The notes under the pieces were generated by a model. That model was not told where the DNA came from. It ran no database searches and saw only the letters and a program-made list of their open reading frames with translations. From Opitutaceae bacterium (GTDB lineage Bacteria; Verrucomicrobiota; Verrucomicrobiia; Opitutales; Opitutaceae): a DNA stretch of 64,000 nucleotides. The position numbers and the translations under genes were made by a program. This document shows positions 1 through 64,000 of this stretch, one piece after another (the first letter of the stretch is position 1; the number at the start of each line of letters is the position of its first letter). The DNA lies in contig JBIKOK010000004.1 in NCBI GenBank assembly GCA_044358025.1, forward strand, positions 853 through 64,852. The letters are read 5' to 3'.

Positions 1-78
1 TCTGACCCGGCCGCACTTCCGCCAATCGGCCCAAGTAGCCCATCGCTCCACAACCGAGGAAGCCAACCGCCCCGAATC

Positions 79-1965
79 ATGCAGAAGAAATTCATCCACT
101 TGCTCCTGTTCGCCCTTGCCGCGCGCCTCATGGGTGCCGAACCCGAGACATTGCCGCCGCTCAAGGACGGCCGCGCGCCGCAAACGTTCGAGGAACTGTG
201 GGCCGGTTTCGATCCGCGCCGTGAATCGCTCGACGTCGAGATGCTGAAGACTTGGGAGGAAGACGGCGTTACGCTGCGCGTGATCCGCTACCGGATCGGG
301 ATCTTCAAAGGGCAAAAAGCGATGATGGTCGCCGTCTATGGATTTCCCAAAAGCCCCGCCAAGCTCCCGGGGTTGGTTCAGATTCACGGCGGCGGCCAAT
401 ATGCCGACTACCGCGCCGTCCTCACCAACGCCAAGCGCGGTTACGCGACCATCTCGATCGCGTGGGCCGGGCGGATCGCCGCGCCGGGTTACACCGTCAA
501 CCCGGAGGGCGTGGCGCTGTTCTGGGCCGGAAAAACGTCTGATCCCGCCTACAGACTGACGACGGATTGGGGAGCGCTCGACGCCTACCACGCTCCGTGT
601 CGCAACGAGAAAAATAATTTTCAGGCGGTGGCACCGGCTCCCTGGACTTTGGACACCGTGGAGTCACCCCGGAATAACCCCTGGTTTCTCTGCACGCTCG
701 GTGCCCGCCGCGCCCTGACCTTTCTCGAGGCGCAACCCGAAGTGGATCCGGAGCGGCTCGGCGTCTACGGCCACTCCATGGGCGGCAAGCTGACCGTCCT
801 GACGACGGCCGCAGACTCCCGCGTGAAGGCCGCTGCGCCCTCCTGCGGCGGGGTCAGCGATCGGACGCACGTAAATCCGCTTTATCGCGCGACCATCAAT
901 GACGATCAGAGCCTGAAGCGCATCACGTGCCCAATCGTGTTCCTCAGCCCGGCAAACGATTTCCACGGCCGGATCGACGACTTGCAGATCGCGTTGCAAG
1001 AGGTCCGCAGCTCCGAGTGGCGCGTAACGTGTTCGGCGCACCACAGTCATCAGGACACGGCGGAATTTCAGGTCGTCGGCTTGTTATGGTTCGACCAGCA
1101 CCTGCGCGGCGACTTCAGGTTGCCGCGGACACCCGCGGCATCGTTGGTCCTGAAGACAGCGGATGCTGTGCCGTCGTTCACGGTCACGCCGGATGCTGCG
1201 CGACCGGCTGCGACGGTAGATATTTACTACACGCAGCACGGGCAACTCGCGGGCGAAAAAGACGACCGCGAGAACACCAAGGCGCGTTTCTGGCATCACG
1301 CCCGCGCGATTCGGGAGGGCGGGACCTGGCGGGCGAGCCTACCCCTGGCGACCACCGGCAAGCCGCTGTGGGTCTACGCGACCGCGCACTACACCTTGGA
1401 AAAACCAGTCACCGGAGCCGGCTACTATTATGGCATCTATACGGCGAAGGAGTTTGCGCTTTCCTCGCGCATGCTCGTGGCCACGCCGGATCAACTCGCG
1501 GCCGCGGGCGTAAAGTCGACGGCCCCCGCCTCCCTGTTGATCGAGGACTTCGCGAGTGACTGGGAAAAGGAATGGTTTACCTACGAATCCACCGACCACT
1601 GGGCGCGACGCACCCACAAGATTTACGATGATCGGTGGCAGGCTCCCCCCGCCGCGAAACTCGTGCTCGAAGTCCGCTCCGCGCAACCCAATCGGCTCGT
1701 GGTCGGGATCGATGACTACGCCGTCGAGATCGCGCTGACGGCCGGCCCGACGTGGCAACACCTCAGTTTATCTCCGGCGGATTTTCGGGACGCGGCCGGC
1801 ACTGCGCTCACCGGATGGAAAGGCAGCAGGGAACTGCGCCTCGCCGCCAAGGATCGGCTCACGGTCCGCGCCAGGGGCGAAACCCGCCGAAAGGAAGTCG
1901 GAGCCGAGTGGCAGGGACCGAGGCCGGAATTCCGGAATCTGCGTTGGGAGACTGGCACACAGTAG
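79..1965 (+). CDS. secreted alpha/beta-hydrolase, carbohydrate-esterase-like (acetyl-xylan-esterase / dienelactone-hydrolase fold)
   Basis: 628-aa ORF with a hydrophobic leader (MQKKFIHLLLFALAARLMGA). It has an HGGG-type oxyanion motif (LVQIHGGGQY) and a nucleophile elbow GHSMGG. The family call rests on motifs only. Confidence 0.75.
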   Translation: MQKKFIHLLLFALAARLMGAEPETLPPLKDGRAPQTFEELWAGFDPRRESLDVEMLKTWEEDGVTLRVIRYRIGIFKGQKAMMVAVYGFPKSPAKLPGLVQIHGGGQYADYRAVLTNAKRGYATISIAWAGRIAAPGYTVNPEGVALFWAGKTSDPAYRLTTDWGALDAYHAPCRNEKNNFQAVAPAPWTLDTVESPRNNPWFLCTLGARRALTFLEAQPEVDPERLGVYGHSMGGKLTVLTTAADSRVKAAAPSCGGVSDRTHVNPLYRATINDDQSLKRITCPIVFLSPANDFHGRIDDLQIALQEVRSSEWRVTCSAHHSHQDTAEFQVVGLLWFDQHLRGDFRLPRTPAASLVLKTADAVPSFTVTPDAARPAATVDIYYTQHGQLAGEKDDRENTKARFWHHARAIREGGTWRASLPLATTGKPLWVYATAHYTLEKPVTGAGYYYGIYTAKEFALSSRMLVATPDQLAAAGVKSTAPASLLIEDFASDWEKEWFTYESTDHWARRTHKIYDDRWQAPPAAKLVLEVRSAQPNRLVVGIDDYAVEIALTAGPTWQHLSLSPADFRDAAGTALTGWKGSRELRLAAKDRLTVRARGETRRKEVGAEWQGPRPEFRNLRWETGTQ

Positions 1966-2001
1966 GTAACGCCACGCGGCCACCTCCGCGACAGCCGTCG
2001 C

Positions 2002-2391
2002 TTGAAACTCTACCAGCCCGGCGTCGACCACGCCGAGTCCGCCGACCTCACGAAATCAAATCCCGAGATCGTCGCCCGCGTCACGAAACTCGCGCTCGAG
2101 TGGAAAGCCACCTTCCTCACCACAGTCGATCCGTCCTGCATCAGCACCGCCGATCGCGCCGCCAAACCCGCCGCGGCCTCCGCCCCAAGCGCCCCAACCA
2201 AAAAAGCCCCGATCGACCGCGCCGCCGGCTTCATGCGCATGGACCCCAACCGCGATGGCGTCCTCTCGTTCGAGGAATACGTCGACGGCATGAACGGCGC
2301 ACCCAATCTCGCATCGCGTTTCAAAAATTTCGATAAGGACGGCGACGGGAAACTCTCCTCCGCCGAGTTCGTCACCCCGTCCGGACGATAA
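2002..2391 (+). CDS. small EF-hand-pair ORF whose N-terminus is a sulfatase C-terminal relic (possibly a gene remnant rather than a functional gene)
   Basis: TTG-initiated 129-aa ORF. LKLYQPGVDHAESADLTKSNPEIVARVTKLALEW matches the LYDL..DP.E..NL...HPE.V..L C-terminal signature of the four intact sulfatases in this window. Two canonical 12-residue EF loops follow: DPNRDGVLSFEE and DKDGDGKLSSAE. Confidence 0.4.
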   Translation: MKLYQPGVDHAESADLTKSNPEIVARVTKLALEWKATFLTTVDPSCISTADRAAKPAAASAPSAPTKKAPIDRAAGFMRMDPNRDGVLSFEEYVDGMNGAPNLASRFKNFDKDGDGKLSSAEFVTPSGR

Positions 2392-2431
2392 TCCACTCCC
2401 TCCACGCCTCACCGTTACCCGCGCCTCCACC

Positions 2432-4240
2432 ATGATCACCGCCCCCGCCCGCCTCGCCAGCCTCCTGCTCGCCCTCTCGGCTCTCGCGGCCGCTCCCGCG
2501 CACGCCGCAACCGCTCCTGCCAAAGCCACCGCTCCCAGCGCGGAGTTGTCGATGGATCAGATGTGGGGTGCCACGACCGTCCTGCCCGGCCTCGAATCCT
2601 CCGACCGCGTCGCACTCTTCCGCGACGGCAATTACGGCATGTTTATCCACTGGGGCATCTACTCTCACCTCGGTGGCCAGTGGAAGGGCCAGACGTTTTA
2701 CGGCATCGGCGAATGGATCAAACGGCAGATGAAGATCTCCGAGTCCGACTACATCGCGGAGGCGAAGAACTTCAATCCGACCGCCTTCGACGCCCGCGAA
2801 ATCGTCCGCGTCGCGAAGGCCGCCGGCATGAAGTGGATCATCATCACCTCAAAACACCACGACGGCTTCGCGATGTTCAAGTCCGCCCACCCGTTCAACA
2901 TCGTCGACGCCTCGCCGTTTGCCCGCGACCCGATGAAGGAACTCGCCGACGCCACCCGCGAGGCCGGCCTCGGCTTCGGCTTCTATTACTCGCACAACCA
3001 GGACTGGACCGCCCCCGGCGGCAACAACGGCCCCAAGCAAAACGCCGACGGCACGCCGTCTTCGTTCGATCAATACTTCCGCGAAAAATGCTATCCGCAG
3101 GTGAAGGAAATCTGCACGAACTACGGCCCGTTGAACTACGTGTGGTTCGACACCCCCAGCAACATGCCCAAGGAGCACGCCGAAAAACTCGCCGCCCTCG
3201 TCCGCGAAACCCAGCCCGGCGCGCTCCTCTGCAGCCGCGTCGGCTACGGCCTCGGCGACTACCTGAGCAAGGGCGACATGGAAGTCCCCCCGCGCAATCT
3301 GCCCGGCCTCTGGGAAACCTGCGACACCACCAACGATTCCTGGGCCTACGCGTGGTATGACCAAAACTGGAAAGACCAAAAAGAAATCCTCCACCGTCTC
3401 GTCTCCACGGTCGCTCGCGGCGGCACCTACCTGCTCAATGTCGGCCCCGATGGCTCCGGTCGGATCCCCGCCCAGGCGACCAAGTATCTCCTGCAGGCCG
3501 GCGAGTGGATCAAACGCTACCCCCAGGTCGTCTACTCCGCCGGCGCCTCGCCGTGGGACCACGCCCAACCGTGGGGCGATGTCACGACGAGCGGCCACAC
3601 CCTCAACCTCGTCGTCTTCGACTGGCCCGCGCATGGCCGCCTGATGCTCCCCGGACTCCAGTCCGCCATCGCCGCCGCCGGCGTCGTCTCGGGCGGCAAA
3701 CTCCTCCCCGTCACCTGGACCACCCGCGGCACTTGGACCGAACTCCAGCTCCCGCCCGCCCCACCCGATCACCCCGCCTCCGTGATCGCGCTCAAATTGC
3801 AGGCCGCACCCCGGGTCGATCAAACCCTCGGCGTACACCCGAACGTCCCCACCCGTCTCCTCCTCGAATTTGCCGAGGTGAAAGACGCCACGAAAAAAGA
3901 AATCCGCTGGATGGAGAAATTCGGCGAGTGGAAAGCCGCCAACCAGGTGAGCGACTGGAAGACCGGCGGCCAGGCCGTCTGGACGATCCACGTCGCCGCC
4001 GCCGGCGACTACCGGCTCGAACTCACCTACAAGGGCGAGGGCAAACTCGTCTGGCGCATCGAAACCGACGAGGGCGTGACGCTCCAAAACCAACAAAACT
4101 CCTCGCCGATCTACGCGGCCCACGCCTTCGGCCTGCTCACCTTCAAGACCCCCGGCCGTCATACCGTCGCCGTCTCCCTCGTCGACGGCCCGCCCGACAA
4201 GGCCAGCCTCCAGGCTATCCGCCTCAGCCCCGCCCAATGA
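2432..4240 (+). CDS. alpha-L-fucosidase, glycoside hydrolase family 29
   Basis: 602-aa ORF with a signal peptide ending AHA. GH29 hallmark blocks are present: GMFIHWGIYSHLGG, AGMKWIIITSKHHDGFAMFKS, GLGFGFYYSHNQDW and LNYVWFD. Confidence 0.9.
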   Translation: MITAPARLASLLLALSALAAAPAHAATAPAKATAPSAELSMDQMWGATTVLPGLESSDRVALFRDGNYGMFIHWGIYSHLGGQWKGQTFYGIGEWIKRQMKISESDYIAEAKNFNPTAFDAREIVRVAKAAGMKWIIITSKHHDGFAMFKSAHPFNIVDASPFARDPMKELADATREAGLGFGFYYSHNQDWTAPGGNNGPKQNADGTPSSFDQYFREKCYPQVKEICTNYGPLNYVWFDTPSNMPKEHAEKLAALVRETQPGALLCSRVGYGLGDYLSKGDMEVPPRNLPGLWETCDTTNDSWAYAWYDQNWKDQKEILHRLVSTVARGGTYLLNVGPDGSGRIPAQATKYLLQAGEWIKRYPQVVYSAGASPWDHAQPWGDVTTSGHTLNLVVFDWPAHGRLMLPGLQSAIAAAGVVSGGKLLPVTWTTRGTWTELQLPPAPPDHPASVIALKLQAAPRVDQTLGVHPNVPTRLLLEFAEVKDATKKEIRWMEKFGEWKAANQVSDWKTGGQAVWTIHVAAAGDYRLELTYKGEGKLVWRIETDEGVTLQNQQNSSPIYAAHAFGLLTFKTPGRHTVAVSLVDGPPDKASLQAIRLSPAQ

Positions 4241-5454
4241 ACCGCCGCTTCGCCCTTCTCGCCGTACTCACCGCCCTCGCCGGCCCCGCCGCACCCGCGG
4301 CCGACTTCGCGCGCCTGCGCGTCCAAGTCGCCGCCCTCGCCGATCTGACCTCGCCGCCCGCCGTCCACGCCGCCGCCGGCGTCGCGCCCGCCGGCGCCCT
4401 CCAACCCCTCTTCTTCGACGGCCTCCCGTATCAGGGAAAACCCACGCGCGTCTTCGCCTGGCTCGGCCTGCCCCCCGCGCGCTCCGACAAGGTCCCGGGC
4501 GTCGTGCTCGTGCACGGCGGCGGCGGCACCGCCTTCAAAGAGTGGGTGCAGAAGTGGAACGACCAGGGCTTCGCCGCAATCTCGCTCGCGGTCGAGGGGC
4601 AGACCGATGAGCGCATCCCCGGCGCCCCACCCGGCGCGCAATGGCAACGCCACGCCGCCGCCGGTCCCGCGCGCACCGGCATCTACGGCGACTCCTCCGC
4701 CCCGCTGGCTGACCAATGGATGTATCACGCCGTCGCGGACGTCGTCCTCGCCCACTCCCTGCTCCGCTCGCGGCCCGAAGTCGACGCCTCCCGCGTCGGC
4801 GTCTGCGGTATCTCGTGGGGCGGCGTCATCACCGCAACTGTCGTCGGCATCGATCCGCGCTTCGCCTTCGGCATTCCCATCTACGGCTGCGGCGCCCTCG
4901 ACCGCGCGGCCGACCACTACGTGCGCGCCCTCCGCGACAACCCGCTCTACCGCGAGGTCTGGGAACCGCTTCTCCGCCTGCCCCGCGCCACCCTGCCGCT
5001 GCTCTGGCTCACCGGCCCGCGCGACGCCCATTTTCCCCTCGACGTGCAACAGGCCAGTTACCGCGCCGCCCCCGGTCCCCGGATGATCTCGATTCCGTTC
5101 GACCTGAAGCACAGCCATCCCGCCGGCTGGAATCCCCCCGACAGCTACGCCTTCGCGAAATCCATCGTCGAAACCGGCCGCCCCTGGGCCCGCGAACTCT
5201 CCCAGGAAAACCGCGCCGGCACCGCCCGCGTCAGCTTCGCCGTCACTCGCGAGGTAAGCGCGGCGACCCTCGTTTTCAAACGCGCGGCTGACTGGGAAAA
5301 ACTCCCGGCCCAACTCGAAACCGCGTCCGGCCGCGTCACCGCCGCCGCGCTTGTGCCGCTTGGCACGACCACTTACTTCTTCAACTTGGAGGCCGGCGGT
5401 CTGACCCTCAGTTCCGAAATGCAGACCGTCGCCCTTCCTTCTCCAACCCCTTGA
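4237..5454 (+). CDS. secreted alpha/beta-hydrolase (esterase / S9-peptidase-like fold)
   Basis: The ATG at 4237 overlaps the fucosidase stop (ATGA). Leader MNRRFALLAVLTALAGPAAPAA, then VVLVHGGGGTAF and the nucleophile elbow GISWGG. The track ORF starting at 3505 is an Arg/Pro-rich out-of-frame read through the fucosidase gene. Confidence 0.8.
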   Translation: MNRRFALLAVLTALAGPAAPAADFARLRVQVAALADLTSPPAVHAAAGVAPAGALQPLFFDGLPYQGKPTRVFAWLGLPPARSDKVPGVVLVHGGGGTAFKEWVQKWNDQGFAAISLAVEGQTDERIPGAPPGAQWQRHAAAGPARTGIYGDSSAPLADQWMYHAVADVVLAHSLLRSRPEVDASRVGVCGISWGGVITATVVGIDPRFAFGIPIYGCGALDRAADHYVRALRDNPLYREVWEPLLRLPRATLPLLWLTGPRDAHFPLDVQQASYRAAPGPRMISIPFDLKHSHPAGWNPPDSYAFAKSIVETGRPWARELSQENRAGTARVSFAVTREVSAATLVFKRAADWEKLPAQLETASGRVTAAALVPLGTTTYFFNLEAGGLTLSSEMQTVALPSPTP

Positions 5455-5473
5455 ACCTTCTTTTTTCCGTCCC

Positions 5474-8400
5474 ATGACCCTCCGCCTCCTCACCCTCTCC
5501 CTCCTGGCCGCCGTCGGCCTCGCCTCCTCGCTCCACGCCGAGCCTTCGCTCGTCTACGAGGGCACCGCCGGTCCCGGCCAGGGCAAGCATATCGTCTTCC
5601 TTTCCGGCGATCACGAGTATCGCTCCGAGGAAACGCTGCCCGCGCTGGCGCGTATTATGGCGAAGCATCACGGCTTCAAATGCACCGTGCTCTTCAACGT
5701 CGATCCGAAGACCGGCACCATCGTCCCCGGGAATTCCCACTCCCCCGGCCTCGAGGCGCTCGCCACCGCCGATCTCGCCGTGGTTTTTCTGCGCTTCCAG
5801 GATTTCCCCGCCGACCAGATGAAACACGTCGCGGCCTACCTCGATCGCGGCGGTCCGGTGATCGGGCTCCGCACCGCGACCCACGCGTTCCAGATTCCTG
5901 CCACCGGTGAGTTCAAAAAATACTCCTGGAACTACAAGGGCGAGGACTACGTCGGCGGCTTCGGGCATCAGGTGCTCGGTCAGTCATGGGTGGGCCATTA
6001 CGGCAAAAATCACACGCAAGGCACCCGCATCGACATCCTCCCCGCGGCCGCCGCCCATCCCATTTTGCGCGGCGTCAAAGCAATCTGGGCGCACGAGGGC
6101 GGCTACGTCGGCAAACCCACCGACGGCGAAATCCTCACCATGGCGCAGCCGCTCAACGGCATGACGCGCGAATCGCCCGCCGACCCCACCAAGCCCCCGA
6201 TGCCCTCCGAGTGGACCCGCACGTATAAAAGCGCCTCCGGAAAAATCGGCCGCGTCTTCACGACGCTCTACGGCGTCCCGGAGAATCTGCTCAATGACGG
6301 CTACCGCCGCATGATGGTCAACGCGACCTTCTGGGCCCTCGGCCTGGAGTCCGCCATCAAGTCCGACCTCAACGTCGCCCTCGTCGGGCCTTTCAAGCCC
6401 AGCACGTTTGGCAACCACCGCTACATCGCGTCCATCAAGCCCTCCGCCTACGCCGGCTTCGAGAGCCCCATTCCCGCCCCGGGCTCCCCCCCGCCGATGC
6501 CCCCTCCCGCGAAGGCCAAAGCCAAACCGGCCGAGCCAGCCGCTCCCGCGGCCGCGCCGGCGCCCGCCCCAGCCTCCGCCTCCGACGCGGGGAAACAGCA
6601 AGCGACGAAGCAGGCTGGCGCCCCCCAGCCAGCGAAAAAAGTCGAAGCGCCCCACGGCCTCCGGGCCGAACCGACCCCCGCGACGGCCCGGCGCCCGCAG
6701 CTCGTCGCCCCGCCGAGCAAAGGCGAGCGCATCGTACTCATCGGCAATGGGCTCGCCGAGCGCGATGTCTACTACCACCGCATCGAGACCGAGCTCGCCC
6801 TCCGCTACCCCGAGCACGAACTGTTTTTCCGCAACATGGGCCACGTGGGCGACACGCCCGGTTTCCGCCCCCATCCTTCGCGCGCGTCGCAGTGGGCGTT
6901 TCCCGGCGCTGAAAAATTTCACCCCGAGCTCAACGTCCACAAGGGCGAGGGCTTCTTCCCCACGCCCGACCAATGGCTCACCCACCTGAAAGCCGATACC
7001 CTCGTCGCCTTCTTCGGTTACAACGAGTCCTTCGACGGCCCCACCAAGGTCGCGAATTTCAAGTCCGAGTTGGACGCCTGGGTGCTCCACACGCTCGGCC
7101 AAGCCTACAATGGACAGGCCGCACCCCGCCTCGTCCTCGTGTCACCGATCGCCTACGAAAACCAATCCGCGCAGCGCGACCTGCCCGACGGCGTCAAGGA
7201 AAACGCCAACCTCGCGCTCTACACCCAGGCCATCGCCTCCGTCGCGAAAACCCACGGCCTGACGTTCATCGATCTCTTCAACCCGACGCAGGCCCTCTAC
7301 CGGACTGCCCGCGAACCACTCACCACCGGCGGTTTCATTCCCAACGACGAGGGCTATCAACACGTCGCCCGACTCCTCGCGACCGGACTTTACGGCGATC
7401 AAGCGCGCGTCTCCCAGGCCGACCCTGCCCTCGTGCACGGGGCGGTGAAACAGAAAGATTATTTTTGGAATAACGATTACCACCTCGTGAACGGCGTCCA
7501 CGCCTACGGCCGGCGTTACGCTCCCTACGGTCCGCAAAATTACCCCGACGAAGTCAAAAAAACCCGCGAGATGACCGCGCTCCGCGACATCGTCATTCAC
7601 GACGTCGCCCGCGCGCGCAAAACCGACCTCGTCGTCGATGACAGCCAGACCCACGTGCTGCCGCCCGTGCCGACCAACTACACGCCCAGCATTAAGAACG
7701 GCACGACCCAGATTCTCCCCGCCAATGAAGGCCTCGCCGCGCTCACCGTGCCTCCCGGCTACAAGGTCGAGCTCTTCGCCAGCGAAAAAGAATTCCCCCA
7801 CCTCGCCAACCCGATGCAGCTCTCCTTCGACAACCGCGGCCGCCTCTGGGTCGCCGTCATGCCCGCCTATCCGGCCTACCGTCCGGGCGACGCTTTGCCG
7901 AACGACAAGATTCTCATTTACGAAGACACCGACGGCGACGGCAAAGCCGACAAGGAGACCGTCTTCGCCGACCACCTCTACCTGCCCATCGGCTTCGAAT
8001 TCGCGCCGGAGGGCGTCTACGTTTCGCAGGAGCCCAATCTCGTGCTCCTGCGCGATACCGATGGCGACGACAAAGCCGACCGCCGCGAGATCATCCTCGG
8101 CGGCTTCGACACCCACGACACGCACCACGCCATCAGCGCCTACACCGCCGACCCGAGCGGAGCCTTCATGCTGTGCGAGGGAGTTTTCCTGCACAGCAAC
8201 GTCGAGACGCCCTACGGCCCCGTGCGCTGCGTGGACGGCGGCTTCTTCCGCTACAGCCCGCAGCGCGGGATGCTCGAGCGCACGATCCAGATGAACATCC
8301 CGAACCCCTGGGGCTACGCCTTCGACCGTTGGGGACAGGACTTCTTCCTCTTCACCTCCGGCACCGCGCTAAACTGGTCGCTGCCGATGCAGGTGAAACC

Positions 8401-9766
8401 CACCTTCGGCAGCAAGACCCCCGCCACCGTCGATCTCATTCCTGCCGCCGAAAAAGTGCGGCCCACCTCCGGACTGGAGATCATCTCCTCCCGCCATTTC
8501 CCCGACGAGGTCCAGGGCGATCTCATCCTCTGCAACGCCATCGGCTTCCTCGGCATCAAGCAGCACCAGATCGAAGACGACGGCACCGGTTGGAAAACCA
8601 CCTTCCGCCAGGACCTGCTCACGAGTACCGACCGCAACTTCCGCCCCGTCGATCTCGAGTTCGCCCCCGACGGCTCCCTCTACGTCATCGACTGGCACAA
8701 CATCCTCATCGGGCACATGCAGCACAACGCCCGCGACCCCCTCCGCGACCGCAACCACGGCCGCATCTACCGCATCACGTATCCGAGCCGTCCCCTCGTG
8801 AAGCCCGCCCAGATCGCCGGCGCGCCCCTCGCGACCCTGCTCGAAAATCTGACGGAGCCCGAGTATCGCACCCGCTACCGCACCCGGCGCGAGATCCGCA
8901 GCCATCCGGTGACGACCGTTCTGCCCGCCGTGAAAAAATGGGCCGCCGCGCAAACCGACCCCCACGCAAAACTCGAAGCCCTCTGGACCACCTGGGGCCT
9001 GAACGCGGTCGACGAACCCTTGCTCCGCGAACTCCTCGCCTCCCCGGATTTCCACGCCCGCGCCGCCGCCGTCCGCGTCCTGCGCTACAACACCCACCGC
9101 ATCGCCGGCCATGCCGCCCTGCTCGAAAAAGCCGCCGCCGATGAGCACGGCCGCGTGCGCCTCGAAGCGATCGTTGCCGCCTCGTGGTTGCCCGACTCCG
9201 CCGCCGCGAAAAAGATCGTCGCCGTCGGCGCGAGCCAACCCCTCGACCGCTGGAGCAAAGACGTCGCCAAAACCGCCGCCAACCGCCTGGCGGGCGCCTC
9301 CGAAGTCGAGAAGCCCGAACACCCGCAGCTCGCCGCGCCCCTGCACCTCTCCACCAAGGGCCAGCAGCAATACCTCGCCGGCCAGCAGATTTATCTGCGC
9401 GAAGGTTACTGCGTCACCTGTCACCAGGCCGATGGCAAGGGTCTCGATCCCGCCTTCCCCTCCCTCGCCAAAAGCCCGTGGGTCACCGATGACGCCGAGC
9501 GTCTCATCAAACTCACGCTCTATGGCCTGATGGGCCCGCTCGAGGTGAACGGGAAAAAATACGACGGTCAGGTGCCGATGACTCCCTTCGGCGGCCTGCT
9601 GAAAGACGATGAACTCGCCGCCGTCCTCACCTTCGTCCGCAACAGTTTTGGCAACGAAGCGGCCCCGATTCAGGCCGCCGACGTCCAAACCGTCCGCGCG
9701 AAAAATCCCGGCCGCATGATGCTCTACCACACCGAGGAGCTGCTCAAAGAGCACCCGATGAAGTAA
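5474..9766 (+). CDS. 1430-aa multidomain PVC-type protein: ThuA-like domain, Pro/Ala linker, SGNH-like module, membrane-bound-dehydrogenase-type beta-propeller, HEAT repeats, C-terminal cytochrome c
   Basis: Signal peptide MTLRLLTLSLLAAVGLASSLHA. ThuA-like block HIVFLSGDHEYRSEETLPALARIM. Low-complexity linker PAPGSPPPMPPPAKAKAKPAEPAAPAAAPAPAPA. SGNH-like block RIVLIGNGLAERDVYY...FRNMGHVGDT. Propeller blocks LTVPPGYKVELFASE...PMQLSFDNRGRLWV and FRPVDLEFAPDGSLYVIDWHN...HGRIYRI. Heme motif GYCVTCHQADGKG near the C-terminus. Confidence 0.85.
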   Translation: MTLRLLTLSLLAAVGLASSLHAEPSLVYEGTAGPGQGKHIVFLSGDHEYRSEETLPALARIMAKHHGFKCTVLFNVDPKTGTIVPGNSHSPGLEALATADLAVVFLRFQDFPADQMKHVAAYLDRGGPVIGLRTATHAFQIPATGEFKKYSWNYKGEDYVGGFGHQVLGQSWVGHYGKNHTQGTRIDILPAAAAHPILRGVKAIWAHEGGYVGKPTDGEILTMAQPLNGMTRESPADPTKPPMPSEWTRTYKSASGKIGRVFTTLYGVPENLLNDGYRRMMVNATFWALGLESAIKSDLNVALVGPFKPSTFGNHRYIASIKPSAYAGFESPIPAPGSPPPMPPPAKAKAKPAEPAAPAAAPAPAPASASDAGKQQATKQAGAPQPAKKVEAPHGLRAEPTPATARRPQLVAPPSKGERIVLIGNGLAERDVYYHRIETELALRYPEHELFFRNMGHVGDTPGFRPHPSRASQWAFPGAEKFHPELNVHKGEGFFPTPDQWLTHLKADTLVAFFGYNESFDGPTKVANFKSELDAWVLHTLGQAYNGQAAPRLVLVSPIAYENQSAQRDLPDGVKENANLALYTQAIASVAKTHGLTFIDLFNPTQALYRTAREPLTTGGFIPNDEGYQHVARLLATGLYGDQARVSQADPALVHGAVKQKDYFWNNDYHLVNGVHAYGRRYAPYGPQNYPDEVKKTREMTALRDIVIHDVARARKTDLVVDDSQTHVLPPVPTNYTPSIKNGTTQILPANEGLAALTVPPGYKVELFASEKEFPHLANPMQLSFDNRGRLWVAVMPAYPAYRPGDALPNDKILIYEDTDGDGKADKETVFADHLYLPIGFEFAPEGVYVSQEPNLVLLRDTDGDDKADRREIILGGFDTHDTHHAISAYTADPSGAFMLCEGVFLHSNVETPYGPVRCVDGGFFRYSPQRGMLERTIQMNIPNPWGYAFDRWGQDFFLFTSGTALNWSLPMQVKPTFGSKTPATVDLIPAAEKVRPTSGLEIISSRHFPDEVQGDLILCNAIGFLGIKQHQIEDDGTGWKTTFRQDLLTSTDRNFRPVDLEFAPDGSLYVIDWHNILIGHMQHNARDPLRDRNHGRIYRITYPSRPLVKPAQIAGAPLATLLENLTEPEYRTRYRTRREIRSHPVTTVLPAVKKWAAAQTDPHAKLEALWTTWGLNAVDEPLLRELLASPDFHARAAAVRVLRYNTHRIAGHAALLEKAAADEHGRVRLEAIVAASWLPDSAAAKKIVAVGASQPLDRWSKDVAKTAANRLAGASEVEKPEHPQLAAPLHLSTKGQQQYLAGQQIYLREGYCVTCHQADGKGLDPAFPSLAKSPWVTDDAERLIKLTLYGLMGPLEVNGKKYDGQVPMTPFGGLLKDDELAAVLTFVRNSFGNEAAPIQAADVQTVRAKNPGRMMLYHTEELLKEHPMK

Positions 9767-9768
9767 GC

Positions 9769-9898
9769 CCAGTTCGCTTTCGAGATGAGATTCACGCGAT
9801 TTGCCGGAGCCTGCTTGCAGGCGATGGCTACGAGCTGAATCGCCTGCAAGTCGGCTCCTGCCTTCCGGCAGATTAGTCTCAACTTGATCGCGAATTGG
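9769..9898. repeat. ~130-bp hairpin-forming REP/MITE-like element, copy 1
   Basis: It starts 3 nt after the stop of the 5474..9766 gene. An internal imperfect inverted repeat pairs 9806..9825 (ggagcctgcttgcaggcgat) with 9839..9858 (atcgcctgcaagtcggctcc). Its reverse complement matches 35458..35587 at roughly 90% by eye. Confidence 0.85.
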
Positions 9899-9956
9899 CC
9901 TTAGCGCCCCTCCGCCGGTCCGGCGGCTTTCCAGCCGCCGCCCACCATACTCCCCC

Positions 9957-10820
9957 ATGCGACACCTCATCATCCGCTGCGCCGCGCTGCTGTTCACATC
10001 AGCCCTTGGCTTGAGCGCCGCCGAATTTCCGCCCGATCGCCTGACGACCTTCAAAACCGTCGACGGCCTCGAGCTGAAGCTGCACGCCTTCGAGCCCGCC
10101 GGCCTTAATCCCTCGGATCGCCGCGCCGCCATCGTCTTCTTTTTCGGCGGCGGCTGGAGCGGCGGCGAAGCGAAGCAGTTTTATCAACAGGCCCGCGCCC
10201 TGGCCGAGCAGGGAATGGTGGCCTTTTCCGCCGACTATCGCGTGAAGACCCGACACAAAACGACCCCCTTCGAGTGCGTGAAGGACGCCAAGTCGGCGAT
10301 CCGCTGGGTCCGCGAAAACGCCGCCACCTTGGGCATCGATCCCGACCGCATCGTGGCCGCCGGCGGGTCGGCCGGGGGTCATATCGCCACGTGCACCGCC
10401 GTCATCACCGGCGGCGACGAAACCGGCGAGAACCTCGCAATCAGCTCCGTGCCCAACGCGCTGATCCTGTTCAATCCCGTCCTCGACACGACGGAGCGGG
10501 GTTACGGCGCGAAGAATTTCAAGCCGGAGCAACAAACCGACCTGTCGCCCTGCCATCACGTCCGCCAGGGAATCGTGCCCACCCTCATTTTCCACGGCAC
10601 GGCGGACAAAACCGTGCCGTTTGAGAATGCCGAGCGTTTCACCCGCCTCATGACGGAAGCCGGCAACCCCTGCGTGCTCGTGCCCTTCGCCGGCAAGGAC
10701 CACGGCTTTTTCAACGGGAAGTTTTTCCGCCCTTCGAACTCCGGGGCCGACTACGAGCTGACGATGCAGCGCTCGGTGGAATTTCTCACCACGCACCGCT
10801 ACTTGGGTGCCCCACGCTGA
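9957..10820 (+). CDS. alpha/beta-hydrolase fold-3 esterase/lipase
   Basis: 287-aa ORF with a signal-like leader. Motifs: FFFGGGWSGG oxyanion motif, GGSAGG nucleophile elbow, and a C-terminal HGTADKTVP...DHGF catalytic region. Confidence 0.85.
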   Translation: MRHLIIRCAALLFTSALGLSAAEFPPDRLTTFKTVDGLELKLHAFEPAGLNPSDRRAAIVFFFGGGWSGGEAKQFYQQARALAEQGMVAFSADYRVKTRHKTTPFECVKDAKSAIRWVRENAATLGIDPDRIVAAGGSAGGHIATCTAVITGGDETGENLAISSVPNALILFNPVLDTTERGYGAKNFKPEQQTDLSPCHHVRQGIVPTLIFHGTADKTVPFENAERFTRLMTEAGNPCVLVPFAGKDHGFFNGKFFRPSNSGADYELTMQRSVEFLTTHRYLGAPR

Positions 10821-10900
10821 AGTCGACCCCGCGCGAGCCCGGAAATTTCACACTCACACGTGAAACCGCTACACCCTGTGACCCAACCACTCCAAGTCTT

Positions 10901-10983
10901 GTCATTGCGAGAAGCGCAGCGACGAAACAATCCATCTAGCTGGATCGCCACGCCCTCGTTCCTCGGGCTCGCGATGGCAAACC
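10901..10983. repeat. short palindromic-core repeat element (core atcc..agctggatcgcc), copy 1
   Basis: The terminal inverted repeats are gtcattgcgag and ctcgcgatggc. The core is shared with 22468..22546 (opposite orientation) and with 35655..35672. Confidence 0.6.
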
Positions 10984-11077
10984 GGAGTGCGAAAGATCCC
11001 GCGGCTGGAGCCACCATGAAACTCATACTGGCAATTCTCGCCGCAGAAACAAGCAACAGCCGCCCGGCAACCCCGCC

Positions 11078-12241
11078 ATGACTTCCACGCGGCGCTTTTT
11101 TTTCGTGCGGACGCTCGGTCTCCTTGTCGCCCTCTCCGCTCCCCTGGCCTGGGCCGCGGAAGCACCCCCGCACCTCGCATCCGCCGTCCGCCTCACCGGT
11201 TTCACGTGGGACCGCGTCCCGCTGAATCTCCACTTCGGCAAACGCACCGCCGACCTCACCAACTCCGAGATCGATTTCATCGCCGGTCACAGCCGGCTGA
11301 TCGCCCTCGAAAAAAGCCACGGCGTCACTCCGCACGGCAGCACCGAGGCCGGGATCGCTGATTCCGCCCGCCGGATCACGCAGCGCAATCCCGCGGCCAA
11401 AGTTCTCTTCTATCTCAACGCCTTCATCAACTGGCCCGGCTACGACGCCTTCAAAACCTACCGCCCCGAGTGGACGCTCCGCACCGTGAGCGGCGAGATC
11501 GTGACGCACCCCTCCGGTACGCCGCGCCCCGATCCATCCAACGCCGACTTCCGCGAGTGGTGGTCCGAAGTCGTGGCCCACGCGAATCGCACCGCCCCGC
11601 TCGGCGGCGTGTTCGTCGACGCGCTGCCGCAGGCCATTTCACCCGCTCTCGCGAAACAGGTCGGCGCCGCCAAAGCCCGCGCCATCGTGGCCGGCCTGCG
11701 CGAGATGCTCGCGCTCACGAAACGCAAACTCGGCCCCGACCGCCTCGTGCTCGCGAACGGCCTGCGCACGACGGATTTTCGCGAGATCCTCGATTGGGAA
11801 GGCATCGACGGCGTGATGATCGAGCACTTCGGCGGCTTCAAAACGGATACACCCACCGACATCAAAGCCGACCTCGACTCCGTCGCGCTCGCCGCCGCCA
11901 AAGGAAAGTTCGTCGTGATCAAGGGCTGGCCCGGCTTCAACTGGCTGGACAAGGAAATGATGCAGCGCCCTTACGCGGAGCTCCTGAAACTCGCGCGCGA
12001 GCGCCTCACGTTCCCGCTCGCCTGCTTCCTCGTCGCCGCGCAACCCGGCTCGCACTTCTGCTACTCGTGGGGCTATACGCACACCCACGGCATGCTCGAC
12101 CCCTACGCCGAATTCGACCGCCCCCTCGGCCCGCCCCAAGCCGACGCCACCTGGGTCGGCCTCACCGCCACCCGCGAATTCGCCCACGCCTCCGTCCGGG
12201 TCGACCTCACCACCCGACAAGCCCGCATCGACTGGCACTGA
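11078..12241 (+). CDS. secreted hypothetical protein, possibly a glycoside-hydrolase-like TIM-barrel protein (family uncertain)
   Basis: 387-aa ORF with leader MTSTRRFFFVRTLGLLVALSAPLAWA and coding-like codon bias. Blocks such as GGVFVDALPQ and GIDGVMIEHFGG resemble GH114/GHL-type putative hydrolases. No confident family recognition. Confidence 0.55.
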   Translation: MTSTRRFFFVRTLGLLVALSAPLAWAAEAPPHLASAVRLTGFTWDRVPLNLHFGKRTADLTNSEIDFIAGHSRLIALEKSHGVTPHGSTEAGIADSARRITQRNPAAKVLFYLNAFINWPGYDAFKTYRPEWTLRTVSGEIVTHPSGTPRPDPSNADFREWWSEVVAHANRTAPLGGVFVDALPQAISPALAKQVGAAKARAIVAGLREMLALTKRKLGPDRLVLANGLRTTDFREILDWEGIDGVMIEHFGGFKTDTPTDIKADLDSVALAAAKGKFVVIKGWPGFNWLDKEMMQRPYAELLKLARERLTFPLACFLVAAQPGSHFCYSWGYTHTHGMLDPYAEFDRPLGPPQADATWVGLTATREFAHASVRVDLTTRQARIDWH

Positions 12242-12416
12242 TCCTCTGCCACGGCAGAGTAGTGCGAAGGCAGCATGATGAAGGATGAAATGGAGTCCCC
12301 GGCAGTTCTTCATTCCTCATTCCTCCTTCTACCTTTCCTTGCTCCTCGCCTTTGGTGATTTCCTCAAACTCCGCGTCGAGCTTCGGCAACTCGGCGGCGT
12401 TCAGGGCGAGCTTGGG

Positions 12417-12632
12417 CTAAATCTTCCCCGCCTTGGCTGAATCTAAAATCTGCGTGCTATCGAAGAGCTGGCCGGGGAGGGCGCCCATGCACTCCACGAG
12501 GTCGGCCTCGATGAGGGCGCGGCGGATGTCGCCTTCGCCGGACTGGTTGGAGGACATGCTGCCATTGGCGAGGACGAAGCCGGCACGGAGATCAGGAGGG
12601 AGGTCGCGGCCCGGGGTGTTTTTGGCGAGCAT
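12417..12632 (-). pseudogene. hsdM: type I R-M methyltransferase (HsdM) C-terminal fragment, copy A
   Basis: The 71-aa ORF contains [43 protein letters not shown], a characteristic HsdM C-proximal block. The N-terminal roughly 400 aa (AdoMet-binding and NPPF regions) are absent. Its ATG overlaps the stop of the upstream KilA-N ORF (TAATG). Confidence 0.75.
12447..12596. repeat. ~150-bp direct repeat (hsdM-derived), copy A
   Basis: Aligns with 13894..14042 at about 90% identity by eye, with one 1-nt indel. The two copies are 1447 bp apart. Confidence 0.85.
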
Positions 12633-13462
12633 TACTTCAGGCGTTTGACGTTGTTGGCGGAAAGGAGCGTGCGCATCTGAGCGATCGCGATTTCGTTCAG
12701 CGTGCGGAGGCGTTCCGGCTGGGGCAGGCCTTGACGGATGAGCACGGAATTGAGGCTTTCGAGATTGGTGAGGACGACGAGCTGCTCCAGTGGGGCGTGA
12801 TCGCGGAGGTTTCCCTCAGCTTCGGGACGAGCATCGCGCCACGGTTTCGCCGTCTGGCCGAAGAGGGCGACGTTGAGCAGATCGGCTTCGTTGGCATAGA
12901 CGAGGGCGCTCTGAGCCTTGGTGATGGCGGGCGGAAGGAGCGTCTCCTTGATCGCATCGGTGTGGATGCGGTAGTTGATTTTGGCGAGGGTGCGCTGGAG
13001 GTTCCACCCGAGCTTGAGGCGGTCGTTTTCGTCGTCCTTAAGGCGTTGAAATTCCTTGATGAGGTAGAGCTTGAATTCCACCGACACCCAGGCGGCGAAC
13101 TCGAAGGCGATGTCCTTGTGGGCATAGGTGCCGCCGTAGCGGCCTGCGCTGGAAGTGATGCCGACGGCACCAGTTTTCTCAATCCACTGCTTCGGCGTGA
13201 GGACGAAGCTGTTCAAACCAGTTTACATTCTAATCCCGTCGAATTCGACGGGATTAAAACTGGGGTTGTTGAGTCGCTCCCAAACTCCGAGAAACTCTAC
13301 CGTGCTGCGGGTGCGCAGCCAGTTCCGAATCACGTCATCCGGGTGGTCGGGATTCTTGAATTTGGCGATGTCTGTCAGGCAGAAGATGTCCTGCTGGTTC
13401 TGGGAAAGCACGGTCACAGTGCCTCCCTGAACTTCGATGCTGGTGCGTTTGGCTTTGCTCAT
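12632..13462 (-). pseudogene. KilA-N domain protein gene interrupted by an in-frame TAA
   Basis: ORFs 13223..13528 and 12632..13216 are in the same frame. They read ...VEFDGIRM*TGLNSFVLTPKQWIEKTG...GRYGGTYAHKDIAFEFAAWVSVEFKLYLIKEF. The truncated paralogue at 13459..13797 reads EFEGIKNEAGRNSFFLSAKKWIE across the same point, so the TAA at 13223..13225 sits inside the coding sequence. Confidence 0.75.
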
Positions 13463-13797
13463 CGGATTGAAATGGCCGGCTGCGGTGGTAGTGCAATGAG
13501 TCCCTTGGCGCTCGTCAGCTCGATCCATTTTTTGGCCGAGAGGAAAAAACTATTCCGGCCGGCCTCATTTTTAATTCCCTCGAATTCGAGGGAGTTAAAA
13601 CTTGGTTTGTTGATGCGTTCCCACACGCCGAGGAACAGGACGGTGTCTTTATTTTTGAGCCACTGCTCGATCAGCGCGCCTGCGCCATCGAAATTCCGCA
13701 CCATGTCGGTGAGGGAAATATAGTCTCCACCCGCCTGCGACAGCATGCCGATGGCTGTGCCTTGAACGTCAATGGTGCTTCGTTTGATTTTGCTCAT
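13459..13797 (-). pseudogene. KilA-N family N-terminal fragment (second, diverged copy, truncated)
   Basis: MSKIKRSTIDVQG...FLGVWERINKPSFNSLEFEGIKNEAGRNSFFLSAKKWIELTSAKGLIA parallels the first ~100 aa of the neighbouring copy. Similarity then stops, and the KilA-N core (GRYGGTYAH...) is missing. Confidence 0.65.
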
Positions 13798-13814
13798 GGG
13801 GTGCTATGGCCGGG

Positions 13815-14151
13815 CTATCGGCTGGGGATGGTCACGGAAGCCGCTTTTGGCGTCGGCGTTTTTGTTTTTCGCGAGGAACCAGAGGCAGCCGGGAATCTGC
13901 GTGCTGTAAAAAGCTGGCCGGGGAGGGCGACCATGCAGTCCACGAGGTCGGCCTCGATGAGGGCGCGGCGGATGTCGCCTTCGCCGGATTGGTTGGAGGA
14001 CATGCTGCCACTGGCGAGGACGTAGTCGGCGCAGAGGTCAGCGGGAGGTGTTGGCGCGCTCGGGTCCGAAGTCGGCCTCGATGCCACGCAGAGCGAGGTT
14101 CATGACGGCGAGGCGACGGGTGGTGGTGGTGGAAGATTTGGCGCGTGCCAT
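13815..14151 (-). pseudogene. hsdM: HsdM fragment, copy B, with internal deletion and frameshifts
   Basis: [22 protein letters not shown] (ORF 14038..14340) continues in another frame as [41 protein letters not shown] (ORF 13815..14087). After a further 1-nt shift it reads [26 protein letters not shown]. The NPPF region between ADYVLA and GSMSSN is deleted. The N-terminal half is absent. Confidence 0.75.
13894..14042. repeat. ~150-bp direct repeat (hsdM-derived), copy B
   Basis: Aligns with 12447..12596 and carries the same internal-deletion junction (VLA-[NS]GSMSSN) in both copies. Confidence 0.85.
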
Positions 14152-14505
14152 GGGTAGGGAAAACGCTGACCAATTGCTGAACCAGCGTCGCGCCCGGTTC
14201 CCACCTGCGCAATGACTGTTTCCGGTTTTCATCTCCATGCCGGGCCGCTCGGACCACGCGCTTCCGGCGGTGCCGCGACGCCAAGGGCCTGGACCGCAGC
14301 GTTTTCCTGGTTCGCCCGAGCGGACCGCGGCCGGAGGCATCGCGCCTGCGGCCCTGCGCCCCGCACCGGCTCGGCCCGCTCCCGACTTTTCCGACTCCGC
14401 GGAGACTTGCTCGACGACTCGCGGTCACTCACGATTTTTCCCGTCGGCCTCGCGACCCAGCAAGCCCGCATCAACTGGCACCGGTCCGCGGTCCCCACTT
14501 TCCCC

Positions 14506-17500
14506 ATGCCCCTACCCCGCCCTCTTCTCCCCCTCTCTCTTTCCCTCCTTCTCGCCCTCTCCGCCATCACCGCGCTCGTCTCCGTCGGCTCGGCGCAGAC
14601 CACCGCCCACTCCACCGGCTCGATCACGGGCCGCGTGCTCGGTTCCTCCGGTGATAGCTTTCTTGAACGCGTCCGCGTCACGGTAGCGGGCACGGCGATT
14701 GAGGCCTTCACGGACGACGCCGGCTTCTACCGGCTCGACGCCGTCCCGGCGGGACCCGCGCGCCTCACCCTTTTCTACTCGGGCATGGCGCCCCACGTCG
14801 CGGTTGTGAACGTGACCTCCGGCGAGACCGCGCGGCACGACGCGACCCTGGCCTCAACCGCAATCGCGCCGACGCGATCCTCCGAGTCCGTCGTGAAGCT
14901 CGACGCCTATGTCGTCGAAACGTCGCGCGAGATGTCCGGCGCCGCCATCGCGATCAACGAGCAGCGCTTCGCGCCGAATAACAAAAACGTCGTCGCCACC
15001 GACGAACTCGGCTTCGTGCCCGAGGGCAACGTCGCCGAGTTCATCAAGTTCATGCCCGGCGTCTCGGTGGACAATGTCGGCGGCTTCGCCCGCGGCGTCT
15101 CCCTCAACGGCGTGCCGCCCGAATACGTGCCCGTCACCATCGACGGCTTCAGCGTTGCCTCCGCCAACCCCGGCGGCGGCACCGCGCGCGACGTCTCACT
15201 CGACATGCTCTCGATCAACAATCTCGCCCGCGTCGAGGTCGTGTTTTCGCCGACACCCGAGAGCCCGGGCTCCGCGCTCGCCGGCTCCGTGAACATGGTT
15301 CCGCGCAGCGCCTTCGAGCGCGTGAAGCCCGTCGTGGATTGGAACCTCTACCTCCTCATGCGCGACAACGCGCGCAATTTCAACCGGACCCCCGGCCCGC
15401 AGCGCGCCTCGACCCGCAAGGTCCATCCCGGTTTCGATTTCACCTACCTCAGACCGGTGAACAAGAATTTCGGTTTCACCCTTTCCGCCGGCACCTCGAA
15501 GAATTTCCTCAACCAGGACTTCATCCAAAACACGTGGCGCGGCGCGAGTGCCGCCACCAACGGCACGACGTTTCCCAACACGCCGCTCGACCAGCCGTAT
15601 CTCTCGTCCACCGCCGTGCGCGACAATACCAAGGACAGCACGCGCAATTCTTTCAGCACCACGCTCGACGCCCGGCTCGGACCCGCCGACCGGCTCACCT
15701 TCGGGTTTCAATTCAGCACGACCGCCTTCGCCAACATGAGCCGCACGCTCACGCTCAACGTCGGCGCGACCGATGTCGGCGGCTTCACGCCGTTCGCGAC
15801 GCGCGGCCGCACCGGCGCCGGCACACTCGTCCTCGCGAATGTCGGCCAGACCCGCGACAACCGCACCGTCATGCCCACGCTCACGTGGCGCCACGCCGGC
15901 CCGATCTGGCGCGCTGAGGCCGGGCTCGGGTATTCGCGCGCCAGCCACACGCTCCGCAACATGGACCGCGGGCTCTTCAACAACACGACCGCCCAGCGCA
16001 CCGGCGTCACCATCTCGTTCGCTGACGTTTTTTATCTTCGCCCCAACATGATCACCGTCACCGAAGGCGCGACCGCCACACCCGTCGATCCCTACAAGCT
16101 CGCCAACTACGCGCTGCTCTCCACCACCGGCAGCGAGCAGCACAACTCCGACACGCAGCGCACCGCCTACGCCAACCTCCGCCGCGCCTTCGACTGGCGC
16201 GCGCCCGTCGTCTTCAAGACCGGATTCGACGTCCGCCGCTCCCAGCGCGATCTCCAGGGCTTCACGTCGTCCTTCAACTATGCCGGCCCCGATGGCCGCC
16301 CGAGCACGACGCTCGCCGGCGGCGACGACACGGCGCTGCCCTTCCTCGACGCCGGCGCCGCCACGCGCGTCGCGCCCTTCGGCTTCCCGCGCATCGAGTG
16401 GATCAGCAACGAAGCCGTGCTCGAATCCTACCGGAGAAATCCCGCGCACTTCGTCCCGAATGCCAACGCCGAGTATCGTTCCATCGTCAGCGCCTCGAAG
16501 TTCGCCCAGGAAACGATTTCCTCCGCCTACCTGCGCGGCGACATCGAACTGTTGCAACGCCGGCTGAAACTCATCGGCGGCCTCCGCGCCGAGCAGACCA
16601 ACGTCACCGCCGACGGTCCGCTCAACGACCCGACCCGCAATTTCCAGCGCGACGCCTCCGGTCGCGTCATCACCGTGCCCAGCCCCACGCCCGCCGATCC
16701 CGCCCGCCGCGTGACGGTGCCCATCACCACCGACGCGCTCGGCGCCTCCCGGCTCACCTTCCTCGAGCGCCGCACCCAGACCGAGAAGGAATACCTCCGC
16801 TTCTTCCCCAGTCTCAACGCGAGCTACCACGTGCGCGAAAATCTCATCGCCCGCGCGGCCGCCTATCAGTCCGTCGGCCGCCCCAATCTCAACCAATACG
16901 CCGGCGGCGTCACCCTGCCCGACACCGAGAGCCCAGCCGGCCCCGCCAACCGCATCGTCGTCAACAACGCCGGCATCAAAGCCTGGACCGCCCGCACCGT
17001 GAACGCCCGCCTCGAATATTATTTTCAAGGCGTGGGCCAGATTTCCATCGGCGGTTTCCGCCGCGACTACAAAAATTTCTTCGAGGCCGTGACGTTCCGC
17101 GCGCCGGCGGAGTTCTTCGAACTCTACGGCATCGATCCGTCCGTTTACGGCGGCTTCGATGTCGCCACGCAGCGCAACATCCCCGGCACGGTGAAAACCA
17201 GCGGCGTCGATTTCAGCTACAAGCAGGCCCTCACCATGCTTCCGCCGTGGGCACGCGGCGTGCAGGTCTTCGCCAACGCCAGCGCCCAGCGGGTGACCGG
17301 TGAGGCTTCGGATAATTTCTACGGCTACGTGCCGCGCACCTACAGCTGGGGCGCGAGCCTGACCCGCCAAAAATTCAACCTGCGCGCCAACTGGAACTAT
17401 CGCGGTCGCCAGCGCACGGGTGGCGGCTTGGCCACCGATCCCCAGAGCTTCACGTGGAACTCCAAAAAGCTGAACCTCGACCTCCAAGGAGAGTATTTTC

Positions 17501-17658
17501 TCCGACGCGGCTTCGCGCTCTTCGCCAATCTCCGCAACGTCAACGACGCCACCGAAGACGTCGAGATCACCGGCCCCCTCACCCCCGCCCACGCCCAGTT
17601 CCGCAGCCGCCAGGACTTCGGCTCGCTCTGGACGATTGGTTTCAAGGGGAATTTCTAA
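14506..17658 (+). CDS. TonB-dependent outer-membrane receptor with carboxypeptidase-regulatory-like N-domain (paralogue 1)
   Basis: Start at the internal ATG 14506, giving leader MPLPRPLLPLSLSLLLALSAITALVSVGSAQT. CarbopepD_reg-like block GSITGRVLGSSGD...VTVAGT...TDDAGFYRLDAVPAG. Plug block AIAINEQRFAPNN...EFIKFMPGV. C-terminal beta-barrel ending FGSLWTIGFKGNF. Upstream track residues are non-coding read-through. Confidence 0.9.
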   Translation: MPLPRPLLPLSLSLLLALSAITALVSVGSAQTTAHSTGSITGRVLGSSGDSFLERVRVTVAGTAIEAFTDDAGFYRLDAVPAGPARLTLFYSGMAPHVAVVNVTSGETARHDATLASTAIAPTRSSESVVKLDAYVVETSREMSGAAIAINEQRFAPNNKNVVATDELGFVPEGNVAEFIKFMPGVSVDNVGGFARGVSLNGVPPEYVPVTIDGFSVASANPGGGTARDVSLDMLSINNLARVEVVFSPTPESPGSALAGSVNMVPRSAFERVKPVVDWNLYLLMRDNARNFNRTPGPQRASTRKVHPGFDFTYLRPVNKNFGFTLSAGTSKNFLNQDFIQNTWRGASAATNGTTFPNTPLDQPYLSSTAVRDNTKDSTRNSFSTTLDARLGPADRLTFGFQFSTTAFANMSRTLTLNVGATDVGGFTPFATRGRTGAGTLVLANVGQTRDNRTVMPTLTWRHAGPIWRAEAGLGYSRASHTLRNMDRGLFNNTTAQRTGVTISFADVFYLRPNMITVTEGATATPVDPYKLANYALLSTTGSEQHNSDTQRTAYANLRRAFDWRAPVVFKTGFDVRRSQRDLQGFTSSFNYAGPDGRPSTTLAGGDDTALPFLDAGAATRVAPFGFPRIEWISNEAVLESYRRNPAHFVPNANAEYRSIVSASKFAQETISSAYLRGDIELLQRRLKLIGGLRAEQTNVTADGPLNDPTRNFQRDASGRVITVPSPTPADPARRVTVPITTDALGASRLTFLERRTQTEKEYLRFFPSLNASYHVRENLIARAAAYQSVGRPNLNQYAGGVTLPDTESPAGPANRIVVNNAGIKAWTARTVNARLEYYFQGVGQISIGGFRRDYKNFFEAVTFRAPAEFFELYGIDPSVYGGFDVATQRNIPGTVKTSGVDFSYKQALTMLPPWARGVQVFANASAQRVTGEASDNFYGYVPRTYSWGASLTRQKFNLRANWNYRGRQRTGGGLATDPQSFTWNSKKLNLDLQGEYFLRRGFALFANLRNVNDATEDVEITGPLTPAHAQFRSRQDFGSLWTIGFKGNF

Positions 17659-17708
17659 AGCACGTATCGACTGGCACTGATCTGCCCCGCCACTTTCACC
17701 CATCCCCC

Positions 17709-20700
17709 ATGCCCCTACCCCGCCCTCTTCTCCCCCTCTCTCTTTCCCTCCTTCTCGCCCTCTCCGCCGTCTCCGCCCTCCTCTCCGTCGGCTCGGCGCA
17801 AACCGCCCCCCTCGCCACCGGATCGATCACCGGCCGCGTCACGAATGCCGCCGGCGATAGTTTTCTGGAACGCGTCCGCGTCACCGTCGAAGGCACCTCG
17901 CTCGAAACCTTCACCGATGCCGCCGGCGGCTATCGCCTCGACGGCGTGCCTACCGGCACCGCCCAGGTGAAGCTGTTCTACACCGGCATGACGCTCCAAA
18001 CCGACCCGGTCACCGTCGCCCCCGCGCAGGTCGCCCAACACGACGTCAAATTGTCGTTGGCTGGGCAGCGGGGCTCGCCCAACGAGGTCGTGCAACTCGG
18101 CCAATTCGTCGTCGCCTCCTCGAAGGAAATGGAAGCCTCCGCCATCGCGATCAACGAGCAGCGCTTCGCCCCCAATCTCAAGACCGTCGTCTCCACCGAC
18201 GAGTTCGGCACGGTCGCCGAGGGGCACGTCGGCGAATTCCTGAAGTTTCTCCCCGGCGTCACCATGGAGTACGCCGGCGGCAACGCCCGCGAGATCTCCA
18301 TCAACGGCGCACCCGCCGACAACGTCCCGGTCACACTCGACGGCTTCGGCCTCGCCACCGCGATCAGCGGCATTTCCCGCGCCTCCGCCGTCGACATGGT
18401 TTCCATCAACGGCATCTCGCGCGTCGAGGTTTCCTTCTCGCCGACCCCGGACACCTCCGGCGCAGCCCTCGCCGGCTCGGTGAACATGATTCCACGCAGC
18501 GCCTTCGAGCGCTCGCGGCCCGTCTTCAACGGCAGCGTCTACGTGATGATGCGCGACCATCGCAAGGAACTCCACGCCACGCCCGGCCCGCGCGAGGATC
18601 GCCGCAGCAAGGCGCCCCCGGGCTTCGACTTCTCGTGGGTCGTGCCGGTGAACAAACGTTTCGGCTTCACGCTCTCCGGTGGTCGCACCAGCCAGTTCGC
18701 CGGCCAGGATCAGGTCACCAGCACGTGGCGCGGGGTCGGGACCGTCACCAACGGCACCACGTTTCCCCACACCACGCCCGACCGGCCCTACCTCTCCACT
18801 TTCGCCGTGCGCGGTGGCCTCAAGGAAACCACCCGCCACTCCCTCGCCGCCACGCTCGATTTCAAATTCGCGCGCCGCGACACGCTGTCGCTCTCCGTCC
18901 AGGCCTCCCGCTTCGAGGAGGACTATCTCAGCCAGACCCTCACCTTCAATGTCGGCGGCGTGCTGCCCGGAAATTTCACGCCGTTCTCGACCCGCGGCAC
19001 CACGGCCTTGGGCGACCTCGTCAGCGGCAATGCCGGCGGCTACCGCAAAAACCAGACCTACATGCCCACGCTCCGCTGGCGCCACAACGGACCGGTCTGG
19101 AAAGCCGAGGCCGGCGCCGGCTACTCCCGCGCCCGCTACAACGGCGCCGACCTCGAACGCGGCTACTTCGCCAACACCAGCGCCCGCCGCACCGGCGTGA
19201 CCGTGGCCTTCGACGATATTTTCTATCTGCGGCCCAACCGTATCACCGTGACCGATGGCGCGACCGGCACCGCCCTCGATCCGTACAACCTCGTCAACTA
19301 CGCCGTGACCGGCGCCGGCAGCGGCCAGCCCGAAAACAACGACCAGCAGCGCACCCTCTTCGCCAACGTCCAGCGCGACTTCCTCTGGCACGTGCCCCTC
19401 ACCCTCAAGGCCGGACTCGACCGCCGCGAAGGCGTGCGCGACCTCCGCGCCGACGACAACCGCGCTTACAGTTTCGTCGGCCGCGACGGCCGCGCCAGCA
19501 CCACCCCGATCGGCACCGATGACGCGGCGGCGCCATTCTGGGCGCCCGAGTTGTCCGAACGCGCCCACCCCTACGGCTTCCCGCGTATCCAGTGGGTCGG
19601 CACCAGCCGTCTGCTCGATTACTCGCGCGCCAATCCCACCCATCTCACCTTCGACGAAAACGCCCGCTACCGCGCCTCCGTCACCAACTCCAAGCACACC
19701 GAGGAGGCCGTGTCCTCCGCCTTCCTGCGCGGTGACGTCGCGTTGTTCGAGCGCCGCCTCAAACTCGTCGGCGGCCTCCGCGCCGAGCAGACCAACATCA
19801 ACGCCGAGGGCCCGCTCACCGACGCCACCCGCAACTTTCAGCGCGACGCCGGCGGCCGGGTCCTCCGCGCCGCCAACGGCACCCCGCTGCTCCTTTTCCC
19901 GACGACGAACGCCCTCGCCGTCTCCCAGCTCACGTTTCTGCCCCGCGGCACTCAGGTCGAAAAGGAATACCTCCGCCTCTTCCCCAGCCTCAACGCCTCC
20001 TTCAACCTCCGCGAAAATCTCATCGTCCGCGCCGCCCGCTATTCCTCCGTCGGCCGGCCCGACCTGAACCAATACGCCGGCGGCCTCACCCTCCCCGATC
20101 CCGACAGCGACGCCTCCAATCCCGCCAACCGCATCGTCGTCAACAACGCCGGCATCAAGGCGTGGAGCGCGGAAACCACCAACGCGCGCTTCGAATATTA
20201 TTTCGCGGGCGTCGGCCAGATTTCCGTCGGCGGATTCCGCCGCGACATCACGAATTTCTTCGGCGGTACCGTCTTCAACGCGACGCCCGAATTCCTCGCC
20301 CTCTACGGCCTCGATCCCGCGCTCTACGACAAGTTCGACGTCACGACCCAATATAATCTCCCCGGCAAAGTCCGCCTCACCGGCGTCGACTTCAGCTACA
20401 AACAGGCCCTCACCGGTCTGCCGTCGTGGGCGCGCGGCGTGCAGGTCTTCGCCAACGCCAGCGCTCAGCGTGTAACCGGTGACGCCACCGCGACCGCCAA
20501 CTTCGCCGGCTACATCCCGCGCAGCGGCAGTTGGGGCGCGAGCCTCACGCGCCCGGGCTACAATCTCCGCGTCAATTGGAACTATCGCGGCCGCCAGCGC
20601 CGCGCCGTCGTCAACGCGAACCCCGCCGCGAGCATCGAGCCCGGCACCTACAACTGGGGCTCCAAGCGCCTCTACCTCGACGTCTCCGCCGAATACGCCC

Positions 20701-20858
20701 TCACGCGCCGCCTCGCGCTCTTCACCAATCTGCGCAACCTCAACGACGCCACCGAGGACACCGAAATCTCCGGACCCAGCACGCCCGCGCACGCCCAGTT
20801 CCGCTCCCGCCTCGACTTCGGCTCGCTCTGGACCTTCGGTCTCAAGGGCACGTTCTGA
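17709..20858 (+). CDS. TonB-dependent outer-membrane receptor (paralogue 2, tandem to paralogue 1)
   Basis: Internal ATG at 17709. The first 20 codons are nucleotide-identical to paralogue 1. Same domain order. C-terminus FGSLWTFGLKGTF. Confidence 0.9.
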   Translation: MPLPRPLLPLSLSLLLALSAVSALLSVGSAQTAPLATGSITGRVTNAAGDSFLERVRVTVEGTSLETFTDAAGGYRLDGVPTGTAQVKLFYTGMTLQTDPVTVAPAQVAQHDVKLSLAGQRGSPNEVVQLGQFVVASSKEMEASAIAINEQRFAPNLKTVVSTDEFGTVAEGHVGEFLKFLPGVTMEYAGGNAREISINGAPADNVPVTLDGFGLATAISGISRASAVDMVSINGISRVEVSFSPTPDTSGAALAGSVNMIPRSAFERSRPVFNGSVYVMMRDHRKELHATPGPREDRRSKAPPGFDFSWVVPVNKRFGFTLSGGRTSQFAGQDQVTSTWRGVGTVTNGTTFPHTTPDRPYLSTFAVRGGLKETTRHSLAATLDFKFARRDTLSLSVQASRFEEDYLSQTLTFNVGGVLPGNFTPFSTRGTTALGDLVSGNAGGYRKNQTYMPTLRWRHNGPVWKAEAGAGYSRARYNGADLERGYFANTSARRTGVTVAFDDIFYLRPNRITVTDGATGTALDPYNLVNYAVTGAGSGQPENNDQQRTLFANVQRDFLWHVPLTLKAGLDRREGVRDLRADDNRAYSFVGRDGRASTTPIGTDDAAAPFWAPELSERAHPYGFPRIQWVGTSRLLDYSRANPTHLTFDENARYRASVTNSKHTEEAVSSAFLRGDVALFERRLKLVGGLRAEQTNINAEGPLTDATRNFQRDAGGRVLRAANGTPLLLFPTTNALAVSQLTFLPRGTQVEKEYLRLFPSLNASFNLRENLIVRAARYSSVGRPDLNQYAGGLTLPDPDSDASNPANRIVVNNAGIKAWSAETTNARFEYYFAGVGQISVGGFRRDITNFFGGTVFNATPEFLALYGLDPALYDKFDVTTQYNLPGKVRLTGVDFSYKQALTGLPSWARGVQVFANASAQRVTGDATATANFAGYIPRSGSWGASLTRPGYNLRVNWNYRGRQRRAVVNANPAASIEPGTYNWGSKRLYLDVSAEYALTRRLALFTNLRNLNDATEDTEISGPSTPAHAQFRSRLDFGSLWTFGLKGTF

Positions 20859-20905
20859 GCCGCATCCTCCCCGCCTCCGGACCACAAAACCTCGCCTCTC
20901 CTTCT

Positions 20906-22444
20906 ATGACTTCCATCCGTTCCGTTCTCTCCGTCGCTCTGTCTCTCCTTCTCTCCGTCTCGGCGACAGCCGCCGCCGCTCCCGCCAAACCCATCGCCGG
21001 CGCCCAGCCGAACATTCTCTTCATCCTCACGGACGATCAGGGTTACGGCGACATCTCCGCCCACGGAAATCCCATTCTGAAAACGCCGCACCTCGACCGG
21101 CTCCGCGCCGAGGGCGTGCGCTTCACGGATTTCCACGTCAGCCCCACGTGCGCGCCGACCCGCAGCGCCCTCTTCACCGGCCGCCATGAATTCAAGAACG
21201 GCATCACCCACACGATTCTCGAGCGCGAGCGCATGACCCTCGCCGCCACCACCCTGCCGCAGGTGCTGCAGTCGGCCGGTTACACCACGGGGATTTTCGG
21301 CAAGTGGCACCTCGGCGACGAAGCGGAGTATCGACCCGAGAGCCGCGGCTTCAACGAGGTCTACATCCACGGCGGCGGCGGCATCGGCCAGACTTATCCC
21401 GGCTCCTGCGGCGACGCGCCCGGCAACACCTATTTTAATCCCACCCTGCTCCATAACGGAAAGTTCGAGAAAACGTCGGGCTACTGCACCGACCTCTTCT
21501 ACGCCCAAGCCACCCAATGGATCGACGCCCAGCGCCGTGCGAAAAAACCCTTCTTCGCCTACATCCCGTCGAACACTCCCCACGGACCCTACATTGCTCG
21601 CCCCGAAGACCGCGCGCTCTACGAGGGCAAAGGTCTTGAGCCCGCGACCGAAAACTTCTTCGGCATGATCCACAATATCGACCAAAACATCGGCCGGCTC
21701 CTCGCCAAACTCGACGAGTGGGGCATCGCCCAAAACACCCTCGTCATTTTCATGAACGACAACGGCGGCACCGCCGGCGTGAAGGTGTTCAACGCCGACA
21801 TGCGCGGGCAAAAGGGCACCGCCTGGCTCGGCGGCACCCGCGCGAATTCGTTCTGGCGCTGGCCCGGCACGCTCCAACCCGCCGATTGCGGCGTGCTCTC
21901 CGCCCACATCGATTTTTTCCCCACGCTCGCCGCGATCGCCGGAGCCAAAGTCCCGGCCGCCGTCGCGCAGTCCCAAATCGAGGGCCGCAGCCTCGTGCCC
22001 GTGCTCCAAAATCCCGCCGCCAAATTGCCCGACCGCTACCAATTCACCCACCAGGGCCGCTGGCCGAAACTCAGCGATCCCAACGAGGCGAAATTCAAGG
22101 TCGCCGCCGTGCGCAACACCCGCTGGGCGATGGTCAGCGAGAACGGCGGCCGCACGCCGAATTGGCAGCTCTTCGACCTCAGCGTCGACTACGGCCAAAA
22201 AAACAACGTCTTCGCGCAGCACCCCGAGGTGGTGAAGGAACTCGGCGCCGCGTTCGACCAGTGGTGGTCCGAGTGCCTGCCGCTGATGGTGAACGAAAAA
22301 GCGATGGGGCCCGCGATCAATCCCTTCCAGGAAATTTACTACCGCCAGTTCGGCGGCAGCCCGACGTCCGCCGACCTCGCAAAAATGGACCCCAAGGGCG
22401 CACTCACGTTTGGCGCGCCGAAAGCCGGCAAGAAAAAGAACTGA
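20906..22444 (+). CDS. Cys-type sulfatase (arylsulfatase family S1)
   Basis: Internal ATG at 20906 with leader MTSIRSVLSVALSLLLSVSATAAAAPA. PNILFILTDDQGYGD and the formylglycine motif CAPTRSALFTGR. C-terminal LFDL...HPEVVKEL. Confidence 0.9.
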   Translation: MTSIRSVLSVALSLLLSVSATAAAAPAKPIAGAQPNILFILTDDQGYGDISAHGNPILKTPHLDRLRAEGVRFTDFHVSPTCAPTRSALFTGRHEFKNGITHTILERERMTLAATTLPQVLQSAGYTTGIFGKWHLGDEAEYRPESRGFNEVYIHGGGGIGQTYPGSCGDAPGNTYFNPTLLHNGKFEKTSGYCTDLFYAQATQWIDAQRRAKKPFFAYIPSNTPHGPYIARPEDRALYEGKGLEPATENFFGMIHNIDQNIGRLLAKLDEWGIAQNTLVIFMNDNGGTAGVKVFNADMRGQKGTAWLGGTRANSFWRWPGTLQPADCGVLSAHIDFFPTLAAIAGAKVPAAVAQSQIEGRSLVPVLQNPAAKLPDRYQFTHQGRWPKLSDPNEAKFKVAAVRNTRWAMVSENGGRTPNWQLFDLSVDYGQKNNVFAQHPEVVKELGAAFDQWWSECLPLMVNEKAMGPAINPFQEIYYRQFGGSPTSADLAKMDPKGALTFGAPKAGKKKN

Positions 22445-22467
22445 ACCGCCGGCTAGCGTGTAGCCGA

Positions 22468-22546
22468 CTTTTGCCCTCGCGAGGTGCGCGCCGCGCGCCG
22501 TGGCGATCCAGCTGGATAGCTACGCCGCTTCGCTCCTCGCCATGAC
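22468..22546. repeat. palindromic-core repeat element, copy 2 (inverted relative to copy 1)
   Basis: The reverse complement (gtcatggcgaggagcgaagcggcgtagctatccagctggatcgccacg...ctcgcgagggcaaaa) aligns with 10901..10983. Confidence 0.6.
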
Positions 22547-23077
22547 AGTCCAAATAGTAGCTGCCGAGATCACAAGGCAGGCGAACGCGTTTCACCGCGC
22601 ATTCCGCCTCCTCACGTCGGCGGCTACGTTCAACGGCTGAAAACCGCACCGCATGTTTCGCTCGGGAAATTCGCTTGGTCGGAATATTTGCCCAAAGAAA
22701 AACCAGGCCTCATCGGTGCTCGGGTTGATCCCCTTCGTTTGAGATCCGTTCGTCCGGGTAGATGAAACGGGACCGACGAACGCAGCAGCGAAGATTGGTT
22801 TTCTACGGTTCGGAAAATCTTCCTACCAACCCAATCTTCCTACCTCCACTCTGGGCTCCCTTGAGCAAAGCACCCCGATCTGAACCCCAAAGCACAAAGA
22901 ACCGACCCCACACCCGGTGGCATCAGGCGATTCGCCACCTGCTAAACATTCTCCCCCCCCCCTCAGTCCCCGCTCGCCCTCCATCACCAGCCATTCGTCA
23001 TTAGACATTAGGCCTTGGTCATGGGTCTTTGGTCATTCGTCCTTGGCCCTCGGTCCTTCCCTTCCACGCCGCCTCCC

Positions 23078-24571
23078 ATGCCCGCCCCCGCCGCCCCCGA
23101 CATCCTCCTCATCGGCGGCGGCATCATGTCCGCCCATCTCGGCGTCATGCTCAAGCGGCTCGACCCGCACCTCTCGATCCACGTCTACGAAGCCGCCGCC
23201 GAACTCGCCCGCGAAAGCTCCGACGGCTGGAACAACGCCGGCACCGGTCACGCCGGCCTTTGCGAACTCAACTACACGCCGCCGCCCGCCACCCCCGGCG
23301 CGCCCGTCGACGTCACCAAGGCGATCGAGATTTTTGCCCGCTTCGAACAGTCGCGCCAGTTCTGGAGCTACGCGGTCGCCCACGGACTCGCCCCGCGCCC
23401 CGCCGATTTCATTCGCGCCGTCCCGCATCTCAGCTTTGTCCGCGGCGCCGCGCAAATCGCCTTCCTCCGGGCTCGTCACGCCGCGCTGTCGGCGCATCCG
23501 TTCTTCCGCACCATGGCATTCACGGCCGACCCCGCCGTCATCCGTCAGTGGACGCCCCTGCTCATCGACGGGCGTACCGCTGAGCCCATCGCCGCCACCA
23601 AAATCGACGCCGGCACCGATGTAAATTTCGGCGAGCTCTCCCGCCAACTCCTTACGTGGCTTGGCACGCAGGAAAATTGCCGCGTCGTCACCGGCCAGCG
23701 CGTCACGCACCTGCGCCGTTCCGGCCCCGACTGGGAACTCACGGTGCGTGACACCGCCTCGGGCGAATCGCACCCCGCCCGCTCTCGCTTTGTTTTCATC
23801 GGCGCCGGTGGTGGGACGTTGCCGCTCCTCCAGTCCAGCGGCCTGCCCGTCGCGCACGGCCTCGCGGCCTTCCCCATCGCCGGCCAATGGATCCTCTGTG
23901 AAAACCCCGCCGTCGTCGCCCGCCACTTCGCCAAGGTCTACGGCGCGCCCCCACCCGACTCTGGCGCCCTCGGCGGCCCGCACCTCGACGTCCGCCACCT
24001 GCACGGCCAACGCGTCCTGCTCTTCGGCCCCTTCGCCACGTGGACGACCCAGTTCCTCCATCGCACCGGCCGCCTCACGGACCTCCCGGCGTCCCTCCGC
24101 CCCGATAACCTCGCCACCCTCCTCCGCACCGGCCTGCACAACCGCGTCCTCGTCCGCTTCCTCGTCCAACAGGCCCTCCAAAGCATGGATACCCGCCTCC
24201 GCGCCCTCCGTGTCTTCTACCCCGAAGCCGACTCCGCCGATTGGCGCCTCGTCGACGCCGGCATCCGCGTGCAAGCCCTGAAAAAATCCGACGCCGGGCG
24301 CCTCTCCTTCGGCACCGAAGTCGTCACCGCCCCCGACGGCTCGCTCGCCGCCCTGCTCGGCGCCTCACCCGGCGCGTCCGTCTCCGCCTCCATCGCGCTG
24401 CAAATCATCCAAACCTGTTTCCCGGAAAATCTCCGCACGAGCGAGGGCCACGCCCGCCTGAAAGCCATGATCCCCACCTTCGACCTCGACCTCGCCTCCC
24501 CCGCCGCCACCGCCGACCACGCCCGCCGCTCCGCGCAGATCGACACCGTCCTCCACTTGTCGCCCCCTTGA
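23078..24571 (+). CDS. mqo: malate:quinone oxidoreductase
   Basis: DILLIGGGIMSAHLGVMLKRLDP FAD-binding N-terminus, then ESSDGWNNAGTGHAGLCELNYT, typical of Mqo. The start is ambiguous between 23015 and 23078; 23078 (MPAPAAPDILLIGGG) is preferred because upstream residues lie in a short-repeat tract. Confidence 0.85.
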   Translation: MPAPAAPDILLIGGGIMSAHLGVMLKRLDPHLSIHVYEAAAELARESSDGWNNAGTGHAGLCELNYTPPPATPGAPVDVTKAIEIFARFEQSRQFWSYAVAHGLAPRPADFIRAVPHLSFVRGAAQIAFLRARHAALSAHPFFRTMAFTADPAVIRQWTPLLIDGRTAEPIAATKIDAGTDVNFGELSRQLLTWLGTQENCRVVTGQRVTHLRRSGPDWELTVRDTASGESHPARSRFVFIGAGGGTLPLLQSSGLPVAHGLAAFPIAGQWILCENPAVVARHFAKVYGAPPPDSGALGGPHLDVRHLHGQRVLLFGPFATWTTQFLHRTGRLTDLPASLRPDNLATLLRTGLHNRVLVRFLVQQALQSMDTRLRALRVFYPEADSADWRLVDAGIRVQALKKSDAGRLSFGTEVVTAPDGSLAALLGASPGASVSASIALQIIQTCFPENLRTSEGHARLKAMIPTFDLDLASPAATADHARRSAQIDTVLHLSPP

Positions 24572-24655
24572 CTGCGCTGCGCCCTTGGGTGCGAATCCAC
24601 CTGGTCCCGTTTTCCTCTGCGCGTCCCCCCGGCGCATCCCCCGACCCAACACTCC

Positions 24656-26272
24656 ATGCACCTCGCTATTCTCTCGTTCGCCTCCCCGCTACGGTTCGTC
24701 ACGCGCCTCCTCCTCACCCTCGTCGCCGTCGCGACGCTCACCGTCCTCCGCGCCGCCGAGCCCAAGCCGCCCGCCGGTTTCCGCGCCCTCTTCAACGGCA
24801 AGGACCTCACCGGCTGGCACGGCCTCAACCCGCACGACGTCGCCAAACTCACGGGCGAGAAACGCGACGCCAAACTCGCCGAGATGCGCACCGAGTTCGC
24901 GCAACATTGGCGCGTCGAAAACGGCGAGCTCGTCAACCCCGGCACCGGCCCCTACGCCACCACCGCCGAGGAGTTCGGCGACTACGAGCTGCTCATCGAC
25001 TACAAGACCGTCCCAAAAGCCGACAGCGGCCTCTACCTCCGCGGCCAGCCGCAGGTGCAGATCTGGGACAAGAACCAAGTCTTCGACCCCAAGAAACCCG
25101 ACCGACGGCCGCACCTCGGCTCCGGCGGACTCTTCAACAACCCGCCCAAAACCCTCGGCCGCGATCCGATCATGGCCGCCGACAAACCGTTCGGCCAATG
25201 GAACACCCTGCGGATCCGCCAAATTGGCGCACGGGTGTGGGTGACGCTCAACACCCGCCTCGTCGTCGAGGGCGCACCGATGGAAAACTATTTCGAGAAG
25301 GGAAAGCCGTTCCCCGCGCGCGGGCCCTTCATGCTCCAGACGCACGGCGGCGAGATTCGCTGGCGCGCCATCTACGTGCGCGACATCCCGGCCGACGAGG
25401 CGCAACGCGAACTCGCCACCCCGCCGCTGCCCAACCCCACGCACTTCGACGTCGCCTACGGCCCGCACCCGAAGCAGCTCATCCATTTCTGGCGAGCCGA
25501 GTCCGCCGCGCCCACCCCTCTGCTGCTCTTCATTCACGGCGGCGGTTGGCAAAACGGCGGCCGCCTCAGCGGTCTCTCCGCCATGCTGCCGGAAATGCTC
25601 AAGCGCGGTATCTCGGTCGCATCGGTCGAATATCGCTTCATCGCCGAGGCCACCGCCGACCAGGTCGTGCCACCCGTGAAGGGCCCGCTCCACGACGCCG
25701 CGCGCGCGCTGCAGTTCATCCGCAGCCAAGCCACCGCGTGGAACCTCGACAAGACCCGCATCGCCGCCAGCGGCGGGTCCGCCGGCGCGTGCACTTCCCT
25801 CTGGCTCGCGTTCCACCCGGACCTGGCCGACCCCGCCAGCGCCGATCCCATCGCGCGCGAATCCACCCGTCTCCTCGGCGCCGCCGTCAACGGCGCACAG
25901 ACCACGCTCGACCCGCAGCAAATGAAGGACTGGACGCCCAACAGCACCTACGGCGGCCACGCCTTCGGCCTCGGCAAGTTCGACAACTTCCTCGCGCAAC
26001 GCGCCACCATCCTCCCCTGGATCGCCGAATATTCGCCCTACGCCCTCGTCACCCGGGATGATCCGCCGGTCTATCTTTCTTACACCGTCGCACCCGCCCT
26101 CGGGGAGCCGCAGAAAGATCCGACGCACACGTCAAACTTCGGCGTAAAGCTCCAGGAGCACTGCCGCGCCAACGGCGTCGTCTGCGAGCTCGTCTATCCC
26201 GGCGCGCCGGAGGTGAAGCACGCGACCACGCAAGACTACCTCATCGCAACGCTCACCGCATCGAAGCGTTGA
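24656..26272 (+). CDS. DUF1080 (3-keto-disaccharide-hydrolase-like) domain fused to an alpha/beta-hydrolase esterase
   Basis: N-half: FRALFNGKDLTGWHG...HWRVENGELV...FGDYELLIDYK...SGLYLRG...EIRWRAIYVRDI. C-half: LLFIHGGGWQNGG oxyanion motif and GGSAGA nucleophile elbow. Confidence 0.8.
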   Translation: MHLAILSFASPLRFVTRLLLTLVAVATLTVLRAAEPKPPAGFRALFNGKDLTGWHGLNPHDVAKLTGEKRDAKLAEMRTEFAQHWRVENGELVNPGTGPYATTAEEFGDYELLIDYKTVPKADSGLYLRGQPQVQIWDKNQVFDPKKPDRRPHLGSGGLFNNPPKTLGRDPIMAADKPFGQWNTLRIRQIGARVWVTLNTRLVVEGAPMENYFEKGKPFPARGPFMLQTHGGEIRWRAIYVRDIPADEAQRELATPPLPNPTHFDVAYGPHPKQLIHFWRAESAAPTPLLLFIHGGGWQNGGRLSGLSAMLPEMLKRGISVASVEYRFIAEATADQVVPPVKGPLHDAARALQFIRSQATAWNLDKTRIAASGGSAGACTSLWLAFHPDLADPASADPIARESTRLLGAAVNGAQTTLDPQQMKDWTPNSTYGGHAFGLGKFDNFLAQRATILPWIAEYSPYALVTRDDPPVYLSYTVAPALGEPQKDPTHTSNFGVKLQEHCRANGVVCELVYPGAPEVKHATTQDYLIATLTASKR

Positions 26273-26298
26273 GTCCGTCCGGTATTCCCCTCCGTCCA

Positions 26299-27159
26299 AT
26301 GAAACCTCGCCGCCTTCTCGTCCCATTCGCCTGCTTCGCCGCCTCATTCACGACCGCCGCAGTCGCTCAACCCAACTCCGCCCTCGCCCGCGCCCTCACG
26401 TTTCACGCCTCGTTCGACACCGGCCTCGACGCCGATTTCTCGCGCGGCGAAAAAACCGCCTACGTCCGCACCAGGGCCGGCCTCGGGCCTGCCACGCTCA
26501 ACGACGAACTCAAACTCGTCCCGGGCGCCGGCCGCTTCGGCGGCGCGCTCCATTTCCCGAAAAAGGGCAACACCCGCCCGCTCTTCAAAGACGGCGGCGT
26601 GCTCGGCTACAACGCCACGAGCTGGTCCGCCACCGTCTCCGTCTGGCTCCGCCTCGACCCCGACAGGGATCTCGAGCCCGGTTACTGCGACCCCGTCCAA
26701 ATCGTTGGCGACGACGGCAAGAAGGGCTTCATCTTCCTCGAATGGTCGAAGGACGAGACGCCGCGCTTCTTCCGCTTCGCCATCCGTCCGCTCCAATCAA
26801 TCTGGGACCCGCAGAACGTCGGTTGGGGCGCGCTACCCTTCGAGCGGCGCCCGATGGTGCAGGTCGCCGGCGCCCCGTTCTCCCGCGAAGCGTGGACGCA
26901 CGCCGTCTTCACCCTGGAGAAAATCAACGATAAATCCGCCAAACCCACCGGCCGCCTTTGGCTCAACGGGAAGCTCCAGGGCACGATCGAAAACTGGGAT
27001 CTTACCTTCGACTGGAAGGCCGACGCCGCCAACCTCGTGCTCGGCGCCGCCTACGTCGGCCACCTCGACGACCTCGCCGTCTTCGACCGCGCGCTCACCG
27101 ACGCCGAGGTCAAACAACTCATGGCCCTGAAAAACGGCGTCCGCGACCTGCGGCCCTAA
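26299..27159 (+). CDS. secreted LamG / concanavalin-A-like lectin domain protein
   Basis: ATG at 26299 gives leader MKPRRLLVPFACFAASFTTAAVAQ. The C-terminal LVLGAAYVGHLDDLAVFDRALTDAEVKQL is the typical LamG_3-type ending. Confidence 0.7.
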   Translation: MKPRRLLVPFACFAASFTTAAVAQPNSALARALTFHASFDTGLDADFSRGEKTAYVRTRAGLGPATLNDELKLVPGAGRFGGALHFPKKGNTRPLFKDGGVLGYNATSWSATVSVWLRLDPDRDLEPGYCDPVQIVGDDGKKGFIFLEWSKDETPRFFRFAIRPLQSIWDPQNVGWGALPFERRPMVQVAGAPFSREAWTHAVFTLEKINDKSAKPTGRLWLNGKLQGTIENWDLTFDWKADAANLVLGAAYVGHLDDLAVFDRALTDAEVKQLMALKNGVRDLRP

Positions 27160-27223
27160 CCCGAATATTTCGCCCACTCCTCTGAGGAAGGCCGCACCCC
27201 GTTCGCGCGGCCAATCACGGATT

Positions 27224-27281
27224 TTCCCGCAGATTCAGGATGCCACAGAGGATAATCTGCGGAATCCTGAATCTGCGGGAA
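27224..27281. repeat. perfect 18-nt inverted repeat with a 22-nt loop
   Basis: ttcccgcagattcaggat (27224..27241) pairs with atcctgaatctgcgggaa (27264..27281). The loop repeats part of the arm (aatctgcgga). No T-run follows. Confidence 0.85.
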
Positions 27282-27331
27282 TCATCTCCATGAAATTTCC
27301 AAGCTAACGCCCAACTCCGCTCGTATCTCCC

Positions 27332-28768
27332 ATGCGCACCACGATTTCATTCCTCGCGTTCCTGTTCGCCGCGTCCCTCTCCGCCGCCGCTCCCGCGCGT
27401 CCCAACATTATCCACGTCATGGCCGACGACCTCGGCTGGGGCGAAACCGGTTACAACGGCCACCCGCAGCTCCACACGCCCGTGCTCGACGAACTCGCGC
27501 GCACCGCGCTGCGCCTTGACCGGTTCTACGCCGCGTCGCCGGTCTGCTCGCCCACGCGCGCGAGCGTGATGACCGGCCGCCACGCGAACCGCTCCGGCGC
27601 CTTCTCGCCCAACATGTCGACCCGCCCCGAGGAAATCACCGTCGCACGCATCCTGAAGGATGCCGGCTACCGCACCGGCCACTTCGGGAAGTGGCACCTC
27701 GGCGCCGTGAAAAAGGAATCGCCCCTCAACCCCGGCCGCATGGGCTTCGACGAGTTTCTATCTCACGACAATTTTTTCGAAATGAACCCGCCGCTTTCGC
27801 GCAACGGCGCGCCCCCGCAGATCGTGCCGGGCGAGAGCTCCGTCGTCGTCGTCGATGCCGCGATCGATTTTCTCCGGCGCGGGCGGGCCGCACGGGAGCA
27901 GAAGCCGTTCTTCCTCGTCGTCTGGTTCGGCTCACCGCACGGCCCTTACTCCGGGCTGCCGGAGGACATCGCGCGCTACGCCGCGCACCCCAACCCCGAG
28001 ATGCGTGCCCGCTTCGCCGAAATTACGGCAATGGACCGCGCCATCGGATCCCTCCGCGCCGCGCTGCGCGAGCTCGGCCTCGCCGACAACACGCTCCTTT
28101 GGTTCAACTCCGACAACGGCAGCCCCATCGCGAAGGAGGCCGACTCGTTCAGCGGCGGCTGGCGCGGCCGCAAGGGCGAGGTCTACGAGGGTGGCCTGCG
28201 CGTGCCCGGCCTCGTCGAGTGGCCCGCGGTCATCAAGACCCCTCGCGCGTCGTCCGTCCCCGTCGTCACCTCGGATTTTCTGCCGACCGTGCTGGATCTC
28301 GTCGGCGTGAAACATCCCGCGCCCTCGCGCCCGCTCGACGGCATCAGCCTGCGCCGCCTGCTCGTCGACGGCACGATGACCGAGCGCCCCTCGCCGATCG
28401 GTTTTTGGCGTTACGCCTCACAGGGCGAAAACAAAAACGGCCGCTGGCTGCCCGAGGACGTCTCGCGCGGCACCACACCGACGACGAAGCAGGCGAATAT
28501 TCTCTTTCAAAACTACAAACACCCGGTCGCCAAGACCGCCGACTTCGGCGGCGATGCCGCGTGGACGGACAACCGCTACAAACTCCTCCTTGGCGAATCG
28601 CGCCGCGACAAACGCGGTCAGCGCACGGAGCTCTTCGACCTCCTCGCCGATCCCAAGGAAACCAAGGACATCGCCGCCGCGCATCCCGACATCGTGCGTC
28701 GCATGACCGACGAGCTGCAGGGCTGGCAACGCTCCGTCGAGCGCAGCCTGAGCGGCGCGGACTACTGA
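27332..28768 (+). CDS. Cys-type sulfatase (family S1)
   Basis: Leader MRTTISFLAFLFAASLSAAA. PNIIHVMADDLGWGE and CSPTRASVMTGR. C-terminal ELFDLLADPKETKDIAAAHPDIV. Confidence 0.9.
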   Translation: MRTTISFLAFLFAASLSAAAPARPNIIHVMADDLGWGETGYNGHPQLHTPVLDELARTALRLDRFYAASPVCSPTRASVMTGRHANRSGAFSPNMSTRPEEITVARILKDAGYRTGHFGKWHLGAVKKESPLNPGRMGFDEFLSHDNFFEMNPPLSRNGAPPQIVPGESSVVVVDAAIDFLRRGRAAREQKPFFLVVWFGSPHGPYSGLPEDIARYAAHPNPEMRARFAEITAMDRAIGSLRAALRELGLADNTLLWFNSDNGSPIAKEADSFSGGWRGRKGEVYEGGLRVPGLVEWPAVIKTPRASSVPVVTSDFLPTVLDLVGVKHPAPSRPLDGISLRRLLVDGTMTERPSPIGFWRYASQGENKNGRWLPEDVSRGTTPTTKQANILFQNYKHPVAKTADFGGDAAWTDNRYKLLLGESRRDKRGQRTELFDLLADPKETKDIAAAHPDIVRRMTDELQGWQRSVERSLSGADY

Positions 28769-28950
28769 GCCGCCGACTCGGAAGAGAGGGGCCCGCTCGC
28801 GGGCGATTTCGTGGCAGGGGCCCGAAATCCCGCACCATCCCCAGCGATCCCGCGCAAGCGTGCTCTTACCGCACGCATTTTCGCCGCCCTGCGCGCGGCG
28901 CTTGCCTCGCCGCACCGTCGCGCGAAGATCCGGTCCCCCCCACCCCGCCC

Positions 28951-31947
28951 ATGCCCCCTACACCTCGCGCCGGCCTCCCGATCCTGCAGCACTCCACCGC
29001 GCTGCTCGCGCTCGCTCTCCTCCTCACGACCGCGCGCGCCGCCACCATCACCGGCTCCGTCCTCCACTCCGCCCGCGGCGAATACCTCGCCAACGCCGAG
29101 GTGCGCATCGCCGGCACCGCTCTCACCACCACCACCGAGCGCGACGGTTCCTACCGCCTCGCCAACGTCCCCGCCGGCACGCACACCCTCACCGTCACCT
29201 ACACCGGACTGCGCACCGAACGCACCACCCTCACCGTCGACTCCGAGGCCACCGCACGGCGTGACTTCGAACTGACCTCACTCGTGGCCGAGACCGCCAC
29301 CGCCCCGGGCGCCAGCGTGCAGAAACTCGACGCCTTCGTCGTCCGCTCCGAACGCGAGGGCAACGCCAAGGCCCTCATGGAACAGCGCCGCTCGATGAAT
29401 CTCTCCAACAGCCTCTCGTCGGACGTTTTTGGTGACGTCGCCGAGGGCAGCGTCGGCGAATTCCTGAAAAACGTCCCCGGCGTCGACGTCGACTACGTCG
29501 GCCCCGATGCCCGCGGCCCGCGCCTCCGCGGACTCGATCCCCAATACGTCGGCGTAAGCGTCGACGGCATGACGCTCGCCAGCGCCGACGGCTCGCAAGC
29601 CCTCGGCGGCGGCGCGCGCTCCTTCAGCTTCGACCAGGTCTCCGTCAACAGCCTCGATCGCATCGAGGTCAACTACACCACCGGCGCCGACCAGGACGCC
29701 GACGCGCCCGCGGGCACGATCAATCTCAAGACGAAGCGCGCCTTCGAGCGCAAGGGCCGCCGCCTCTCGTGGCAGGTCAACGTCATGGCCAACGGCGAAC
29801 GCTTCGACTGGCGCCGCACCTACGGCCCGAGCGACGTGCGCACCCCCAAATTCCGCCCCGGCGCCATCCTCGAGTATTCCGACGTGTTTTTCCGCAACCG
29901 CCTCGGCCTCGTGTTCAACCTCAGCGAGTCCAACCAATACGTCGTCCAGAGCCGCGTCGACCACACCTACAACGCCGCGACCACCCCGACCGACCCGCGC
30001 CCGCGCGTCCTCACCAACGTCACCGCGATCACCAACCCGCGCTTCACCGAGCGCTTCACGCCTTCGCTCACGCTCGACTGGAAGGCCACCCCCTCGCTCG
30101 CCCTCTCCCTCAGTGCGATGTATAATTACTTCGATGCCTTCATCGACAGCCGCTCCGCCGCGTTCAGCGTGCCGGGTGGGCGCGCCACAGTCACCGGCGA
30201 CGGGCTGAATCACTTCACGTTCAACAACGCCCAGGTCGCGCTCTCCACCAACCACGAGCACAAATACGCGCAGACCCGCACGGTCACGCCCAAGTTCGAA
30301 TTTCGCCGCGGGGCCTGGCTGGTGGACGGCGGCCTGCACTACACCATCTCGACCAACCAATACGTCGCCCTCCCCCGCGTCGGCCCGCAGACCCTCACCA
30401 CCGCCGCGCTCACCGGCCTCACGCTCCAGCTCCGCCGCTCCGCCCTCAACGACGTCGATTGGCAAATCATGCAGACCGCCGGCCGCGACCTCAGCGACCT
30501 GGCGAACTTCACCAATCCGCGCCTCGCCGATGATGCGCGCTTCTCCGAGCAGGAGGTCTACCAGGGCCAGGCCAACGTCCGTTGGAACGCGCCGTGGCGC
30601 CTGCCCACGTGGCTCAAATTCGGCGCCAAGGCCACCGAGGACTACCACCGCTTCCGCAACCCCAACGCCGCGCTCACCTGGCGCTACGACGGCCCCGGCG
30701 GCGGCCCGACGGGAAGCTTCGCCCCCCTCGCCTTCCCCGACAACCGCTGGCGCCTCGAGAACGGCCTCAACGTCACCTCGCTCTCCGGCTCGCCGCCCGT
30801 GTTTCCGAACCGCCCCGGGATCGCGACGCTCTTCCGTGAGCAACCCGCGCTGTTCACCGACCTCGCGACACCGGCGAATTTCTACACCGCCTACATCAAC
30901 AACACGAGTTACATCAAGGAGACGCGCCTCGCCGGCTTCGGTCTCGCCAACGTCCGCCTCGGCCGCGTGCAGCTCCAAGGCGGCCTGCGTTGGGAGGAAA
31001 ACGAAATCGCGATCCGCGAATTCCAGCAGCGCAGCGCCGCCGCCGTGCGCACCGCGGGCTTCGTCGTCACGCCCGCCACCGGCCGCGCCACCACGGTCGA
31101 GGGCCTCAGCTACCAGTTCATGAGCCTGCCGAAAGTCGTGCGCACCTCCGCCTACGACAATCTCTTCCCCTCCGTCAGCGCCAAACTCCACCTGAGCGAA
31201 AACTTCCAGGCCCACCTCGGCTACAGCTCCACCCTCTCCCGGCCCGCCCTCGGCAACCTCGGCGGCGTCCTCGAGTTCAACGAGTCCACCCTCGTCGCCA
31301 ACGTCCCCAACCCCGACCTGCTGCCCGAGCGCTCCCGGAATTTCTCCGGCCGCCTCGCCTACTACTTCGAGCCCGTCGGCAACCTCGCGCTCACCCTCTT
31401 CCAAAACGACATCTCCGACAGCGTCACGTCGCAGGAGTTTCCCGCCTCGGCCTTCGGCTTCGAAGACGATCCGCTCTACTCCACCTACCGCTTCGTCTCC
31501 ACCGGCAACCGCCCCGGCAGCCTGCGCGTCCGCGGCGGCACGATCGAATACAGCCAGGCGCTCTCTTTCCTCCCCGGCCTGCTCAAGGGCCTCAACGCCT
31601 CCGCCAGCTACACGCGCACCTACGCCAGCGCACGTCGCGCCGCGATGACGCCCCACATGATCGGCGGAACGCTGAGCTACCGCCACCGCGGCCTCACCTT
31701 CGGCGTCGCCGGCAAGTGGACCGACGCCACGCCGTTCTCCACCACCGGCGTCATCAGCTACCGCAAAGCCCGCACGATGATCGACCTCAACGGCGGCTAC
31801 CAACTCACCGCGCGCACCGGCCTTTTTTTCCAGGTAAGAAACCTCTTCAACATCGCCGAATACCGCTACCAGATCGATCCCAGCTACCTGACCTCGGACA
31901 CGCGCGTCGGCACGTTCTACACGTTCGGGCTCAAGGGCGTGTTCTGA
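28951..31947 (+). CDS. TonB-dependent outer-membrane receptor (more divergent paralogue)
   Basis: Internal ATG at 28951 (MPPTPRAGLPILQHSTALLALALLLTTARA). CarbopepD_reg-like block ATITGSVLHSARGE...RDGSYRLANVPAG. Plug block GEFLKNVPGVDVDYVG. C-terminus FYTFGLKGVF. The 1418-aa track ORF from 27691 is an out-of-frame read through the sulfatase gene. Confidence 0.88.
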   Translation: MPPTPRAGLPILQHSTALLALALLLTTARAATITGSVLHSARGEYLANAEVRIAGTALTTTTERDGSYRLANVPAGTHTLTVTYTGLRTERTTLTVDSEATARRDFELTSLVAETATAPGASVQKLDAFVVRSEREGNAKALMEQRRSMNLSNSLSSDVFGDVAEGSVGEFLKNVPGVDVDYVGPDARGPRLRGLDPQYVGVSVDGMTLASADGSQALGGGARSFSFDQVSVNSLDRIEVNYTTGADQDADAPAGTINLKTKRAFERKGRRLSWQVNVMANGERFDWRRTYGPSDVRTPKFRPGAILEYSDVFFRNRLGLVFNLSESNQYVVQSRVDHTYNAATTPTDPRPRVLTNVTAITNPRFTERFTPSLTLDWKATPSLALSLSAMYNYFDAFIDSRSAAFSVPGGRATVTGDGLNHFTFNNAQVALSTNHEHKYAQTRTVTPKFEFRRGAWLVDGGLHYTISTNQYVALPRVGPQTLTTAALTGLTLQLRRSALNDVDWQIMQTAGRDLSDLANFTNPRLADDARFSEQEVYQGQANVRWNAPWRLPTWLKFGAKATEDYHRFRNPNAALTWRYDGPGGGPTGSFAPLAFPDNRWRLENGLNVTSLSGSPPVFPNRPGIATLFREQPALFTDLATPANFYTAYINNTSYIKETRLAGFGLANVRLGRVQLQGGLRWEENEIAIREFQQRSAAAVRTAGFVVTPATGRATTVEGLSYQFMSLPKVVRTSAYDNLFPSVSAKLHLSENFQAHLGYSSTLSRPALGNLGGVLEFNESTLVANVPNPDLLPERSRNFSGRLAYYFEPVGNLALTLFQNDISDSVTSQEFPASAFGFEDDPLYSTYRFVSTGNRPGSLRVRGGTIEYSQALSFLPGLLKGLNASASYTRTYASARRAAMTPHMIGGTLSYRHRGLTFGVAGKWTDATPFSTTGVISYRKARTMIDLNGGYQLTARTGLFFQVRNLFNIAEYRYQIDPSYLTSDTRVGTFYTFGLKGVF

Positions 31948-32327
31948 GCCGCGCCGCCCTATCAATCGCTGCATAATTTCGTGCGCTCAAATGGGTCTTC
32001 GCCATTCGAAGAAATTGCGCGACCGCGCGTCGTCGCCGCAACCGAAGCCAATCTTTGGCCCGGAGGACACGGAGTAAGGCCACCGAACTTTCTGCCGGTG
32101 TGCCCGCTCTGTGTCCTCCGTGCATCCTCCGTGCCCTCTGTGACAAAAAAATCATACACGAACTTTCTCAAAGATTGATCGTCCGCGTACACTTGTCGCA
32201 CCTTGAGTCCGTTTCGTTTTTGATCTTCCCCTTCGCTGCGGCCGCGTATCGGCCACAGCCTGCCAGCCGCAGTTTCTTCTTCTGTTTCCGCCGCGGGGGC
32301 GGCAGAAACCAATCACCCAACCCCACC

Positions 32328-35300
32328 ATGAGCTCGTCCCGTTTCACCGCCCTCCTTTGCTTCTTCGCGTCCCTGCTGGCCGTTGCGCCCGCCGCCGAAC
32401 CCACCGGCTTCATCACCGGTCGCGTCCAAAACACCGATACCGGCCAATACGTGAACAACGCCCGCGTGGCCGTCCGCGGCACCAACCTCGTTGTCCTCAC
32501 CGACGAGACCGGCACCTTCCGCCTCTCCTCCGTGCCCGCCGGCGAGATCGTCCTCGAAATCTTCTTCACCGGCCTCGACCCTCTCCGCACCCCGGTCACC
32601 GTCGCCGCCGGCCAGACGCTCGAGCGCGACTTCGAACTCGGCCGCGCCCCGCGCCGCGCTCCTGCCGGCGAGGTCGTGAAACTCGACTCGTTCGTCACCT
32701 CCGCCTCGCGCGAGATGGACGGCGCGGCCATCGCCATCAACGAACAACGCTTCGCCGCCAACATCGTCACCGTCGTCGCCGCCGACGAATTCGGCGTCGT
32801 GCCCGACGGCAATATCGGCGAATTCCTCAAAATGCTTCCCGGAATCACGATGGATTATCGGGGCGGCGACCCGCGGGAAATTTCGATGAACGGCGTCTCG
32901 TCGGCCAATGTGCCCGTGACCATCGGCGGCTTCGCGCTCGCATCGTCCGAGGTCTCCGGCGCGGGCCGCAACGTCGAGCTCAACGCCATCTCGATCAACA
33001 ATCTCTCCCGCATCGAGGCCGTCTACTCGCCGACGCCCGAGACGCCCGGCTCGGCCCTCGCCGGCTCGGTCAACATGATCCCGCGCTCCGCCTTCGAGCG
33101 TTCACGGCCGATCTTCAACGGCTCCGTCTACCTCGCCGCGCGCGACAGTTCCCTCGAGGGCCGCACCGAGGGCCCCGCGCGCGAGCCCACCTGGAAGGTC
33201 CGCCCCGGCTTCGAGTTTTCCTGGATCGTGCCGGTAAACAAACGCTTCGGCTTCACCGTTTCCGCCGGCGCCTCCACCCAATACGTCGAGGGCCCGCTCC
33301 TGCAGAATACCTGGCGCGGCGCCGGCACCGCGACCAACGGCACGACCTTCCCCGACACCACGCCGGACCGCCCCTACCGCAGCGATTTTCTCGTCCGCAT
33401 CGAATCCAAGATCGCCGACCGCACCTCCTTCGCCACCACCGTGGACTACAAACTCAGCCCGACCGATCGGTTCTCGTTTTCGCTCCAATCCGGCACGTTC
33501 CACACCGACTTCAACCAGCGCTCGATCACGTTCTCGGTCGGTGGCACGGGCGCGGGAAATTTTTCCCCGGCGTTCACCCGCGGCACGACCGGCGCCGGCG
33601 AGGTGCGGCTCTCCAACGGCGGCAACCACCGCTACTCACGCACCTTCATGCCCACGCTTTCCTGGCGGCACGACGGCCCGCTCTGGAAAATGGAAACCGG
33701 CCTCGGCTCCTCCCACGCGCAAAACGAGTTTCGCAGCGTGGACAAGGGCCGCTTCGCCAGCACCCTCGCGCGCCGCACGGGCGTCACGGTTTCCTTCGCC
33801 GACAATTTCTACCTGCGCCCCAATACCATCACGGTGACCGACGGCGCGACCGGCGCAGCCGTCGATCCGTTCAACATTGCCACCTACGCGCTCAGCACCG
33901 CCGGCGCCAGCCCGCAACGCTCGCGCAACGTCCAGAACACCGCCTACGCCAATATCCGCCGCGATTTCAATCCGGGCTTTCCGCTCACGCTCAAGGGCGG
34001 TCTCGATGCCCGCTCGTCCCGCAGTGACAACCGCACGCAAAACCTCGCCGTCAACTTCGTCGGTCCCGACGGTCGCGCCTCGACCACGCCCCTCGGCAGT
34101 GACGACAGCGCCGCGGCCGTCTACGACAATTTCTACTACCAGCGCGCCGGCTTGTTTGGCGTGCCGCGCGTCCAGTGGGTCAGCAACGAGACCGTGCTCG
34201 ACGTCTATCGCGCCAACCCGGCGTGGTTCACGTCCGACGAAAACGCGCGCTACCGCGCCGAGGTCAATGCCTCCCGCCTCTCCAAAGAGATCATCTCGTC
34301 CGCCTATCTCCGTGCCGACGCGCAATTCCTCGACCGCCGCCTGAAGCTCACCGGCGGCGTGCGCGCCGAGCAGACCAACATCACCGCCAGCGGATCACTC
34401 AGCGATCCAACGCGCAACTTTCAGCGCGACGCCGCCGGCCGCGTCGTCACGGTCGCCGCCCCCACGCCCGCCAATCCCAACGCGCGCACGCCCGCCCTCA
34501 TTTTTCCCGCCACCCCGGCCAACGCCCTCGCCCTCTCGCAGCTCACGCTCCTCGACCGCGCGACGAAGGTGGAGAAGGAATACCTCCGCTGGTTCCCCAG
34601 CCTCAACGCCGGCTACAATCTCCGCGAAAACCTGATCGTCCGCGCCGCCACCTACACCTCCGTCGGCCGGCCCGCCTTCACCCAATACTCCGGCGGCGTC
34701 ACCTTGCCGAACCTCGAAGCGCCCGCGGATGCCTTGACCAACCGCATCACCGTCAACAACGCCGGCATCAAGCCGTGGACAGCCAAATCCACGAAGGTCT
34801 CGCTCGAATATTATTTTGAGCGCGTGGGCCAGATCTCCGTCGGTGCGTTCCGCCGCGACATCCGGAATTTCTTCGGCCAGACGACCTTTGACGCCACGCC
34901 GGAATTCCTCGCGCTCTACGGGCTCGACCCCGTGCTCTACGATCCCTTCACCGTCGCCACCCAGGAAAACCTTCAGACCTCCGTGCGCATGACCGGCATC
35001 GATGTGAACTACCGCCAGGCGCTGACCTTTCTCCCCCGCTGGGCGCGCGGCGTGCAGATCTTCGCCAACGGCAGCGCCCAACGCGTGATCGGCGATGCCG
35101 CCACCAATTTCAACGGCTACATCCCGCGCACCGGCAGCTGGGGCATCAGCCTCTCGCGCGAGCGCTACAACGTCCGCCTCAACTGGAACTACCTCGGCCG
35201 CCAGCGTCGCGGTATCGTCACCGGTCGCGGCATCGAGCCGGGCACCTACACGTGGGGCAGCAAACGCAGCTACATCGACCTCACCGGCGAGTATTCCCTC

Positions 35301-35456
35301 ACGCGCCGCCTCTCGCTCTTCGCGAATCTCCGCAACATCAACGACCCGACCGACGACGTGGAAATCCACGGCCCCACGACCCCCGCCGAAGCCCATTTCC
35401 GCCAGCGCGCCGAGTTCGGCTCCCTCTGGACCCTCGGCCTCAAAGGCACCTTCTGA
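32328..35456 (+). CDS. TonB-dependent outer-membrane receptor (paralogue of 14506 and 17709)
   Basis: Internal ATG at 32328 (MSSSRFTALLCFFASLLAVAPAAEP). Blocks GFITGRVQNTDTG...TDETGTFRLSSVPAG and AIAINEQRFAANI. C-terminus FGSLWTLGLKGTF. Confidence 0.9.
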   Translation: MSSSRFTALLCFFASLLAVAPAAEPTGFITGRVQNTDTGQYVNNARVAVRGTNLVVLTDETGTFRLSSVPAGEIVLEIFFTGLDPLRTPVTVAAGQTLERDFELGRAPRRAPAGEVVKLDSFVTSASREMDGAAIAINEQRFAANIVTVVAADEFGVVPDGNIGEFLKMLPGITMDYRGGDPREISMNGVSSANVPVTIGGFALASSEVSGAGRNVELNAISINNLSRIEAVYSPTPETPGSALAGSVNMIPRSAFERSRPIFNGSVYLAARDSSLEGRTEGPAREPTWKVRPGFEFSWIVPVNKRFGFTVSAGASTQYVEGPLLQNTWRGAGTATNGTTFPDTTPDRPYRSDFLVRIESKIADRTSFATTVDYKLSPTDRFSFSLQSGTFHTDFNQRSITFSVGGTGAGNFSPAFTRGTTGAGEVRLSNGGNHRYSRTFMPTLSWRHDGPLWKMETGLGSSHAQNEFRSVDKGRFASTLARRTGVTVSFADNFYLRPNTITVTDGATGAAVDPFNIATYALSTAGASPQRSRNVQNTAYANIRRDFNPGFPLTLKGGLDARSSRSDNRTQNLAVNFVGPDGRASTTPLGSDDSAAAVYDNFYYQRAGLFGVPRVQWVSNETVLDVYRANPAWFTSDENARYRAEVNASRLSKEIISSAYLRADAQFLDRRLKLTGGVRAEQTNITASGSLSDPTRNFQRDAAGRVVTVAAPTPANPNARTPALIFPATPANALALSQLTLLDRATKVEKEYLRWFPSLNAGYNLRENLIVRAATYTSVGRPAFTQYSGGVTLPNLEAPADALTNRITVNNAGIKPWTAKSTKVSLEYYFERVGQISVGAFRRDIRNFFGQTTFDATPEFLALYGLDPVLYDPFTVATQENLQTSVRMTGIDVNYRQALTFLPRWARGVQIFANGSAQRVIGDAATNFNGYIPRTGSWGISLSRERYNVRLNWNYLGRQRRGIVTGRGIEPGTYTWGSKRSYIDLTGEYSLTRRLSLFANLRNINDPTDDVEIHGPTTPAEAHFRQRAEFGSLWTLGLKGTF

Positions 35457-35457
35457 T

Positions 35458-35587
35458 TCCAATTCGCGATCAAGTTGAGACTAATCGGCCGGAAGGCAGG
35501 AGCCTGCATGCAGGCGGTTCAGCTCGCAGCCATCGCCTGCAAGCGGGCTCCTGCAAATCGCGTGAATCTCCTCTCGAAAGCGAGCGG
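35458..35587. repeat. ~130-bp hairpin-forming REP/MITE-like element, copy 2 (inverted relative to copy 1)
   Basis: It starts 2 nt after the TBDR stop. An internal inverted repeat pairs 35499..35518 with 35532..35551. It matches the reverse complement of 9769..9898. Confidence 0.85.
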
Positions 35588-35639
35588 GAATGAGCCGCAC
35601 CGCGGTAGTGGTGGAGTGGATTTTTTCCCGGCGAGATGG

Positions 35640-35700
35640 GCGGAGCGCGCCGGGGCGATCCAGCTGGATTGCCGGGGCGTCCGCGCCAGCGCAGGAACAC
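35640..35700. repeat. palindromic-core repeat element, degenerate copy 3
   Basis: It contains gcgatccagctggattgcc (35655..35672), the same 12-bp palindrome atccagctggat as copy 2. The flanks are only weakly similar. Confidence 0.4.
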
Positions 35701-36990
35701 TTTGGGGGGGGCATTGCGGGCATGCCTCGGGCGGCACTTGAAACTCAATCGGGCATGGAACGGATAACCGCAGACACAGATAGGCAGGGAGGACGCCGGT
35801 GAAAGGACGATCGGCGATCCACTCCCTCCGAACTCCGGGGCTCTGGCCTGGGTCGTGCAGCGCCTCCTTCCGCGGCCTTTGCTGCCTGCCTCAGCGTGGC
35901 CCCGAGCGCGCCGCGTGGATCCTCGGCGCAGCCGGCTGGGTCGAGTGAAAGATGCGCCACCCGACACTCGCGGTTTGGCCTTGAGCCAAAACTTGCATTA
36001 ACCCCAAACCTCCAAGCCTGACGCCGTTCGTGCCTGGAGTGCGGGCGCAGCTCAGGTGCGCGCCGGTCCGCACTGACGCCGAGGGCGTGGCCGCCGCCGC
36101 CGCGTGGTGGCGCGGACGGTGACGGTGCGGGGGGCGGGCAGGCTTTCGGCCGAGCGGCCCAAAGCGGGTGACCGTCCCTGTGGGCTCGCCTCCCTTTTCT
36201 CCAGGGCCGCCTGCCTCAAGCACGGAGTCGATGGAAATTTCCTATACGTGGGCAGCCGGGAACTGACTTCGTGGCCCATGGGGCCTGGTTCTCATCTCCG
36301 ATGGCGGGTTCGCCCCCTCGAAAATCGCCCAACGTCGCAAGGCAGAGCGAGTCGGTCGTCTCCCGGACTTGCCAGAGGGCGCGGGTATCACGCGCTCGCC
36401 GGGCCTGGGCCGCCGCCCCCCGACGCATCGGCTCCGCCGGCATTGGCCGGGCTGCAGCGTGCCGGCCCAGCGTGCGTCCAGGATATCGCAGAATCCACGA
36501 TACCCGGATCAAGGTTCACCCGATTGTAAGGTCGGGAATCGGACGATATATTTTGTCTCAAATGAGGCCGAGCAGCGTGAGTTACGTGATGAAAAAAAAC
36601 CCTGCTCCTTTCCACGGGAACCGTAATCGCGCCGCCGTCCCGCCGGTTTTCCCGGGCCCCGAGACGGGCGAAGGGCCGGCCCAATCCGCCTGGCTCCGCC
36701 AAGGTCTCCGGCCGGGCCTCCGGCGGCGGGTGCCGCGCAGGGTCGCGTATCCCGTCCACTCGCGGGCGGGCGGTGAGTGCGGCGATGACGCCGTTGCCAC
36801 CAAGGGCGTCGGGGGCGTGGGCCGGGGCCAACGGGTGCGCGCAGCGGCCGAGCACCGCGGTGTGGCGCCACCTTTTCCGCGTTGCTCCATTTTCGCCGCC
36901 CGCTGCGCCCGCGGGCCCGGTGTTCGTTGTCCGTCGGTCCTTAGCCCGTCGGCCTCCTCGGGGTCGTTTCAATTTGTGTGACCTCCCGCA

Positions 36991-37515
36991 TTGATCACTC
37001 ATTTCCCCAGATCTCGTCGCACCGCCAGCTTCACGATGGTCGAAGTGTTGCTGGCGTCGTTTATCTTGCTGGTGGGATTCATCGGTCTGATGGAGGCGGT
37101 CACGGTGTCCGCCAACACGATGGATCATGCCCGACGGCAGACCCTCGCCACCCAGATCCTCAGCCACGAGATCAAGAAGCTGTATCTCGCCCCGTGGACG
37201 AACGGCAGCACCGGCATCAACGATCTGACCACGGCCAAGATCAGCCTTCCGGTCGACAGTCAGTTCGATCAGGCCAGGCTCGCCGTGGGCGACGACCTGA
37301 GCAGCACGGCCCTCGTGCGTTTTTCACTCGCGCGCACCGTGACGAGCCCCGATCCGATCCCCGGTTTGCTCCGCGAGGTCAATTTTACCGTGACCTGGAT
37401 CGTGGGGACGAGTCGTCGCAAAACCGATGGCACGCTGCTTTCGTTCACGTTTACCCGCACGAATTCGGCGTGGTACGGCAAAAACGGCCTGCACCTCAGC
37501 CACCGGTCCTCGTGA
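36991..37515 (+). CDS. prepilin-type N-terminal methylation-domain protein (GspI/PilV-like minor pseudopilin)
   Basis: TTG start. The class-III signal is RSRRTAS|FTMVEVLLASFILLVGFIGLMEAV, with Glu at +5 and a hydrophobic helix. Small (174 aa) beta-rich remainder. Confidence 0.75.
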   Translation: MITHFPRSRRTASFTMVEVLLASFILLVGFIGLMEAVTVSANTMDHARRQTLATQILSHEIKKLYLAPWTNGSTGINDLTTAKISLPVDSQFDQARLAVGDDLSSTALVRFSLARTVTSPDPIPGLLREVNFTVTWIVGTSRRKTDGTLLSFTFTRTNSAWYGKNGLHLSHRSS

Positions 37516-38123
37516 GCAGTCCATTCCCCAGCCGGCGCGCCGGCTGGACGCTCAGCGAGTTGATGATCGGCGTCTGCCTATCGATGATCGTCATGAATGC
37601 CGTGCTCGCCAGTTATGTCTTTGTGGCGCGCGCCTACACCCGGACGGTCGCGTTCGGGTCGACGAACCAGCCGACCCTGGAAGCCCAGGGCAGGCGGACC
37701 TTGGCCTCTTTTGCCCAAGACGTACAAATGACGTCGGCACTCGGCAGTCCCACCGCTTCGTCGGTCACGCTCACAGTGCCCAGCAGCATGGGAGGCACGA
37801 AGCATGTCACCTATTATTTCAACAGCACGGCGTCACCGGTGACGGTCAGCGGCTACGCCGTCCCGGCCATGTCGCTCGCGCGGATCGATGTCACCACCGG
37901 CACGGGCCTCACGTTGCATAGCTCCCTGCTCACGTGTGTCTTTAGCTACTACGATTCGTCCAACAATCCGTACACAAGCTATGTCAACCATCTGCCGGGG
38001 ATCAAACAGATGTCCGTGGCTTTCACCTCGCAGTCCGGCACCGCCACCAACGGTACGCTGACCCGCATCTACCAAGTCGCGTCGCCAAGGTTGGCACTTC
38101 GCAACAAGGCCTTCCTCCCGTGA
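37512..38123 (+). CDS. prepilin-type N-terminal methylation-domain protein (GspJ/PilW-like minor pseudopilin)
   Basis: The GTG at 37512 overlaps the upstream stop (GTGA). Signal PSRRAG|WTLSELMIGVCLSMIVMNAVLA with Glu at +5. Confidence 0.75.
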   Translation: MSSPFPSRRAGWTLSELMIGVCLSMIVMNAVLASYVFVARAYTRTVAFGSTNQPTLEAQGRRTLASFAQDVQMTSALGSPTASSVTLTVPSSMGGTKHVTYYFNSTASPVTVSGYAVPAMSLARIDVTTGTGLTLHSSLLTCVFSYYDSSNNPYTSYVNHLPGIKQMSVAFTSQSGTATNGTLTRIYQVASPRLALRNKAFLP

Positions 38124-39949
38124 TGCGTCCTCAGAAAAAAGCCGGCTCGGTCACCCTCGTCGCACTGTCCTGCGTGACGGTCCTGGCCATCGCGGGGGCG
38201 AGTTTTCTCTCGGTCACCAACCTCGCCATGAAGCTGGGCCATCGCTCCTACGCAAAGGACGTGAGCTACCAACTGGCCGAGATGGGCCTCGAGCAGGCGC
38301 TGCGCGCGTACAACGACAACGCGACAGCGGCCGCGGTCGCCAATGCGTTCAGCAGTTGGACGCTCTCCGGCATCACCGCCACCAAATCCCTCTCCATCGC
38401 CAGCAGCCGCTACGGCACCAGCGGCATCACCACCGCGGTCAATATCCGCGTCGATCATTACTTGGGCACAAGAAAGGCGACGCCGTGGAACGTGCTGACC
38501 ACTTATGCCGTGAACGATTTCGTGTGGCATCAGGGCGTCTGGTATCTGTGCAAGGCCGCGCCCCCGAGCAAAGAGTCCCCGGCCAACACCGCTTATTGGA
38601 CCAGCGCTCCGGAATCTTGGAATTCCGCCGCCAACTACCGCATCGGCAACATTGTCCTGTTCGGGGGCACCACCTACACCTGCAAGGTCGCCCACGTGAG
38701 CCAGGCTCCGCCCAACAGCACGTACTGGAACGTTCCTGCCGCCGTCCTGCCGAAGAGTGCGCTCACCGCCTACGTCGTGGATAACGTGATCTTTTCCGGC
38801 GGGATGCCCTACCGCTGCATTTCGGCGCACTCCAATCAGCTTCCGCCCAATCCCACTTACTGGCTCAGCGCCCCGGTGATTTACGCGGAGGGCGTCGCCG
38901 TGCTGCCCGACCGCCATGCGACCACCCTCAAGACCCAGTTGCGCGCGACCCTGGCGCCGGCCACGCTCTTTCCCAACGCCGCCGGCGCCACCACCTATAC
39001 GAACCTGGCTTCCGGCGGCGTGGTGGACAGCTATAATTCGGTCACGGGCGCGTATAACGTCGGCGGCAATATCGGTTCATCCGCCGTCTTGGCCGGTGAG
39101 AATCGGTCGGGCCTCGCCGTCTCCATCTTGACGGCAAGGGTCAATGGCTACGTGGCCGCCCCTTCGACTTCCTCGTCACCCTTTTCCCCCAATTGGAACT
39201 ATGCTACCGCCACGGCCATCGTCACGTCGACGCCGGCGCCCACGATTCCCGCCACCCGGGTCGATCTGACTCGCGTCAGCCGGAGTCCGCATGTCCCGCA
39301 GTTCGACATCAGGCCCGTGACCGCGCCCAACTCGTTGTCGAACCCGGCCGGCACCGTGACGCTTCCGCGCGCGGGCGACATCGTTTCCGCCGACGGAAAG
39401 TATTATTACGCGACCTCTGCCACGCTCGATATCAACTCCGGGGACATCCTGAACATCGATGGTCCCGTGGTCATCGACGTCCAGCCCAGCACGGCCCAAT
39501 GGTGGATTCAGGGCTCGGGTAAAATCGTGATTGGCGCACCCACGGTTCCGATCAAACCCACCGCTTCGCTCGAAATCCACGTATCCAGCTTGCTCGATAT
39601 TGGCAGCGATACGACCGGCGGGATTCAGAATCTGACCCTGGACCCCACTCGTTGCGTCATTCTCAGCACGAACACCATCAATGTTTCGGGCAAAAATTGG
39701 TTCTGGCCGATTATTCCGTTCTACGGCGTGGTCTACATGCCCAACGCCTTTCTGCACGTCTGGAACACCGGCTACAACCTGCCGATTTACGGCGCCCTGT
39801 CGGCCAAGAATATCTACTTCGAAAGCGTCGCCGCGCTGCATTACGACACCGCCCTCCGTACCGCGGTGATCAGCGGGGTCGACACCCCGTATCGGCTCAC
39901 CGAGTGGCGCGAACTGACCGACCCGAGCGATCGGGTCACGCTGCCCTAG
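38120..39949 (+). CDS. GspK/PilX-like large pseudopilin with three tandem chitin-binding-domain-like (CBM5/12-type) repeats
   Basis: The start overlaps the upstream stop (GTGATG). The N-terminus KKAGSVTLVALSCVTVLAIAGASFL is pilin-like but lacks Glu+5, as in GspK/PilX. Residues 123-248 (38486..38863) form three repeats of the pattern W..(x)Y.(V/I).(N/D).V...G..Y.C..AH.S...P.N..YW. Confidence 0.7.
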   Translation: MMRPQKKAGSVTLVALSCVTVLAIAGASFLSVTNLAMKLGHRSYAKDVSYQLAEMGLEQALRAYNDNATAAAVANAFSSWTLSGITATKSLSIASSRYGTSGITTAVNIRVDHYLGTRKATPWNVLTTYAVNDFVWHQGVWYLCKAAPPSKESPANTAYWTSAPESWNSAANYRIGNIVLFGGTTYTCKVAHVSQAPPNSTYWNVPAAVLPKSALTAYVVDNVIFSGGMPYRCISAHSNQLPPNPTYWLSAPVIYAEGVAVLPDRHATTLKTQLRATLAPATLFPNAAGATTYTNLASGGVVDSYNSVTGAYNVGGNIGSSAVLAGENRSGLAVSILTARVNGYVAAPSTSSSPFSPNWNYATATAIVTSTPAPTIPATRVDLTRVSRSPHVPQFDIRPVTAPNSLSNPAGTVTLPRAGDIVSADGKYYYATSATLDINSGDILNIDGPVVIDVQPSTAQWWIQGSGKIVIGAPTVPIKPTASLEIHVSSLLDIGSDTTGGIQNLTLDPTRCVILSTNTINVSGKNWFWPIIPFYGVVYMPNAFLHVWNTGYNLPIYGALSAKNIYFESVAALHYDTALRTAVISGVDTPYRLTEWRELTDPSDRVTLP

Positions 39950-40151
39950 GTCGCTAGTGCGCCCCGCGGCCACCTCCCCCCAAGGAGCAGCCAACGGCTC
40001 AGCCCCGCACCCGGGTGGGCCACGGCAGATCCGATCACACCCGACCGCCACGGCCGCAACCGCCGATCCCCCCGACCGAAAGTCCCGGGCCGCCCGCGGC
40101 GATTCCCATTGAGCCGCGGCGGACGACTCACGAGGGTGGGCCGGACCGAGC

Positions 40152-42089
40152 ATGAGACCCCGCCTGACCCTACCGACAACTTTGCCCCGCGGCGTGCTGG
40201 CCCTGGTCGTTTTCGGCTTGGCGCCATGCTTGTCGCTTCCCACCAAAGCGGAGCCGGCCGACGACGGGGACCTTTCCGCGCTCCAGGCTGAGGCGAAAAA
40301 GACTTTCCGCGATCAAGTCACTCCTTTTGTCCGCACGTATTGCCTGAACTGTCACGGCAACCGGAAAACCAAGGGCGGGGTCAACTTCGAACCCGCACTC
40401 AAGGCCCCCGGCAACGCAGCCTTCAGCCAGCGGTGGAAGCAGGCCCTCGCCAACGTCAAGGCCCACGACATGCCGCCGGAAGACGCGCCAAAACAGCCCA
40501 CCGACGCCGAGCGGCAGACGTTCCTCGCTTGGATTGGCCAGATCAAGTTTCTCAGCCCGAAGGACCCCGGTCCCTTTGTGCTCCGTCGCCTGACCAAGGC
40601 GGAATACGGCAACACGCTGCACGATCTCTTCGGCGTCGATCCGGCGATCGCCCGCGGGTTGCCGGATGAAGTGTTCGGTGAGGGCTATCTCAATACGCTG
40701 TCACCGCTCCAGTCCGAACAGTATCTCGGCATCGCCCACGAGGTCGTGGATCGCATCGTGGCCCCCGGCGATATGCCGCCGACTCCGGTGCAACGGCGGC
40801 TCTTCGGTGAACCCCCGGCGCCCGGTGCCGATGCCCGCGCGGCCGCGCGCCAAGTTGCCCGCTCACTCGCCCGCGCCGCGTATCGCCGCCCGCCCACGGA
40901 GGCGGAGCTGGACGTGCTCGGGGGCGTCTTCGATTTGGGCCGCGACCACCACCTCGCCTACCCCGCCGCCCTCGGCCTGATGCTCAAAGCGGTGCTCGTT
41001 TCCCCGCAGTTCTTGTTTATCACCCCGGCCACTGAGGTTGCGGCGGGTCCCGCCATCGTGCCGCTGGACGACTATCAACTCGCGTCGCGGCTGTCCTATC
41101 TGCTGTGGGCCACGCTGCCGGACGCCGAGCTCGCAGGCTTGGCCGACCGCGGCACGTTGCACGAGCCCGCGGTTCTGCAGGCGCAGGTGCAGCGTTTGCT
41201 CCAAGATCCGCGGTCCCGCGCGCTGTTCGATGGTTTCGGGGCGCAGTGGCTCGGCGTCGGGGAACTGGCCGGTAAAACCTTCGATCCGGTCAAATTCCCG
41301 CAGATGACCGGTGAGCTGCGCGCCGCAATGTATGACGAGGTGCGGCTCTTCTTCGACAGCATCGTGCGCACCAACCGGAGCGTCGTCGGTTTCGTCGACA
41401 GCGACTACACTTTCCTCAACGGGCCGCTGGCGAAAATCTACGGTCTGGAAAACACCGTCACCGGCCCGGCCATGCGCCGGGTGCAGCTGACCGATGCGAA
41501 CCGCGGCGGTGTTCTCGGCATGCCGGGCATTCTGGCGACGACCTCGTTTCCCCACCGCACCAGCGCCGTCAAACGCGGCGTGTGGGTCCTCGAACAGGTG
41601 CTCGGCGAACGCGTCCCGCCCGCCCCGCCGAACGTCCCCGCCCTCGAAAAACAGGACGACGCGCAGGTCGCGAACCTCACCCTGCGCCAGCGCACCGAAC
41701 TGCACCGCACGGACTCCGTCTGCACCAACTGCCACAAAATCCTCGATCCGATCGGATTCGGCCTGGAAAACTTCGACGCCATCGGGCGCTGGCGCGACTC
41801 CGACGATGCGGGCGGGGCGATCGACGCCGCCGGCGAGCTGCCCGGCGGAAAACGTTTTTCGTCGCCCAGAGAACTCAAGGCGATCATCGCCGCCCGACAC
41901 GAGGAACTCGCCCGCAACCTCACGGAAAGACTCCTGGCCTACGCCCTCTGCCGCCCGCTCGAAGGCTATGACGAAATCGTGGTGGACCGCCTGATGGAAA
42001 CCATCGCCAAGGACGGCTACCGCCTGCAAGGTCTCATCACCGCCATCGTCACCAGCTACCCCTTCACGCAGCGTCGCGTCCACCCTTAG
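40152..42089 (+). CDS. DUF1592/DUF1595/DUF1587/DUF1588/DUF1585-family protein with N-terminal cytochrome-like CxxCH
   Basis: [17 protein letters not shown], then [22 protein letters not shown] (DUF1587-like), [33 protein letters not shown] (DUF1588-like) and [25 protein letters not shown] (DUF1585-like). Confidence 0.85.
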
Positions 42090-42103
42090 CCCTCCCCCGA
42101 CCC

Positions 42104-43498
42104 ATGAGCTCGCCCCACCTGATCGATCGCCGCACCTGCTTGAAAGGCATCGGTGTCGCCCTCGCCCTGCCGTTGCTCGACACCATGGGCTGGGCCGAGC
42201 CGGACAGAAAGAAATCCGTCAAGCCGCCGGTCCGCCTCGGCTTCATGTATATGCCGCACGGGGTCATCCGGGAGCAGTTTTGGCCCGCAAGCCCGGAGAG
42301 TTTCCGGACGACACCGCCCCCGGCGCTGGAGGCGCTGCGCCCTGTGCTCGACCAATGTCTGCTCATGAAGGGCATCTCGGGCGTGCCGATTTCCCCGTTC
42401 AACGGCGCGCCGCACGCCCTCGAATTGTCGACGTGGCTCACGCCCACACTGCCCGATGCGAACCGCCGGAATCAGATCAACATTTCGATTTCCGCGGACC
42501 AAATCGCAGCGAACTACGTCGGCCCGCTCACGTCGTTGCCCTCGCTGGAATTGGCGACCATGCCCCAGACCCACAAGGAAAACCAGGAGGGCCTGAACGA
42601 GGGGTATTATTCGCACTGCAGTTTTCGCTCGGCCACCCAGGCCGTCCCCGCCGAGACCAATCCCCGCAACGTGCTTAACCGACTCTTCGGCCTGCCGGAC
42701 TCCTCCGGCCAGCGCCGCGCACCCGGCCAAACCACCCCGGCGAGCGCGCTCGATCGCAAGATGCTGGATTTGGTCCTCGGCGGCGCCCGCGACCTGCGCC
42801 GCACGTTGCCCCAGGGCGACCAACACAAGTTGGACGAATACCTGGACGGCGTGCGGGCGGTGGAGCGGCGCATCGCCGCGATCGAGTTTCGCCAAAAAGA
42901 GGCGGCCCTCGAAAAGTCCGGCGTCAGCACGCGCAACCGCCACGCGGCCGATTCTCCGCCCATCGAGATCAAGATCCCCGTCGGCGACAAACGCAGCGAG
43001 TATATGCAGGTCATGTGTGACCTCAACGTCCTGGCGTTCCAGACCGACACCACGCGCGTCAGCACCTACATCGGCTCCACGCCGAACGGCGTTTCCTACC
43101 CCGAGCTCGGATTCTCGGATACGCACCACTCCAACACCCACCACGGTTATGATCCGGAAAAAGTCCGGAAGGTCGCCGCGATCACCGCGTTCAACATCGC
43201 CCAGTTCGCCTACATGATCCGGCGCATGCACAACATCCGCGAAGGCGACGGCACCCTCCTCGACAATTGCATCATGATGTGGGGCTCCGGTCTCGAGGAC
43301 GGCAACAAGCACGCCCGCGAGAACCTGCCCTTTATCGTCGCCGGAAAGGGCGGCGGCTCCATCCACACGGGTCGGTTCCTCCCGGACGTCCGCGGCAATC
43401 AGGGCGACCTGCTCACCACGCTGCTCGGGTGCGCCGGAGTTCCGCTGGACCGCCCCATCGGGATTGCGACCAAACAGATCACGGAGATCCGGACCTGA
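42104..43498 (+). CDS. DUF1552 domain protein (Tat-signal)
   Basis: N-terminus [26 protein letters not shown]. This is the usual partner gene of the DUF1592 family in PVC genomes. It starts 14 nt after the upstream stop. Confidence 0.85.
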
Positions 43499-43831
43499 CC
43501 CTCCGCGCCCCGGCCCCCCCAAGGAATTTCGCGGGGTTGCGGCGGTCGAGGGCCCACACCGGCTCCTCCCTGTTCGCGCGACCGCGCCGCCCTCTGGAAA
43601 CGATCCGTTGGGCCATCCGCCCCGACCCGGCAGCGGCACCTTGGACCGGATGGTATTCGTAGCGGTAAGCGCGCCCCGTGACCGGACGAACGAATCGTGG
43701 TCGGTTTCTTATGCGTTGCTTCTCCAGACCCAGGGACCTTACTCGCCGAAGAGTTCGTCCAACGTTGGCTGGAAGCGCGGATCAACCTTGGCCGCGCAAC
43801 GGCCCGAGTCGCCACGGGGCCCAACAAAAGC

Positions 43832-44299
43832 ATGAAAAAAATCACCCCAGGCGACGAACTGACCGCCCTTGGCGAAATCCTCTTGGTCGAAGACAGTGCG
43901 AATGACGCGGAACTGGCGCAGCTCGCGTTCCGGCGGGCGAGAATCGCCAATCCCCTCAGGGTCGTTTCCAGCGCCGAGGAAGCATGGAACTACCTGTTGG
44001 GCTTGGGCGCCTATCTGAAACGCGGCGCGACCCAACCGCTGCTGATTCTCCTGGACCTCCAATTGCCGAGGATGTCGGGCGTCGAACTTCTGCGGCAACT
44101 CAAGCTGGATGAACGCACGCGCGATCTCTCCGTGGTCTCCCTCAGCGGGACCACCGGTGCCCCGGCCATCGTCACGTGCCTCAAGCTCGGGATCGACAGT
44201 CACCTCATCAAACCGATCGATTTCAAAGACCTCGTCCACGTCACCCGGAAGCTGAAGCTCCGATTGTCCCGGACGCCCCCGACGACCGGGCGGGCGTGA
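43832..44299 (+). CDS. single-domain response regulator (CheY-like receiver)
   Basis: ATG at 43832. Motifs: ILLVEDSANDAE acidic pocket, LILLDLQLPRMSG phospho-acceptor Asp, VVSLSGT, and HLIKPIDFKDL with the conserved Lys-Pro. Confidence 0.85.
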   Translation: MKKITPGDELTALGEILLVEDSANDAELAQLAFRRARIANPLRVVSSAEEAWNYLLGLGAYLKRGATQPLLILLDLQLPRMSGVELLRQLKLDERTRDLSVVSLSGTTGAPAIVTCLKLGIDSHLIKPIDFKDLVHVTRKLKLRLSRTPPTTGRA

Positions 44300-44364
44300 C
44301 CTGCGGCAGTCCCCGGGCGCACCTCCGGCCTTCGCCCCGTGAGAACCAATCGTAAAATCGCGCC

Positions 44365-46650
44365 GTGCTGGCCGGCACCATTTTACTCGTCGCCCTGGGC
44401 ACCGCGGCAACCTTTTGGGTTTTGCGTCAGCTGGAGACCGCGCGCCCCGAACACCAGCGAGTCATCACCCTCACCGACCGCGCCGAAGAGTTGCTGCGCG
44501 CCGTGGGCGATGCGGAGACCGGGCAACGCGGTTTCTGCCTCACCGGCGACGAGACCTTCCTGGCCCCGTATCTGTCCGTGCGGGACAAGGTCGCCGCAGA
44601 ACGGCGGGAATTGCTGCCACTCACCAAGCTCGACGCGGCGCACCAGCGGCTGAACGCGGTAAATCCGATACTGGAGGAGAAAATGCGCTCGATGACCGCG
44701 GTCATCGAGCTGCGCCGCCGCGGAGACCTGCCGGGTGTCATCAGCGCGGTCAGCAGCCGAAAGGGCAAGCAGTGGATGGATTCGATCCGGGCCGAGTTCA
44801 CGGGCTGCATCCAGATTGAGCGAGCGGGCTCCGGCCGGCGCGATGCGCAGTTTCTCGCCCAGATGCGCCGGCTGTTCGCGATCGCCGTCGCCGTCGGCCT
44901 GCTGGCGGCGCTCGCCGTCCTTGCGTTCGCTTTTTTATTTTACCGCGAGACCCAGCACCGGATCAAAGCGCTGCTACATCGCGAAACCCAGCGCCTGCTT
45001 GAGCTCCGGACGGACACCGCAGATCGCCTCCAGCAGGCCAACGCCACGCTGCTGATCAGCCAGAACCAGCTGGTCGCATCGCTCAAGGATAACGGCGACC
45101 TGAAGACCGCGCTCGACGAGCACGCCATCGTGGCGATCACCGATTCGCGCGGCCGGATCGGGTCCGTGAACGATAAGTTTTGCGCGATTTCCCAGTCTAC
45201 GCGCGCCGAGTTGGTCGGCCAAGACCACCGCCTGATCAACTCGGGCCACCACCCGCCGGAGTTTATCCACGCATTGTGAACGACCCTCACCCGCGGCCAC
45301 GTGGGGCACGGCGAAATCAAGGATCGGGCCCAGGACGGCTCGTTCTACTCGGTGGACACCACGATCGTGCCGTTTCTCGGAGATGAGGGGCAACCCCGGC
45401 AATATTTGGCCATCCGCGCGGATATCACCGAGCGCAAGCAGGTGGAGCCGAGCTGCGGGCCAGCGACGATCGCATGCGTCTGGCGACCGAGGCGACCGGC
45501 GTGGGCATTGGGGAATGGAATCTTCTGACGAACACGCTGCGGTGGGATGCCCAGATGTTTCGGATCTACGGTGTCGCTCCGGCGGCGGACGAATCGGTGC
45601 CCTACACAACCTGGCAGGATTTGGTCGTGCCGGAAGATTTGCCCCAACAGGAAGCCACCGTGCAGGACACGATCCGCCGGCGCGGCAGGAGCCAGCGGGA
45701 ATTCCGTATCCGGCGGCCCGGCCGTCCGGCTGTCCGTACCCTCCAATCCGTGGAAACCGTCCGGCTCAACGCCGAGGGCAGGCCGAATGGATGCTCGGGA
45801 CCCATCTCGACATCACGCTGCGCAAGGAAGCGGAAGTGGCCTTGCAGACCAGCGAGGACCGGTTCCGGACCCTGGCCAATTCCATGTCCCAGCTGGCGTG
45901 GATCGCCCGCGCCGACGGCTTCATTTTCTGGTACAACCGCCGCTGGTTCGAATACACGGGAAAATCCCCGGAAGAAATGGAAGGCTGGGGCTGGCAGAGC
46001 GTGCACGATCCCGCGGTGCTCCCGGAGGTAATGGTGCAATGGCCGGCCGCAATCGCCGCGGGCACCCCGTTCGAAATGTATCTCCCCCTCCGCGCCGCCG
46101 ACGGAAGCTTCCGTACTTTTCTGACGCGCGGGGAGCCGTTGCAGGATGCGGCCGGCCAGGTGATCCAGTGGTTTGGCACCAACACGGACGTGACGGCGCT
46201 GAAGCAGGCGAAGGACGCGATGCGCCGGTTCAACACCGAACTCGAGCAACGCGTGGCGGACCGCACGGCCCAGCTCGAAGCCAGCAACCGCGAACTCGAA
46301 TCGTTCTCCTACTCGGTCTCGCACGATCTGCGGACGCCCGTGCGGACCATCGACGGATTTTCCCTGGCCGTGCTGGCGGACTTCGGGCCGCAGCTGCCGG
46401 CCGAGGGCCGCCGCTATTCGCAGATCATCCGCCGTTCGGCCCAGAACATGGGCGAGCTGATCGACGCCCTGCTGGCCTTCGCGCAGCTGAAGCGCTAGGA
46501 CCTGACCAAGCGCCCGATCGACACCCACCCACTCGTGAGCACGGTCCTCGCCGAGCTCGGGGCGCCGTGGCCGGACCGAATGGTCGAGGTTCGGCTGGAA
46601 GCCTTGCCGCCCAGTTTCGGCGACCCGACGAAGGTCCACCGCACCGCGCG
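44365..46650 (+). pseudogene. CHASE3-PAS-PAS-PAS-HisKA sensor histidine kinase, disrupted by two in-frame stops and two frameshifts and lacking the ATPase domain
   Basis: CHASE3 block DAETGQRGFCLTGDETFLAPY. TGA at 45277..45279 sits where PAS domains have Trp ([29 protein letters not shown]). A 1-nt loss near 45445..45450 separates ERKQVE from [16 protein letters not shown] 1-nt loss near 45786..45788 separates NAEGRP from WMLGTHLDITLRKEAE. HisKA block SFSYSVSHDLRTP. TAG at 46496..46498 (AQLKR*DLTKRPID). No N/G1/G2 boxes follow GDPTKV. Confidence 0.8.
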
Positions 46651-47015
46651 TCCGTCCCTGCCCAAGGACACCGCGACCACCCACACCCGCTTCTGGTCCG
46701 CCGAGCTTGCCGGCCATGGCGGCGCGAAACCGTCGAACGGAGTCAGTTTTTTTTTGGGGGGGGTGGGCGTTCCCGATAGCCAGCGCCGGAACGATTTGGA
46801 CGTTGGGCAGCCGCAGCCCCAACCCTTCGCCCCGGCACGCGAACGGCCGACCGACCAGCGTCATCACGAGCGCGAAACGCACGGCCCTGCCGGCGGGGGG
46901 AAAGGGAGGCTTCGCGTCGCACCGGGCAAAAAGCGTTCGCGCCACGCCGCCCGCGCCGACCTGGAATTGCCGGGCGCGGGCGACCTCGACCCTTGCCGGC
47001 ACACCCCCGCGCGCG

Positions 47016-47849
47016 TCATCGCAGCCGCCGGTGGAGCGCCTCCAGGGCCTGCTGCAATGCGTCGACCTGCTTGCGGAGATCGGCCACATCGTCGGCCGCG
47101 GACGGCAGTCCGGTGCCGGCGAGCCGGGTTCGACGCGCTTCGTCCTCCATCTCCTGGCGGGCTTCTTCCATGCCGGTCACGATCACGCCGATCAGGAGGT
47201 TTAACGTGATCATCGTGCCGAGGAGAATAAACGAAATGAAGTAACCAATCGTCAGAATCGTGCCCGGGCCGGCGGCGAGCTGCGTGCGCATGATGTCGGC
47301 CCAGCCCTCCAGGGTGACGACTTGGAACAGCGCCAGCGCCGAGGCGCCCAACGAACCGAAGTGGGCGGGATCGGCTTTGCCGAAGAGCGAAACCCCGACG
47401 ACCGCGTAGACGTAAAAGAGCACGACCAGCAGCACGCCGACATAGGCCATGGAGGGAATACTCTTCAGCAGCGCCGTCACGAGAATCTGGAGGCGAGGCA
47501 GCGCCGTGATGAGCCGGAGAACCCGGAGCACGCGGGCGAGGCGCAGCACGGCGGAATATTCGGCCCCGAGCGGCAGCAGGCAGAAGGCGACGATCGCGAA
47601 GTCGAAGAGGTTCCAGGGGTCGCGGAAAAACCGCCACGGCCGGGCGCCGTGCGCACCGCAACGCACCAGCAACTCCACGACGAAGAGCGCCAGCACAAGA
47701 CGGTCGGCCGCCCCGAGCCACGGACCGATCTGCGCCATGAGCGCGGCGTTGGTTTCGAGGCCGACCAACACCCCGGCGACGAGAATCAAGCCCAGCACAA
47801 ACCGCTGGAAGACGACCGAGTCGATCAGGCGTTGGCAAAATGAAGACAT
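47016..47849 (-). CDS. BacNaV-family voltage-gated cation channel (6TM, single domain) with TLEGWAD selectivity filter
   Basis: 277 aa. S4 has Arg at every third position (VLRLARVLRVLRLITALPRLQ). The pore FQVVTLEGWADIM (filter codons 47295..47315) is closely similar to the NaChBac FQVVTLESWAS. C-terminal coiled coil DDVADLRKQVDALQQALEALHRRLR. Confidence 0.88.
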   Translation of the reverse strand: MSSFCQRLIDSVVFQRFVLGLILVAGVLVGLETNAALMAQIGPWLGAADRLVLALFVVELLVRCGAHGARPWRFFRDPWNLFDFAIVAFCLLPLGAEYSAVLRLARVLRVLRLITALPRLQILVTALLKSIPSMAYVGVLLVVLFYVYAVVGVSLFGKADPAHFGSLGASALALFQVVTLEGWADIMRTQLAAGPGTILTIGYFISFILLGTMITLNLLIGVIVTGMEEARQEMEDEARRTRLAGTGLPSAADDVADLRKQVDALQQALEALHRRLR

Positions 47850-47884
47850 GGTTGGAATCCTGTCGGATAAGGGGGTGCCGGGAC

Positions 47885-48835
47885 TTACGCGCCCCGGATC
47901 AGGGCGGGAAGCTGGCCGAGGTTGAGGCTGTTGGCCCGCGACTGGATTTCGGGCATGAGCCGGGCACCTTGCGTTTTCGCGCTGCCCAACAGCTCTTGAA
48001 AGGTCGCCTTGAGTTGGAGCGCCCCGAGCGTGCGGCCTCCGGCGTAGTAGCGTTGGGCCAGCTGACCGAGGGCGTAGGTCGTGGCGAAGGTCAGAGCCGG
48101 CCCAGTCGCCGCCGAAGCCAGCGAGCCGACGAACCCGCCGCCCGCCCGTCCCACCAGCCCGCCCAGAAACTTCCGCGCGATCCCCTCGAAGGCCTGCGAC
48201 GCCAAGCCAAGACCGAGCACACCGAGGAATTCTTTCACGTGGCCGATATCGAGGCTATGGCCGTAGTGGCGGCCGATGCGGTAAACGAGGTGAGTTTGCA
48301 CGGGCAAAACGGCGAGCGTCGCCGCCGACTGGGGCAAGAGCTCAAGGGCGCCGGCCAGGATCGCGGTCGTGCGAATCGAGGCCTCCAGGGCGGGATCGGG
48401 TGCACGCCCAGCGGTCGCGGCGGGTGCGGGCGGCGACGCCGGAGCGGACAAGGCCGCGGGAACCGCCGCAGCGCGGGCGACGGCATCCGTCAAACGCAGC
48501 GACATTTCGGTCTGCGCGACGGGCAAACGCAGCTGCTCGGCGAGGGCGTTGAGAAACCGGATCTCGGCGTCGTTGCGATGACCGTCGGCCTCGATCGCAC
48601 AGACCGCCATCTCGTAGGCGAGCGAGCGCGCCTCGGGGCTCGTCAGGCCGGCCACCGCATCCGCGAGCGAACTCTGTTTGAGCAAAACCCGCTGAACCAA
48701 CAGCGGAGCGTCGGGGATGGCGAGGTTCTCCAGCAGCGTGCGGATCTGGGCACGCTCGGCTTCGGATTTGTGGCCATCGCAAAAGGCGGCCGAAAGGGCG
48801 ATCAGGGCGATGCTCTCTTTTTCACGGTGGTTCAT
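47885..48835 (-). CDS. TerB-like N-terminal domain protein with DUF697-like C-terminal membrane-associated domain
   Basis: ATG at 48835 (MNHREKESIALIALSAAFCDGHKSEAERAQI...). A second TerB-type helix pair is SLAYEMAVCAIEADGHRNDAEIRFLNALAEQL. An Ala/Pro linker follows, then LPVQTHLVYRIGRHYGHSLD...GLGLASQAF. The DUF697 assignment is tentative. Confidence 0.65.
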   Translation of the reverse strand: MNHREKESIALIALSAAFCDGHKSEAERAQIRTLLENLAIPDAPLLVQRVLLKQSSLADAVAGLTSPEARSLAYEMAVCAIEADGHRNDAEIRFLNALAEQLRLPVAQTEMSLRLTDAVARAAAVPAALSAPASPPAPAATAGRAPDPALEASIRTTAILAGALELLPQSAATLAVLPVQTHLVYRIGRHYGHSLDIGHVKEFLGVLGLGLASQAFEGIARKFLGGLVGRAGGGFVGSLASAATGPALTFATTYALGQLAQRYYAGGRTLGALQLKATFQELLGSAKTQGARLMPEIQSRANSLNLGQLPALIRGA

Positions 48836-48971
48836 GCCAAAAACGAAGCCCGCTGAAACGACTGCGCGCAATCGCCCGCCGGAATTTTGGAATCAAAGGA
48901 ATCCATTCTAGACCCGAGCCGAAAGATTCGCCCCGCCGTTGACGCCCCGGCGAAGCGGCGTCTGTTGTCCG

Positions 48972-49514
48972 ATGAATAGATCCCTTCAGGTCGTCGCCTG
49001 CGCGCTCGGTTGTCTCTGCTGGAGCGGCTGCGCCACGAAGCAACCGCCGCTGAAGACCGTCGAACGCGTCGATCTCCCCCGCTACATGGGCCCCTGGTAT
49101 GTGATCGCGGCGATTCCCACGTTCATCGAGACCCAGGCGTACAACGGCGTGGAGACCTACCGGCTCGATCCGGACGGGACCATCGACACGGTGTTCACGT
49201 TCAACGAAGGCGGGTTCGACGGGCCGGCCAAGCGCCACAACCCGCGCGGTTTCGTGCAAGACACGGTGAACAACTCCACGTGGGGCATGCAGTTCATCTG
49301 GCCCTTCAAGGCGGAGTTCCTGATTACGCACCTCAACGCGGACTACACCCAGACCGTGATCGGGCGAAACAAACGCGACTATGTGTGGATCATGGCCCGC
49401 ACCCCGGAAATCCCCGCAGCCGACTACCGGCGCTTGCTGGGTGAGTTGGAAGCACAGGGTTACGACCTCACCAAAATCCGCAAGGTGCCCCAGCGCTGGC
49501 CCGCGAAGAACTAG
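48972..49514 (+). CDS. blc: bacterial lipocalin (Blc-like outer-membrane lipoprotein)
   Basis: ATG at 48972 gives the lipobox CLCWSGC. VDLPRYMGPWYVIAAIPTFIE is the lipocalin SCR1 (G-x-W) block. YTQTVIGRNKRDYVWIMARTP is the typical Blc C-terminal block. Confidence 0.85.
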   Translation: MNRSLQVVACALGCLCWSGCATKQPPLKTVERVDLPRYMGPWYVIAAIPTFIETQAYNGVETYRLDPDGTIDTVFTFNEGGFDGPAKRHNPRGFVQDTVNNSTWGMQFIWPFKAEFLITHLNADYTQTVIGRNKRDYVWIMARTPEIPAADYRRLLGELEAQGYDLTKIRKVPQRWPAKN

Positions 49515-49706
49515 GCCCGCGGCGAAACGGCGGCGCGCCGCGGCGCGCAAATTCGGTCGCGCCCGCCACTCCAGGTCACACCCGCGCGTGACCCTTCGCC
49601 GGTCTCGGACAGCCGGGCCGACGATGGCGGTGGATTTCTTCTTCTCCGCTCTTTCCTCCGCCGGCGACTTCCGCCCTGATGGCGGCAGGCCGCACCGCCT
49701 GCCCCT

Positions 49707-51065
49707 ATGCCCCCCCGCCGCTCTCTCCTCCCCCTCGCGTTTTCCCTCCTTCTCTCCCTCACAGCCGCGGCAACCGCTGCTGCGGCCTCGGCCGCCCCCG
49801 CGCCGAAACCCAACATCGTCTACATCCTCGCCGACGACCTGGGTTACGCCGACGCCGGCTTCAACGGCGGCACCGATATCAAGACCCCGCACCTCGACCA
49901 GCTCGCCCGCGACGGTGCGAATCTGAAATCGTTCTACGCGCAACCCGTCTGCTCGCCGACACGCGCCGCGCTCCTCACCGGGCGCTACCCGTCGCACACC
50001 GGCGTCTACGGCGTCGTCCGCCCCCACGCCCCGTGGGGTCTCCCACTCGCAGAGCGCACGCTGCCCCACGCCCTCCGCGACGTCGGCTACGAAACCGCCC
50101 TCGTCGGCAAATGGCACCTCGGCGAATCCGACGCCGCCTACCGCCCCACCCGCCGCGGCTTCGATCACCAATACGGCCTCTGGTTCGGCAACGTCGATTA
50201 CTTCACCCATCTGCGCGACGGCGTCCTCGACTGGCATCACAACGACGAACCTTCCCATGACGAGGGCTACACCACCCACCTGATCGCCCACGAAGCGACC
50301 CGCCGGATCCGCGAGAAAAAACCCGGCCAACCCCTCTTCCTCTACGTCGCGTTCAACGCCGTGCACGATCCCCTCCAGGTCCCCGACCGCTATCTCGTGC
50401 CCTACGCCCACCTCGAGGGCGCCCGCCGCACCTACGCCGGCATGCTCGCCGCCATGGACGAGGGCATCGGCCAAATCCTCGCGGCCCTCGACCAAGCCGG
50501 ACTGCGCGAAAACACCCTCGTGATTTTCTCCGGCGACAACGGCGGCCCCCAACCCGGCAAAATCACCTCCAACGGCCCCCTCCGCGCCGGCAAGGGCACG
50601 CTCTACGAGGGTGGCGTCCGCGTCTGCGCCAGCGCCCGCTGGCCCGGTCGCATCCCCGCCGGCAGCGTCATCGACGAACCGCTCCACATCGTCGATTGGT
50701 TTCCCACGCTGTTGAAGCTCGCCGCCGCCCCCGCCGCCCAGCCGCTCCCCGTCGACGGCCGCGACGTCTGGCCCCTGCTCACCCAGGGCGCCAAATCGCC
50801 CCACGCCGCCCTCCTGCTCTGCGGCACCCAGCCCGGCGTCGCCGCCATCCGCGCCGGCGATTGGAAACTGCACGTCGGCGCCGGCGGGAAAAAAGGCTCC
50901 GGCCAAGTCGAACTCTACGACCTCGCCCGTGACCTCAGCGAAAAAAACAACCTGGCCGCCACCCACCCCGAGAAAGTCCGCGAGCTCCGCGCCCACTTCG
51001 ACCGCTTCCAAAAGACCGCCGTCCCCTCCGGCGAAAAACCCGTGGCTGCGGCCAAGAAAAAATAG
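49707..51065 (+). CDS. Cys-type sulfatase (family S1)
   Basis: Leader MPPRRSLLPLAFSLLLSLTAAATAAAASA. PNIVYILADDLGYAD and CSPTRAALLTGR. C-terminal ELYDLARDLSEKNNLAATHPEKV. Confidence 0.9.
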   Translation: MPPRRSLLPLAFSLLLSLTAAATAAAASAAPAPKPNIVYILADDLGYADAGFNGGTDIKTPHLDQLARDGANLKSFYAQPVCSPTRAALLTGRYPSHTGVYGVVRPHAPWGLPLAERTLPHALRDVGYETALVGKWHLGESDAAYRPTRRGFDHQYGLWFGNVDYFTHLRDGVLDWHHNDEPSHDEGYTTHLIAHEATRRIREKKPGQPLFLYVAFNAVHDPLQVPDRYLVPYAHLEGARRTYAGMLAAMDEGIGQILAALDQAGLRENTLVIFSGDNGGPQPGKITSNGPLRAGKGTLYEGGVRVCASARWPGRIPAGSVIDEPLHIVDWFPTLLKLAAAPAAQPLPVDGRDVWPLLTQGAKSPHAALLLCGTQPGVAAIRAGDWKLHVGAGGKKGSGQVELYDLARDLSEKNNLAATHPEKVRELRAHFDRFQKTAVPSGEKPVAAAKKK

Positions 51066-51116
51066 CCCCCACCCCCTCTCTCCTCCGGTCTCCGCCCCGC
51101 CGCTCACGCTCGCCCC

Positions 51117-52748
51117 ATGAACTTTTCCGCCGCCCTCGTCCCCCTCTCCTTCGCCCTCGCTCTCCTTTTTCCCCTCTCCGCAGCGGCCGCCGCCCCTGCC
51201 GCAAGCACCGCCTCCAAACCCAACATCGTCTATATCCTCTGCGACGACCTCGGCTACGGCGACGTGCGCGCCTTCAACCCCCAGGGCAAGATCGCCACGC
51301 CGCAGATGGACCGCCTCGCGCAGGAGGGCGTGAGGTTCACCGACGCCCACAGCAGCTCCTCCGTCTGCACGCCCACCCGCTACGGCATCCTCACCGGCCG
51401 CTACAACTGGCGCTCGCGCCTCCAGAGCGGCGTGCTCGGTGGACTCAGCCCGCGCCTCATCGAACCGGGCCGCGTCACCGTCGCGTCCTTCCTCCAAGAA
51501 CAGGGCTACTTCACCGCCTGCGTCGGCAAGTGGCACCTCGGCATGGACTGGGCCAAGCACCCCGGCAAAACCGTCAGCCCCCTCAGCATTGAGACCGTCG
51601 ACCAAGTCGGCAGCGTCGACTACGCCCAACCCATCGCCAACGGCCCGCGCAGCGTCGGCTTCGATTATTTTTTCGGCATCAGCGCCTCCCTCGACATGGT
51701 CCCCTACACCTACATCGAGAACGACCGCGTCGCCGCCCTGCCCGACGTCCCCGACATGAAGTTCCCCATGACCGCCGGCCGCTCCGGGGGCTTCACCCGC
51801 ACCGGTCCCGGCGCCAAGGATTTCGCCGCCGTCGACGTGCTCCCGACCCTCACGAAAAAAGCCGTCGAGCTCATCGGCCGGCACGCCGCCGCCGCCAAGC
51901 AGGGCAAGCCTTTCTTCCTCTATCTTCCGCTCAATTCGCCGCACACCCCCATCAACCCCTCGCCCGCCTGGGCCGGCCAAAGCGGCCTCAGCCCCTACGC
52001 CGATTTCGTCATGGAGACCGACTGGGCCATCGGCGAAATCATGCGCGCCCTCGCCGCCCAAGGCCTCGACCAAACCACGCTCCTCATCGTCACCAGCGAC
52101 AACGGCTGCTCCCCCCAGGCCAACTTCGCCGAACTCCTCCCGCTCGGTCACAACCCCAACCACGTCTTCCGCGGCCACAAAGCCGACATCTACGACGGCG
52201 GCCATCACGTGCCCTTCCTCGCCCGCTGGACCGGCGTAACGCCGCCCGGCACCCGCTACGCCCCCTACGTCTGCCTCACCGATCTCATGGCCACCGTCGC
52301 CGACATCGTCGGCCGGCCGCTCCCCGCGCACGCCGGCGAGGACAGCGTGAGCCTCCTGCCCGCCCTCCGCGGCGGCACGGCCCCCGTGCGCGACACCCTC
52401 GTGCACCACTCGATCACCGGCGCGTTCTCGATTCGCCAGGGAAACTGGAAACTCGAGTTGTGCCCCGGCTCCGGCGGCTGGAGCGCGCCGACCCCCGGCC
52501 AGGAACCCAAGGACGCCCCGCGTATCCAACTCTACGATCTCGCCGCCGATCCCGGCGAAACGAAGAACGTACAGGCCGAGCACCCCGCCCTCGTCGCCCG
52601 CCTGACCGACCTCCTCAAACACCAGGTCGCCCAGGGCCGCAGCACCCCCGGCGCCCGCCAGGCCAACACCGTCGAGCCCGACATTATGCGCGGCACCGTC
52701 GTCGCCACCCCGAAAAAAGCCAAACGCGCCGCCCCACCCGCGCCCTGA
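51117..52748 (+). CDS. Cys-type sulfatase (family S1)
   Basis: Leader MNFSAALVPLSFALALLFPLSAAAA. PNIVYILCDDLGYGD and CTPTRYGILTGR. C-terminal QLYDLAADPGETKNVQAEHPALVARL. Confidence 0.9.
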   Translation: MNFSAALVPLSFALALLFPLSAAAAAPAASTASKPNIVYILCDDLGYGDVRAFNPQGKIATPQMDRLAQEGVRFTDAHSSSSVCTPTRYGILTGRYNWRSRLQSGVLGGLSPRLIEPGRVTVASFLQEQGYFTACVGKWHLGMDWAKHPGKTVSPLSIETVDQVGSVDYAQPIANGPRSVGFDYFFGISASLDMVPYTYIENDRVAALPDVPDMKFPMTAGRSGGFTRTGPGAKDFAAVDVLPTLTKKAVELIGRHAAAAKQGKPFFLYLPLNSPHTPINPSPAWAGQSGLSPYADFVMETDWAIGEIMRALAAQGLDQTTLLIVTSDNGCSPQANFAELLPLGHNPNHVFRGHKADIYDGGHHVPFLARWTGVTPPGTRYAPYVCLTDLMATVADIVGRPLPAHAGEDSVSLLPALRGGTAPVRDTLVHHSITGAFSIRQGNWKLELCPGSGGWSAPTPGQEPKDAPRIQLYDLAADPGETKNVQAEHPALVARLTDLLKHQVAQGRSTPGARQANTVEPDIMRGTVVATPKKAKRAAPPAP

Positions 52749-53028
52749 CCACGGTTTCTACCCGTCGGCCCGCCCGTCGCCACGGCGGCGGCGCCGCGGG
52801 CGCTTCGGCCCGTGCGCGGAGGCCTCCGTTGGCGCTGAGCGCCTCCGATTTGCCCTTTGGCTTGAATCGACCCGAGCACCGCACCCAGCCGTCGTTTGGC
52901 TCCAGCCCGAGCTGAGCCAGTTCCCGCTCTTCAGCACGCCACAACCGTGCGCGCCGCAGCGCGGCCTTGTTTTTTCCCTCCGCCGCCGCTGAATCGCGGC
53001 CGGCCGTCTCCTCGTCGGCCGTCGCACT

Positions 53029-54879
53029 GTGCCCCCTCCTTTCATCCTCGGACTCTCCGGTTACTACCACGACAGCGCGGCCTGCCTGGTCGGCGGCGGG
53101 GAAATCATCGCGGCCGCCCAGGAGGAGCGGTTCACCCGCATCAAACACGACCCCCGCTTTCCCGCGCGTGCGGTCGACTACGTGTTGCAGGCCGGCGGCC
53201 TCACGCCGGATCAAATCGACTACGTGGTCTTCTACGAAAAACCGTTCCTCAAGTTCGACCGTCTCCTCGAAACCTATCTCGCCCACGCCCCCGCCGGCCT
53301 GCGCTCCTTCCTCCTCGCGATGCCACCGTGGCTCCGCACCAAGCTGCATCTCCCCCGCGAAATCCGCCGCGCCCTCGGTGGTCGCCTGCGCCACGAAATC
53401 GTCTTCACCCACCACCACGAAGCGCACGCCGCGAGTGCGTTTTTCCCGTCGCCCTTCGCCGAGGCCGCGATCCTCACCGTCGACGGCGTCGGCGAATGGG
53501 ACACCGCGACCATCGGCCACGGCCGGGGCCACCGCCTCGAGCTCCTGAAGACGCTGCACTTCCCCCATTCCCTCGGGCTGCTCTACAGCGCGGTCACCGC
53601 GTTCTGCGGCTTCACCGTCAACTCCGGCGAATACAAACTCATGGGCCTCGCCCCCTACGGCCGCCCGCGTTTCGCCGACACCCTCCTCGCCCACGTCGTC
53701 GACCTCAAACCGGACGGCTCGCTCGCCCTCGACCTGAGTTATTTCGACTACTGCACGGGCCTGCGCATGACCTCGCGAAAAATCGAAACCCTCTTCGAGG
53801 GTCCCCCGCGCACTCCCGAGGCCCCCCTCACCCAGCGCGAAATGGACCTCGCCGCCTCCATCCAGTTCGTCACCGAAGAGGCCGTGCTCCGCATGGCTCG
53901 CGAGGCCCAACGCCTGACCGGCGCGCGCAACCTGTGTCTCGCCGGCGGCGTCGCGCTCAACGGCGTCGCCAATGGAAAACTCGCGCGCGCCAAAATCTTC
54001 GACGCCCTTTTCGTCCCACCCGCGCCCGGGGACGCCGGCGCTGCCCTCGGCGCCGCGCTCTTCGTGCACCACCACTTGCTCGGCCACCCCCGCGTGACCA
54101 CCGGCCGCGACACGCTGCGCGGCTCGCTCCTCGGCCCGGCATTCGGCAACGACGACATTCCACCCGTGCTCGACCGCCTCGGCCTCCGCTACGAGCGCCT
54201 CGACGACGAGGCCGCCCTCCTCCGCACGACCGCCGCCGCGATCGCCAGCGGCCGGGTCGTCGGCTGGTTTCACGGCCGCATGGAGTTCGGCCCGCGCGCC
54301 CTCGGCGCCCGCAGTATTCTCGGCGACGCCCGCCACCCCACGATGCAGTCGACCCTGAATCTCCGCGTGAAATTCCGGGAGTCGTTCCGCCCCTTCGCCC
54401 CGGCCGTCCTCGCCGAGGACGCCGCGCAGTATTTCGACCTCACCGGCGAATCGCCCCACATGGCCCTCGTCGCCGCCGTGCGACCGGCTTTGCGCCGCGA
54501 ACCCACCGCCGCCGACGCCGCTCTCGCCGCCGATCCGGACTTGCGCCAACGCCTCGGCGTCGCCCGCTCCACGCTCCCCGCCGTCACCCACGTCGACCAC
54601 TCCGCCCGCGTGCAGACCGTCGACGAACCCCGGCACGGGCGGTTCTACCGCCTGCTGCACGAGTTCAAACGGCAGACCGGCTGCAGCGTCGTCATCAACA
54701 CGAGCTTCAATGTCCGCGGGGAACCGATCGTCGGCACCCCCGAAGAGGCGTGCCGCTGTTTCCTCGCCACCGAGATGGACGTGCTCGTGCTGGAAAACTT
54801 CGTGCTGCGGCGCACGGAGCAACGCCCGCGGTCCGCCGCCGAGCGCGAACAATTCATTGCCAGCTTCCCCCGCGACTGA
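53029..54879 (+). CDS. carbamoyltransferase (NodU/CmcH/SxtI family)
   Basis: GTG start. ILGLSGYYHDSAACLVGGGEIIAAAQEERFTRIKHDPRFP is the family N-terminus. GVGEWDTATIG follows. The C-terminal transferase domain contains AVTHVDHSARVQTV and VVINTSFNVRGEPIV. Confidence 0.9.
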   Translation: MPPPFILGLSGYYHDSAACLVGGGEIIAAAQEERFTRIKHDPRFPARAVDYVLQAGGLTPDQIDYVVFYEKPFLKFDRLLETYLAHAPAGLRSFLLAMPPWLRTKLHLPREIRRALGGRLRHEIVFTHHHEAHAASAFFPSPFAEAAILTVDGVGEWDTATIGHGRGHRLELLKTLHFPHSLGLLYSAVTAFCGFTVNSGEYKLMGLAPYGRPRFADTLLAHVVDLKPDGSLALDLSYFDYCTGLRMTSRKIETLFEGPPRTPEAPLTQREMDLAASIQFVTEEAVLRMAREAQRLTGARNLCLAGGVALNGVANGKLARAKIFDALFVPPAPGDAGAALGAALFVHHHLLGHPRVTTGRDTLRGSLLGPAFGNDDIPPVLDRLGLRYERLDDEAALLRTTAAAIASGRVVGWFHGRMEFGPRALGARSILGDARHPTMQSTLNLRVKFRESFRPFAPAVLAEDAAQYFDLTGESPHMALVAAVRPALRREPTAADAALAADPDLRQRLGVARSTLPAVTHVDHSARVQTVDEPRHGRFYRLLHEFKRQTGCSVVINTSFNVRGEPIVGTPEEACRCFLATEMDVLVLENFVLRRTEQRPRSAAEREQFIASFPRD

Positions 54880-54893
54880 GGAAACTCCCTCCC

Positions 54894-55334
54894 GTGCTGA
54901 ATCCGTTTCACGAGGTCAACTGGCGTCCCGGCCGGCCGGAGCGGCGAAAATTTGCTGCGAGCCTCGTCGTCGGGTTTCCGTGCGTCGCGACCGCGCTCCT
55001 CATCGCCCAACGCGTTCACTCCGGCACGTGGATTTTTTCCCCCGCTCTCCCGCTCGCGGCCGCCGGCGTCACCCTCGGCGCGATCCTAGGGGCGTTCCCG
55101 CAGATCGCGCGGCCGTTCTACCTCGTCTGGTATGGCGTCGCCTGCGCCCTCGGTTTCGTCACCGGCAACGCCCTCCTCGCCGCCGTTTACTTCCTGCTCG
55201 TGACGCCCACCGGCTGGGTGCGGCGCGCGCTCGGCCGACCGGCCTTTGCCAAAACGTTTGATCGCCGCGCGACGACCTATTGGCGCGACGCGCCAAAACC
55301 CGCCGCCGCTTCCCGCTACTATCGGCAATTCTAA
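54894..55334 (+). CDS. SxtJ-like small membrane protein
   Basis: The GTG at 54894 lies 14 nt after the carbamoyltransferase stop. 146 aa with three hydrophobic helices (LVVGFPCVATALLIA, LPLAAAGVTLGAILGAF, YLVWYGVACALGFVTGNALLAAVYFLLVTP) and a basic tail. The family is assigned from architecture and context. Confidence 0.6.
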   Translation: MLNPFHEVNWRPGRPERRKFAASLVVGFPCVATALLIAQRVHSGTWIFSPALPLAAAGVTLGAILGAFPQIARPFYLVWYGVACALGFVTGNALLAAVYFLLVTPTGWVRRALGRPAFAKTFDRRATTYWRDAPKPAAASRYYRQF

Positions 55335-55343
55335 CCGCGCCCG

Positions 55344-55541
55344 ATGAACGACGATCCGCCCCAGGAATTTCACGAGGCCGGCCGGCAACCACCGCCCGGG
55401 GTCGTCCGGGAATTTTTGCTCTTCCTCCGCACGAACAAAAAATTCTGGCTGCTTCCGCTCCTCTCCGCGCTGCTGCTGATCGGCCTCGTCGCCTTCCTCG
55501 GCGGCACCGCCGCCGCGCCCTTCATCTACTCGCTGTTCTGA
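55344..55541 (+). CDS. DUF5989 (SxtK-like) small membrane protein
   Basis: 65 aa. VVREFLLFLRTNKKFWLLPLLSALLLIGLVAFLGGTAAAPFIYSLF is the typical single-helix DUF5989 pattern. It starts 9 nt after the upstream stop. Confidence 0.65.
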   Translation: MNDDPPQEFHEAGRQPPPGVVREFLLFLRTNKKFWLLPLLSALLLIGLVAFLGGTAAAPFIYSLF

Positions 55542-55543
55542 AG

Positions 55544-56383
55544 CTACGGCGTCGGCAGCGGCACTTCCGCCCAGCGCGCAAACTCCTCCTGCCACGCCGG
55601 CGGGGCGGCGGCCGTCGGCGGGAATTTCGCCTTCAGCATCGCCTGCTGCTTCGTGGTCAGCCCGCGCGCGGCCCACCAGTTCGCATCGGTGAAATCCGCA
55701 TCGCGGAGGTCGGCCCCGTCGAGCCGCGCCAGCGCCAGATCCGCCCCTTGGAACACCGCGGACTCCAGTTTCGCCCCCGTCAGATTGGCCCCCACCAGCT
55801 TGGCGCCGGGCAGACGGGCCATCACCAAATCCGCTTCCGACAGATCCGCGCCCGAAAAGTCCGCGTTATCCGCCTCGATCTGCGCCAGCCGGCACGCCCG
55901 GAGCACGGCCCCACGGAGCGTCGCGCCGCGCAGCATCGCGTGCAACAGACGCATCTCCACCATCGCCGCCTGGTCCAATTTCGCACCGGTCAAATCCGCC
56001 AGCTCCAGCGAACCCCCGCTCAGTTTCGCCCCGGTGAGATCGGCCCCCGCCAGGTTGGCCCGCAGAAACTGCGCGCCCTGCAAATCCGCCCCCGCCAGCG
56101 CCCACCCCGCCAAATTCAGTCCGCTCACATTCGCCGCCCGCCATTCCCGGTTGCCGGCCGCCACCAGCGCGCGCAACGCCGCCGCGCGCTCGTCCGGCAT
56201 AAACCCCGGCTGGCACAGCACCCAAAAATCCCGCTCCCGCCCCTCGCCAGCTTGCGGCCCCACCGTCGTCGCCCTCCGCCACCCGGTCACCGCCAGCAGC
56301 GCGACCGCGACCAGGCCCAGCACCGCGACGGCTTGGGTCGCACGCGCCACAACAGACAGGGATGGACGTGATGGTTCACTCAT
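55544..56383 (-). CDS. membrane-anchored pentapeptide-repeat protein
   Basis: ATG at 56383 (MSEPSRPSL...AVAVLGLVAVALLAVTGW). A long run of A(D/N)LxG-type pentapeptides follows (ANLAGADLTGAKLSGGSLELADLTGAKL...ADLSEADLVMARLPGAKLVGANLTGAKL). Confidence 0.8.
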   Translation of the reverse strand: MSEPSRPSLSVVARATQAVAVLGLVAVALLAVTGWRRATTVGPQAGEGRERDFWVLCQPGFMPDERAAALRALVAAGNREWRAANVSGLNLAGWALAGADLQGAQFLRANLAGADLTGAKLSGGSLELADLTGAKLDQAAMVEMRLLHAMLRGATLRGAVLRACRLAQIEADNADFSGADLSEADLVMARLPGAKLVGANLTGAKLESAVFQGADLALARLDGADLRDADFTDANWWAARGLTTKQQAMLKAKFPPTAAAPPAWQEEFARWAEVPLPTP

Positions 56384-56411
56384 GTAGGGGTTGCCGCGAC
56401 GTTGCGTAGCG

Positions 56412-58124
56412 ATGAGCAAACGAAACACAACCCCCGAGACTACCTCCGCCGGCCCTCCGCTGCCGACGGCGGCCGCCGCGCGCCGGCGCTGGTTCGCCCT
56501 CGGCGCCGTCGTCGCCGGACTCCTGCCGCTCGTCGCGCTCGAGGCGGGCCTCCGCCTCTTCGGCCTCGGCCGACCGGTCGACCGCCCCGATCCATTTGCC
56601 GGCTTCAACGGCGACGCCCCTCTCTTCGAACGCCAGGGCGCCGTCTATCGCACCGCCCGCGCCCGCGCGCCGTTCATCGCGCCCCAGGAGTTTCCCGCCG
56701 CGAAACCGCCCGGCAGTTTCCGGATGTTTTGTTTCGGCGGCTCGACCGTCTACGGCCACCCCTACACCGGCGAGACCGCCTTTCCCAAGTGGCTCGAGCT
56801 CGAACTCGCCGCCCGCGCTCCCGGCCGCTCCTGGCAGGCGATCAACTGCGGCGGCGTCTCCTACGCGAGCTATCGCATCGCCCCGATGGTGCGCGAGGTC
56901 CTGCGCTACCAACCCGACCTCGTCATCGTCGCCACCGGCCACAACGAATTCCTCGAGGACCGCACCTACCACACGCTCAAGACGCGCTCCGCCCTCTGGG
57001 CGCGGCTCCAACGCACCGCCTACGCGCTCCACACCGTGGGCCTCGTCCGCCAGTGGCTCCACCGGGACGCTGCCGCCGGATCGCCGCCGCCCGCCGCCCC
57101 TGCTGACGCCGCGCCCCTCCCGCCCGACGTCACCACCCGCCTCGACTCCGCGAGCGGTTACGCCTCCTACCGCCGCGACGCCGCCTGGTGGCAAAACGTC
57201 GCCGCCCAATACGACGAATCCGTCCGCCAAATCGTCGCCGCTTGCCGCGTCGCCCACGTGCCCGTGCTGCTCGTCCGACTCGGGTCGAATCTCCGCGACT
57301 GCCCGCCCTACAAATCCGAACACCGCTCCAACCTCGCCCCCGGCACCGAAGCCGATTGGCAGGCCGCCTTCGATCTCGCAACCACCGCCGAGAAGACCGA
57401 TCTGCCGCGCGCGCTGCGATTCTATCAGGAAGCCGCCGCGATTGATGGTGACTACGCGCTGCTCAATTTCCGTCTCGCCCGCGTCCTCGATCGCCTCGGG
57501 CGCACCGCGGAAGCACTCCCCTATTTCGAGAAAGCCAAGGACACCGACATCTGCCCGCTCCGCATCACCGCGCCGCTGGAGCAAACGCTCCTGAAAATCG
57601 CCACCGAGACCGACACCCCTCTCGTCGACGCCGCCCAAGTCATCGCCGCGCGGAGCCCCGCCGGAATTCCCGGCAACGACTGGTATGTCGACCACGTGCA
57701 TCCGACGATCGGCGGCCACCAATTGATCGCGCGCACGATCGCCGCGCAGTTTCCCGCACGCGGCTGGCTCACCTCGGCCGCCGAGTGGCCCGAAGCCGAG
57801 CGCGTGAAAACCTACGCGCGCCATCTGGCCACCGTCGGCCCCGCGTATTTCGCCGACGGCCAGCGCCGCCTGGCCTGGCTCGAAGACTGGGCGAAGCGCC
57901 AACGCCTCGCCGCCGAGACCGTCCCGGCCGACGCCGCCGGTTTCGCCCGCCTCGCCTTTCGCCACCTCGACCTCGGCGACGAAGACGCCGCCCGGGACGC
58001 GCTGCGCGAAGCGCTCAAGCGCGATACCGCGGTCGCCGACCTCGTCCGCACCCGCGCGCAGGACCTGACCGCCGAAGGCCGCGCGGCAAGCGCCGCCGCG
58101 CTGTTGGGCCGGTTGAACCACTAA
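56412..58124 (+). CDS. SGNH/GDSL-type hydrolase domain protein with C-terminal TPR-like repeats, N-terminal membrane anchor
   Basis: ATG at 56412. Anchor WFALGAVVAGLLPLVALEAGL. SGNH blocks FCFGGSTVYGHPY (block I), VATGHNEF (block III) and VDHVHPT (block V). TPR-like helices occur in ALRFYQEAAAIDGDYALLNFRLARVLDRLGRTAEALPYFEKA. Confidence 0.7.
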   Translation: MSKRNTTPETTSAGPPLPTAAAARRRWFALGAVVAGLLPLVALEAGLRLFGLGRPVDRPDPFAGFNGDAPLFERQGAVYRTARARAPFIAPQEFPAAKPPGSFRMFCFGGSTVYGHPYTGETAFPKWLELELAARAPGRSWQAINCGGVSYASYRIAPMVREVLRYQPDLVIVATGHNEFLEDRTYHTLKTRSALWARLQRTAYALHTVGLVRQWLHRDAAAGSPPPAAPADAAPLPPDVTTRLDSASGYASYRRDAAWWQNVAAQYDESVRQIVAACRVAHVPVLLVRLGSNLRDCPPYKSEHRSNLAPGTEADWQAAFDLATTAEKTDLPRALRFYQEAAAIDGDYALLNFRLARVLDRLGRTAEALPYFEKAKDTDICPLRITAPLEQTLLKIATETDTPLVDAAQVIAARSPAGIPGNDWYVDHVHPTIGGHQLIARTIAAQFPARGWLTSAAEWPEAERVKTYARHLATVGPAYFADGQRRLAWLEDWAKRQRLAAETVPADAAGFARLAFRHLDLGDEDAARDALREALKRDTAVADLVRTRAQDLTAEGRAASAAALLGRLNH

Positions 58125-58160
58125 GGCTCGCCCAGTGAGCCGATACGAGCATCCGCAAGA

Positions 58161-58245
58161 GTAGGGCGGACTTCAGTCCGCCTTCCGTGCGGCTCCGGTT
58201 CGACCACTCAACACGGGGAAGGCGGCGGACTGAAGTCCGCCCTAC
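58161..58245. terminator. long nested hairpin between convergent genes (candidate bidirectional terminator / REP-like element)
   Basis: gtagggcggacttcagtccgcc..ttcc (58161..58186) pairs with ggaaggcggcggactgaagtccgccctac (58217..58245). Each arm contains its own mini-palindrome ggcggac-ttca-gtccgcc. There is no T-run, so the terminator function is inferred from position only. Confidence 0.5.
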
Positions 58246-58284
58246 CCCAGAATACGCCGCGAACTCGCTCCGGGCTCTTTCACT

Positions 58285-61038
58285 TCAGAGCCGCGTCGTC
58301 ACGCTGAAACTCCAGGTCGTCGGCTCCGCGTAGCGGTAGATGTAGTTGGGGCGTCCCGCGACGGTATTGTACGAGGTCGCGCCGGTGATGCGGTAGCGGC
58401 TGTCGCCATTCATGAGGTCGTAGATGTTATTCAAACCGAGTCGGAACGTCGTCGGGTAGTTTTTCAGGATGCGGCGATCGTAGAGCAGGTAGCCGTGCAG
58501 CGGGAACGACGCGCCGGCCTCGTAAGGCACACCGTCGCGGATGTAGACATTGTAGTTCGGCGTAAAGATGCCGTTGAGGCCGACGCGGAAGCCGCGCACG
58601 CGGGGCACCTGATAGTCGAGCACGAAGCTGCCGGTGTAGGGCACGCTGCGCCGACCGGAGACTTTGTCGGTGAGCGTGTTTGAGCCGAGCACGTTGCGGG
58701 CGTTCGTCAGCACGGCGGGGAGCTCGGCCATCGTGCGGTCGCCGCTGGGGGAATTTGCCGCGGTCGTGCGTTCTTCCGCCGCGGTGAGGTAGGCGCGGAA
58801 CTGCGAGAAGTCGGCCTGGGCGCGCACGTTGTTCGCCGAAAATGAGAGGCGCGACTGGAGGCCGAGCCAGCGCTGGCTCTGCAGCGTCATCTCGATGCCG
58901 CGCGACTGCTCGTTGGAGTTCACCGTGCGGCGCTCGTTGTTGAGGCCGTTTACCACCTCGACGTAGCGCGAATCGGCGGGGAGGACGTTGTTCGGGTTAA
59001 TGAGATCCTCGAGCTGCGCGAGGTTGAGCACATCGGGGTTCCACGCATAGGCGGCGTTGACGCGCTTCGTGTCGTAGAACGAAACGCTGTAGGTCAGCTT
59101 CCGGAAGAGTTCGAAACGCAGGCCGACCTCCTTGGTGTTGCCGCGCACGGGCCCGATGTCGGGGCCGAAGAACACCTGGCGTGACTGCCAGTTAAACGAC
59201 TCCGACTGCGAAGCGATTGCGATCACGCGAAGCCATTCCCCGCGCCAAGCCTCGACCGTGAGGCCCGCCATCTTGCTCACAGCGGAGAGATTGAAACGCG
59301 GATCGTATTCGTAGGCGCCGGGATTGTCCTCGGGCATGCCGGGATGGACGAAGTGGCCGCGCGCATCGACCGCGTAGGTGGATTCCTTCGGGATTTTTCG
59401 GGTGAGCACGTTCCAGCTCACGCCGACCAGCGTGTTCACGCGGCCATTGAAATAGTCGCCGGAAAGCGAGGCCGTCTGCGTGCGCGCGTGGCGGATATCG
59501 ACGAACGGCCCCGTGACCGTCGAACTGTAGTAGAACTCGGGCTTGAAGGTCGGCGTGCTGGGCAGGTTGGGAATGAGAAATTGATCGAAGAACTTCGTGG
59601 TGCCGAAGGCCGGGTCGTCGAGGTAGGCGCGGAGGCGGATGCCGTTGCTGGCGGCGAGGCCGGGAGCGGCGGCGTTGTAGAGCCCGAAACGTTCGGAGAG
59701 CTTGAGATCCTTCTGCTGCAGGGCGGTGACGACGAGGAGCTGTTTGCCGAACCGGCCGAAATCGAAGGGATAAACCGCCGCGAGGCGCCCGGCCTTCACG
59801 ACGTTGCCGAAGACTTTGAACGCGGCGCCGCCGATCGCCTCCTCAATGTAGGGGCGGCCGGTGCTGTCCACGCTGAGGACGGGCGGCGTCTGGCTCGTGC
59901 CAAAGGAATTGTCGTTCCGATCCTCGTGCTGGAACTGCTGGTTGTAGGCAAACTCGAGCGACAGCTTGCCGATGCGCTGCTCGACCGTGGCATTGGCGAC
60001 GTTGAAGGTGCGGTTGTTGTAGTCCACCGTGCCGAGCATGTTGGTGTATTGGTCAAAGCCGCTGAAGGTCCGGAACGTGCCGTTGGGCAGGCGCACCGCC
60101 TGCGTCTGGCCTTGCAGCAGCGACACTTGGTTGCCGGAGGGCCCGCTGCGATCGATCGCGAGCGGCGGGTTGGTGGCGGTGCGTTGGAGGATTTCGCCGT
60201 CGGAGGTGTAATACCACTGGTTGTTCGTCGCGAAGCCGCGGCCGGCGGCGGTGACGTCGTTGATGGCCAGCGCGCTGTCGGCGCGCACGCGGTGGGTGGT
60301 GCCGCGCTCGCCCTCGATGCGGATGGTCGTCGTCTTGAACGGCTCGTAGGTGAGCGCGATGTGGCCGGCGCGGAAGACGTCGTTGGTGCCCTTGACGTAG
60401 GTCCGGTTGCGGCGGTTCGCGAGGTTCACCCGCACGAAGACCTTGTCGTGCAGTTTGCGGTTGGCATCCACTTGGAAACGAAAGGCCTCATACGAGCCAT
60501 AGCTGGCGTAGAGCTCCGTCGAGTTCCGCGCGCGCGCGCGTTTCGTGTAGATCGTCGCCTGGCCACCGGGCGAGGAGTCGCCGAACATCAGCGAGTTCGA
60601 GCCCTTCGCAAAATCGTAGCGCTCGACGTTGTAAGCGTCCGACGGGACATACCACGTGAAGAAATTTCGCGACGCGCCACCGGTGCTGAGCCCGCGGTAA
60701 TTGATGCGCTCGTCGTTGCGCGCCTCCAGCCGGGGCGTGACGTCAACGCCTGCGACAAACCGCGCCGCATCATCCATGCTGAACGCCCCGAGGTCGCGCA
60801 TGAATTCTGCCGTGATCACGTCCACGTTCACCGGAACCTTGATGAGTTCCTGATTGGTCCGGCTGCCGATGAGCGTGGTCGTGGCCTGCCAGGACTTGTC
60901 GTCGGTGTCGGAGACCGTGAACGGCGAAAGCGCGACGACCTCCTCGGTCGCCGGCGATTTGGCCGGCTGGGCCACGGAGGCGGGCGAGGCAAATGCCACG
61001 ACAAGGGCAGACGCGCAGAAAAAACGGGGCAAATTCAT
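58285..61038 (-). CDS. TonB-dependent outer-membrane receptor
   Basis: 917 aa with leader MNLPRFFCASALVVAFASPASVAQ. Plug region VALSPFTVSDTDDKSWQATTTLIGSRTNQELIKVPVNVDVITAEFMRDLG...RINYRGL. Long beta-rich C-terminal barrel. Confidence 0.88.
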   Translation of the reverse strand: MNLPRFFCASALVVAFASPASVAQPAKSPATEEVVALSPFTVSDTDDKSWQATTTLIGSRTNQELIKVPVNVDVITAEFMRDLGAFSMDDAARFVAGVDVTPRLEARNDERINYRGLSTGGASRNFFTWYVPSDAYNVERYDFAKGSNSLMFGDSSPGGQATIYTKRARARNSTELYASYGSYEAFRFQVDANRKLHDKVFVRVNLANRRNRTYVKGTNDVFRAGHIALTYEPFKTTTIRIEGERGTTHRVRADSALAINDVTAAGRGFATNNQWYYTSDGEILQRTATNPPLAIDRSGPSGNQVSLLQGQTQAVRLPNGTFRTFSGFDQYTNMLGTVDYNNRTFNVANATVEQRIGKLSLEFAYNQQFQHEDRNDNSFGTSQTPPVLSVDSTGRPYIEEAIGGAAFKVFGNVVKAGRLAAVYPFDFGRFGKQLLVVTALQQKDLKLSERFGLYNAAAPGLAASNGIRLRAYLDDPAFGTTKFFDQFLIPNLPSTPTFKPEFYYSSTVTGPFVDIRHARTQTASLSGDYFNGRVNTLVGVSWNVLTRKIPKESTYAVDARGHFVHPGMPEDNPGAYEYDPRFNLSAVSKMAGLTVEAWRGEWLRVIAIASQSESFNWQSRQVFFGPDIGPVRGNTKEVGLRFELFRKLTYSVSFYDTKRVNAAYAWNPDVLNLAQLEDLINPNNVLPADSRYVEVVNGLNNERRTVNSNEQSRGIEMTLQSQRWLGLQSRLSFSANNVRAQADFSQFRAYLTAAEERTTAANSPSGDRTMAELPAVLTNARNVLGSNTLTDKVSGRRSVPYTGSFVLDYQVPRVRGFRVGLNGIFTPNYNVYIRDGVPYEAGASFPLHGYLLYDRRILKNYPTTFRLGLNNIYDLMNGDSRYRITGATSYNTVAGRPNYIYRYAEPTTWSFSVTTRL

Positions 61039-61307
61039 AGTGGGAGACAGTTGGGGTGAACGCGCGCGACCTCGGACGGATTGCGCGGGGGACCCACGAT
61101 GGAAAACGATGCCCGATTGTCACGCCGAACGTAACAATTCCCCCCAATCGCTCCGGCGCCGCCGAAAGACCCCAAACTCCGTCGCGGCCGGACCGCTCGG
61201 CGCGCGGGAGTCTCGCCCGCTCCCGCTTGCTCTCCACGCCCGGAAACGAAACGCTGCGCACCGCTTCGGCCCCGGGTTCACCCCTTCGCTGCAAGTGCCT
61301 TCCCCCG

Positions 61308-64000
61308 ATGTTATCCCTTACCCGTATCCTGGCCGGCGCGCTCATGGCCAGCGCCGTGGCCCCTGCGGCTGACTTGCCGCCGTCACCACGGGTGCCGTGG
61401 ACCACCTCCACCATCAAAGGCTCGCCCGAGGCGCCCGCGCCGTTTCGCCTCGAGCGCGCGTTTCCCGCGCTCACGTTCGCCCAGCCGCTCGAGGTCGCCG
61501 CGCTGCCCGGCACCGACCGGCTCGTCGTCGTCGAACGCGAAGGAAAATTGCGCTCGTTTCGCGCCGACGACACCACCGCCGCCGCCGAGCTGTTCGGTGA
61601 CCTCGCGCAGTTCGACCCCGAGTTGACCGAAGCTTTCTCGCTGACGTTTCACCCCCAGTTTTCCGAAAACCGCTTCGCCTACCTGCTGGCCATCGCCAAA
61701 ACCCGCCGCCAGCCGAACCGCGAAAACGGCACGCGCATCATCCGCTTCCAAGTCACCGCCGATCCCATCCCGCGCCTCGATCTCGCCTCCGGCCGCGTGA
61801 TCATCACGTGGCTCCAGGGCGGCCACAACGGCGGCAACCTCCGCTTCGGCCCCGACGGCATGCTCTATTTCGGCGCGGGCGACGCCGGCCCCGCCGAGCC
61901 GCCCGATCCGTTCGTCACGGGCCAGGACCTTTCCGACCTGCTCGCGAGCATTTCGCGCATCGACGTCGACCGCGCCGACCCCGGTCTCGCGTATGCGATT
62001 CCCCGCGACAACCCGTTCGTCAGCGTGCCCCGGGCCCGCGGCGAGGTCTGGGCCTACGGTCTGCGCAATCCGTGGCGCATCGCCTTCGATCCCCAGTCCG
62101 GCGACCTCTACGCGGGCGATGTCGGCTGGCAGCTCTGGGAGATGATCCAGCGCATCCAACGCGGCGGCAACTACGGCTGGAGTCTCACCGAGGGCGGCCG
62201 CCAGGACGTGCGACCCGACCGGCTCGTCGGTCCTTCCCCCGTGCTCCCGCCGCTCGTCACCCATTCGCACGCGGAGGCCGCGAGCATCACCGGCGGCGAA
62301 TTCTACCACGGCGCGAAACTTCCCTCCCTGCGCGGCGCCTACGTCTACGGCGATTGGCAGACCGGGGTGTTCTGGTCGCTGCGCGCCGAGGGCGACCGCG
62401 TGACCGAACACCGCGAGCTGTGCCGCTCGACCCTCGCGCCCGTGGGCTTCGGTGTGCAAAGCGACGGCGAACTCCTCATCTGTGATTACGCCCGCGGCGG
62501 CCTGTGGCGTCTCGCCCCCAACCCCGCGGCCGCCGCACCGTCGAACTTTCCCCGCAAGCTCAGCGCAACCGGTCTGTTTGCCGACGCCGCCCGCCAAGTC
62601 CCCGCGCCCGGCGTCGTGCCCTACGCGGTCAACGTTCCGCGCTGGGCCGACCACGCCACCAGCGAGCGCTGGGCGGGTTTTCCCGGCACCACCCGCGTGG
62701 CGATCGCCACCACCCAACTCGCCTTTTTGCCCGTCGGCCGCTGGGTCTTGCCCGACCACGCCGTGCTCGCGAAGACCTACTCGCTCGAACTCGAACGCGG
62801 CAACCCTGCCACGCGCCGGCGCGTCGAAACCCAGATTCTCCACTATGACCAACAGCAGTGGTCCGCCTACAGTTACCGCTGGAACGCCGCCCAAACCGAC
62901 GCCGAGCTGCTCCCCTCCGGCGGCGACACCGCCGTGTTCGACGTCAAAGATTTCTCGGCTCCCGGCGGCACGCTGCGCCAGACGTGGCGGTTTCACAGCC
63001 GCGCCGAATGCCTGCGTTGCCACAATGCGGAGCTCAACTTCACGCCGGGCTTCAATCCGCTCCAACTCGCCCGCCCCGCTCCCGCCGCGCCCGACCGCCC
63101 GCTCGCGGCCTTGCTTCCCGCCCCGCTCACGCTTGCCAGTCCGGCCCTCGCCGATCCGCACCGCAACCGCGAGTCACCCGAGCTGCGCGCCCGCTCCTAC
63201 CTCCACACCAACTGCAGCACCTGCCATCGCTTCAACGGCGGCGGCTCCGCCAATCTCCTCCTCAACCTCGAGCGCCCGCTCACCGACGCGAAACTCCTCG
63301 ACGAGCAACCCGTGCAGGGCGACCTCGGCTTGCCCGACGCCCGCGTGATCGCGCCCGGCGACCCCGAGCGCAGCGTGTTGCTCTATCGCCTCGCCACCGA
63401 GGGCCGCGGTCACATGCCCTACCTCGGCAGCCGCCTGGTCGACGAACGCGGCCTCCTGCTCGTGCGCCACTGGATCGCCGGCCTCGATTCCAACCTCGGC
63501 ACCGTCTCACCCGCAGCCGCCGCGCAGCGCGAAAAAGAACGGGCCGCCCTGCACACCCTCCGCACCGGCGACACCACCGTGCTGCCCACGCTCCTCGCCA
63601 CCGGCAGCGGCGCCTTCGGCGTCACGCTCGCGCTCATCGACGGCACGCTCCCGCCCGCCGTGCGCGCCGCCGCAATCGCGCAAGGCACCGCGCTCACCGA
63701 TCCGTTGCGCCGCGATCTGTTCGAGCGCTTCCTGCCCGATGACCAACGCCGTCGCGTGCTCGGCGCCGCCTTCGACCGCGCCGCCCTCCTCGCGCGCTCC
63801 GGCGACGCCACGCGCGGCCGCGCCGTGTTCGCCACCGTGTGCGTCGCCTGCCATCGCTTGGGCGACACCGGCAGCGAGTTCGGCCCCGACCTCGCGCACG
63901 TCGGCACCAAGTGGGACCGCGCCGGCCTCCTCGAGCAAATCGTCGCCCCCTCCGCCGTGGTCGCCGACGCCTGGCGACTCACCACCATCGAACTAAAAAG
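61308..64000 (+). CDS. PQQ-type soluble sugar (glucose/sorbosone) dehydrogenase-like beta-propeller fused to multi-CxxCH cytochrome region; 3' partial
   Basis: Hand translation from ATG 61308 (frame 3) is open to the window end, about 897 codons with no stop. Leader MLSLTRILAGALMASAVAPAA. Propeller motifs GGHNGGNLRFGPDGMLYFGAGD, WAYGLRNPWRIAFD and RGGNYGW. Heme motifs CLRCH, CSTCH and CVACH. It is absent from the ORF track because it has no stop in the window. Confidence 0.85.
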   Translation, partial: MLSLTRILAGALMASAVAPAADLPPSPRVPWTTSTIKGSPEAPAPFRLERAFPALTFAQPLEVAALPGTDRLVVVEREGKLRSFRADDTTAAAELFGDLAQFDPELTEAFSLTFHPQFSENRFAYLLAIAKTRRQPNRENGTRIIRFQVTADPIPRLDLASGRVIITWLQGGHNGGNLRFGPDGMLYFGAGDAGPAEPPDPFVTGQDLSDLLASISRIDVDRADPGLAYAIPRDNPFVSVPRARGEVWAYGLRNPWRIAFDPQSGDLYAGDVGWQLWEMIQRIQRGGNYGWSLTEGGRQDVRPDRLVGPSPVLPPLVTHSHAEAASITGGEFYHGAKLPSLRGAYVYGDWQTGVFWSLRAEGDRVTEHRELCRSTLAPVGFGVQSDGELLICDYARGGLWRLAPNPAAAAPSNFPRKLSATGLFADAARQVPAPGVVPYAVNVPRWADHATSERWAGFPGTTRVAIATTQLAFLPVGRWVLPDHAVLAKTYSLELERGNPATRRRVETQILHYDQQQWSAYSYRWNAAQTDAELLPSGGDTAVFDVKDFSAPGGTLRQTWRFHSRAECLRCHNAELNFTPGFNPLQLARPAPAAPDRPLAALLPAPLTLASPALADPHRNRESPELRARSYLHTNCSTCHRFNGGGSANLLLNLERPLTDAKLLDEQPVQGDLGLPDARVIAPGDPERSVLLYRLATEGRGHMPYLGSRLVDERGLLLVRHWIAGLDSNLGTVSPAAAAQREKERAALHTLRTGDTTVLPTLLATGSGAFGVTLALIDGTLPPAVRAAAIAQGTALTDPLRRDLFERFLPDDQRRRVLGAAFDRAALLARSGDATRGRAVFATVCVACHRLGDTGSEFGPDLAHVGTKWDRAGLLEQIVAPSAVVADAWRLTTIELK

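Follow-up and report, generated by a model that had tools for sequence, protein, structure and literature searches.

The window analysed here, a 64 kb stretch of DNA from a freshwater member of the Opitutaceae (Verrucomicrobia), carries three coupled genes on the + strand, g1 (36991-37515), g2 (37512-38123) and g3 (38123-39949), whose products are two small proteins resembling pilins and a large one with a pilin-type anchor. The first, g1, starts at a TTG (36991) and specifies a GspI/PilV-like minor pilin of 174 aa; g2 starts at a GTG (37512) and specifies a GspJ/PilW-like minor pilin of 203 aa; g3 encodes a modular pilin-like protein of 608 or 609 aa in the GspK/PilX position. The GTGA overlap between g1 and g2 is exact at 37512-37515. 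The g2/g3 junction reads GTGATG (38120-38125) and offers g3 two starts, ATG 38123 and GTG 38120, of which the ATG is more likely because homologues begin with 'MR' and a 95% identical protein (P0001) has 608 aa. Coupling of g2 to g3 holds with either start. The three coupled ORFs were therefore found as a preliminary description of this DNA had claimed, with the qualification that the second overlap, given there as GTGA, is probably a single nucleotide.

We found that both small proteins begin with a class III prepilin signal, that is, a basic leader, Gly, Ala or Ser at -1, a hydrophobic residue at +1, Glu at +5 and about 20 hydrophobic residues. In g1 the leader MITHFPRSRRTAS is followed by FTMVE (Glu+5 codon at 37042-37044), and the signal RRTAS|FTMVEVLL combines a short basic leader with Ser-1 and Glu+5. 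In g2 the signal reads SRRAG|WTLSE (RRAG|WTLSELMI; Glu+5 codon at 37557-37559). The N-terminus of g3, KKAG|SVTLVAL, is of pilin type and has no Glu+5. On all three points the sequences read as the preliminary description had it, and a six-frame regular-expression search of the 64 kb window returned the g1 and g2 sites only. Furthermore, the motif is kept in g1 and g2 homologues from 57 species, with [GAS]|FT[LIM][VI]E conserved among those of g1. Some residues at -1 and +1 are atypical: g1 has Ser-1, g2 has Trp+1, and close relatives of g2 have Cys+1.

Profile searches placed g1 near the GspI and PilV families with low scores. The NCBIfam gspI model (TIGR01707) matched at E 2.3e-4 (21.6 bits, cut-off 44), PilV (TIGR02523) at E 4.5e-4 (20.7 bits, cut-off 52) and N_methyl (PF07963 / TIGR02532) with 15.7 bits against a curated cut-off of 21.2. 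All GspI, PilV and N_methyl matches of the window proteins thus fall below the curated cut-offs and lie mainly in the N-terminal ~60 residues, to which the g1 alignments with the GspI and PilV models are confined. Among 23 g1 homologues, 20 matched PilV and 18 matched GspI at E<0.01. An inserted CBM5/12-like unit is also found in many homologues of g1. A sequence-profile search of the PDB with the g1 alignment retrieved the generic pilin N-terminus and nothing more.

For g2, the evidence of its type comes from structure prediction. The AlphaFold2 (AF2) model (pLDDT 81.6) had XcpW/GspJ chains as its best five PDB matches in Foldseek (9a1f_S, 5bw0_A, 3nje_A/B and 6utu_H), with probabilities of 0.98-1.0, TM scores of 0.41-0.56 and marginal E-values (5e-3 to 9e-2); an entry of the XcpVWX ternary complex is one of the five. 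The predicted fold of g2 is thus of GspJ type, and its homologues carry the JGI names PilW or PulJ, which supports the J-like assignment in the preliminary description. At the sequence level, the window g2 matched nothing in Pfam or NCBIfam, N_methyl included, and the PDB profile search with the g2 alignment found only a generic pilin N-terminus. Members of the g2 family match HpsC, PRK10557 and generic pilin models only; a g2 homologue at locus L001 passes the N_methyl cut-off (26.9 bits), and many others have a precomputed PF07963 annotation.

The third protein is of a different build, a modularity (three CBM5/12 modules plus DUF7305) that the first reading of the locus had missed. Its AF2 model (pLDDT 87.2, pTM 0.84) starts with a predicted hydrophobic, long alpha-1-type helix of 57 residues (aa 9-65, 38144-38314 on the + strand; DSSP). 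Three tandem CBM5/12 (chitin-binding-type) modules follow at aa ~120-251 (38477-38872, + strand). They were recognised both by Pfam (CBM_5_12, E 6.6e-10, 39.3 bits, cut-off 26.2) and by Foldseek, with probability 1.0 to the chitin-binding domains of chitinases and to the tandem CBMs of a Vibrio chitin-oligosaccharide deacetylase; phage ChiC_BD proteins in BFVD match them likewise. Profile and predicted fold agree on the CBM5/12 class, and the ligand may be chitin-like. The remainder of the model is a beta-rich domain (aa 253-609, 38876-39946, + strand) containing Pfam DUF7305 (PF23981; aa 419-581, 39374-39862, + strand). Borderline in the window protein (27.1 bits, cut-off 27), this match is strong among relatives, in which it reaches 88.8 bits, and nearly all g3 homologues have it precomputed. 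Among 1.84 billion proteins, only 306 representative clusters matched the C-terminal/DUF7305 search at E<=1e-3, and the g3 family is confined to the Opitutaceae. A literature search for DUF7305 found no paper.

Similarity of g3 to known tip subunits is limited. Foldseek against the PDB and BFVD gave local matches at the CBM5/12 level only, with no convincing match for the C-terminal domain; GspK, PilX, PilY1 and ComZ gave no structural match, and no GspK/XcpX chain stood among the best 50. PilX_N found none of ten g3-family N-terminal fragments at E<=10 and one distant relative at 0.005. The motif G|SV.LVAL is conserved in the family, and none of 54 aligned sequences has Glu5. What makes g3 K/PilX-like is therefore no more than its place in the gene order, its N-terminal helix and the lack of Glu5. 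The reading of the triplet as an I-J-K set is supported in so far as a pilin-type trio stands in I-J-K order with a weakly GspI/PilV-like g1, a g2 of predicted GspJ fold and a g3 whose long N-terminal helix has no Glu5; it is not supported by the rest of g3, for which no similarity to GspK, PilX or PilX_N was detected. Likewise, the N_methyl, GspI/J/K and PilV/W/X models to which the preliminary description had looked answered only in part: g1 gave sub-cut-off GspI/PilV matches, g2 none, and g3 no PilX_N.

The 1.53 kb 5' of g1 (35457-36990) contains no ORF with coding-type GC3 and shows non-triplet indels between orthologues, in agreement with the ~1.4 kb ORF-free stretch described previously; the DUF1592/DUF1552 pair reported downstream is present as well. 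A candidate sigma-70-type promoter (TTGTAA-17-TATATT, 36524-36552, + strand) lies ~440 nt 5' of g1. It is the sole consensus site in 35400-40300, a count at chance level (1 found versus 0.7 expected), and sits inside a block conserved at four orthologous loci. Downstream of it runs a conserved non-coding leader (36553-36990, + strand; ~88% column identity over 4 orthologues, non-triplet indels), in which a hairpin and T-run (36950-36976, + strand) directly precede the TTG start of g1. An Rfam search over 35000-40500 returned a single sub-threshold chance match and none for the leader. Comparison of the upstream 1.5 kb with all related loci (tblastx, blastn) for remnants of lost genes gave noise and two short repeat-like matches. 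A sigma-54 promoter 5' of g1, an idea prompted by a PilR/S-like pair adjoining one related module (L008), was rejected, as matches were fewer than in shuffled sequence and none was convincing.

When every sizeable high-GC3 ORF of the window was scanned with Pfam, no assembly ATPase, platform protein, secretin, prepilin peptidase or further pilin was detected, in line with the claim that filament machinery is absent from the 64 kb. Across 57 genomes we saw no ATPase, platform protein, secretin, peptidase or major pilin within +/-10 kb of related modules, and a Walker-A regular expression found no GspE/PilB in these 1.06 Mb of loci. That machine genes were seen neither in the window nor in the vicinity of related modules weighs against a filament role, for which a partner machine encoded elsewhere has to be assumed.

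The order g1-g2-g3 is invariant over the 57 loci (one per species) that were fetched. In ~45 of these species, PilM/N/O-like (GspL/M-like) genes lie directly 3' of the triplet, and an extra pilin also occurs beside such modules. The 'PilM' protein is identified by size and position only, and a PDB profile search with its alignment yielded no more than the generic pilin N-terminus. The orphan state is nested among complete modules, and one metagenome-assembled genome (MAG), bin-1378, holds an orphan copy (L010/L036) together with a complete paralogous module (L019), provided that the binning is correct. From these comparisons, the free-standing state is derived and specific to the window clade. 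The claim of a free-standing cassette consequently stands for this locus and does not extend to most Opitutaceae, where PilM/N/O-like genes adjoin the triplet. A recent duplication of the resident module was rejected, the window g3 being 57% identical to its bin-1378 paralogue (L019) and 62% to those at L008 and L012. The orphan triplet is either an ancient paralogue or was gained by lateral transfer.

Four independent assemblies (85-95% identity) preserve g1, g2 and g3 as intact ORFs. The dN/dS values of the three genes, 0.24-0.41 for g1, 0.17-0.34 for g2 and 0.14-0.24 for g3 (0.14-0.41 overall), are comparable to those of the neighbouring DUF1592 gene (0.17-0.21), and these substitution rates indicate that the orphan triplet is under purifying selection. 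That the triplet is a decaying, non-functional remnant, left when a duplicated or rearranged module lost its PilMNO genes, is highly improbable: the derived orphan state, the atypical signal residues (Ser-1; Trp or Cys at +1) and HMM scores below those of homologues fit such a fate, but the intact ORFs, the neighbour-like dN/dS and the retention of both the start-stop overlaps and the conserved leader stand against it.

Taken together, these results favour, with a probability of roughly 60%, an interpretation of the triplet as an accessory, carbohydrate-binding priming or tip set. It would serve a type IV filament, either a pilus or a T2SS-like pseudopilus, with a machine encoded elsewhere. 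A prepilin peptidase would process g1 and g2, and together with g3 they would enter the filament first, at its tip. It is the invariant co-occurrence and order of g1, g2 and g3 that suggests a GspIJK-type heterotrimer with K on top. Seated through its N-terminal helix, g3 would crown the filament, where a missing Glu5 is what is expected of a subunit with nothing above it. From this position it would display its three CBM5/12 modules and the beta-rich DUF7305 domain, so that the tip could bind an insoluble, possibly chitin-like polysaccharide. The orphan set is then a paralogue that has diverged from the triplet heading the I-J-K-PilM-PilN-PilO(-P) module of other Opitutaceae, and it is retained by purifying selection within a polysaccharide-utilisation neighbourhood.

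An alternative that we regard as rather unlikely is that the triplet forms the GspI-J-K tip of a T2SS pseudopilus rather than of a surface pilus. The pseudopilus would act as a periplasmic piston, and g3 would be the part that engages or pushes the cargo, either carbohydrate-active exoproteins or polysaccharide, on its way through a secretin. Some relatives encode I, J and K, then a protein of 543 aa in which M and N are fused (GspL-like architecture), and a GspM/PilO-like protein, which is the canonical T2SS order. However, the closest relatives of the window encode M and N separately, which is the type IV pilus arrangement. The relatives' 'O' protein matches GspM models weakly and passes the cut-off of Pfam PilO (26.9 bits, cut-off 22). 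The XcpW-like predicted fold of g2 likewise points to a T2SS, as does an Opitutales isolate with a T2SS and many PulG-like pseudopilins, one of them alginate-induced (PMC13274419). Against this, g3 lacks a GspK-like fold, neither a secretin nor GspE adjoins any of the modules, and CBM5/12 modules, which bind insoluble extracellular polymers, fit poorly on a tip that is normally periplasmic.

The surroundings of the triplet bear on two further readings. The window neighbourhood resembles a polysaccharide-utilisation locus (PUL), with 5 TonB-dependent receptors, 5 sulfatases, a fucosidase and esterases; the orphan copy has a TonB-dependent receptor on one side and further genes for polysaccharide utilisation on the other. 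It is conceivable, although doubtful, that the Opitutaceae possess a lineage-specific type IV filament with a tip pilin that is a polysaccharide adhesin in its own right (CBM5/12 arrays and DUF7305) and with several exchangeable cassettes, of which the orphan would be co-regulated with the PUL genes and supply a substrate-specific 'grappling' tip to a shared machine whenever the polymer is at hand. Alternatively, the proteins might have no part in a filament: anchored in the membrane or secreted, and equipped with pilin-like signal anchors, they would bind carbohydrate and capture polysaccharide together with the adjacent TonB-dependent receptor and sulfatase products. In addition to the PUL-like context, this agrees with the make-up of g3, in which CBMs and a beta-rich domain predominate and nothing matches a pilin head, and with the very many pilin-signal proteins of unknown role in Verrucomicrobia and Planctomycetes (PMC13274419). 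We consider it improbable, since the PUL-like context is limited to the window clade, the partners conserved over 57 species are PilM/N/O-like genes and not TonB-dependent receptors or CAZymes, and g2 has a predicted GspJ fold.

As a tip set, the triplet shares features with several known systems. It resembles the T2SS tip GspI-GspJ-GspK (XcpV-W-X; PDB 6utu, 5bw0, 3nje) in its coupled genes for a small pilin, a medium pilin and a large Glu5-less protein, in the XcpW-like predicted fold of g2, in the weak GspI match of g1 and in the GspL/M-like genes that come next in relatives. It differs in that g3 has CBM5/12 x3 and DUF7305 where a GspK alpha-domain or pilin fold would be matched, that GspH, GspG and the core T2SS genes are missing from its immediate neighbourhood, and that all HMM scores are sub-cut-off. 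In type IVa pili, minor-pilin operons away from the machinery are normal. Myxococcus xanthus, for example, has three alternative minor-pilin/PilY1 clusters (PMC7541494). The FimU-PilVWX-PilY1 priming complexes of such pili are like the present set in having an operon unlinked from motor genes, more than one tip set per genome, a tip-presented adhesin, a PilV (matched by the g1 family) and a PilW (the name of g2 homologues). Unlike them, the triplet has three genes only, without PilY1 or a PilX_N signature, and in it the adhesive modules form part of the PilX-position protein itself, g3.

The concept of a modular tip pilin equipped with carbohydrate-binding modules is well established (PMC8179133). 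Streptococcus sanguinis PilB/PilC, CofB and ComZ share with g3 a pilin N-terminus, grafted modules (lectin or carbohydrate-binding) and a predicted tip location, whereas g3 lacks the IPR012902/N_methyl signature and Glu5, and its combination of CBM5/12 x3 with DUF7305 is absent from the text of that paper. Other Verrucomicrobia also encode pilin-signal proteins away from a T2SS core, in multi-copy cassettes or polysaccharide-utilisation clusters: Verruconatronum alginivorum, of the Opitutales, has pseudopilin genes inside polysaccharide clusters (PMC13274419), and NCBIfam catalogues 'Verru_Chthon cassette' B/C/D pseudopilin families (TIGR02596/02598/02599). They differ from the triplet in being either single PulG-like genes or a cassette of four other proteins. 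The Verru_Chthon models matched none of g1, g2 and g3 of the window at E<=1 and gave weak N-terminal matches to 9/23 g1 homologues and 1/45 g2 homologues; a literature search for the cassette found no paper. The preliminary description had presented the locus as a kind of cassette not yet characterised. This is overstated, as unlinked minor-pilin operons, alternative tip sets (PMC7541494), carbohydrate-binding modular pilins and Opitutales pseudopilins in polysaccharide clusters (PMC13274419) are already described.

The triplet is thus a modest variation on a known theme and does not overturn current understanding. If the interpretation as an accessory tip set is true, type IV filaments would be tied directly to the capture of particulate polysaccharide in abundant freshwater Verrucomicrobia, and tip sets could duplicate and move into substrate-utilisation neighbourhoods. 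DUF7305 would also be placed in a functional setting for the first time, namely as a tip-adhesin domain within a pilin-like protein.

The preliminary description held that three consecutive, overlapping pilin-like genes lie together here, and we recovered all three on the plus strand. The first, g1 (36991-37515, 174 aa), starts at TTG, the first start codon of an ORF directly preceded by an in-frame TGA; this start gives the leader MITHFPRSRRTAS followed by FTMVE. At 37512-37515 a GTGA combines the g1 stop with the GTG start of g2 (37512-38123, 203 aa), as noted earlier. A second GTGA overlap had also been proposed; the g2-g3 junction reads GTGATG, and g3 (38120/38123-39949, 609/608 aa) is likelier to start at ATG 38123, with a 1-nt overlap, than at GTG 38120, because its homologues open with 'MR' and a 95% identical homologue (P0001) has 608 aa. 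Class III signals with Glu at +5 had been read correctly in g1 (MITHFPRSRRTAS|FTMVE) and g2 (..SRRAG|WTLSE), as had the absence of that residue from g3 (..KKAG|SVTLVAL), and a six-frame regex search of the 64 kb window found the motif at the g1 and g2 sites only. Across 57 species [G/A/S]|FT[LIM][VI]E is near-invariant in both families; two residues stand out as unusual in the window clade, Ser-1 in g1 and Trp+1 in g2. At g2 +1 (37545-37547), Trp occurs in the window, Cys in the related loci L006, L007 and L010, and Phe, otherwise invariant in the family, in L009, which makes the orphan clade unusually variable there.

The I/J/K-like reading of the triplet held in part. Weak matches linked g1 to the NCBIfam models for GspI (E 2.3e-4) and PilV (E 4.5e-4); they fell short of the curated cut-offs and covered chiefly the N-terminal ~60 residues. 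Among its homologues, 20 of 23 matched PilV (best 1.2e-7) and 18 of 23 GspI. Window g2 had no HMM match in Pfam or NCBIfam, and JGI labels on its homologues are 'PilW' or 'PulJ'. The five best PDB matches of its AlphaFold2 model (pLDDT 81.6) were XcpW/GspJ chains, the XcpVWX ternary complex entry among them (probabilities 0.98-1.0, TM 0.41-0.56, E 5e-3 to 9e-2). An inserted CBM5/12-like unit (..FWPxWNSxxxYxxxxVVxYNGAxYRCxxAHxNxxPxNxxYW..), absent from window g1, occurs in many g1 homologues (L003, L013, L015, L016, L020-L024, L026-L028, L042, L043, L047, L050, L052), so that two of the three tip proteins would have carbohydrate-binding modules in the species concerned.

The third protein had been under-described, its CBM5/12 modules and DUF7305 domain having gone unnoticed. 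In the g3 model (pLDDT 87.2, pTM 0.84), a 57-residue helix and small sheet are followed by three tandem CBM5/12 modules (Pfam 39.3 bits, cut-off 26.2) and a beta-rich C-terminal domain of ~350 residues containing DUF7305, which is borderline in the window (27.1, cut-off 27) and strong in relatives. By Foldseek, the CBMs matched the tandem CBMs of a Vibrio chitin-oligosaccharide deacetylase and chitinase chitin-binding domains (both probability 1.0), and phage ChiC_BD proteins likewise match them. The top 50 Foldseek hits of g3 included no GspK, PilX, PilY1 or ComZ structure, PilX_N matched 0/10 family N-termini, and Glu5 occurs in 0/54 aligned members; g3 thus resembles K/PilX in its position, helix and lack of Glu5, with no homology detected. 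Its make-up agrees with the modular pilin concept (PMC8179133). Its C-terminal domain family is narrow (306 clusters at E<=1e-3 among 1.84 billion representatives), with all named homologues in Opitutaceae or Opitutae.

Pfam scans of every sizeable window ORF with coding-type GC3 revealed a polysaccharide-utilisation-like neighbourhood, with five TonB-dependent receptors, five sulfatases, a fucosidase, several esterases, a response regulator and a CHASE3/PAS kinase. As first noted, an unrelated DUF1592/DUF1552 pair lies directly downstream of g3 and filament machinery is missing: in the 64 kb these scans found no pilin beyond the triplet and no prepilin peptidase, ATPase, platform protein or secretin. 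Our observations are confined to gene structure, signals, the g2 fold, CBMs, synteny and purifying selection, from which we infer, with a probability of about 0.6, that the orphan triplet is a tip-nucleating set for a type IV filament whose machine lies elsewhere. A prepilin peptidase would process g1 and g2, and g1, g2 and g3 would nucleate the filament, with g3 presumably taking the apex since it lacks Glu5. There it would display its CBM5/12 modules and DUF7305 domain and bind insoluble polysaccharide, and the machine, including PilMNO-like proteins, would be encoded at another genome site.

A genome scan, followed by a tblastn survey and gene calls, gave 57 loci, all Opitutaceae or Opitutae, in which the g1-g2-g3 order is invariant. 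At ~45 of them four genes follow, directly or beyond a small insertion: 'M' (~350 aa), bitopic 'N' (~200 aa; Pfam PilN E 0.037), 'O' (~195 aa; Pfam PilO 26.9 bits against 22, weak GspM) and a fourth of ~190 aa. At sequence level 'M' resembled neither PilM nor GspL, and its identity is suggested by size and position. Lacunisphaera-type genomes encode M and N as one 543-aa fusion with GspL-like architecture, which yields a T2SS-like order I-J-K-L-M. The filament of the main reading may be a surface pilus or a T2SS pseudopilus: gene order and these fusions would suit the latter, the CBMs exposure at the surface. As a rival to that reading, a T2SS tip specifically seems unlikely, though it is the foremost competitor. 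A carbohydrate-binding membrane complex outside any filament seems less probable still. The +/-10 kb around each module lacked GspE/PilB-type Walker A ORFs, and even complete modules rely on genes elsewhere; L031, with no M within 7.7 kb, and L029, with MNOP 5 kb upstream, show a looser triplet/MNO linkage outside the window clade as well. Further genes at many of the loci are an upstream pilin (N_methyl E 7e-5), a 269-aa gene, aroK and a 324-aa gene. A second complete module stands in tandem (I-J-K-MN-O-P) in Opitutus sp. GAS368 (L001 16149-21695) and a Lacunisphaera MAG (L048 7960-13344), with a K protein that has DUF7305 and no CBM5/12. In L003/L004/L005 a HicA toxin and Phd/YefM antitoxin cluster separates K from M-N (L003 11855-12971), and insertions of 1.5-7 kb recur at this junction elsewhere.

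Among the 57 loci, DUF1592/DUF1552 directly follows g3 only in the window clade (window, L006, L007, L009, L010/L036; 90-97% identity), which an NJ tree without bootstrap placed inside complete modules, beside L008 and L012. MAG bin-1378, if correctly binned, holds an orphan copy (L010/L036) alongside another g3, L019, to which window g3 is 57% identical; as window g3 is closer to L008 and L012 (62%), a recent origin of the orphan from L019 was rejected. Behind the L019 g3 lie M, which shares 82% identity with its L008 counterpart, and N and O, which share 72%; g3 diverges faster than M (51-66% against 66-83% identity). Sequence comparison marks the orphan triplet as either an ancient paralogue or one acquired laterally. 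Comparing the window with L006 and L009, we obtained dN/dS of 0.24-0.41 for g1, 0.17-0.34 for g2, 0.14-0.24 for g3 and 0.17-0.21 for the neighbouring DUF1592 gene; with values of 0.14-0.41 the triplet is maintained, and a decaying remnant is very improbable.

Minor-pilin operons without adjoining machinery are ordinary for type IVa pili, and the main novelty claimed for a free-standing tip cassette is therefore weak. The closest systems include GspIJK/XcpVWX, FimU-PilVWX-PilY1, with three alternative clusters in Myxococcus (PMC7541494), modular pilins (PMC8179133), and pseudopilins inside Opitutales polysaccharide clusters, where one genome has 67 PulG-like copies, one of them alginate-induced, and a T2SS at a separate site (PMC13274419). 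NCBIfam already catalogues 'Verru_Chthon cassette' pseudopilin families, which g1-g3 do not match. The feature is real and its original interpretation partly supported; what is new is an Opitutaceae-restricted K-position protein with CBM5/12 arrays and DUF7305, and a diverged spare triplet, under selection, relocated to a polysaccharide-utilisation neighbourhood. Our literature search found no mention of DUF7305 and no paper describing a pilin carrying CBM5/12.

The ORF-free stretch noted upstream (~1.4 kb) measured 1.53 kb (35457-36990), with no ORF of coding composition, non-triplet indels between orthologues and no Rfam match. Its sole sigma-70-like site (TTGTAA-17-TATATT, 36524-36552) lies inside a block conserved in four orthologous loci, although one such site is no more than chance would give; if used, it would leave a conserved leader of ~440 nt. 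Immediately before the g1 TTG lies a conserved hairpin with T-run (36950-36976). A search for sigma-54 promoters ahead of window g1 gave no convincing site; in L008 a PilS/PilR-like sensor kinase and sigma-54-dependent response regulator (5252-8085, minus strand) lie divergently upstream of the complete module. Segments 35498-35556 and 35631-35672 match intergenic spots of unrelated Opitutaceae loci (75-89% identity), the former in both orientations, a pattern expected of a palindromic REP-like element or terminator. The patch at 12001-14000 has lower GC (0.60), positive GC skew and a KilA-N domain ORF (12632-13213, minus strand), and may have been left by a mobile element or prophage. The sensor kinase at 44365-46498 appears divided between two ORFs (CHASE3, then PAS-HisKA) with no HATPase_c detected, which could reflect a frameshift, a pseudogene or an assembly error; its L006 orthologue is likewise called in pieces.

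Follow-up and report, generated by a model that had tools for sequence, protein, structure and literature searches.

A tandem CBM5/12 array inserted into the head of a predicted K-slot minor pilin from an Opitutaceae bacterium

The cassette and its neighborhood

The window, a 64,000-nucleotide stretch of DNA from an Opitutaceae bacterium (contig JBIKOK010000004.1), carries three overlapping genes on the plus strand, referred to here as genes 1–3. The features of this cassette, with the evidence on which each is based, are:

36991–37515, plus strand: gene 1, a short, GspI/PilV-like minor prepilin of 174 aa, counted from TTG 36991 (motif, ortholog HMMs)
37512–38123, plus strand: gene 2, an ∼203-aa prepilin-type protein in the J/PilW slot (motif, N_methyl matches of orthologs)
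38120–39949, plus strand: gene 3, a candidate modular K-slot minor pilin (ORF, Pfam CBM_5_12, DUF7305)
38144–38314, plus strand: N-terminal hydrophobic segment and long α1 helix of gene 3, residues 9–65 (DSSP on the AF2 model)
38360–38485, plus strand: first β strands of the pilin head, residues 81–122, up to the hairpin that takes the insertion (AF2 model)
38480–38611, plus strand: CBM5/12 repeat 1, residues 121–164 (repeat HMM)
38612–38737, plus strand: CBM5/12 repeat 2, residues 165–206 (repeat HMM, Pfam)
38747–38875, plus strand: CBM5/12 repeat 3, residues 210–252 (repeat HMM, R2/R3 z = 17.5)
38876–39913, plus strand: remaining pilin-head strands and ComZ-like β-solenoid, residues 253–598 (Foldseek, Pfam)
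39374–39862, plus strand: DUF7305 match, residues 419–581 (Pfam)

The product of gene 3 comprises 609 aa if translation begins at GTG (38120) and 608 aa if it begins at ATG (38123), the latter being the start called in relatives that are 95% identical. Its domains follow one another in the order pilin head, three CBM5/12 repeats and β-solenoid (DUF7305), an architecture shared by 209 homologs. The AF2 model of the protein has a pLDDT of 88.9 and a pTM of 0.85.

Gene 1 begins with a predicted class III signal, RRTAS/FTMVEV (the slash marks the predicted cleavage site), with Glu at +5 and Ser instead of Gly at −1. Its HMM scores all lie below cut-off (Pfam N_methyl, 15.7 bits; NCBIfam gspI, 21.6 bits; NCBIfam PilV, 20.7 bits). 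Among 24 orthologs, gspI was matched in 23 and PilV in 22, as top matches. In gene 2 the signal RRAG/WTLSELMIG, with Glu at +5, can be read from the translation. Pfam N_methyl was matched by 35 of 36 orthologs of gene 2 (best 2.5e-7), the copy in the window alone lacking a match; the GAS368 ortholog, with 26.9 bits, exceeds the cut-off of 21.2. The three reading frames overlap, the start of gene 2 with the stop of gene 1 (GTGA) and the ATG of gene 3 with the stop of gene 2 (TGATG).

Synteny was compared over 54 loci. In all related loci whose flank extends far enough, the K-slot gene is preceded by genes 1 and 2. L-like, PilO-like, and N-like genes follow downstream in 32 of the 38 other loci having at least 3 kb on that side (in GAS368, the downstream gene scores 26.9 with Pfam PilO against a cut-off of 22), and these L/M/N-like partners are absent from the present window. 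The L-like protein of other Opitutaceae, ∼540 aa in length, had no relative in Pfam, NCBIfam, or the PDB, even when a 25-member alignment was used, and the indication of a GspL/PilMN-like role for it is only positional. No ATPase, secretin, or major pilin was found in the window or in the loci read. The Verru_Chthon cassette families, considered as a possible identity for the cassette, gave weak matches to the N-terminal motif only and were therefore rejected.

A fucosidase, sulfatases, and TonB-dependent receptors (TBDRs) are also encoded in the window, and the sequence-only reading of this DNA had proposed that a carbohydrate-binding head would fit such glycan-foraging gene content. The genes are present, but the fit is weak, as this neighborhood is confined to the closest relatives. 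L008 (91% identical) has the TBDR upstream and the PSCyt gene downstream, as in the window. Because synteny is so limited, a functional link between gene 3 and the adjacent fucosidase, sulfatase, and TBDR genes is unsupported and was rejected. Scans of Rfam, of promoters and terminators, and of composition near the cassette gave nothing informative. Farther along the window, at 47.8–63 kb, several ORFs have no Pfam match; they are probably antisense ORFs, in a genome of 66% GC.

Three CBM5/12 repeats inserted into a hairpin

Translation of positions 38486–38863 on the plus strand gives exactly the three peptides that had been quoted as tandem repeats of ∼40 aa at residues 123–248, and the observation of three repeats is thereby confirmed. 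When the repeats (∼42 aa) were compared by Smith-Waterman alignment, the scores were 74 (R1/R2), 69 (R1/R3), and 93 (R2/R3) against shuffle means of 20–22. These correspond to z values of 11.7, 11.7, and 17.5, respectively, and none of 2,000 shuffles reached the observed score. An HMM of the repeat, made from homologs, detects all three copies in gene 3.

The repeats had been likened to the chitin-binding domains (ChBDs) of the CBM5/12 type, and Pfam, sequence matches in the PDB, and Foldseek all agree with this assignment. With the Pfam HMM CBM_5_12 (PF02839), the whole protein scores 39.3 bits, above the gathering score of 26.2. Scored singly, repeat 2 is the best copy and the only one to pass the cut-off of 26.2 (31.7 bits); repeat 1 is subthreshold at 17.9 bits, and repeat 3 alone goes undetected. 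Repeats 1 and 3 are placed in CBM5/12 because they are homologous to repeat 2 and because of the score of the whole protein. CBM_5_12 is matched by all 64 full-length homologs of gene 3 (best E 6.5e-18). Against the PDB, sequence and profile searches with the repeats matched the tandem CBM12 of a Vibrio deacetylase (E 4e-9) and the ChBD of ChiA1 (E 2e-6).

The structural comparison with ChBDs that the sequence-only reading had proposed gave the same answer. In the AF2 model, in which the repeat region has a pLDDT of ∼90, the repeats superpose on solved ChBDs: Foldseek aligned them with the ChBD of ChiC (2d49) at an rmsd of 1.1 Å over 39 columns (TMt 0.67), with 1ed7 at 1.7 Å over 40 columns, and with 1ogb at 1.8 Å, and the match to the tandem CBM12 of the Vibrio chitin oligosaccharide deacetylase (COD) had a probability of 1.0. 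The repeats are thus predicted to adopt the small antiparallel β fold of the chitin-binding domain. They belong to the same Pfam family as the ChBD of Bacillus circulans ChiA1 (1ED7) and the CBM12 modules of Vibrio deacetylases (3WX7, 4NY2, and 8YH4), with which they share the W...Y...G.Y.C..H core and the small β fold (rmsd 1.1–1.9 Å), and the tandem arrangement is found in the deacetylases as well. In contrast, the ChiA1 and deacetylase modules sit on enzymes, whereas those of gene 3 sit on what is predicted to be a pilin.

The core pattern W-x5-Y ... G-x2-Y ... W is kept in the repeats. Over 879 repeat copies, conservation is 99% for W2, 98% for Y8, 82% for G18, 95% for Y21, and 100% for W38, and the loop H-T-N-Q-x-P-P-N-T-T-Y-W is conserved. 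A Trp specific to this family occupies repeat position 20 in 60% of the copies. Repeat 1 is the only copy in gene 3 that has this residue (W141), which is invariant among orthologs. Repeat 3 of the window has Lys (K212) in place of the leading Trp, at a column that is near-invariant Trp in homologs.

Comparison with a CBM-free paralog defines the point of insertion. Residues 3–117 and 252–598 of gene 3 align with residues 4–115 and 120–464 of the paralog; the CBM array has been inserted cleanly into a four-residue hairpin of the pilin head. The window has 3 repeats, close relatives have 3 to 12, and the family as a whole spans 0 to 12. When 93 representatives of the scaffold family were compared, repeats were absent from 32 and numbered 1–11 in the other 61. 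Gene 1, the first minor pilin of the cassette, also bears one or two CBM5/12 repeats in 16 related loci.

The scaffold of the gene 3 product

Gene 3 had been described as encoding a GspK/PilX-like pseudopilin. This holds for its position in the third, or K, slot and for its role, but not for family membership. The GspK, PilX, and N_methyl HMMs of Pfam and NCBIfam gave no match in gene 3 at E ≤ 10 and none in any of its 64 homologs (PilX at E ≤ 0.1). Membership of the GspK family was rejected, as there is no HMM match and the inserted domains are all-β, and the protein is better termed a K-slot analog; membership of the PilX family (PilX_N/PilX) was likewise rejected for want of an HMM match. 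One homolog (P0119) carries the JGI name "Tfp pilus assembly protein PilX." Searches of PDB sequences with the protein, the family profile, and profiles of genes 1 and 2 returned no pilin, but CBM matches or non-significant matches to the N-terminal helix; ComZ was not matched by the protein or the family profile. In the absence of a pilin match by HMM or PDB sequence, the identification of gene 3 as a pilin rests on predicted fold, motif, and synteny.

The candidate class III signal of gene 3, KKAG/SVTLVALSCVTVLAIAG, fits a basic leader, Gly at −1, and a hydrophobic stretch. The putative cleavage site, KKAG/SVTLVAL, has no Glu at +5, and N_methyl is not matched. Among GspK-type tip subunits, absence of Glu5 is the rule. 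An N-terminus of the form "RGS.x.LVALC" is kept throughout the DUF7305 family. In the AF2 model, the N-terminal helix spans 57 residues (9–65; residues 11–72 in the bare paralog) and is followed by pilin-head strands at residues 81–83, 86–93, 104–112, and 119–122, after which strands resume from residue 253. The last strand (residues 591–598), which comes after the solenoid, is strongly conserved. DUF7305 (PF23981) is a marginal match in gene 3 itself, at 27.1–28.7 bits against a gathering score of 27; it is matched by all 64 full-length homologs (best 1.5e-16) and scores 56 bits in the CBM-free paralog of GAS368.

The model of the window protein resembles ComZ weakly in Foldseek (6qvi_A; E 7e-4, probability 0.63, global TM 0.16). 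For the model of the CBM-free paralog (pLDDT 88.6), ComZ (6qvi_B) was the sole match in the PDB at E ≤ 1e-3 (E 1.3e-4, probability 0.99), and the matches that came next were the ice-binding proteins LeIBP and FfIBP (4nuh and 8x1o). FfIBP has been reported as a relative of the ComZ solenoid, and the pilin domain of ComZ is closest to GspK (PMC6561018). With a pilin domain and an ice-binding-like β-solenoid, the modeled scaffold falls into the ComZ/solenoid-type PilX structural class. DUF7305, for which no paper mentioning it was found in the literature searched, gains a structural identity from these models, that of a ComZ-like solenoid pilin.

ComZ of Thermus thermophilus likewise combines an N-terminal pilin helix, a small sheet, and a large ice-binding-protein-like β-solenoid, is encoded by the last gene of a minor-pilin cluster, and has been argued to have no place in the filament other than its tip (6QVI; PMC6561018). 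Unlike gene 3, however, it has no CBM modules and binds DNA, whereas the modules of gene 3 are of a carbohydrate-binding type; the two proteins have no detectable sequence similarity, and the global TM-score is 0.16–0.21. A triangular β-solenoid that interrupts the pilin fold is also found in cyanobacterial solenoid-type PilX proteins, including PilX-EPS/HpsA, which have been proposed to act as a tip plug in place of PilY1, one subfamily being a proposed polysaccharide recognizer or EPS adhesin (10.64898/2026.02.12.705559). These belong to another phylum, and their extra domains are undefined DUFs, not CBM5/12. Orthologs of genes 1 and 2 show weak matches to HpsB and HpsC. Like gene 3, GspK of the type II secretion GspI-J-K tip complex is encoded third, after an I-like and a J-slot gene, lacks Glu5, has a bulky additional domain set into the pilin sheet, and is predicted to cap the filament. 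Its extra domain is α-helical, in contrast to the β-rich CBMs and solenoid of gene 3, which has no GspK HMM match.

Proposed role of the array

The explanation that we favor, and regard as reasonably probable, is that gene 3 of this freshwater Opitutae bacterium encodes a minor pilin of modular build that sits at the tip in a type IV filament system and presents a multivalent glycan-binding array. Within a cassette of three genes coupled in translation, the protein would fill the "K" slot, that of GspK, PilX, and ComZ. Its scaffold would be of the ComZ or solenoid-PilX type and consist of a hydrophobic N-terminal helix that lacks Glu5, a small sheet of the pilin kind, and a bulky β-solenoid resembling ice-binding proteins. 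By analogy with ComZ and GspK, a subunit of such bulk would fit nowhere but at the tip of the filament. In evolution, the array of CBM5/12 fold would have been inserted into the four-residue hairpin of the pilin head. The three proteins of the cassette may nucleate the filament and remain at its tip, from which the array, at times together with the CBMs of gene 1, would jut as a multivalent carbohydrate-binding surface exposed on the filament. Such a surface could fix the filament to a glycan that is insoluble or extended, whether a material resembling chitin or cellulose or the exopolysaccharide that the cell itself makes. The polysaccharide-grappling tip suggested by the sequence-only reading is plausible in these terms, and adhesion of the filament to a polysaccharide is the probable use of the array.

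The chitin-binding positions of such domains are W687 in ChiA1 and W59/W60 in S. griseus ChiC. The exposed chitin-binding aromatics of ChiA1/ChiC-type ChBDs have no aromatic counterpart in the repeats, the aligned residues being Ala, Pro, and non-aromatic, and the same is true of the WW pair of CBM5-type ChBDs. ChiA1 has W687 and the deacetylases have "DWAP," whereas the repeats of gene 3 lack that Trp and have a conserved PPNxTYW instead. Profile alignments of the repeats to solved ChBDs end near repeat position ∼32, and the loop after the His is ∼4 residues shorter than in ChBDs. Other conserved aromatics, Y37 and W20, might stand in for the canonical ligand Trp. No chitinase or chitin-degrading gene was seen among the window ORFs scanned. 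A more ambitious and rather doubtful version of the proposal is that of a retractable filament with a programmable glycan grappling hook, in which a ComZ-like plug, and often the GspI-like subunit too, would bear 1–12 non-canonical CBM5/12 modules directed at a target other than classical crystalline chitin, such as EPS made by the cell itself or an algal glycan that is sulfated or rich in fucose. Such a filament would pull cells to particles, or polymer to the TonB-dependent uptake machinery that neighboring genes encode in this lineage.

The lack of conservation at the canonical exposed Trp positions is also what would be expected if the repeats bound no carbohydrate and served as a structural stalk or spacer, or as part of a tip "plug," that sets size or reach. 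Copy number that ranges freely between 0 and 12, like that of stalks of variable length, would suit such a role, and CBM5/12-like arrays occur in phage tail fibers and a pyocin fiber, where they may be structural. CBM-free paralogs are present in the same genome, and the array is therefore dispensable for the scaffold. Nevertheless, we consider this explanation unlikely. The loop corresponding to the ChiA1-type binding site is strongly conserved in its polar and aromatic residues (N, Q, P, P, N, T, and Y; 879 copies), beyond the needs of a spacer, and the family-specific Trp at position 20 recurs in most copies (60%). The independent recruitment of the module to gene 1, at 16 loci, further suggests selection for a function of the module's own.

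In Vibrio, chitin colonization and DNA-uptake pili are linked. The gene 3 product could be thought of as a functional analog of ComZ that receives DNA at the end of a competence pilus, with the CBMs secondary, for example as a tether to surfaces of chitin or another glycan at which DNA is taken up. No structural relative of the scaffold other than ComZ was significant, and ComZ binds DNA and was modeled at the tip with PilA2 (PMC6561018). This identity is nonetheless quite improbable: gene 3 has no detectable sequence similarity to ComZ; an unsystematic look at the window and the loci read showed no comEA, comEC, or dprA; and solenoid-type PilX proteins also serve the motility pili of cyanobacteria, so that the fold does not imply competence (10.64898/2026.02.12.705559).

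There is similarly little likelihood that the cassette forms a periplasmic pseudopilus of the type II secretion kind, with CBMs that act inside the envelope on GlcNAc-containing peptidoglycan or on secreted glycan-active enzymes, for although the order I-like, J-slot, K-slot, long protein, PilO/GspM-like, and small protein mirrors gspI-J-K-L-M-N, weak GspM and gspI matches exist, and the ComZ pilin domain is closest to GspK (PMC6561018), every T2SS-specific match is below its curated cut-off, the L-like protein matches neither GspL nor anything in Pfam or the PDB, a tip with up to 12 CBMs and a solenoid would be very bulky for a periplasmic piston, and solenoid PilX and ComZ are pilus components (PMC6561018; 10.64898/2026.02.12.705559).

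The favored interpretation, a glycan-binding tip pilin, has a precedent in Streptococcus sanguinis, in which the minor pilins PilC (ConA-like lectin) and PilB (vWA) also carry a binding module; these modular pilins have been modeled together with other minor pilins as a complex at the tip, and PilC binds glycans (PMC9934059, PMC8179133). The S. sanguinis module is C-terminal and joined by a short linker, whereas the array of gene 3 lies in the hairpin of the pilin head and is accompanied by a solenoid; the module family and the variability in copy number also differ, and the host of gene 3 is a diderm environmental bacterium. Modular pilins are thus a documented design principle, and the form seen in gene 3 was not found described in the literature searched; searches that covered CBM or chitin-binding modules on minor pilins, or in Opitutaceae, gave no account of the architecture. 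The accession IPR003610 corresponds to CBM5/12. The architecture IPR012902-IPR003610 is listed once, as uncharacterized, in Dataset S1 of PMC8179133.

Modular pilins are an accepted route by which type IV filaments gain new binding functions, and the characterized cases come from a few pathogens and have C-terminal modules. The gene 3 family stands apart in several respects: its host is an environmental glycan degrader, the carrier is a ComZ/solenoid-type K-slot subunit predicted to lie at the tip, the CBM5/12 array is internal and ranges from 0 to 12 copies, and the module is also found on a second member of the predicted tip complex. If glycan binding proves true, the family would provide a concrete molecular handle on the attachment of Verrucomicrobia to particulate polysaccharide and a natural series for studies of avidity at the pilus tip.

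The tandem repeats of gene 3

The sequence-only reading had seen three tandem chitin-binding-domain-like repeats in the K-slot protein, and the repeats it quoted match the translation of 38486-38863 exactly. The protein belongs to a three-gene cassette:

36991-37515: gene 1, GspI/PilV-like prepilin; prepilin motif RRTAS/FTMVEV, Glu at +5
37512-38123: gene 2, second prepilin (J/PilW slot); prepilin motif RRAG/WTLSELMIG, Glu at +5
38120-39949, + strand: gene 3, 609 aa counted from GTG

An alternative start of gene 3 (ATG 38123, 608 aa) is the one used in annotated 95%-identical relatives. A repeat HMM from orthologues places the repeats (R1-R3) at residues 121-164, 165-206 and 210-252; the leading Trp, near-invariant among homologues, is missing from R3. 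Judged by their sequences, the three are clearly homologous to one another, with Smith-Waterman scores of 74 for R1/R2 and 69 for R1/R3 (z 11.7 for each) and 93 for R2/R3 (z 17.5). Shuffled means were 20-22, and none of 2000 shuffles equalled the observed score.

The whole protein matched Pfam CBM_5_12 (CBM5/12; IPR003610) with 39.3 bits against a gathering score of 26.2. Taken singly, R2 scored 31.7 bits and R1 17.9 bits, and R3 gave no match to this model, which was matched by all 64 full-length homologues (best E 6.5e-18). A phmmer search of PDB sequences with gene 3 returned the tandem CBM12 of Vibrio chitin oligosaccharide deacetylases (E 3.5e-5), and a repeat-unit profile found these enzymes at E 4e-9 and the B. 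circulans ChiA1 ChBD at E 2e-6. In an AlphaFold2 model (64-sequence alignment; pLDDT 88.9, repeats ~90; pTM 0.85), Foldseek superposed the repeats on the ChBDs of S. griseus ChiC (rmsd 1.1 Å over 39 columns) and ChiA1 (1.7 Å over 40 columns) and on S. marcescens ChiB (1.8 Å), and matched the deacetylase CBM12 pair with probability 1.0. Given both an HMM match and a related predicted fold, the CBM5/12 reading stands, and the repeats are established as CBM5/12 by family and predicted fold. Phage tail-fibre-like proteins and an F2-pyocin fibre also contain arrays of CBM5/12 or ChiC_BD-like modules (PDB 9rkv, 8fqc, 25vf; BFVD entries such as A0A6J7WKU6). These arrays match the CBM part of the gene 3 model, with E reaching 5e-8 in BFVD.

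Repeat-profile alignments to solved ChBDs end near repeat position ~32. After the conserved His, the ChiA1 ChBD continues as HTSLAGWEPSNVPALW, and from this His the Vibrio deacetylase CBM12 reads H-x-AQQDWAPSS..LW, whereas the gene 3 family reads H-T-N-Q-x-P-P-N-T-T-Y-W, a loop ~4 residues shorter in which the 'W-x-P' position of ChiA1 and the deacetylases is non-aromatic. In ChiA1 the Trp at this position is W687, pivotal for chitin binding; CBM5-type domains use a WW pair following Y-x-A-x. Neither a W687 counterpart nor a WW pair was found in the family repeats. Across 879 unique repeat copies the loop is nevertheless strongly conserved (N29 55%, Q30 45%, P32 91%, N34 66%, Y37 74%, W38 100%), so the repeats likely carry a conserved surface. 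At position 20, 60% of these copies have a Trp specific to the family, which gene 3 keeps only as W141 of R1. We infer that the array binds carbohydrate. The missing aromatic residues speak for a non-binding stalk or plug and the conserved loop against it; such a role appears unlikely.

Insertion site and carrier scaffold

In BLASTP against a CBM-free paralogue from Opitutus sp. GAS368, window residues 3-117 and 252-598 aligned with paralogue residues 4-115 and 120-464. Judged from these flanking blocks, the 134-residue array thus stands in place of a four-residue pilin-head hairpin. GAS368 also carries a paralogous cassette of six genes (L001:16149-21695), 4.4 kb downstream of the first and separated from it by one HD-domain gene; its DUF7305 protein has 465 aa and no CBM repeats. 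Copy number is modular: the 120 closest relatives hold 3-12 repeats per protein. The scaffold family taken more widely comprises 312 representative clusters at E <= 1e-3; of its 93 full-size representatives, 61 carry 1-11 repeats and 32 lack them. An N-terminal RGS-x-x-L-V-A-L-C is common to the wider family, and Glu at +5 is absent throughout, as expected for GspK-type tip subunits. Three long members (P0087, P0102, P0117; 950-1000 aa) add Fn1_2 (PF23003) to the array, and two of them also have Cu_bind_like (PF02298).

The carrier had been called a GspK/PilX-like pseudopilin. GspK, PilX and N-methyl HMMs gave no match to the gene 3 protein or its 64 homologues; what holds is the K slot and a predicted ComZ/solenoid-PilX-type scaffold. 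In the model, an N-terminal helix of 57 residues (9-65) is followed by a few strands (81-122). The CBM array comes next, and after it a large beta-rich part (253-598) containing the Pfam DUF7305 match. As a whole it matched Thermus ComZ (6qvi) weakly (E 7e-4, prob 0.63). To take the CBMs out of the comparison, the CBM-free family member P0190 was modelled (29-sequence alignment, pLDDT 88.6), and ComZ was then the only PDB match at E <= 1e-3 (E 1.3e-4, prob 0.99), with the ice-binding proteins LeIBP and FfIBP ranked next. The closest relatives reported for ComZ are FfIBP for the solenoid and GspK for the pilin domain, and ComZ was argued to fit at the tip only (PMC6561018). All cyanobacterial PilX homologues are reported to share the pilin-plus-solenoid design, with a tip-plug role proposed and, for one subfamily, exopolysaccharide recognition (2026 preprint, 10.64898/2026.02.12.705559). 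These fold matches and the PilX parallel identify DUF7305 proteins, at the level of predicted structure, as ComZ/solenoid-PilX-type K-slot pilins; DUF7305 was not mentioned in the literature searched. The analogy with ComZ, GspK and solenoid PilX would place gene 3 at the tip. A DNA receptor of the ComZ kind, with the CBMs as auxiliaries, would agree with the ComZ match; we regard this role as improbable.

Cassette conservation and genomic context

The gene 1/2/3 overlaps (GTGA, TGATG) suggest translational coupling. N_methyl was matched by 35 of 36 gene-2 orthologues, the exception being the window copy (N-terminus 37512-37560), whose +1 residue is Trp (RRAG/WTLSE) where a 95%-identical relative has Cys. 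At its predicted cleavage site, gene 1 has Ser rather than the canonical Gly at -1 (window 36991-37050; lineage including L003:2389, L008, L009, L013 and L015), and in related contigs it is called from an ATG inside the motif (37036 in the window), losing the leader.

Scanning each species through a single genome gave 54 loci, which are all from Opitutae/Opitutaceae (Lacunisphaera, Opitutus sp. GAS368, Oleiharenicola, Cephaloticoccus), with genes 1 and 2 directly upstream of gene 3 wherever flank sufficed. Downstream sequence of >= 3 kb was available for 38 loci, and 32 of these continue with genes for a conserved protein of ~540 aa, a PilO-like one (Pfam 26.9, cut-off 22; weak GspM match) and a third of ~185 aa. 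The ~540-aa protein (L001:11860-13491 and orthologues; 63% mean column identity over 25 sequences), absent from the window, had no relatives in Pfam, NCBIfam or PDB and is a candidate for a novel assembly component of the GspL/PilM-N-like kind. Toxin-antitoxin genes (HicA, PhdYeFM, faint PIN_3) lie between the K-slot and L-like genes in two Opitutaceae genomes (L006:11855-12971, L007:13758-15170). In the window and its nearest relatives (L008, 91%; L003-5 and L033, 95-97%), a PSCyt/PSD gene lies downstream instead; upstream, L008, the sole near relative with enough flank, has a TonB-dependent receptor, as in the window.

Among gene-1 orthologues, the top matches were GspI (23/24) and PilV (22/24), with scores under equivalog cut-offs. 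The weak GspI and GspM matches would suit a gene 3 at the tip of a periplasmic T2SS-like pseudopilus; we give the pseudopilus little credence and infer a tip exposed outside the cell.

A fit with glycan foraging had also been proposed. The neighbourhood is present: regions 2432-4240, 14212-20858, 20531-22444 and 27332-35456 hold a GH29 alpha-L-fucosidase, two sulfatases, esterases and four + strand TonB-dependent receptors with CarboxypepD_reg N-termini, and look like a sulfated-fucan-type utilisation region, with a GHL15 protein, a 3-keto-disaccharide hydrolase/BD-FAE fusion and a Laminin_G_3 protein. Cassette and neighbourhood are not conserved together, and the window ORFs scanned showed no chitinase; the neighbourhood therefore adds little support. 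Elsewhere, 5474-9766 encodes a 1430-aa multidomain protein (ThuA, GDSL lipase, DUF7133, HEAT, cytochrome c), and 58285-61038 (- strand) holds a fifth Plug-domain ORF. The ~1.5 kb upstream of the cassette (35457-36990) holds overlapping ORFs without Pfam matches and no convincing gene, with a lone weak sigma-70-like site (36524-36552) and a terminator-like hairpin just ahead of gene 1 (36950-36966). Several long ORFs chosen in 47840-63161 had no Pfam match and are probably antisense ORFs (genome GC 66%); the + strand ORF 49707-51065 may be the counterpart of a 452-aa sulfatase in L003, a related locus.

A predicted glycan-binding filament tip

Glycan binding has been shown for a lectin-bearing minor pilin (PMC9934059), the architecture IPR012902-IPR003610 has a single, uncharacterised entry in Dataset S1 of PMC8179133, and some family members (P0048, P0060) are already publicly annotated 'carbohydrate-binding protein'. 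New here are the pairing of a variable-length internal CBM5/12 array and a K-slot pilin of ComZ type, the confinement of the family to Opitutae in the one-genome-per-species scan, the model-based structural assignment for DUF7305, and the decoration of a second subunit by the same module. Gene 1 bears one or two CBM5/12 repeats in 16 loci, often within the prepilin-motif ORF, so two subunits of one predicted tip complex have acquired it.

On balance, we think it rather probable that the cassette forms an I-J-K-type tip complex that serves attachment. Genes 1-3 would provide the complex that primes a type IV filament and forms its tip, capped by the solenoid of gene 3, and the CBM array, jutting from the pilin head, would offer a multivalent glycan-binding surface through which the filament may attach to insoluble or extended polysaccharide.
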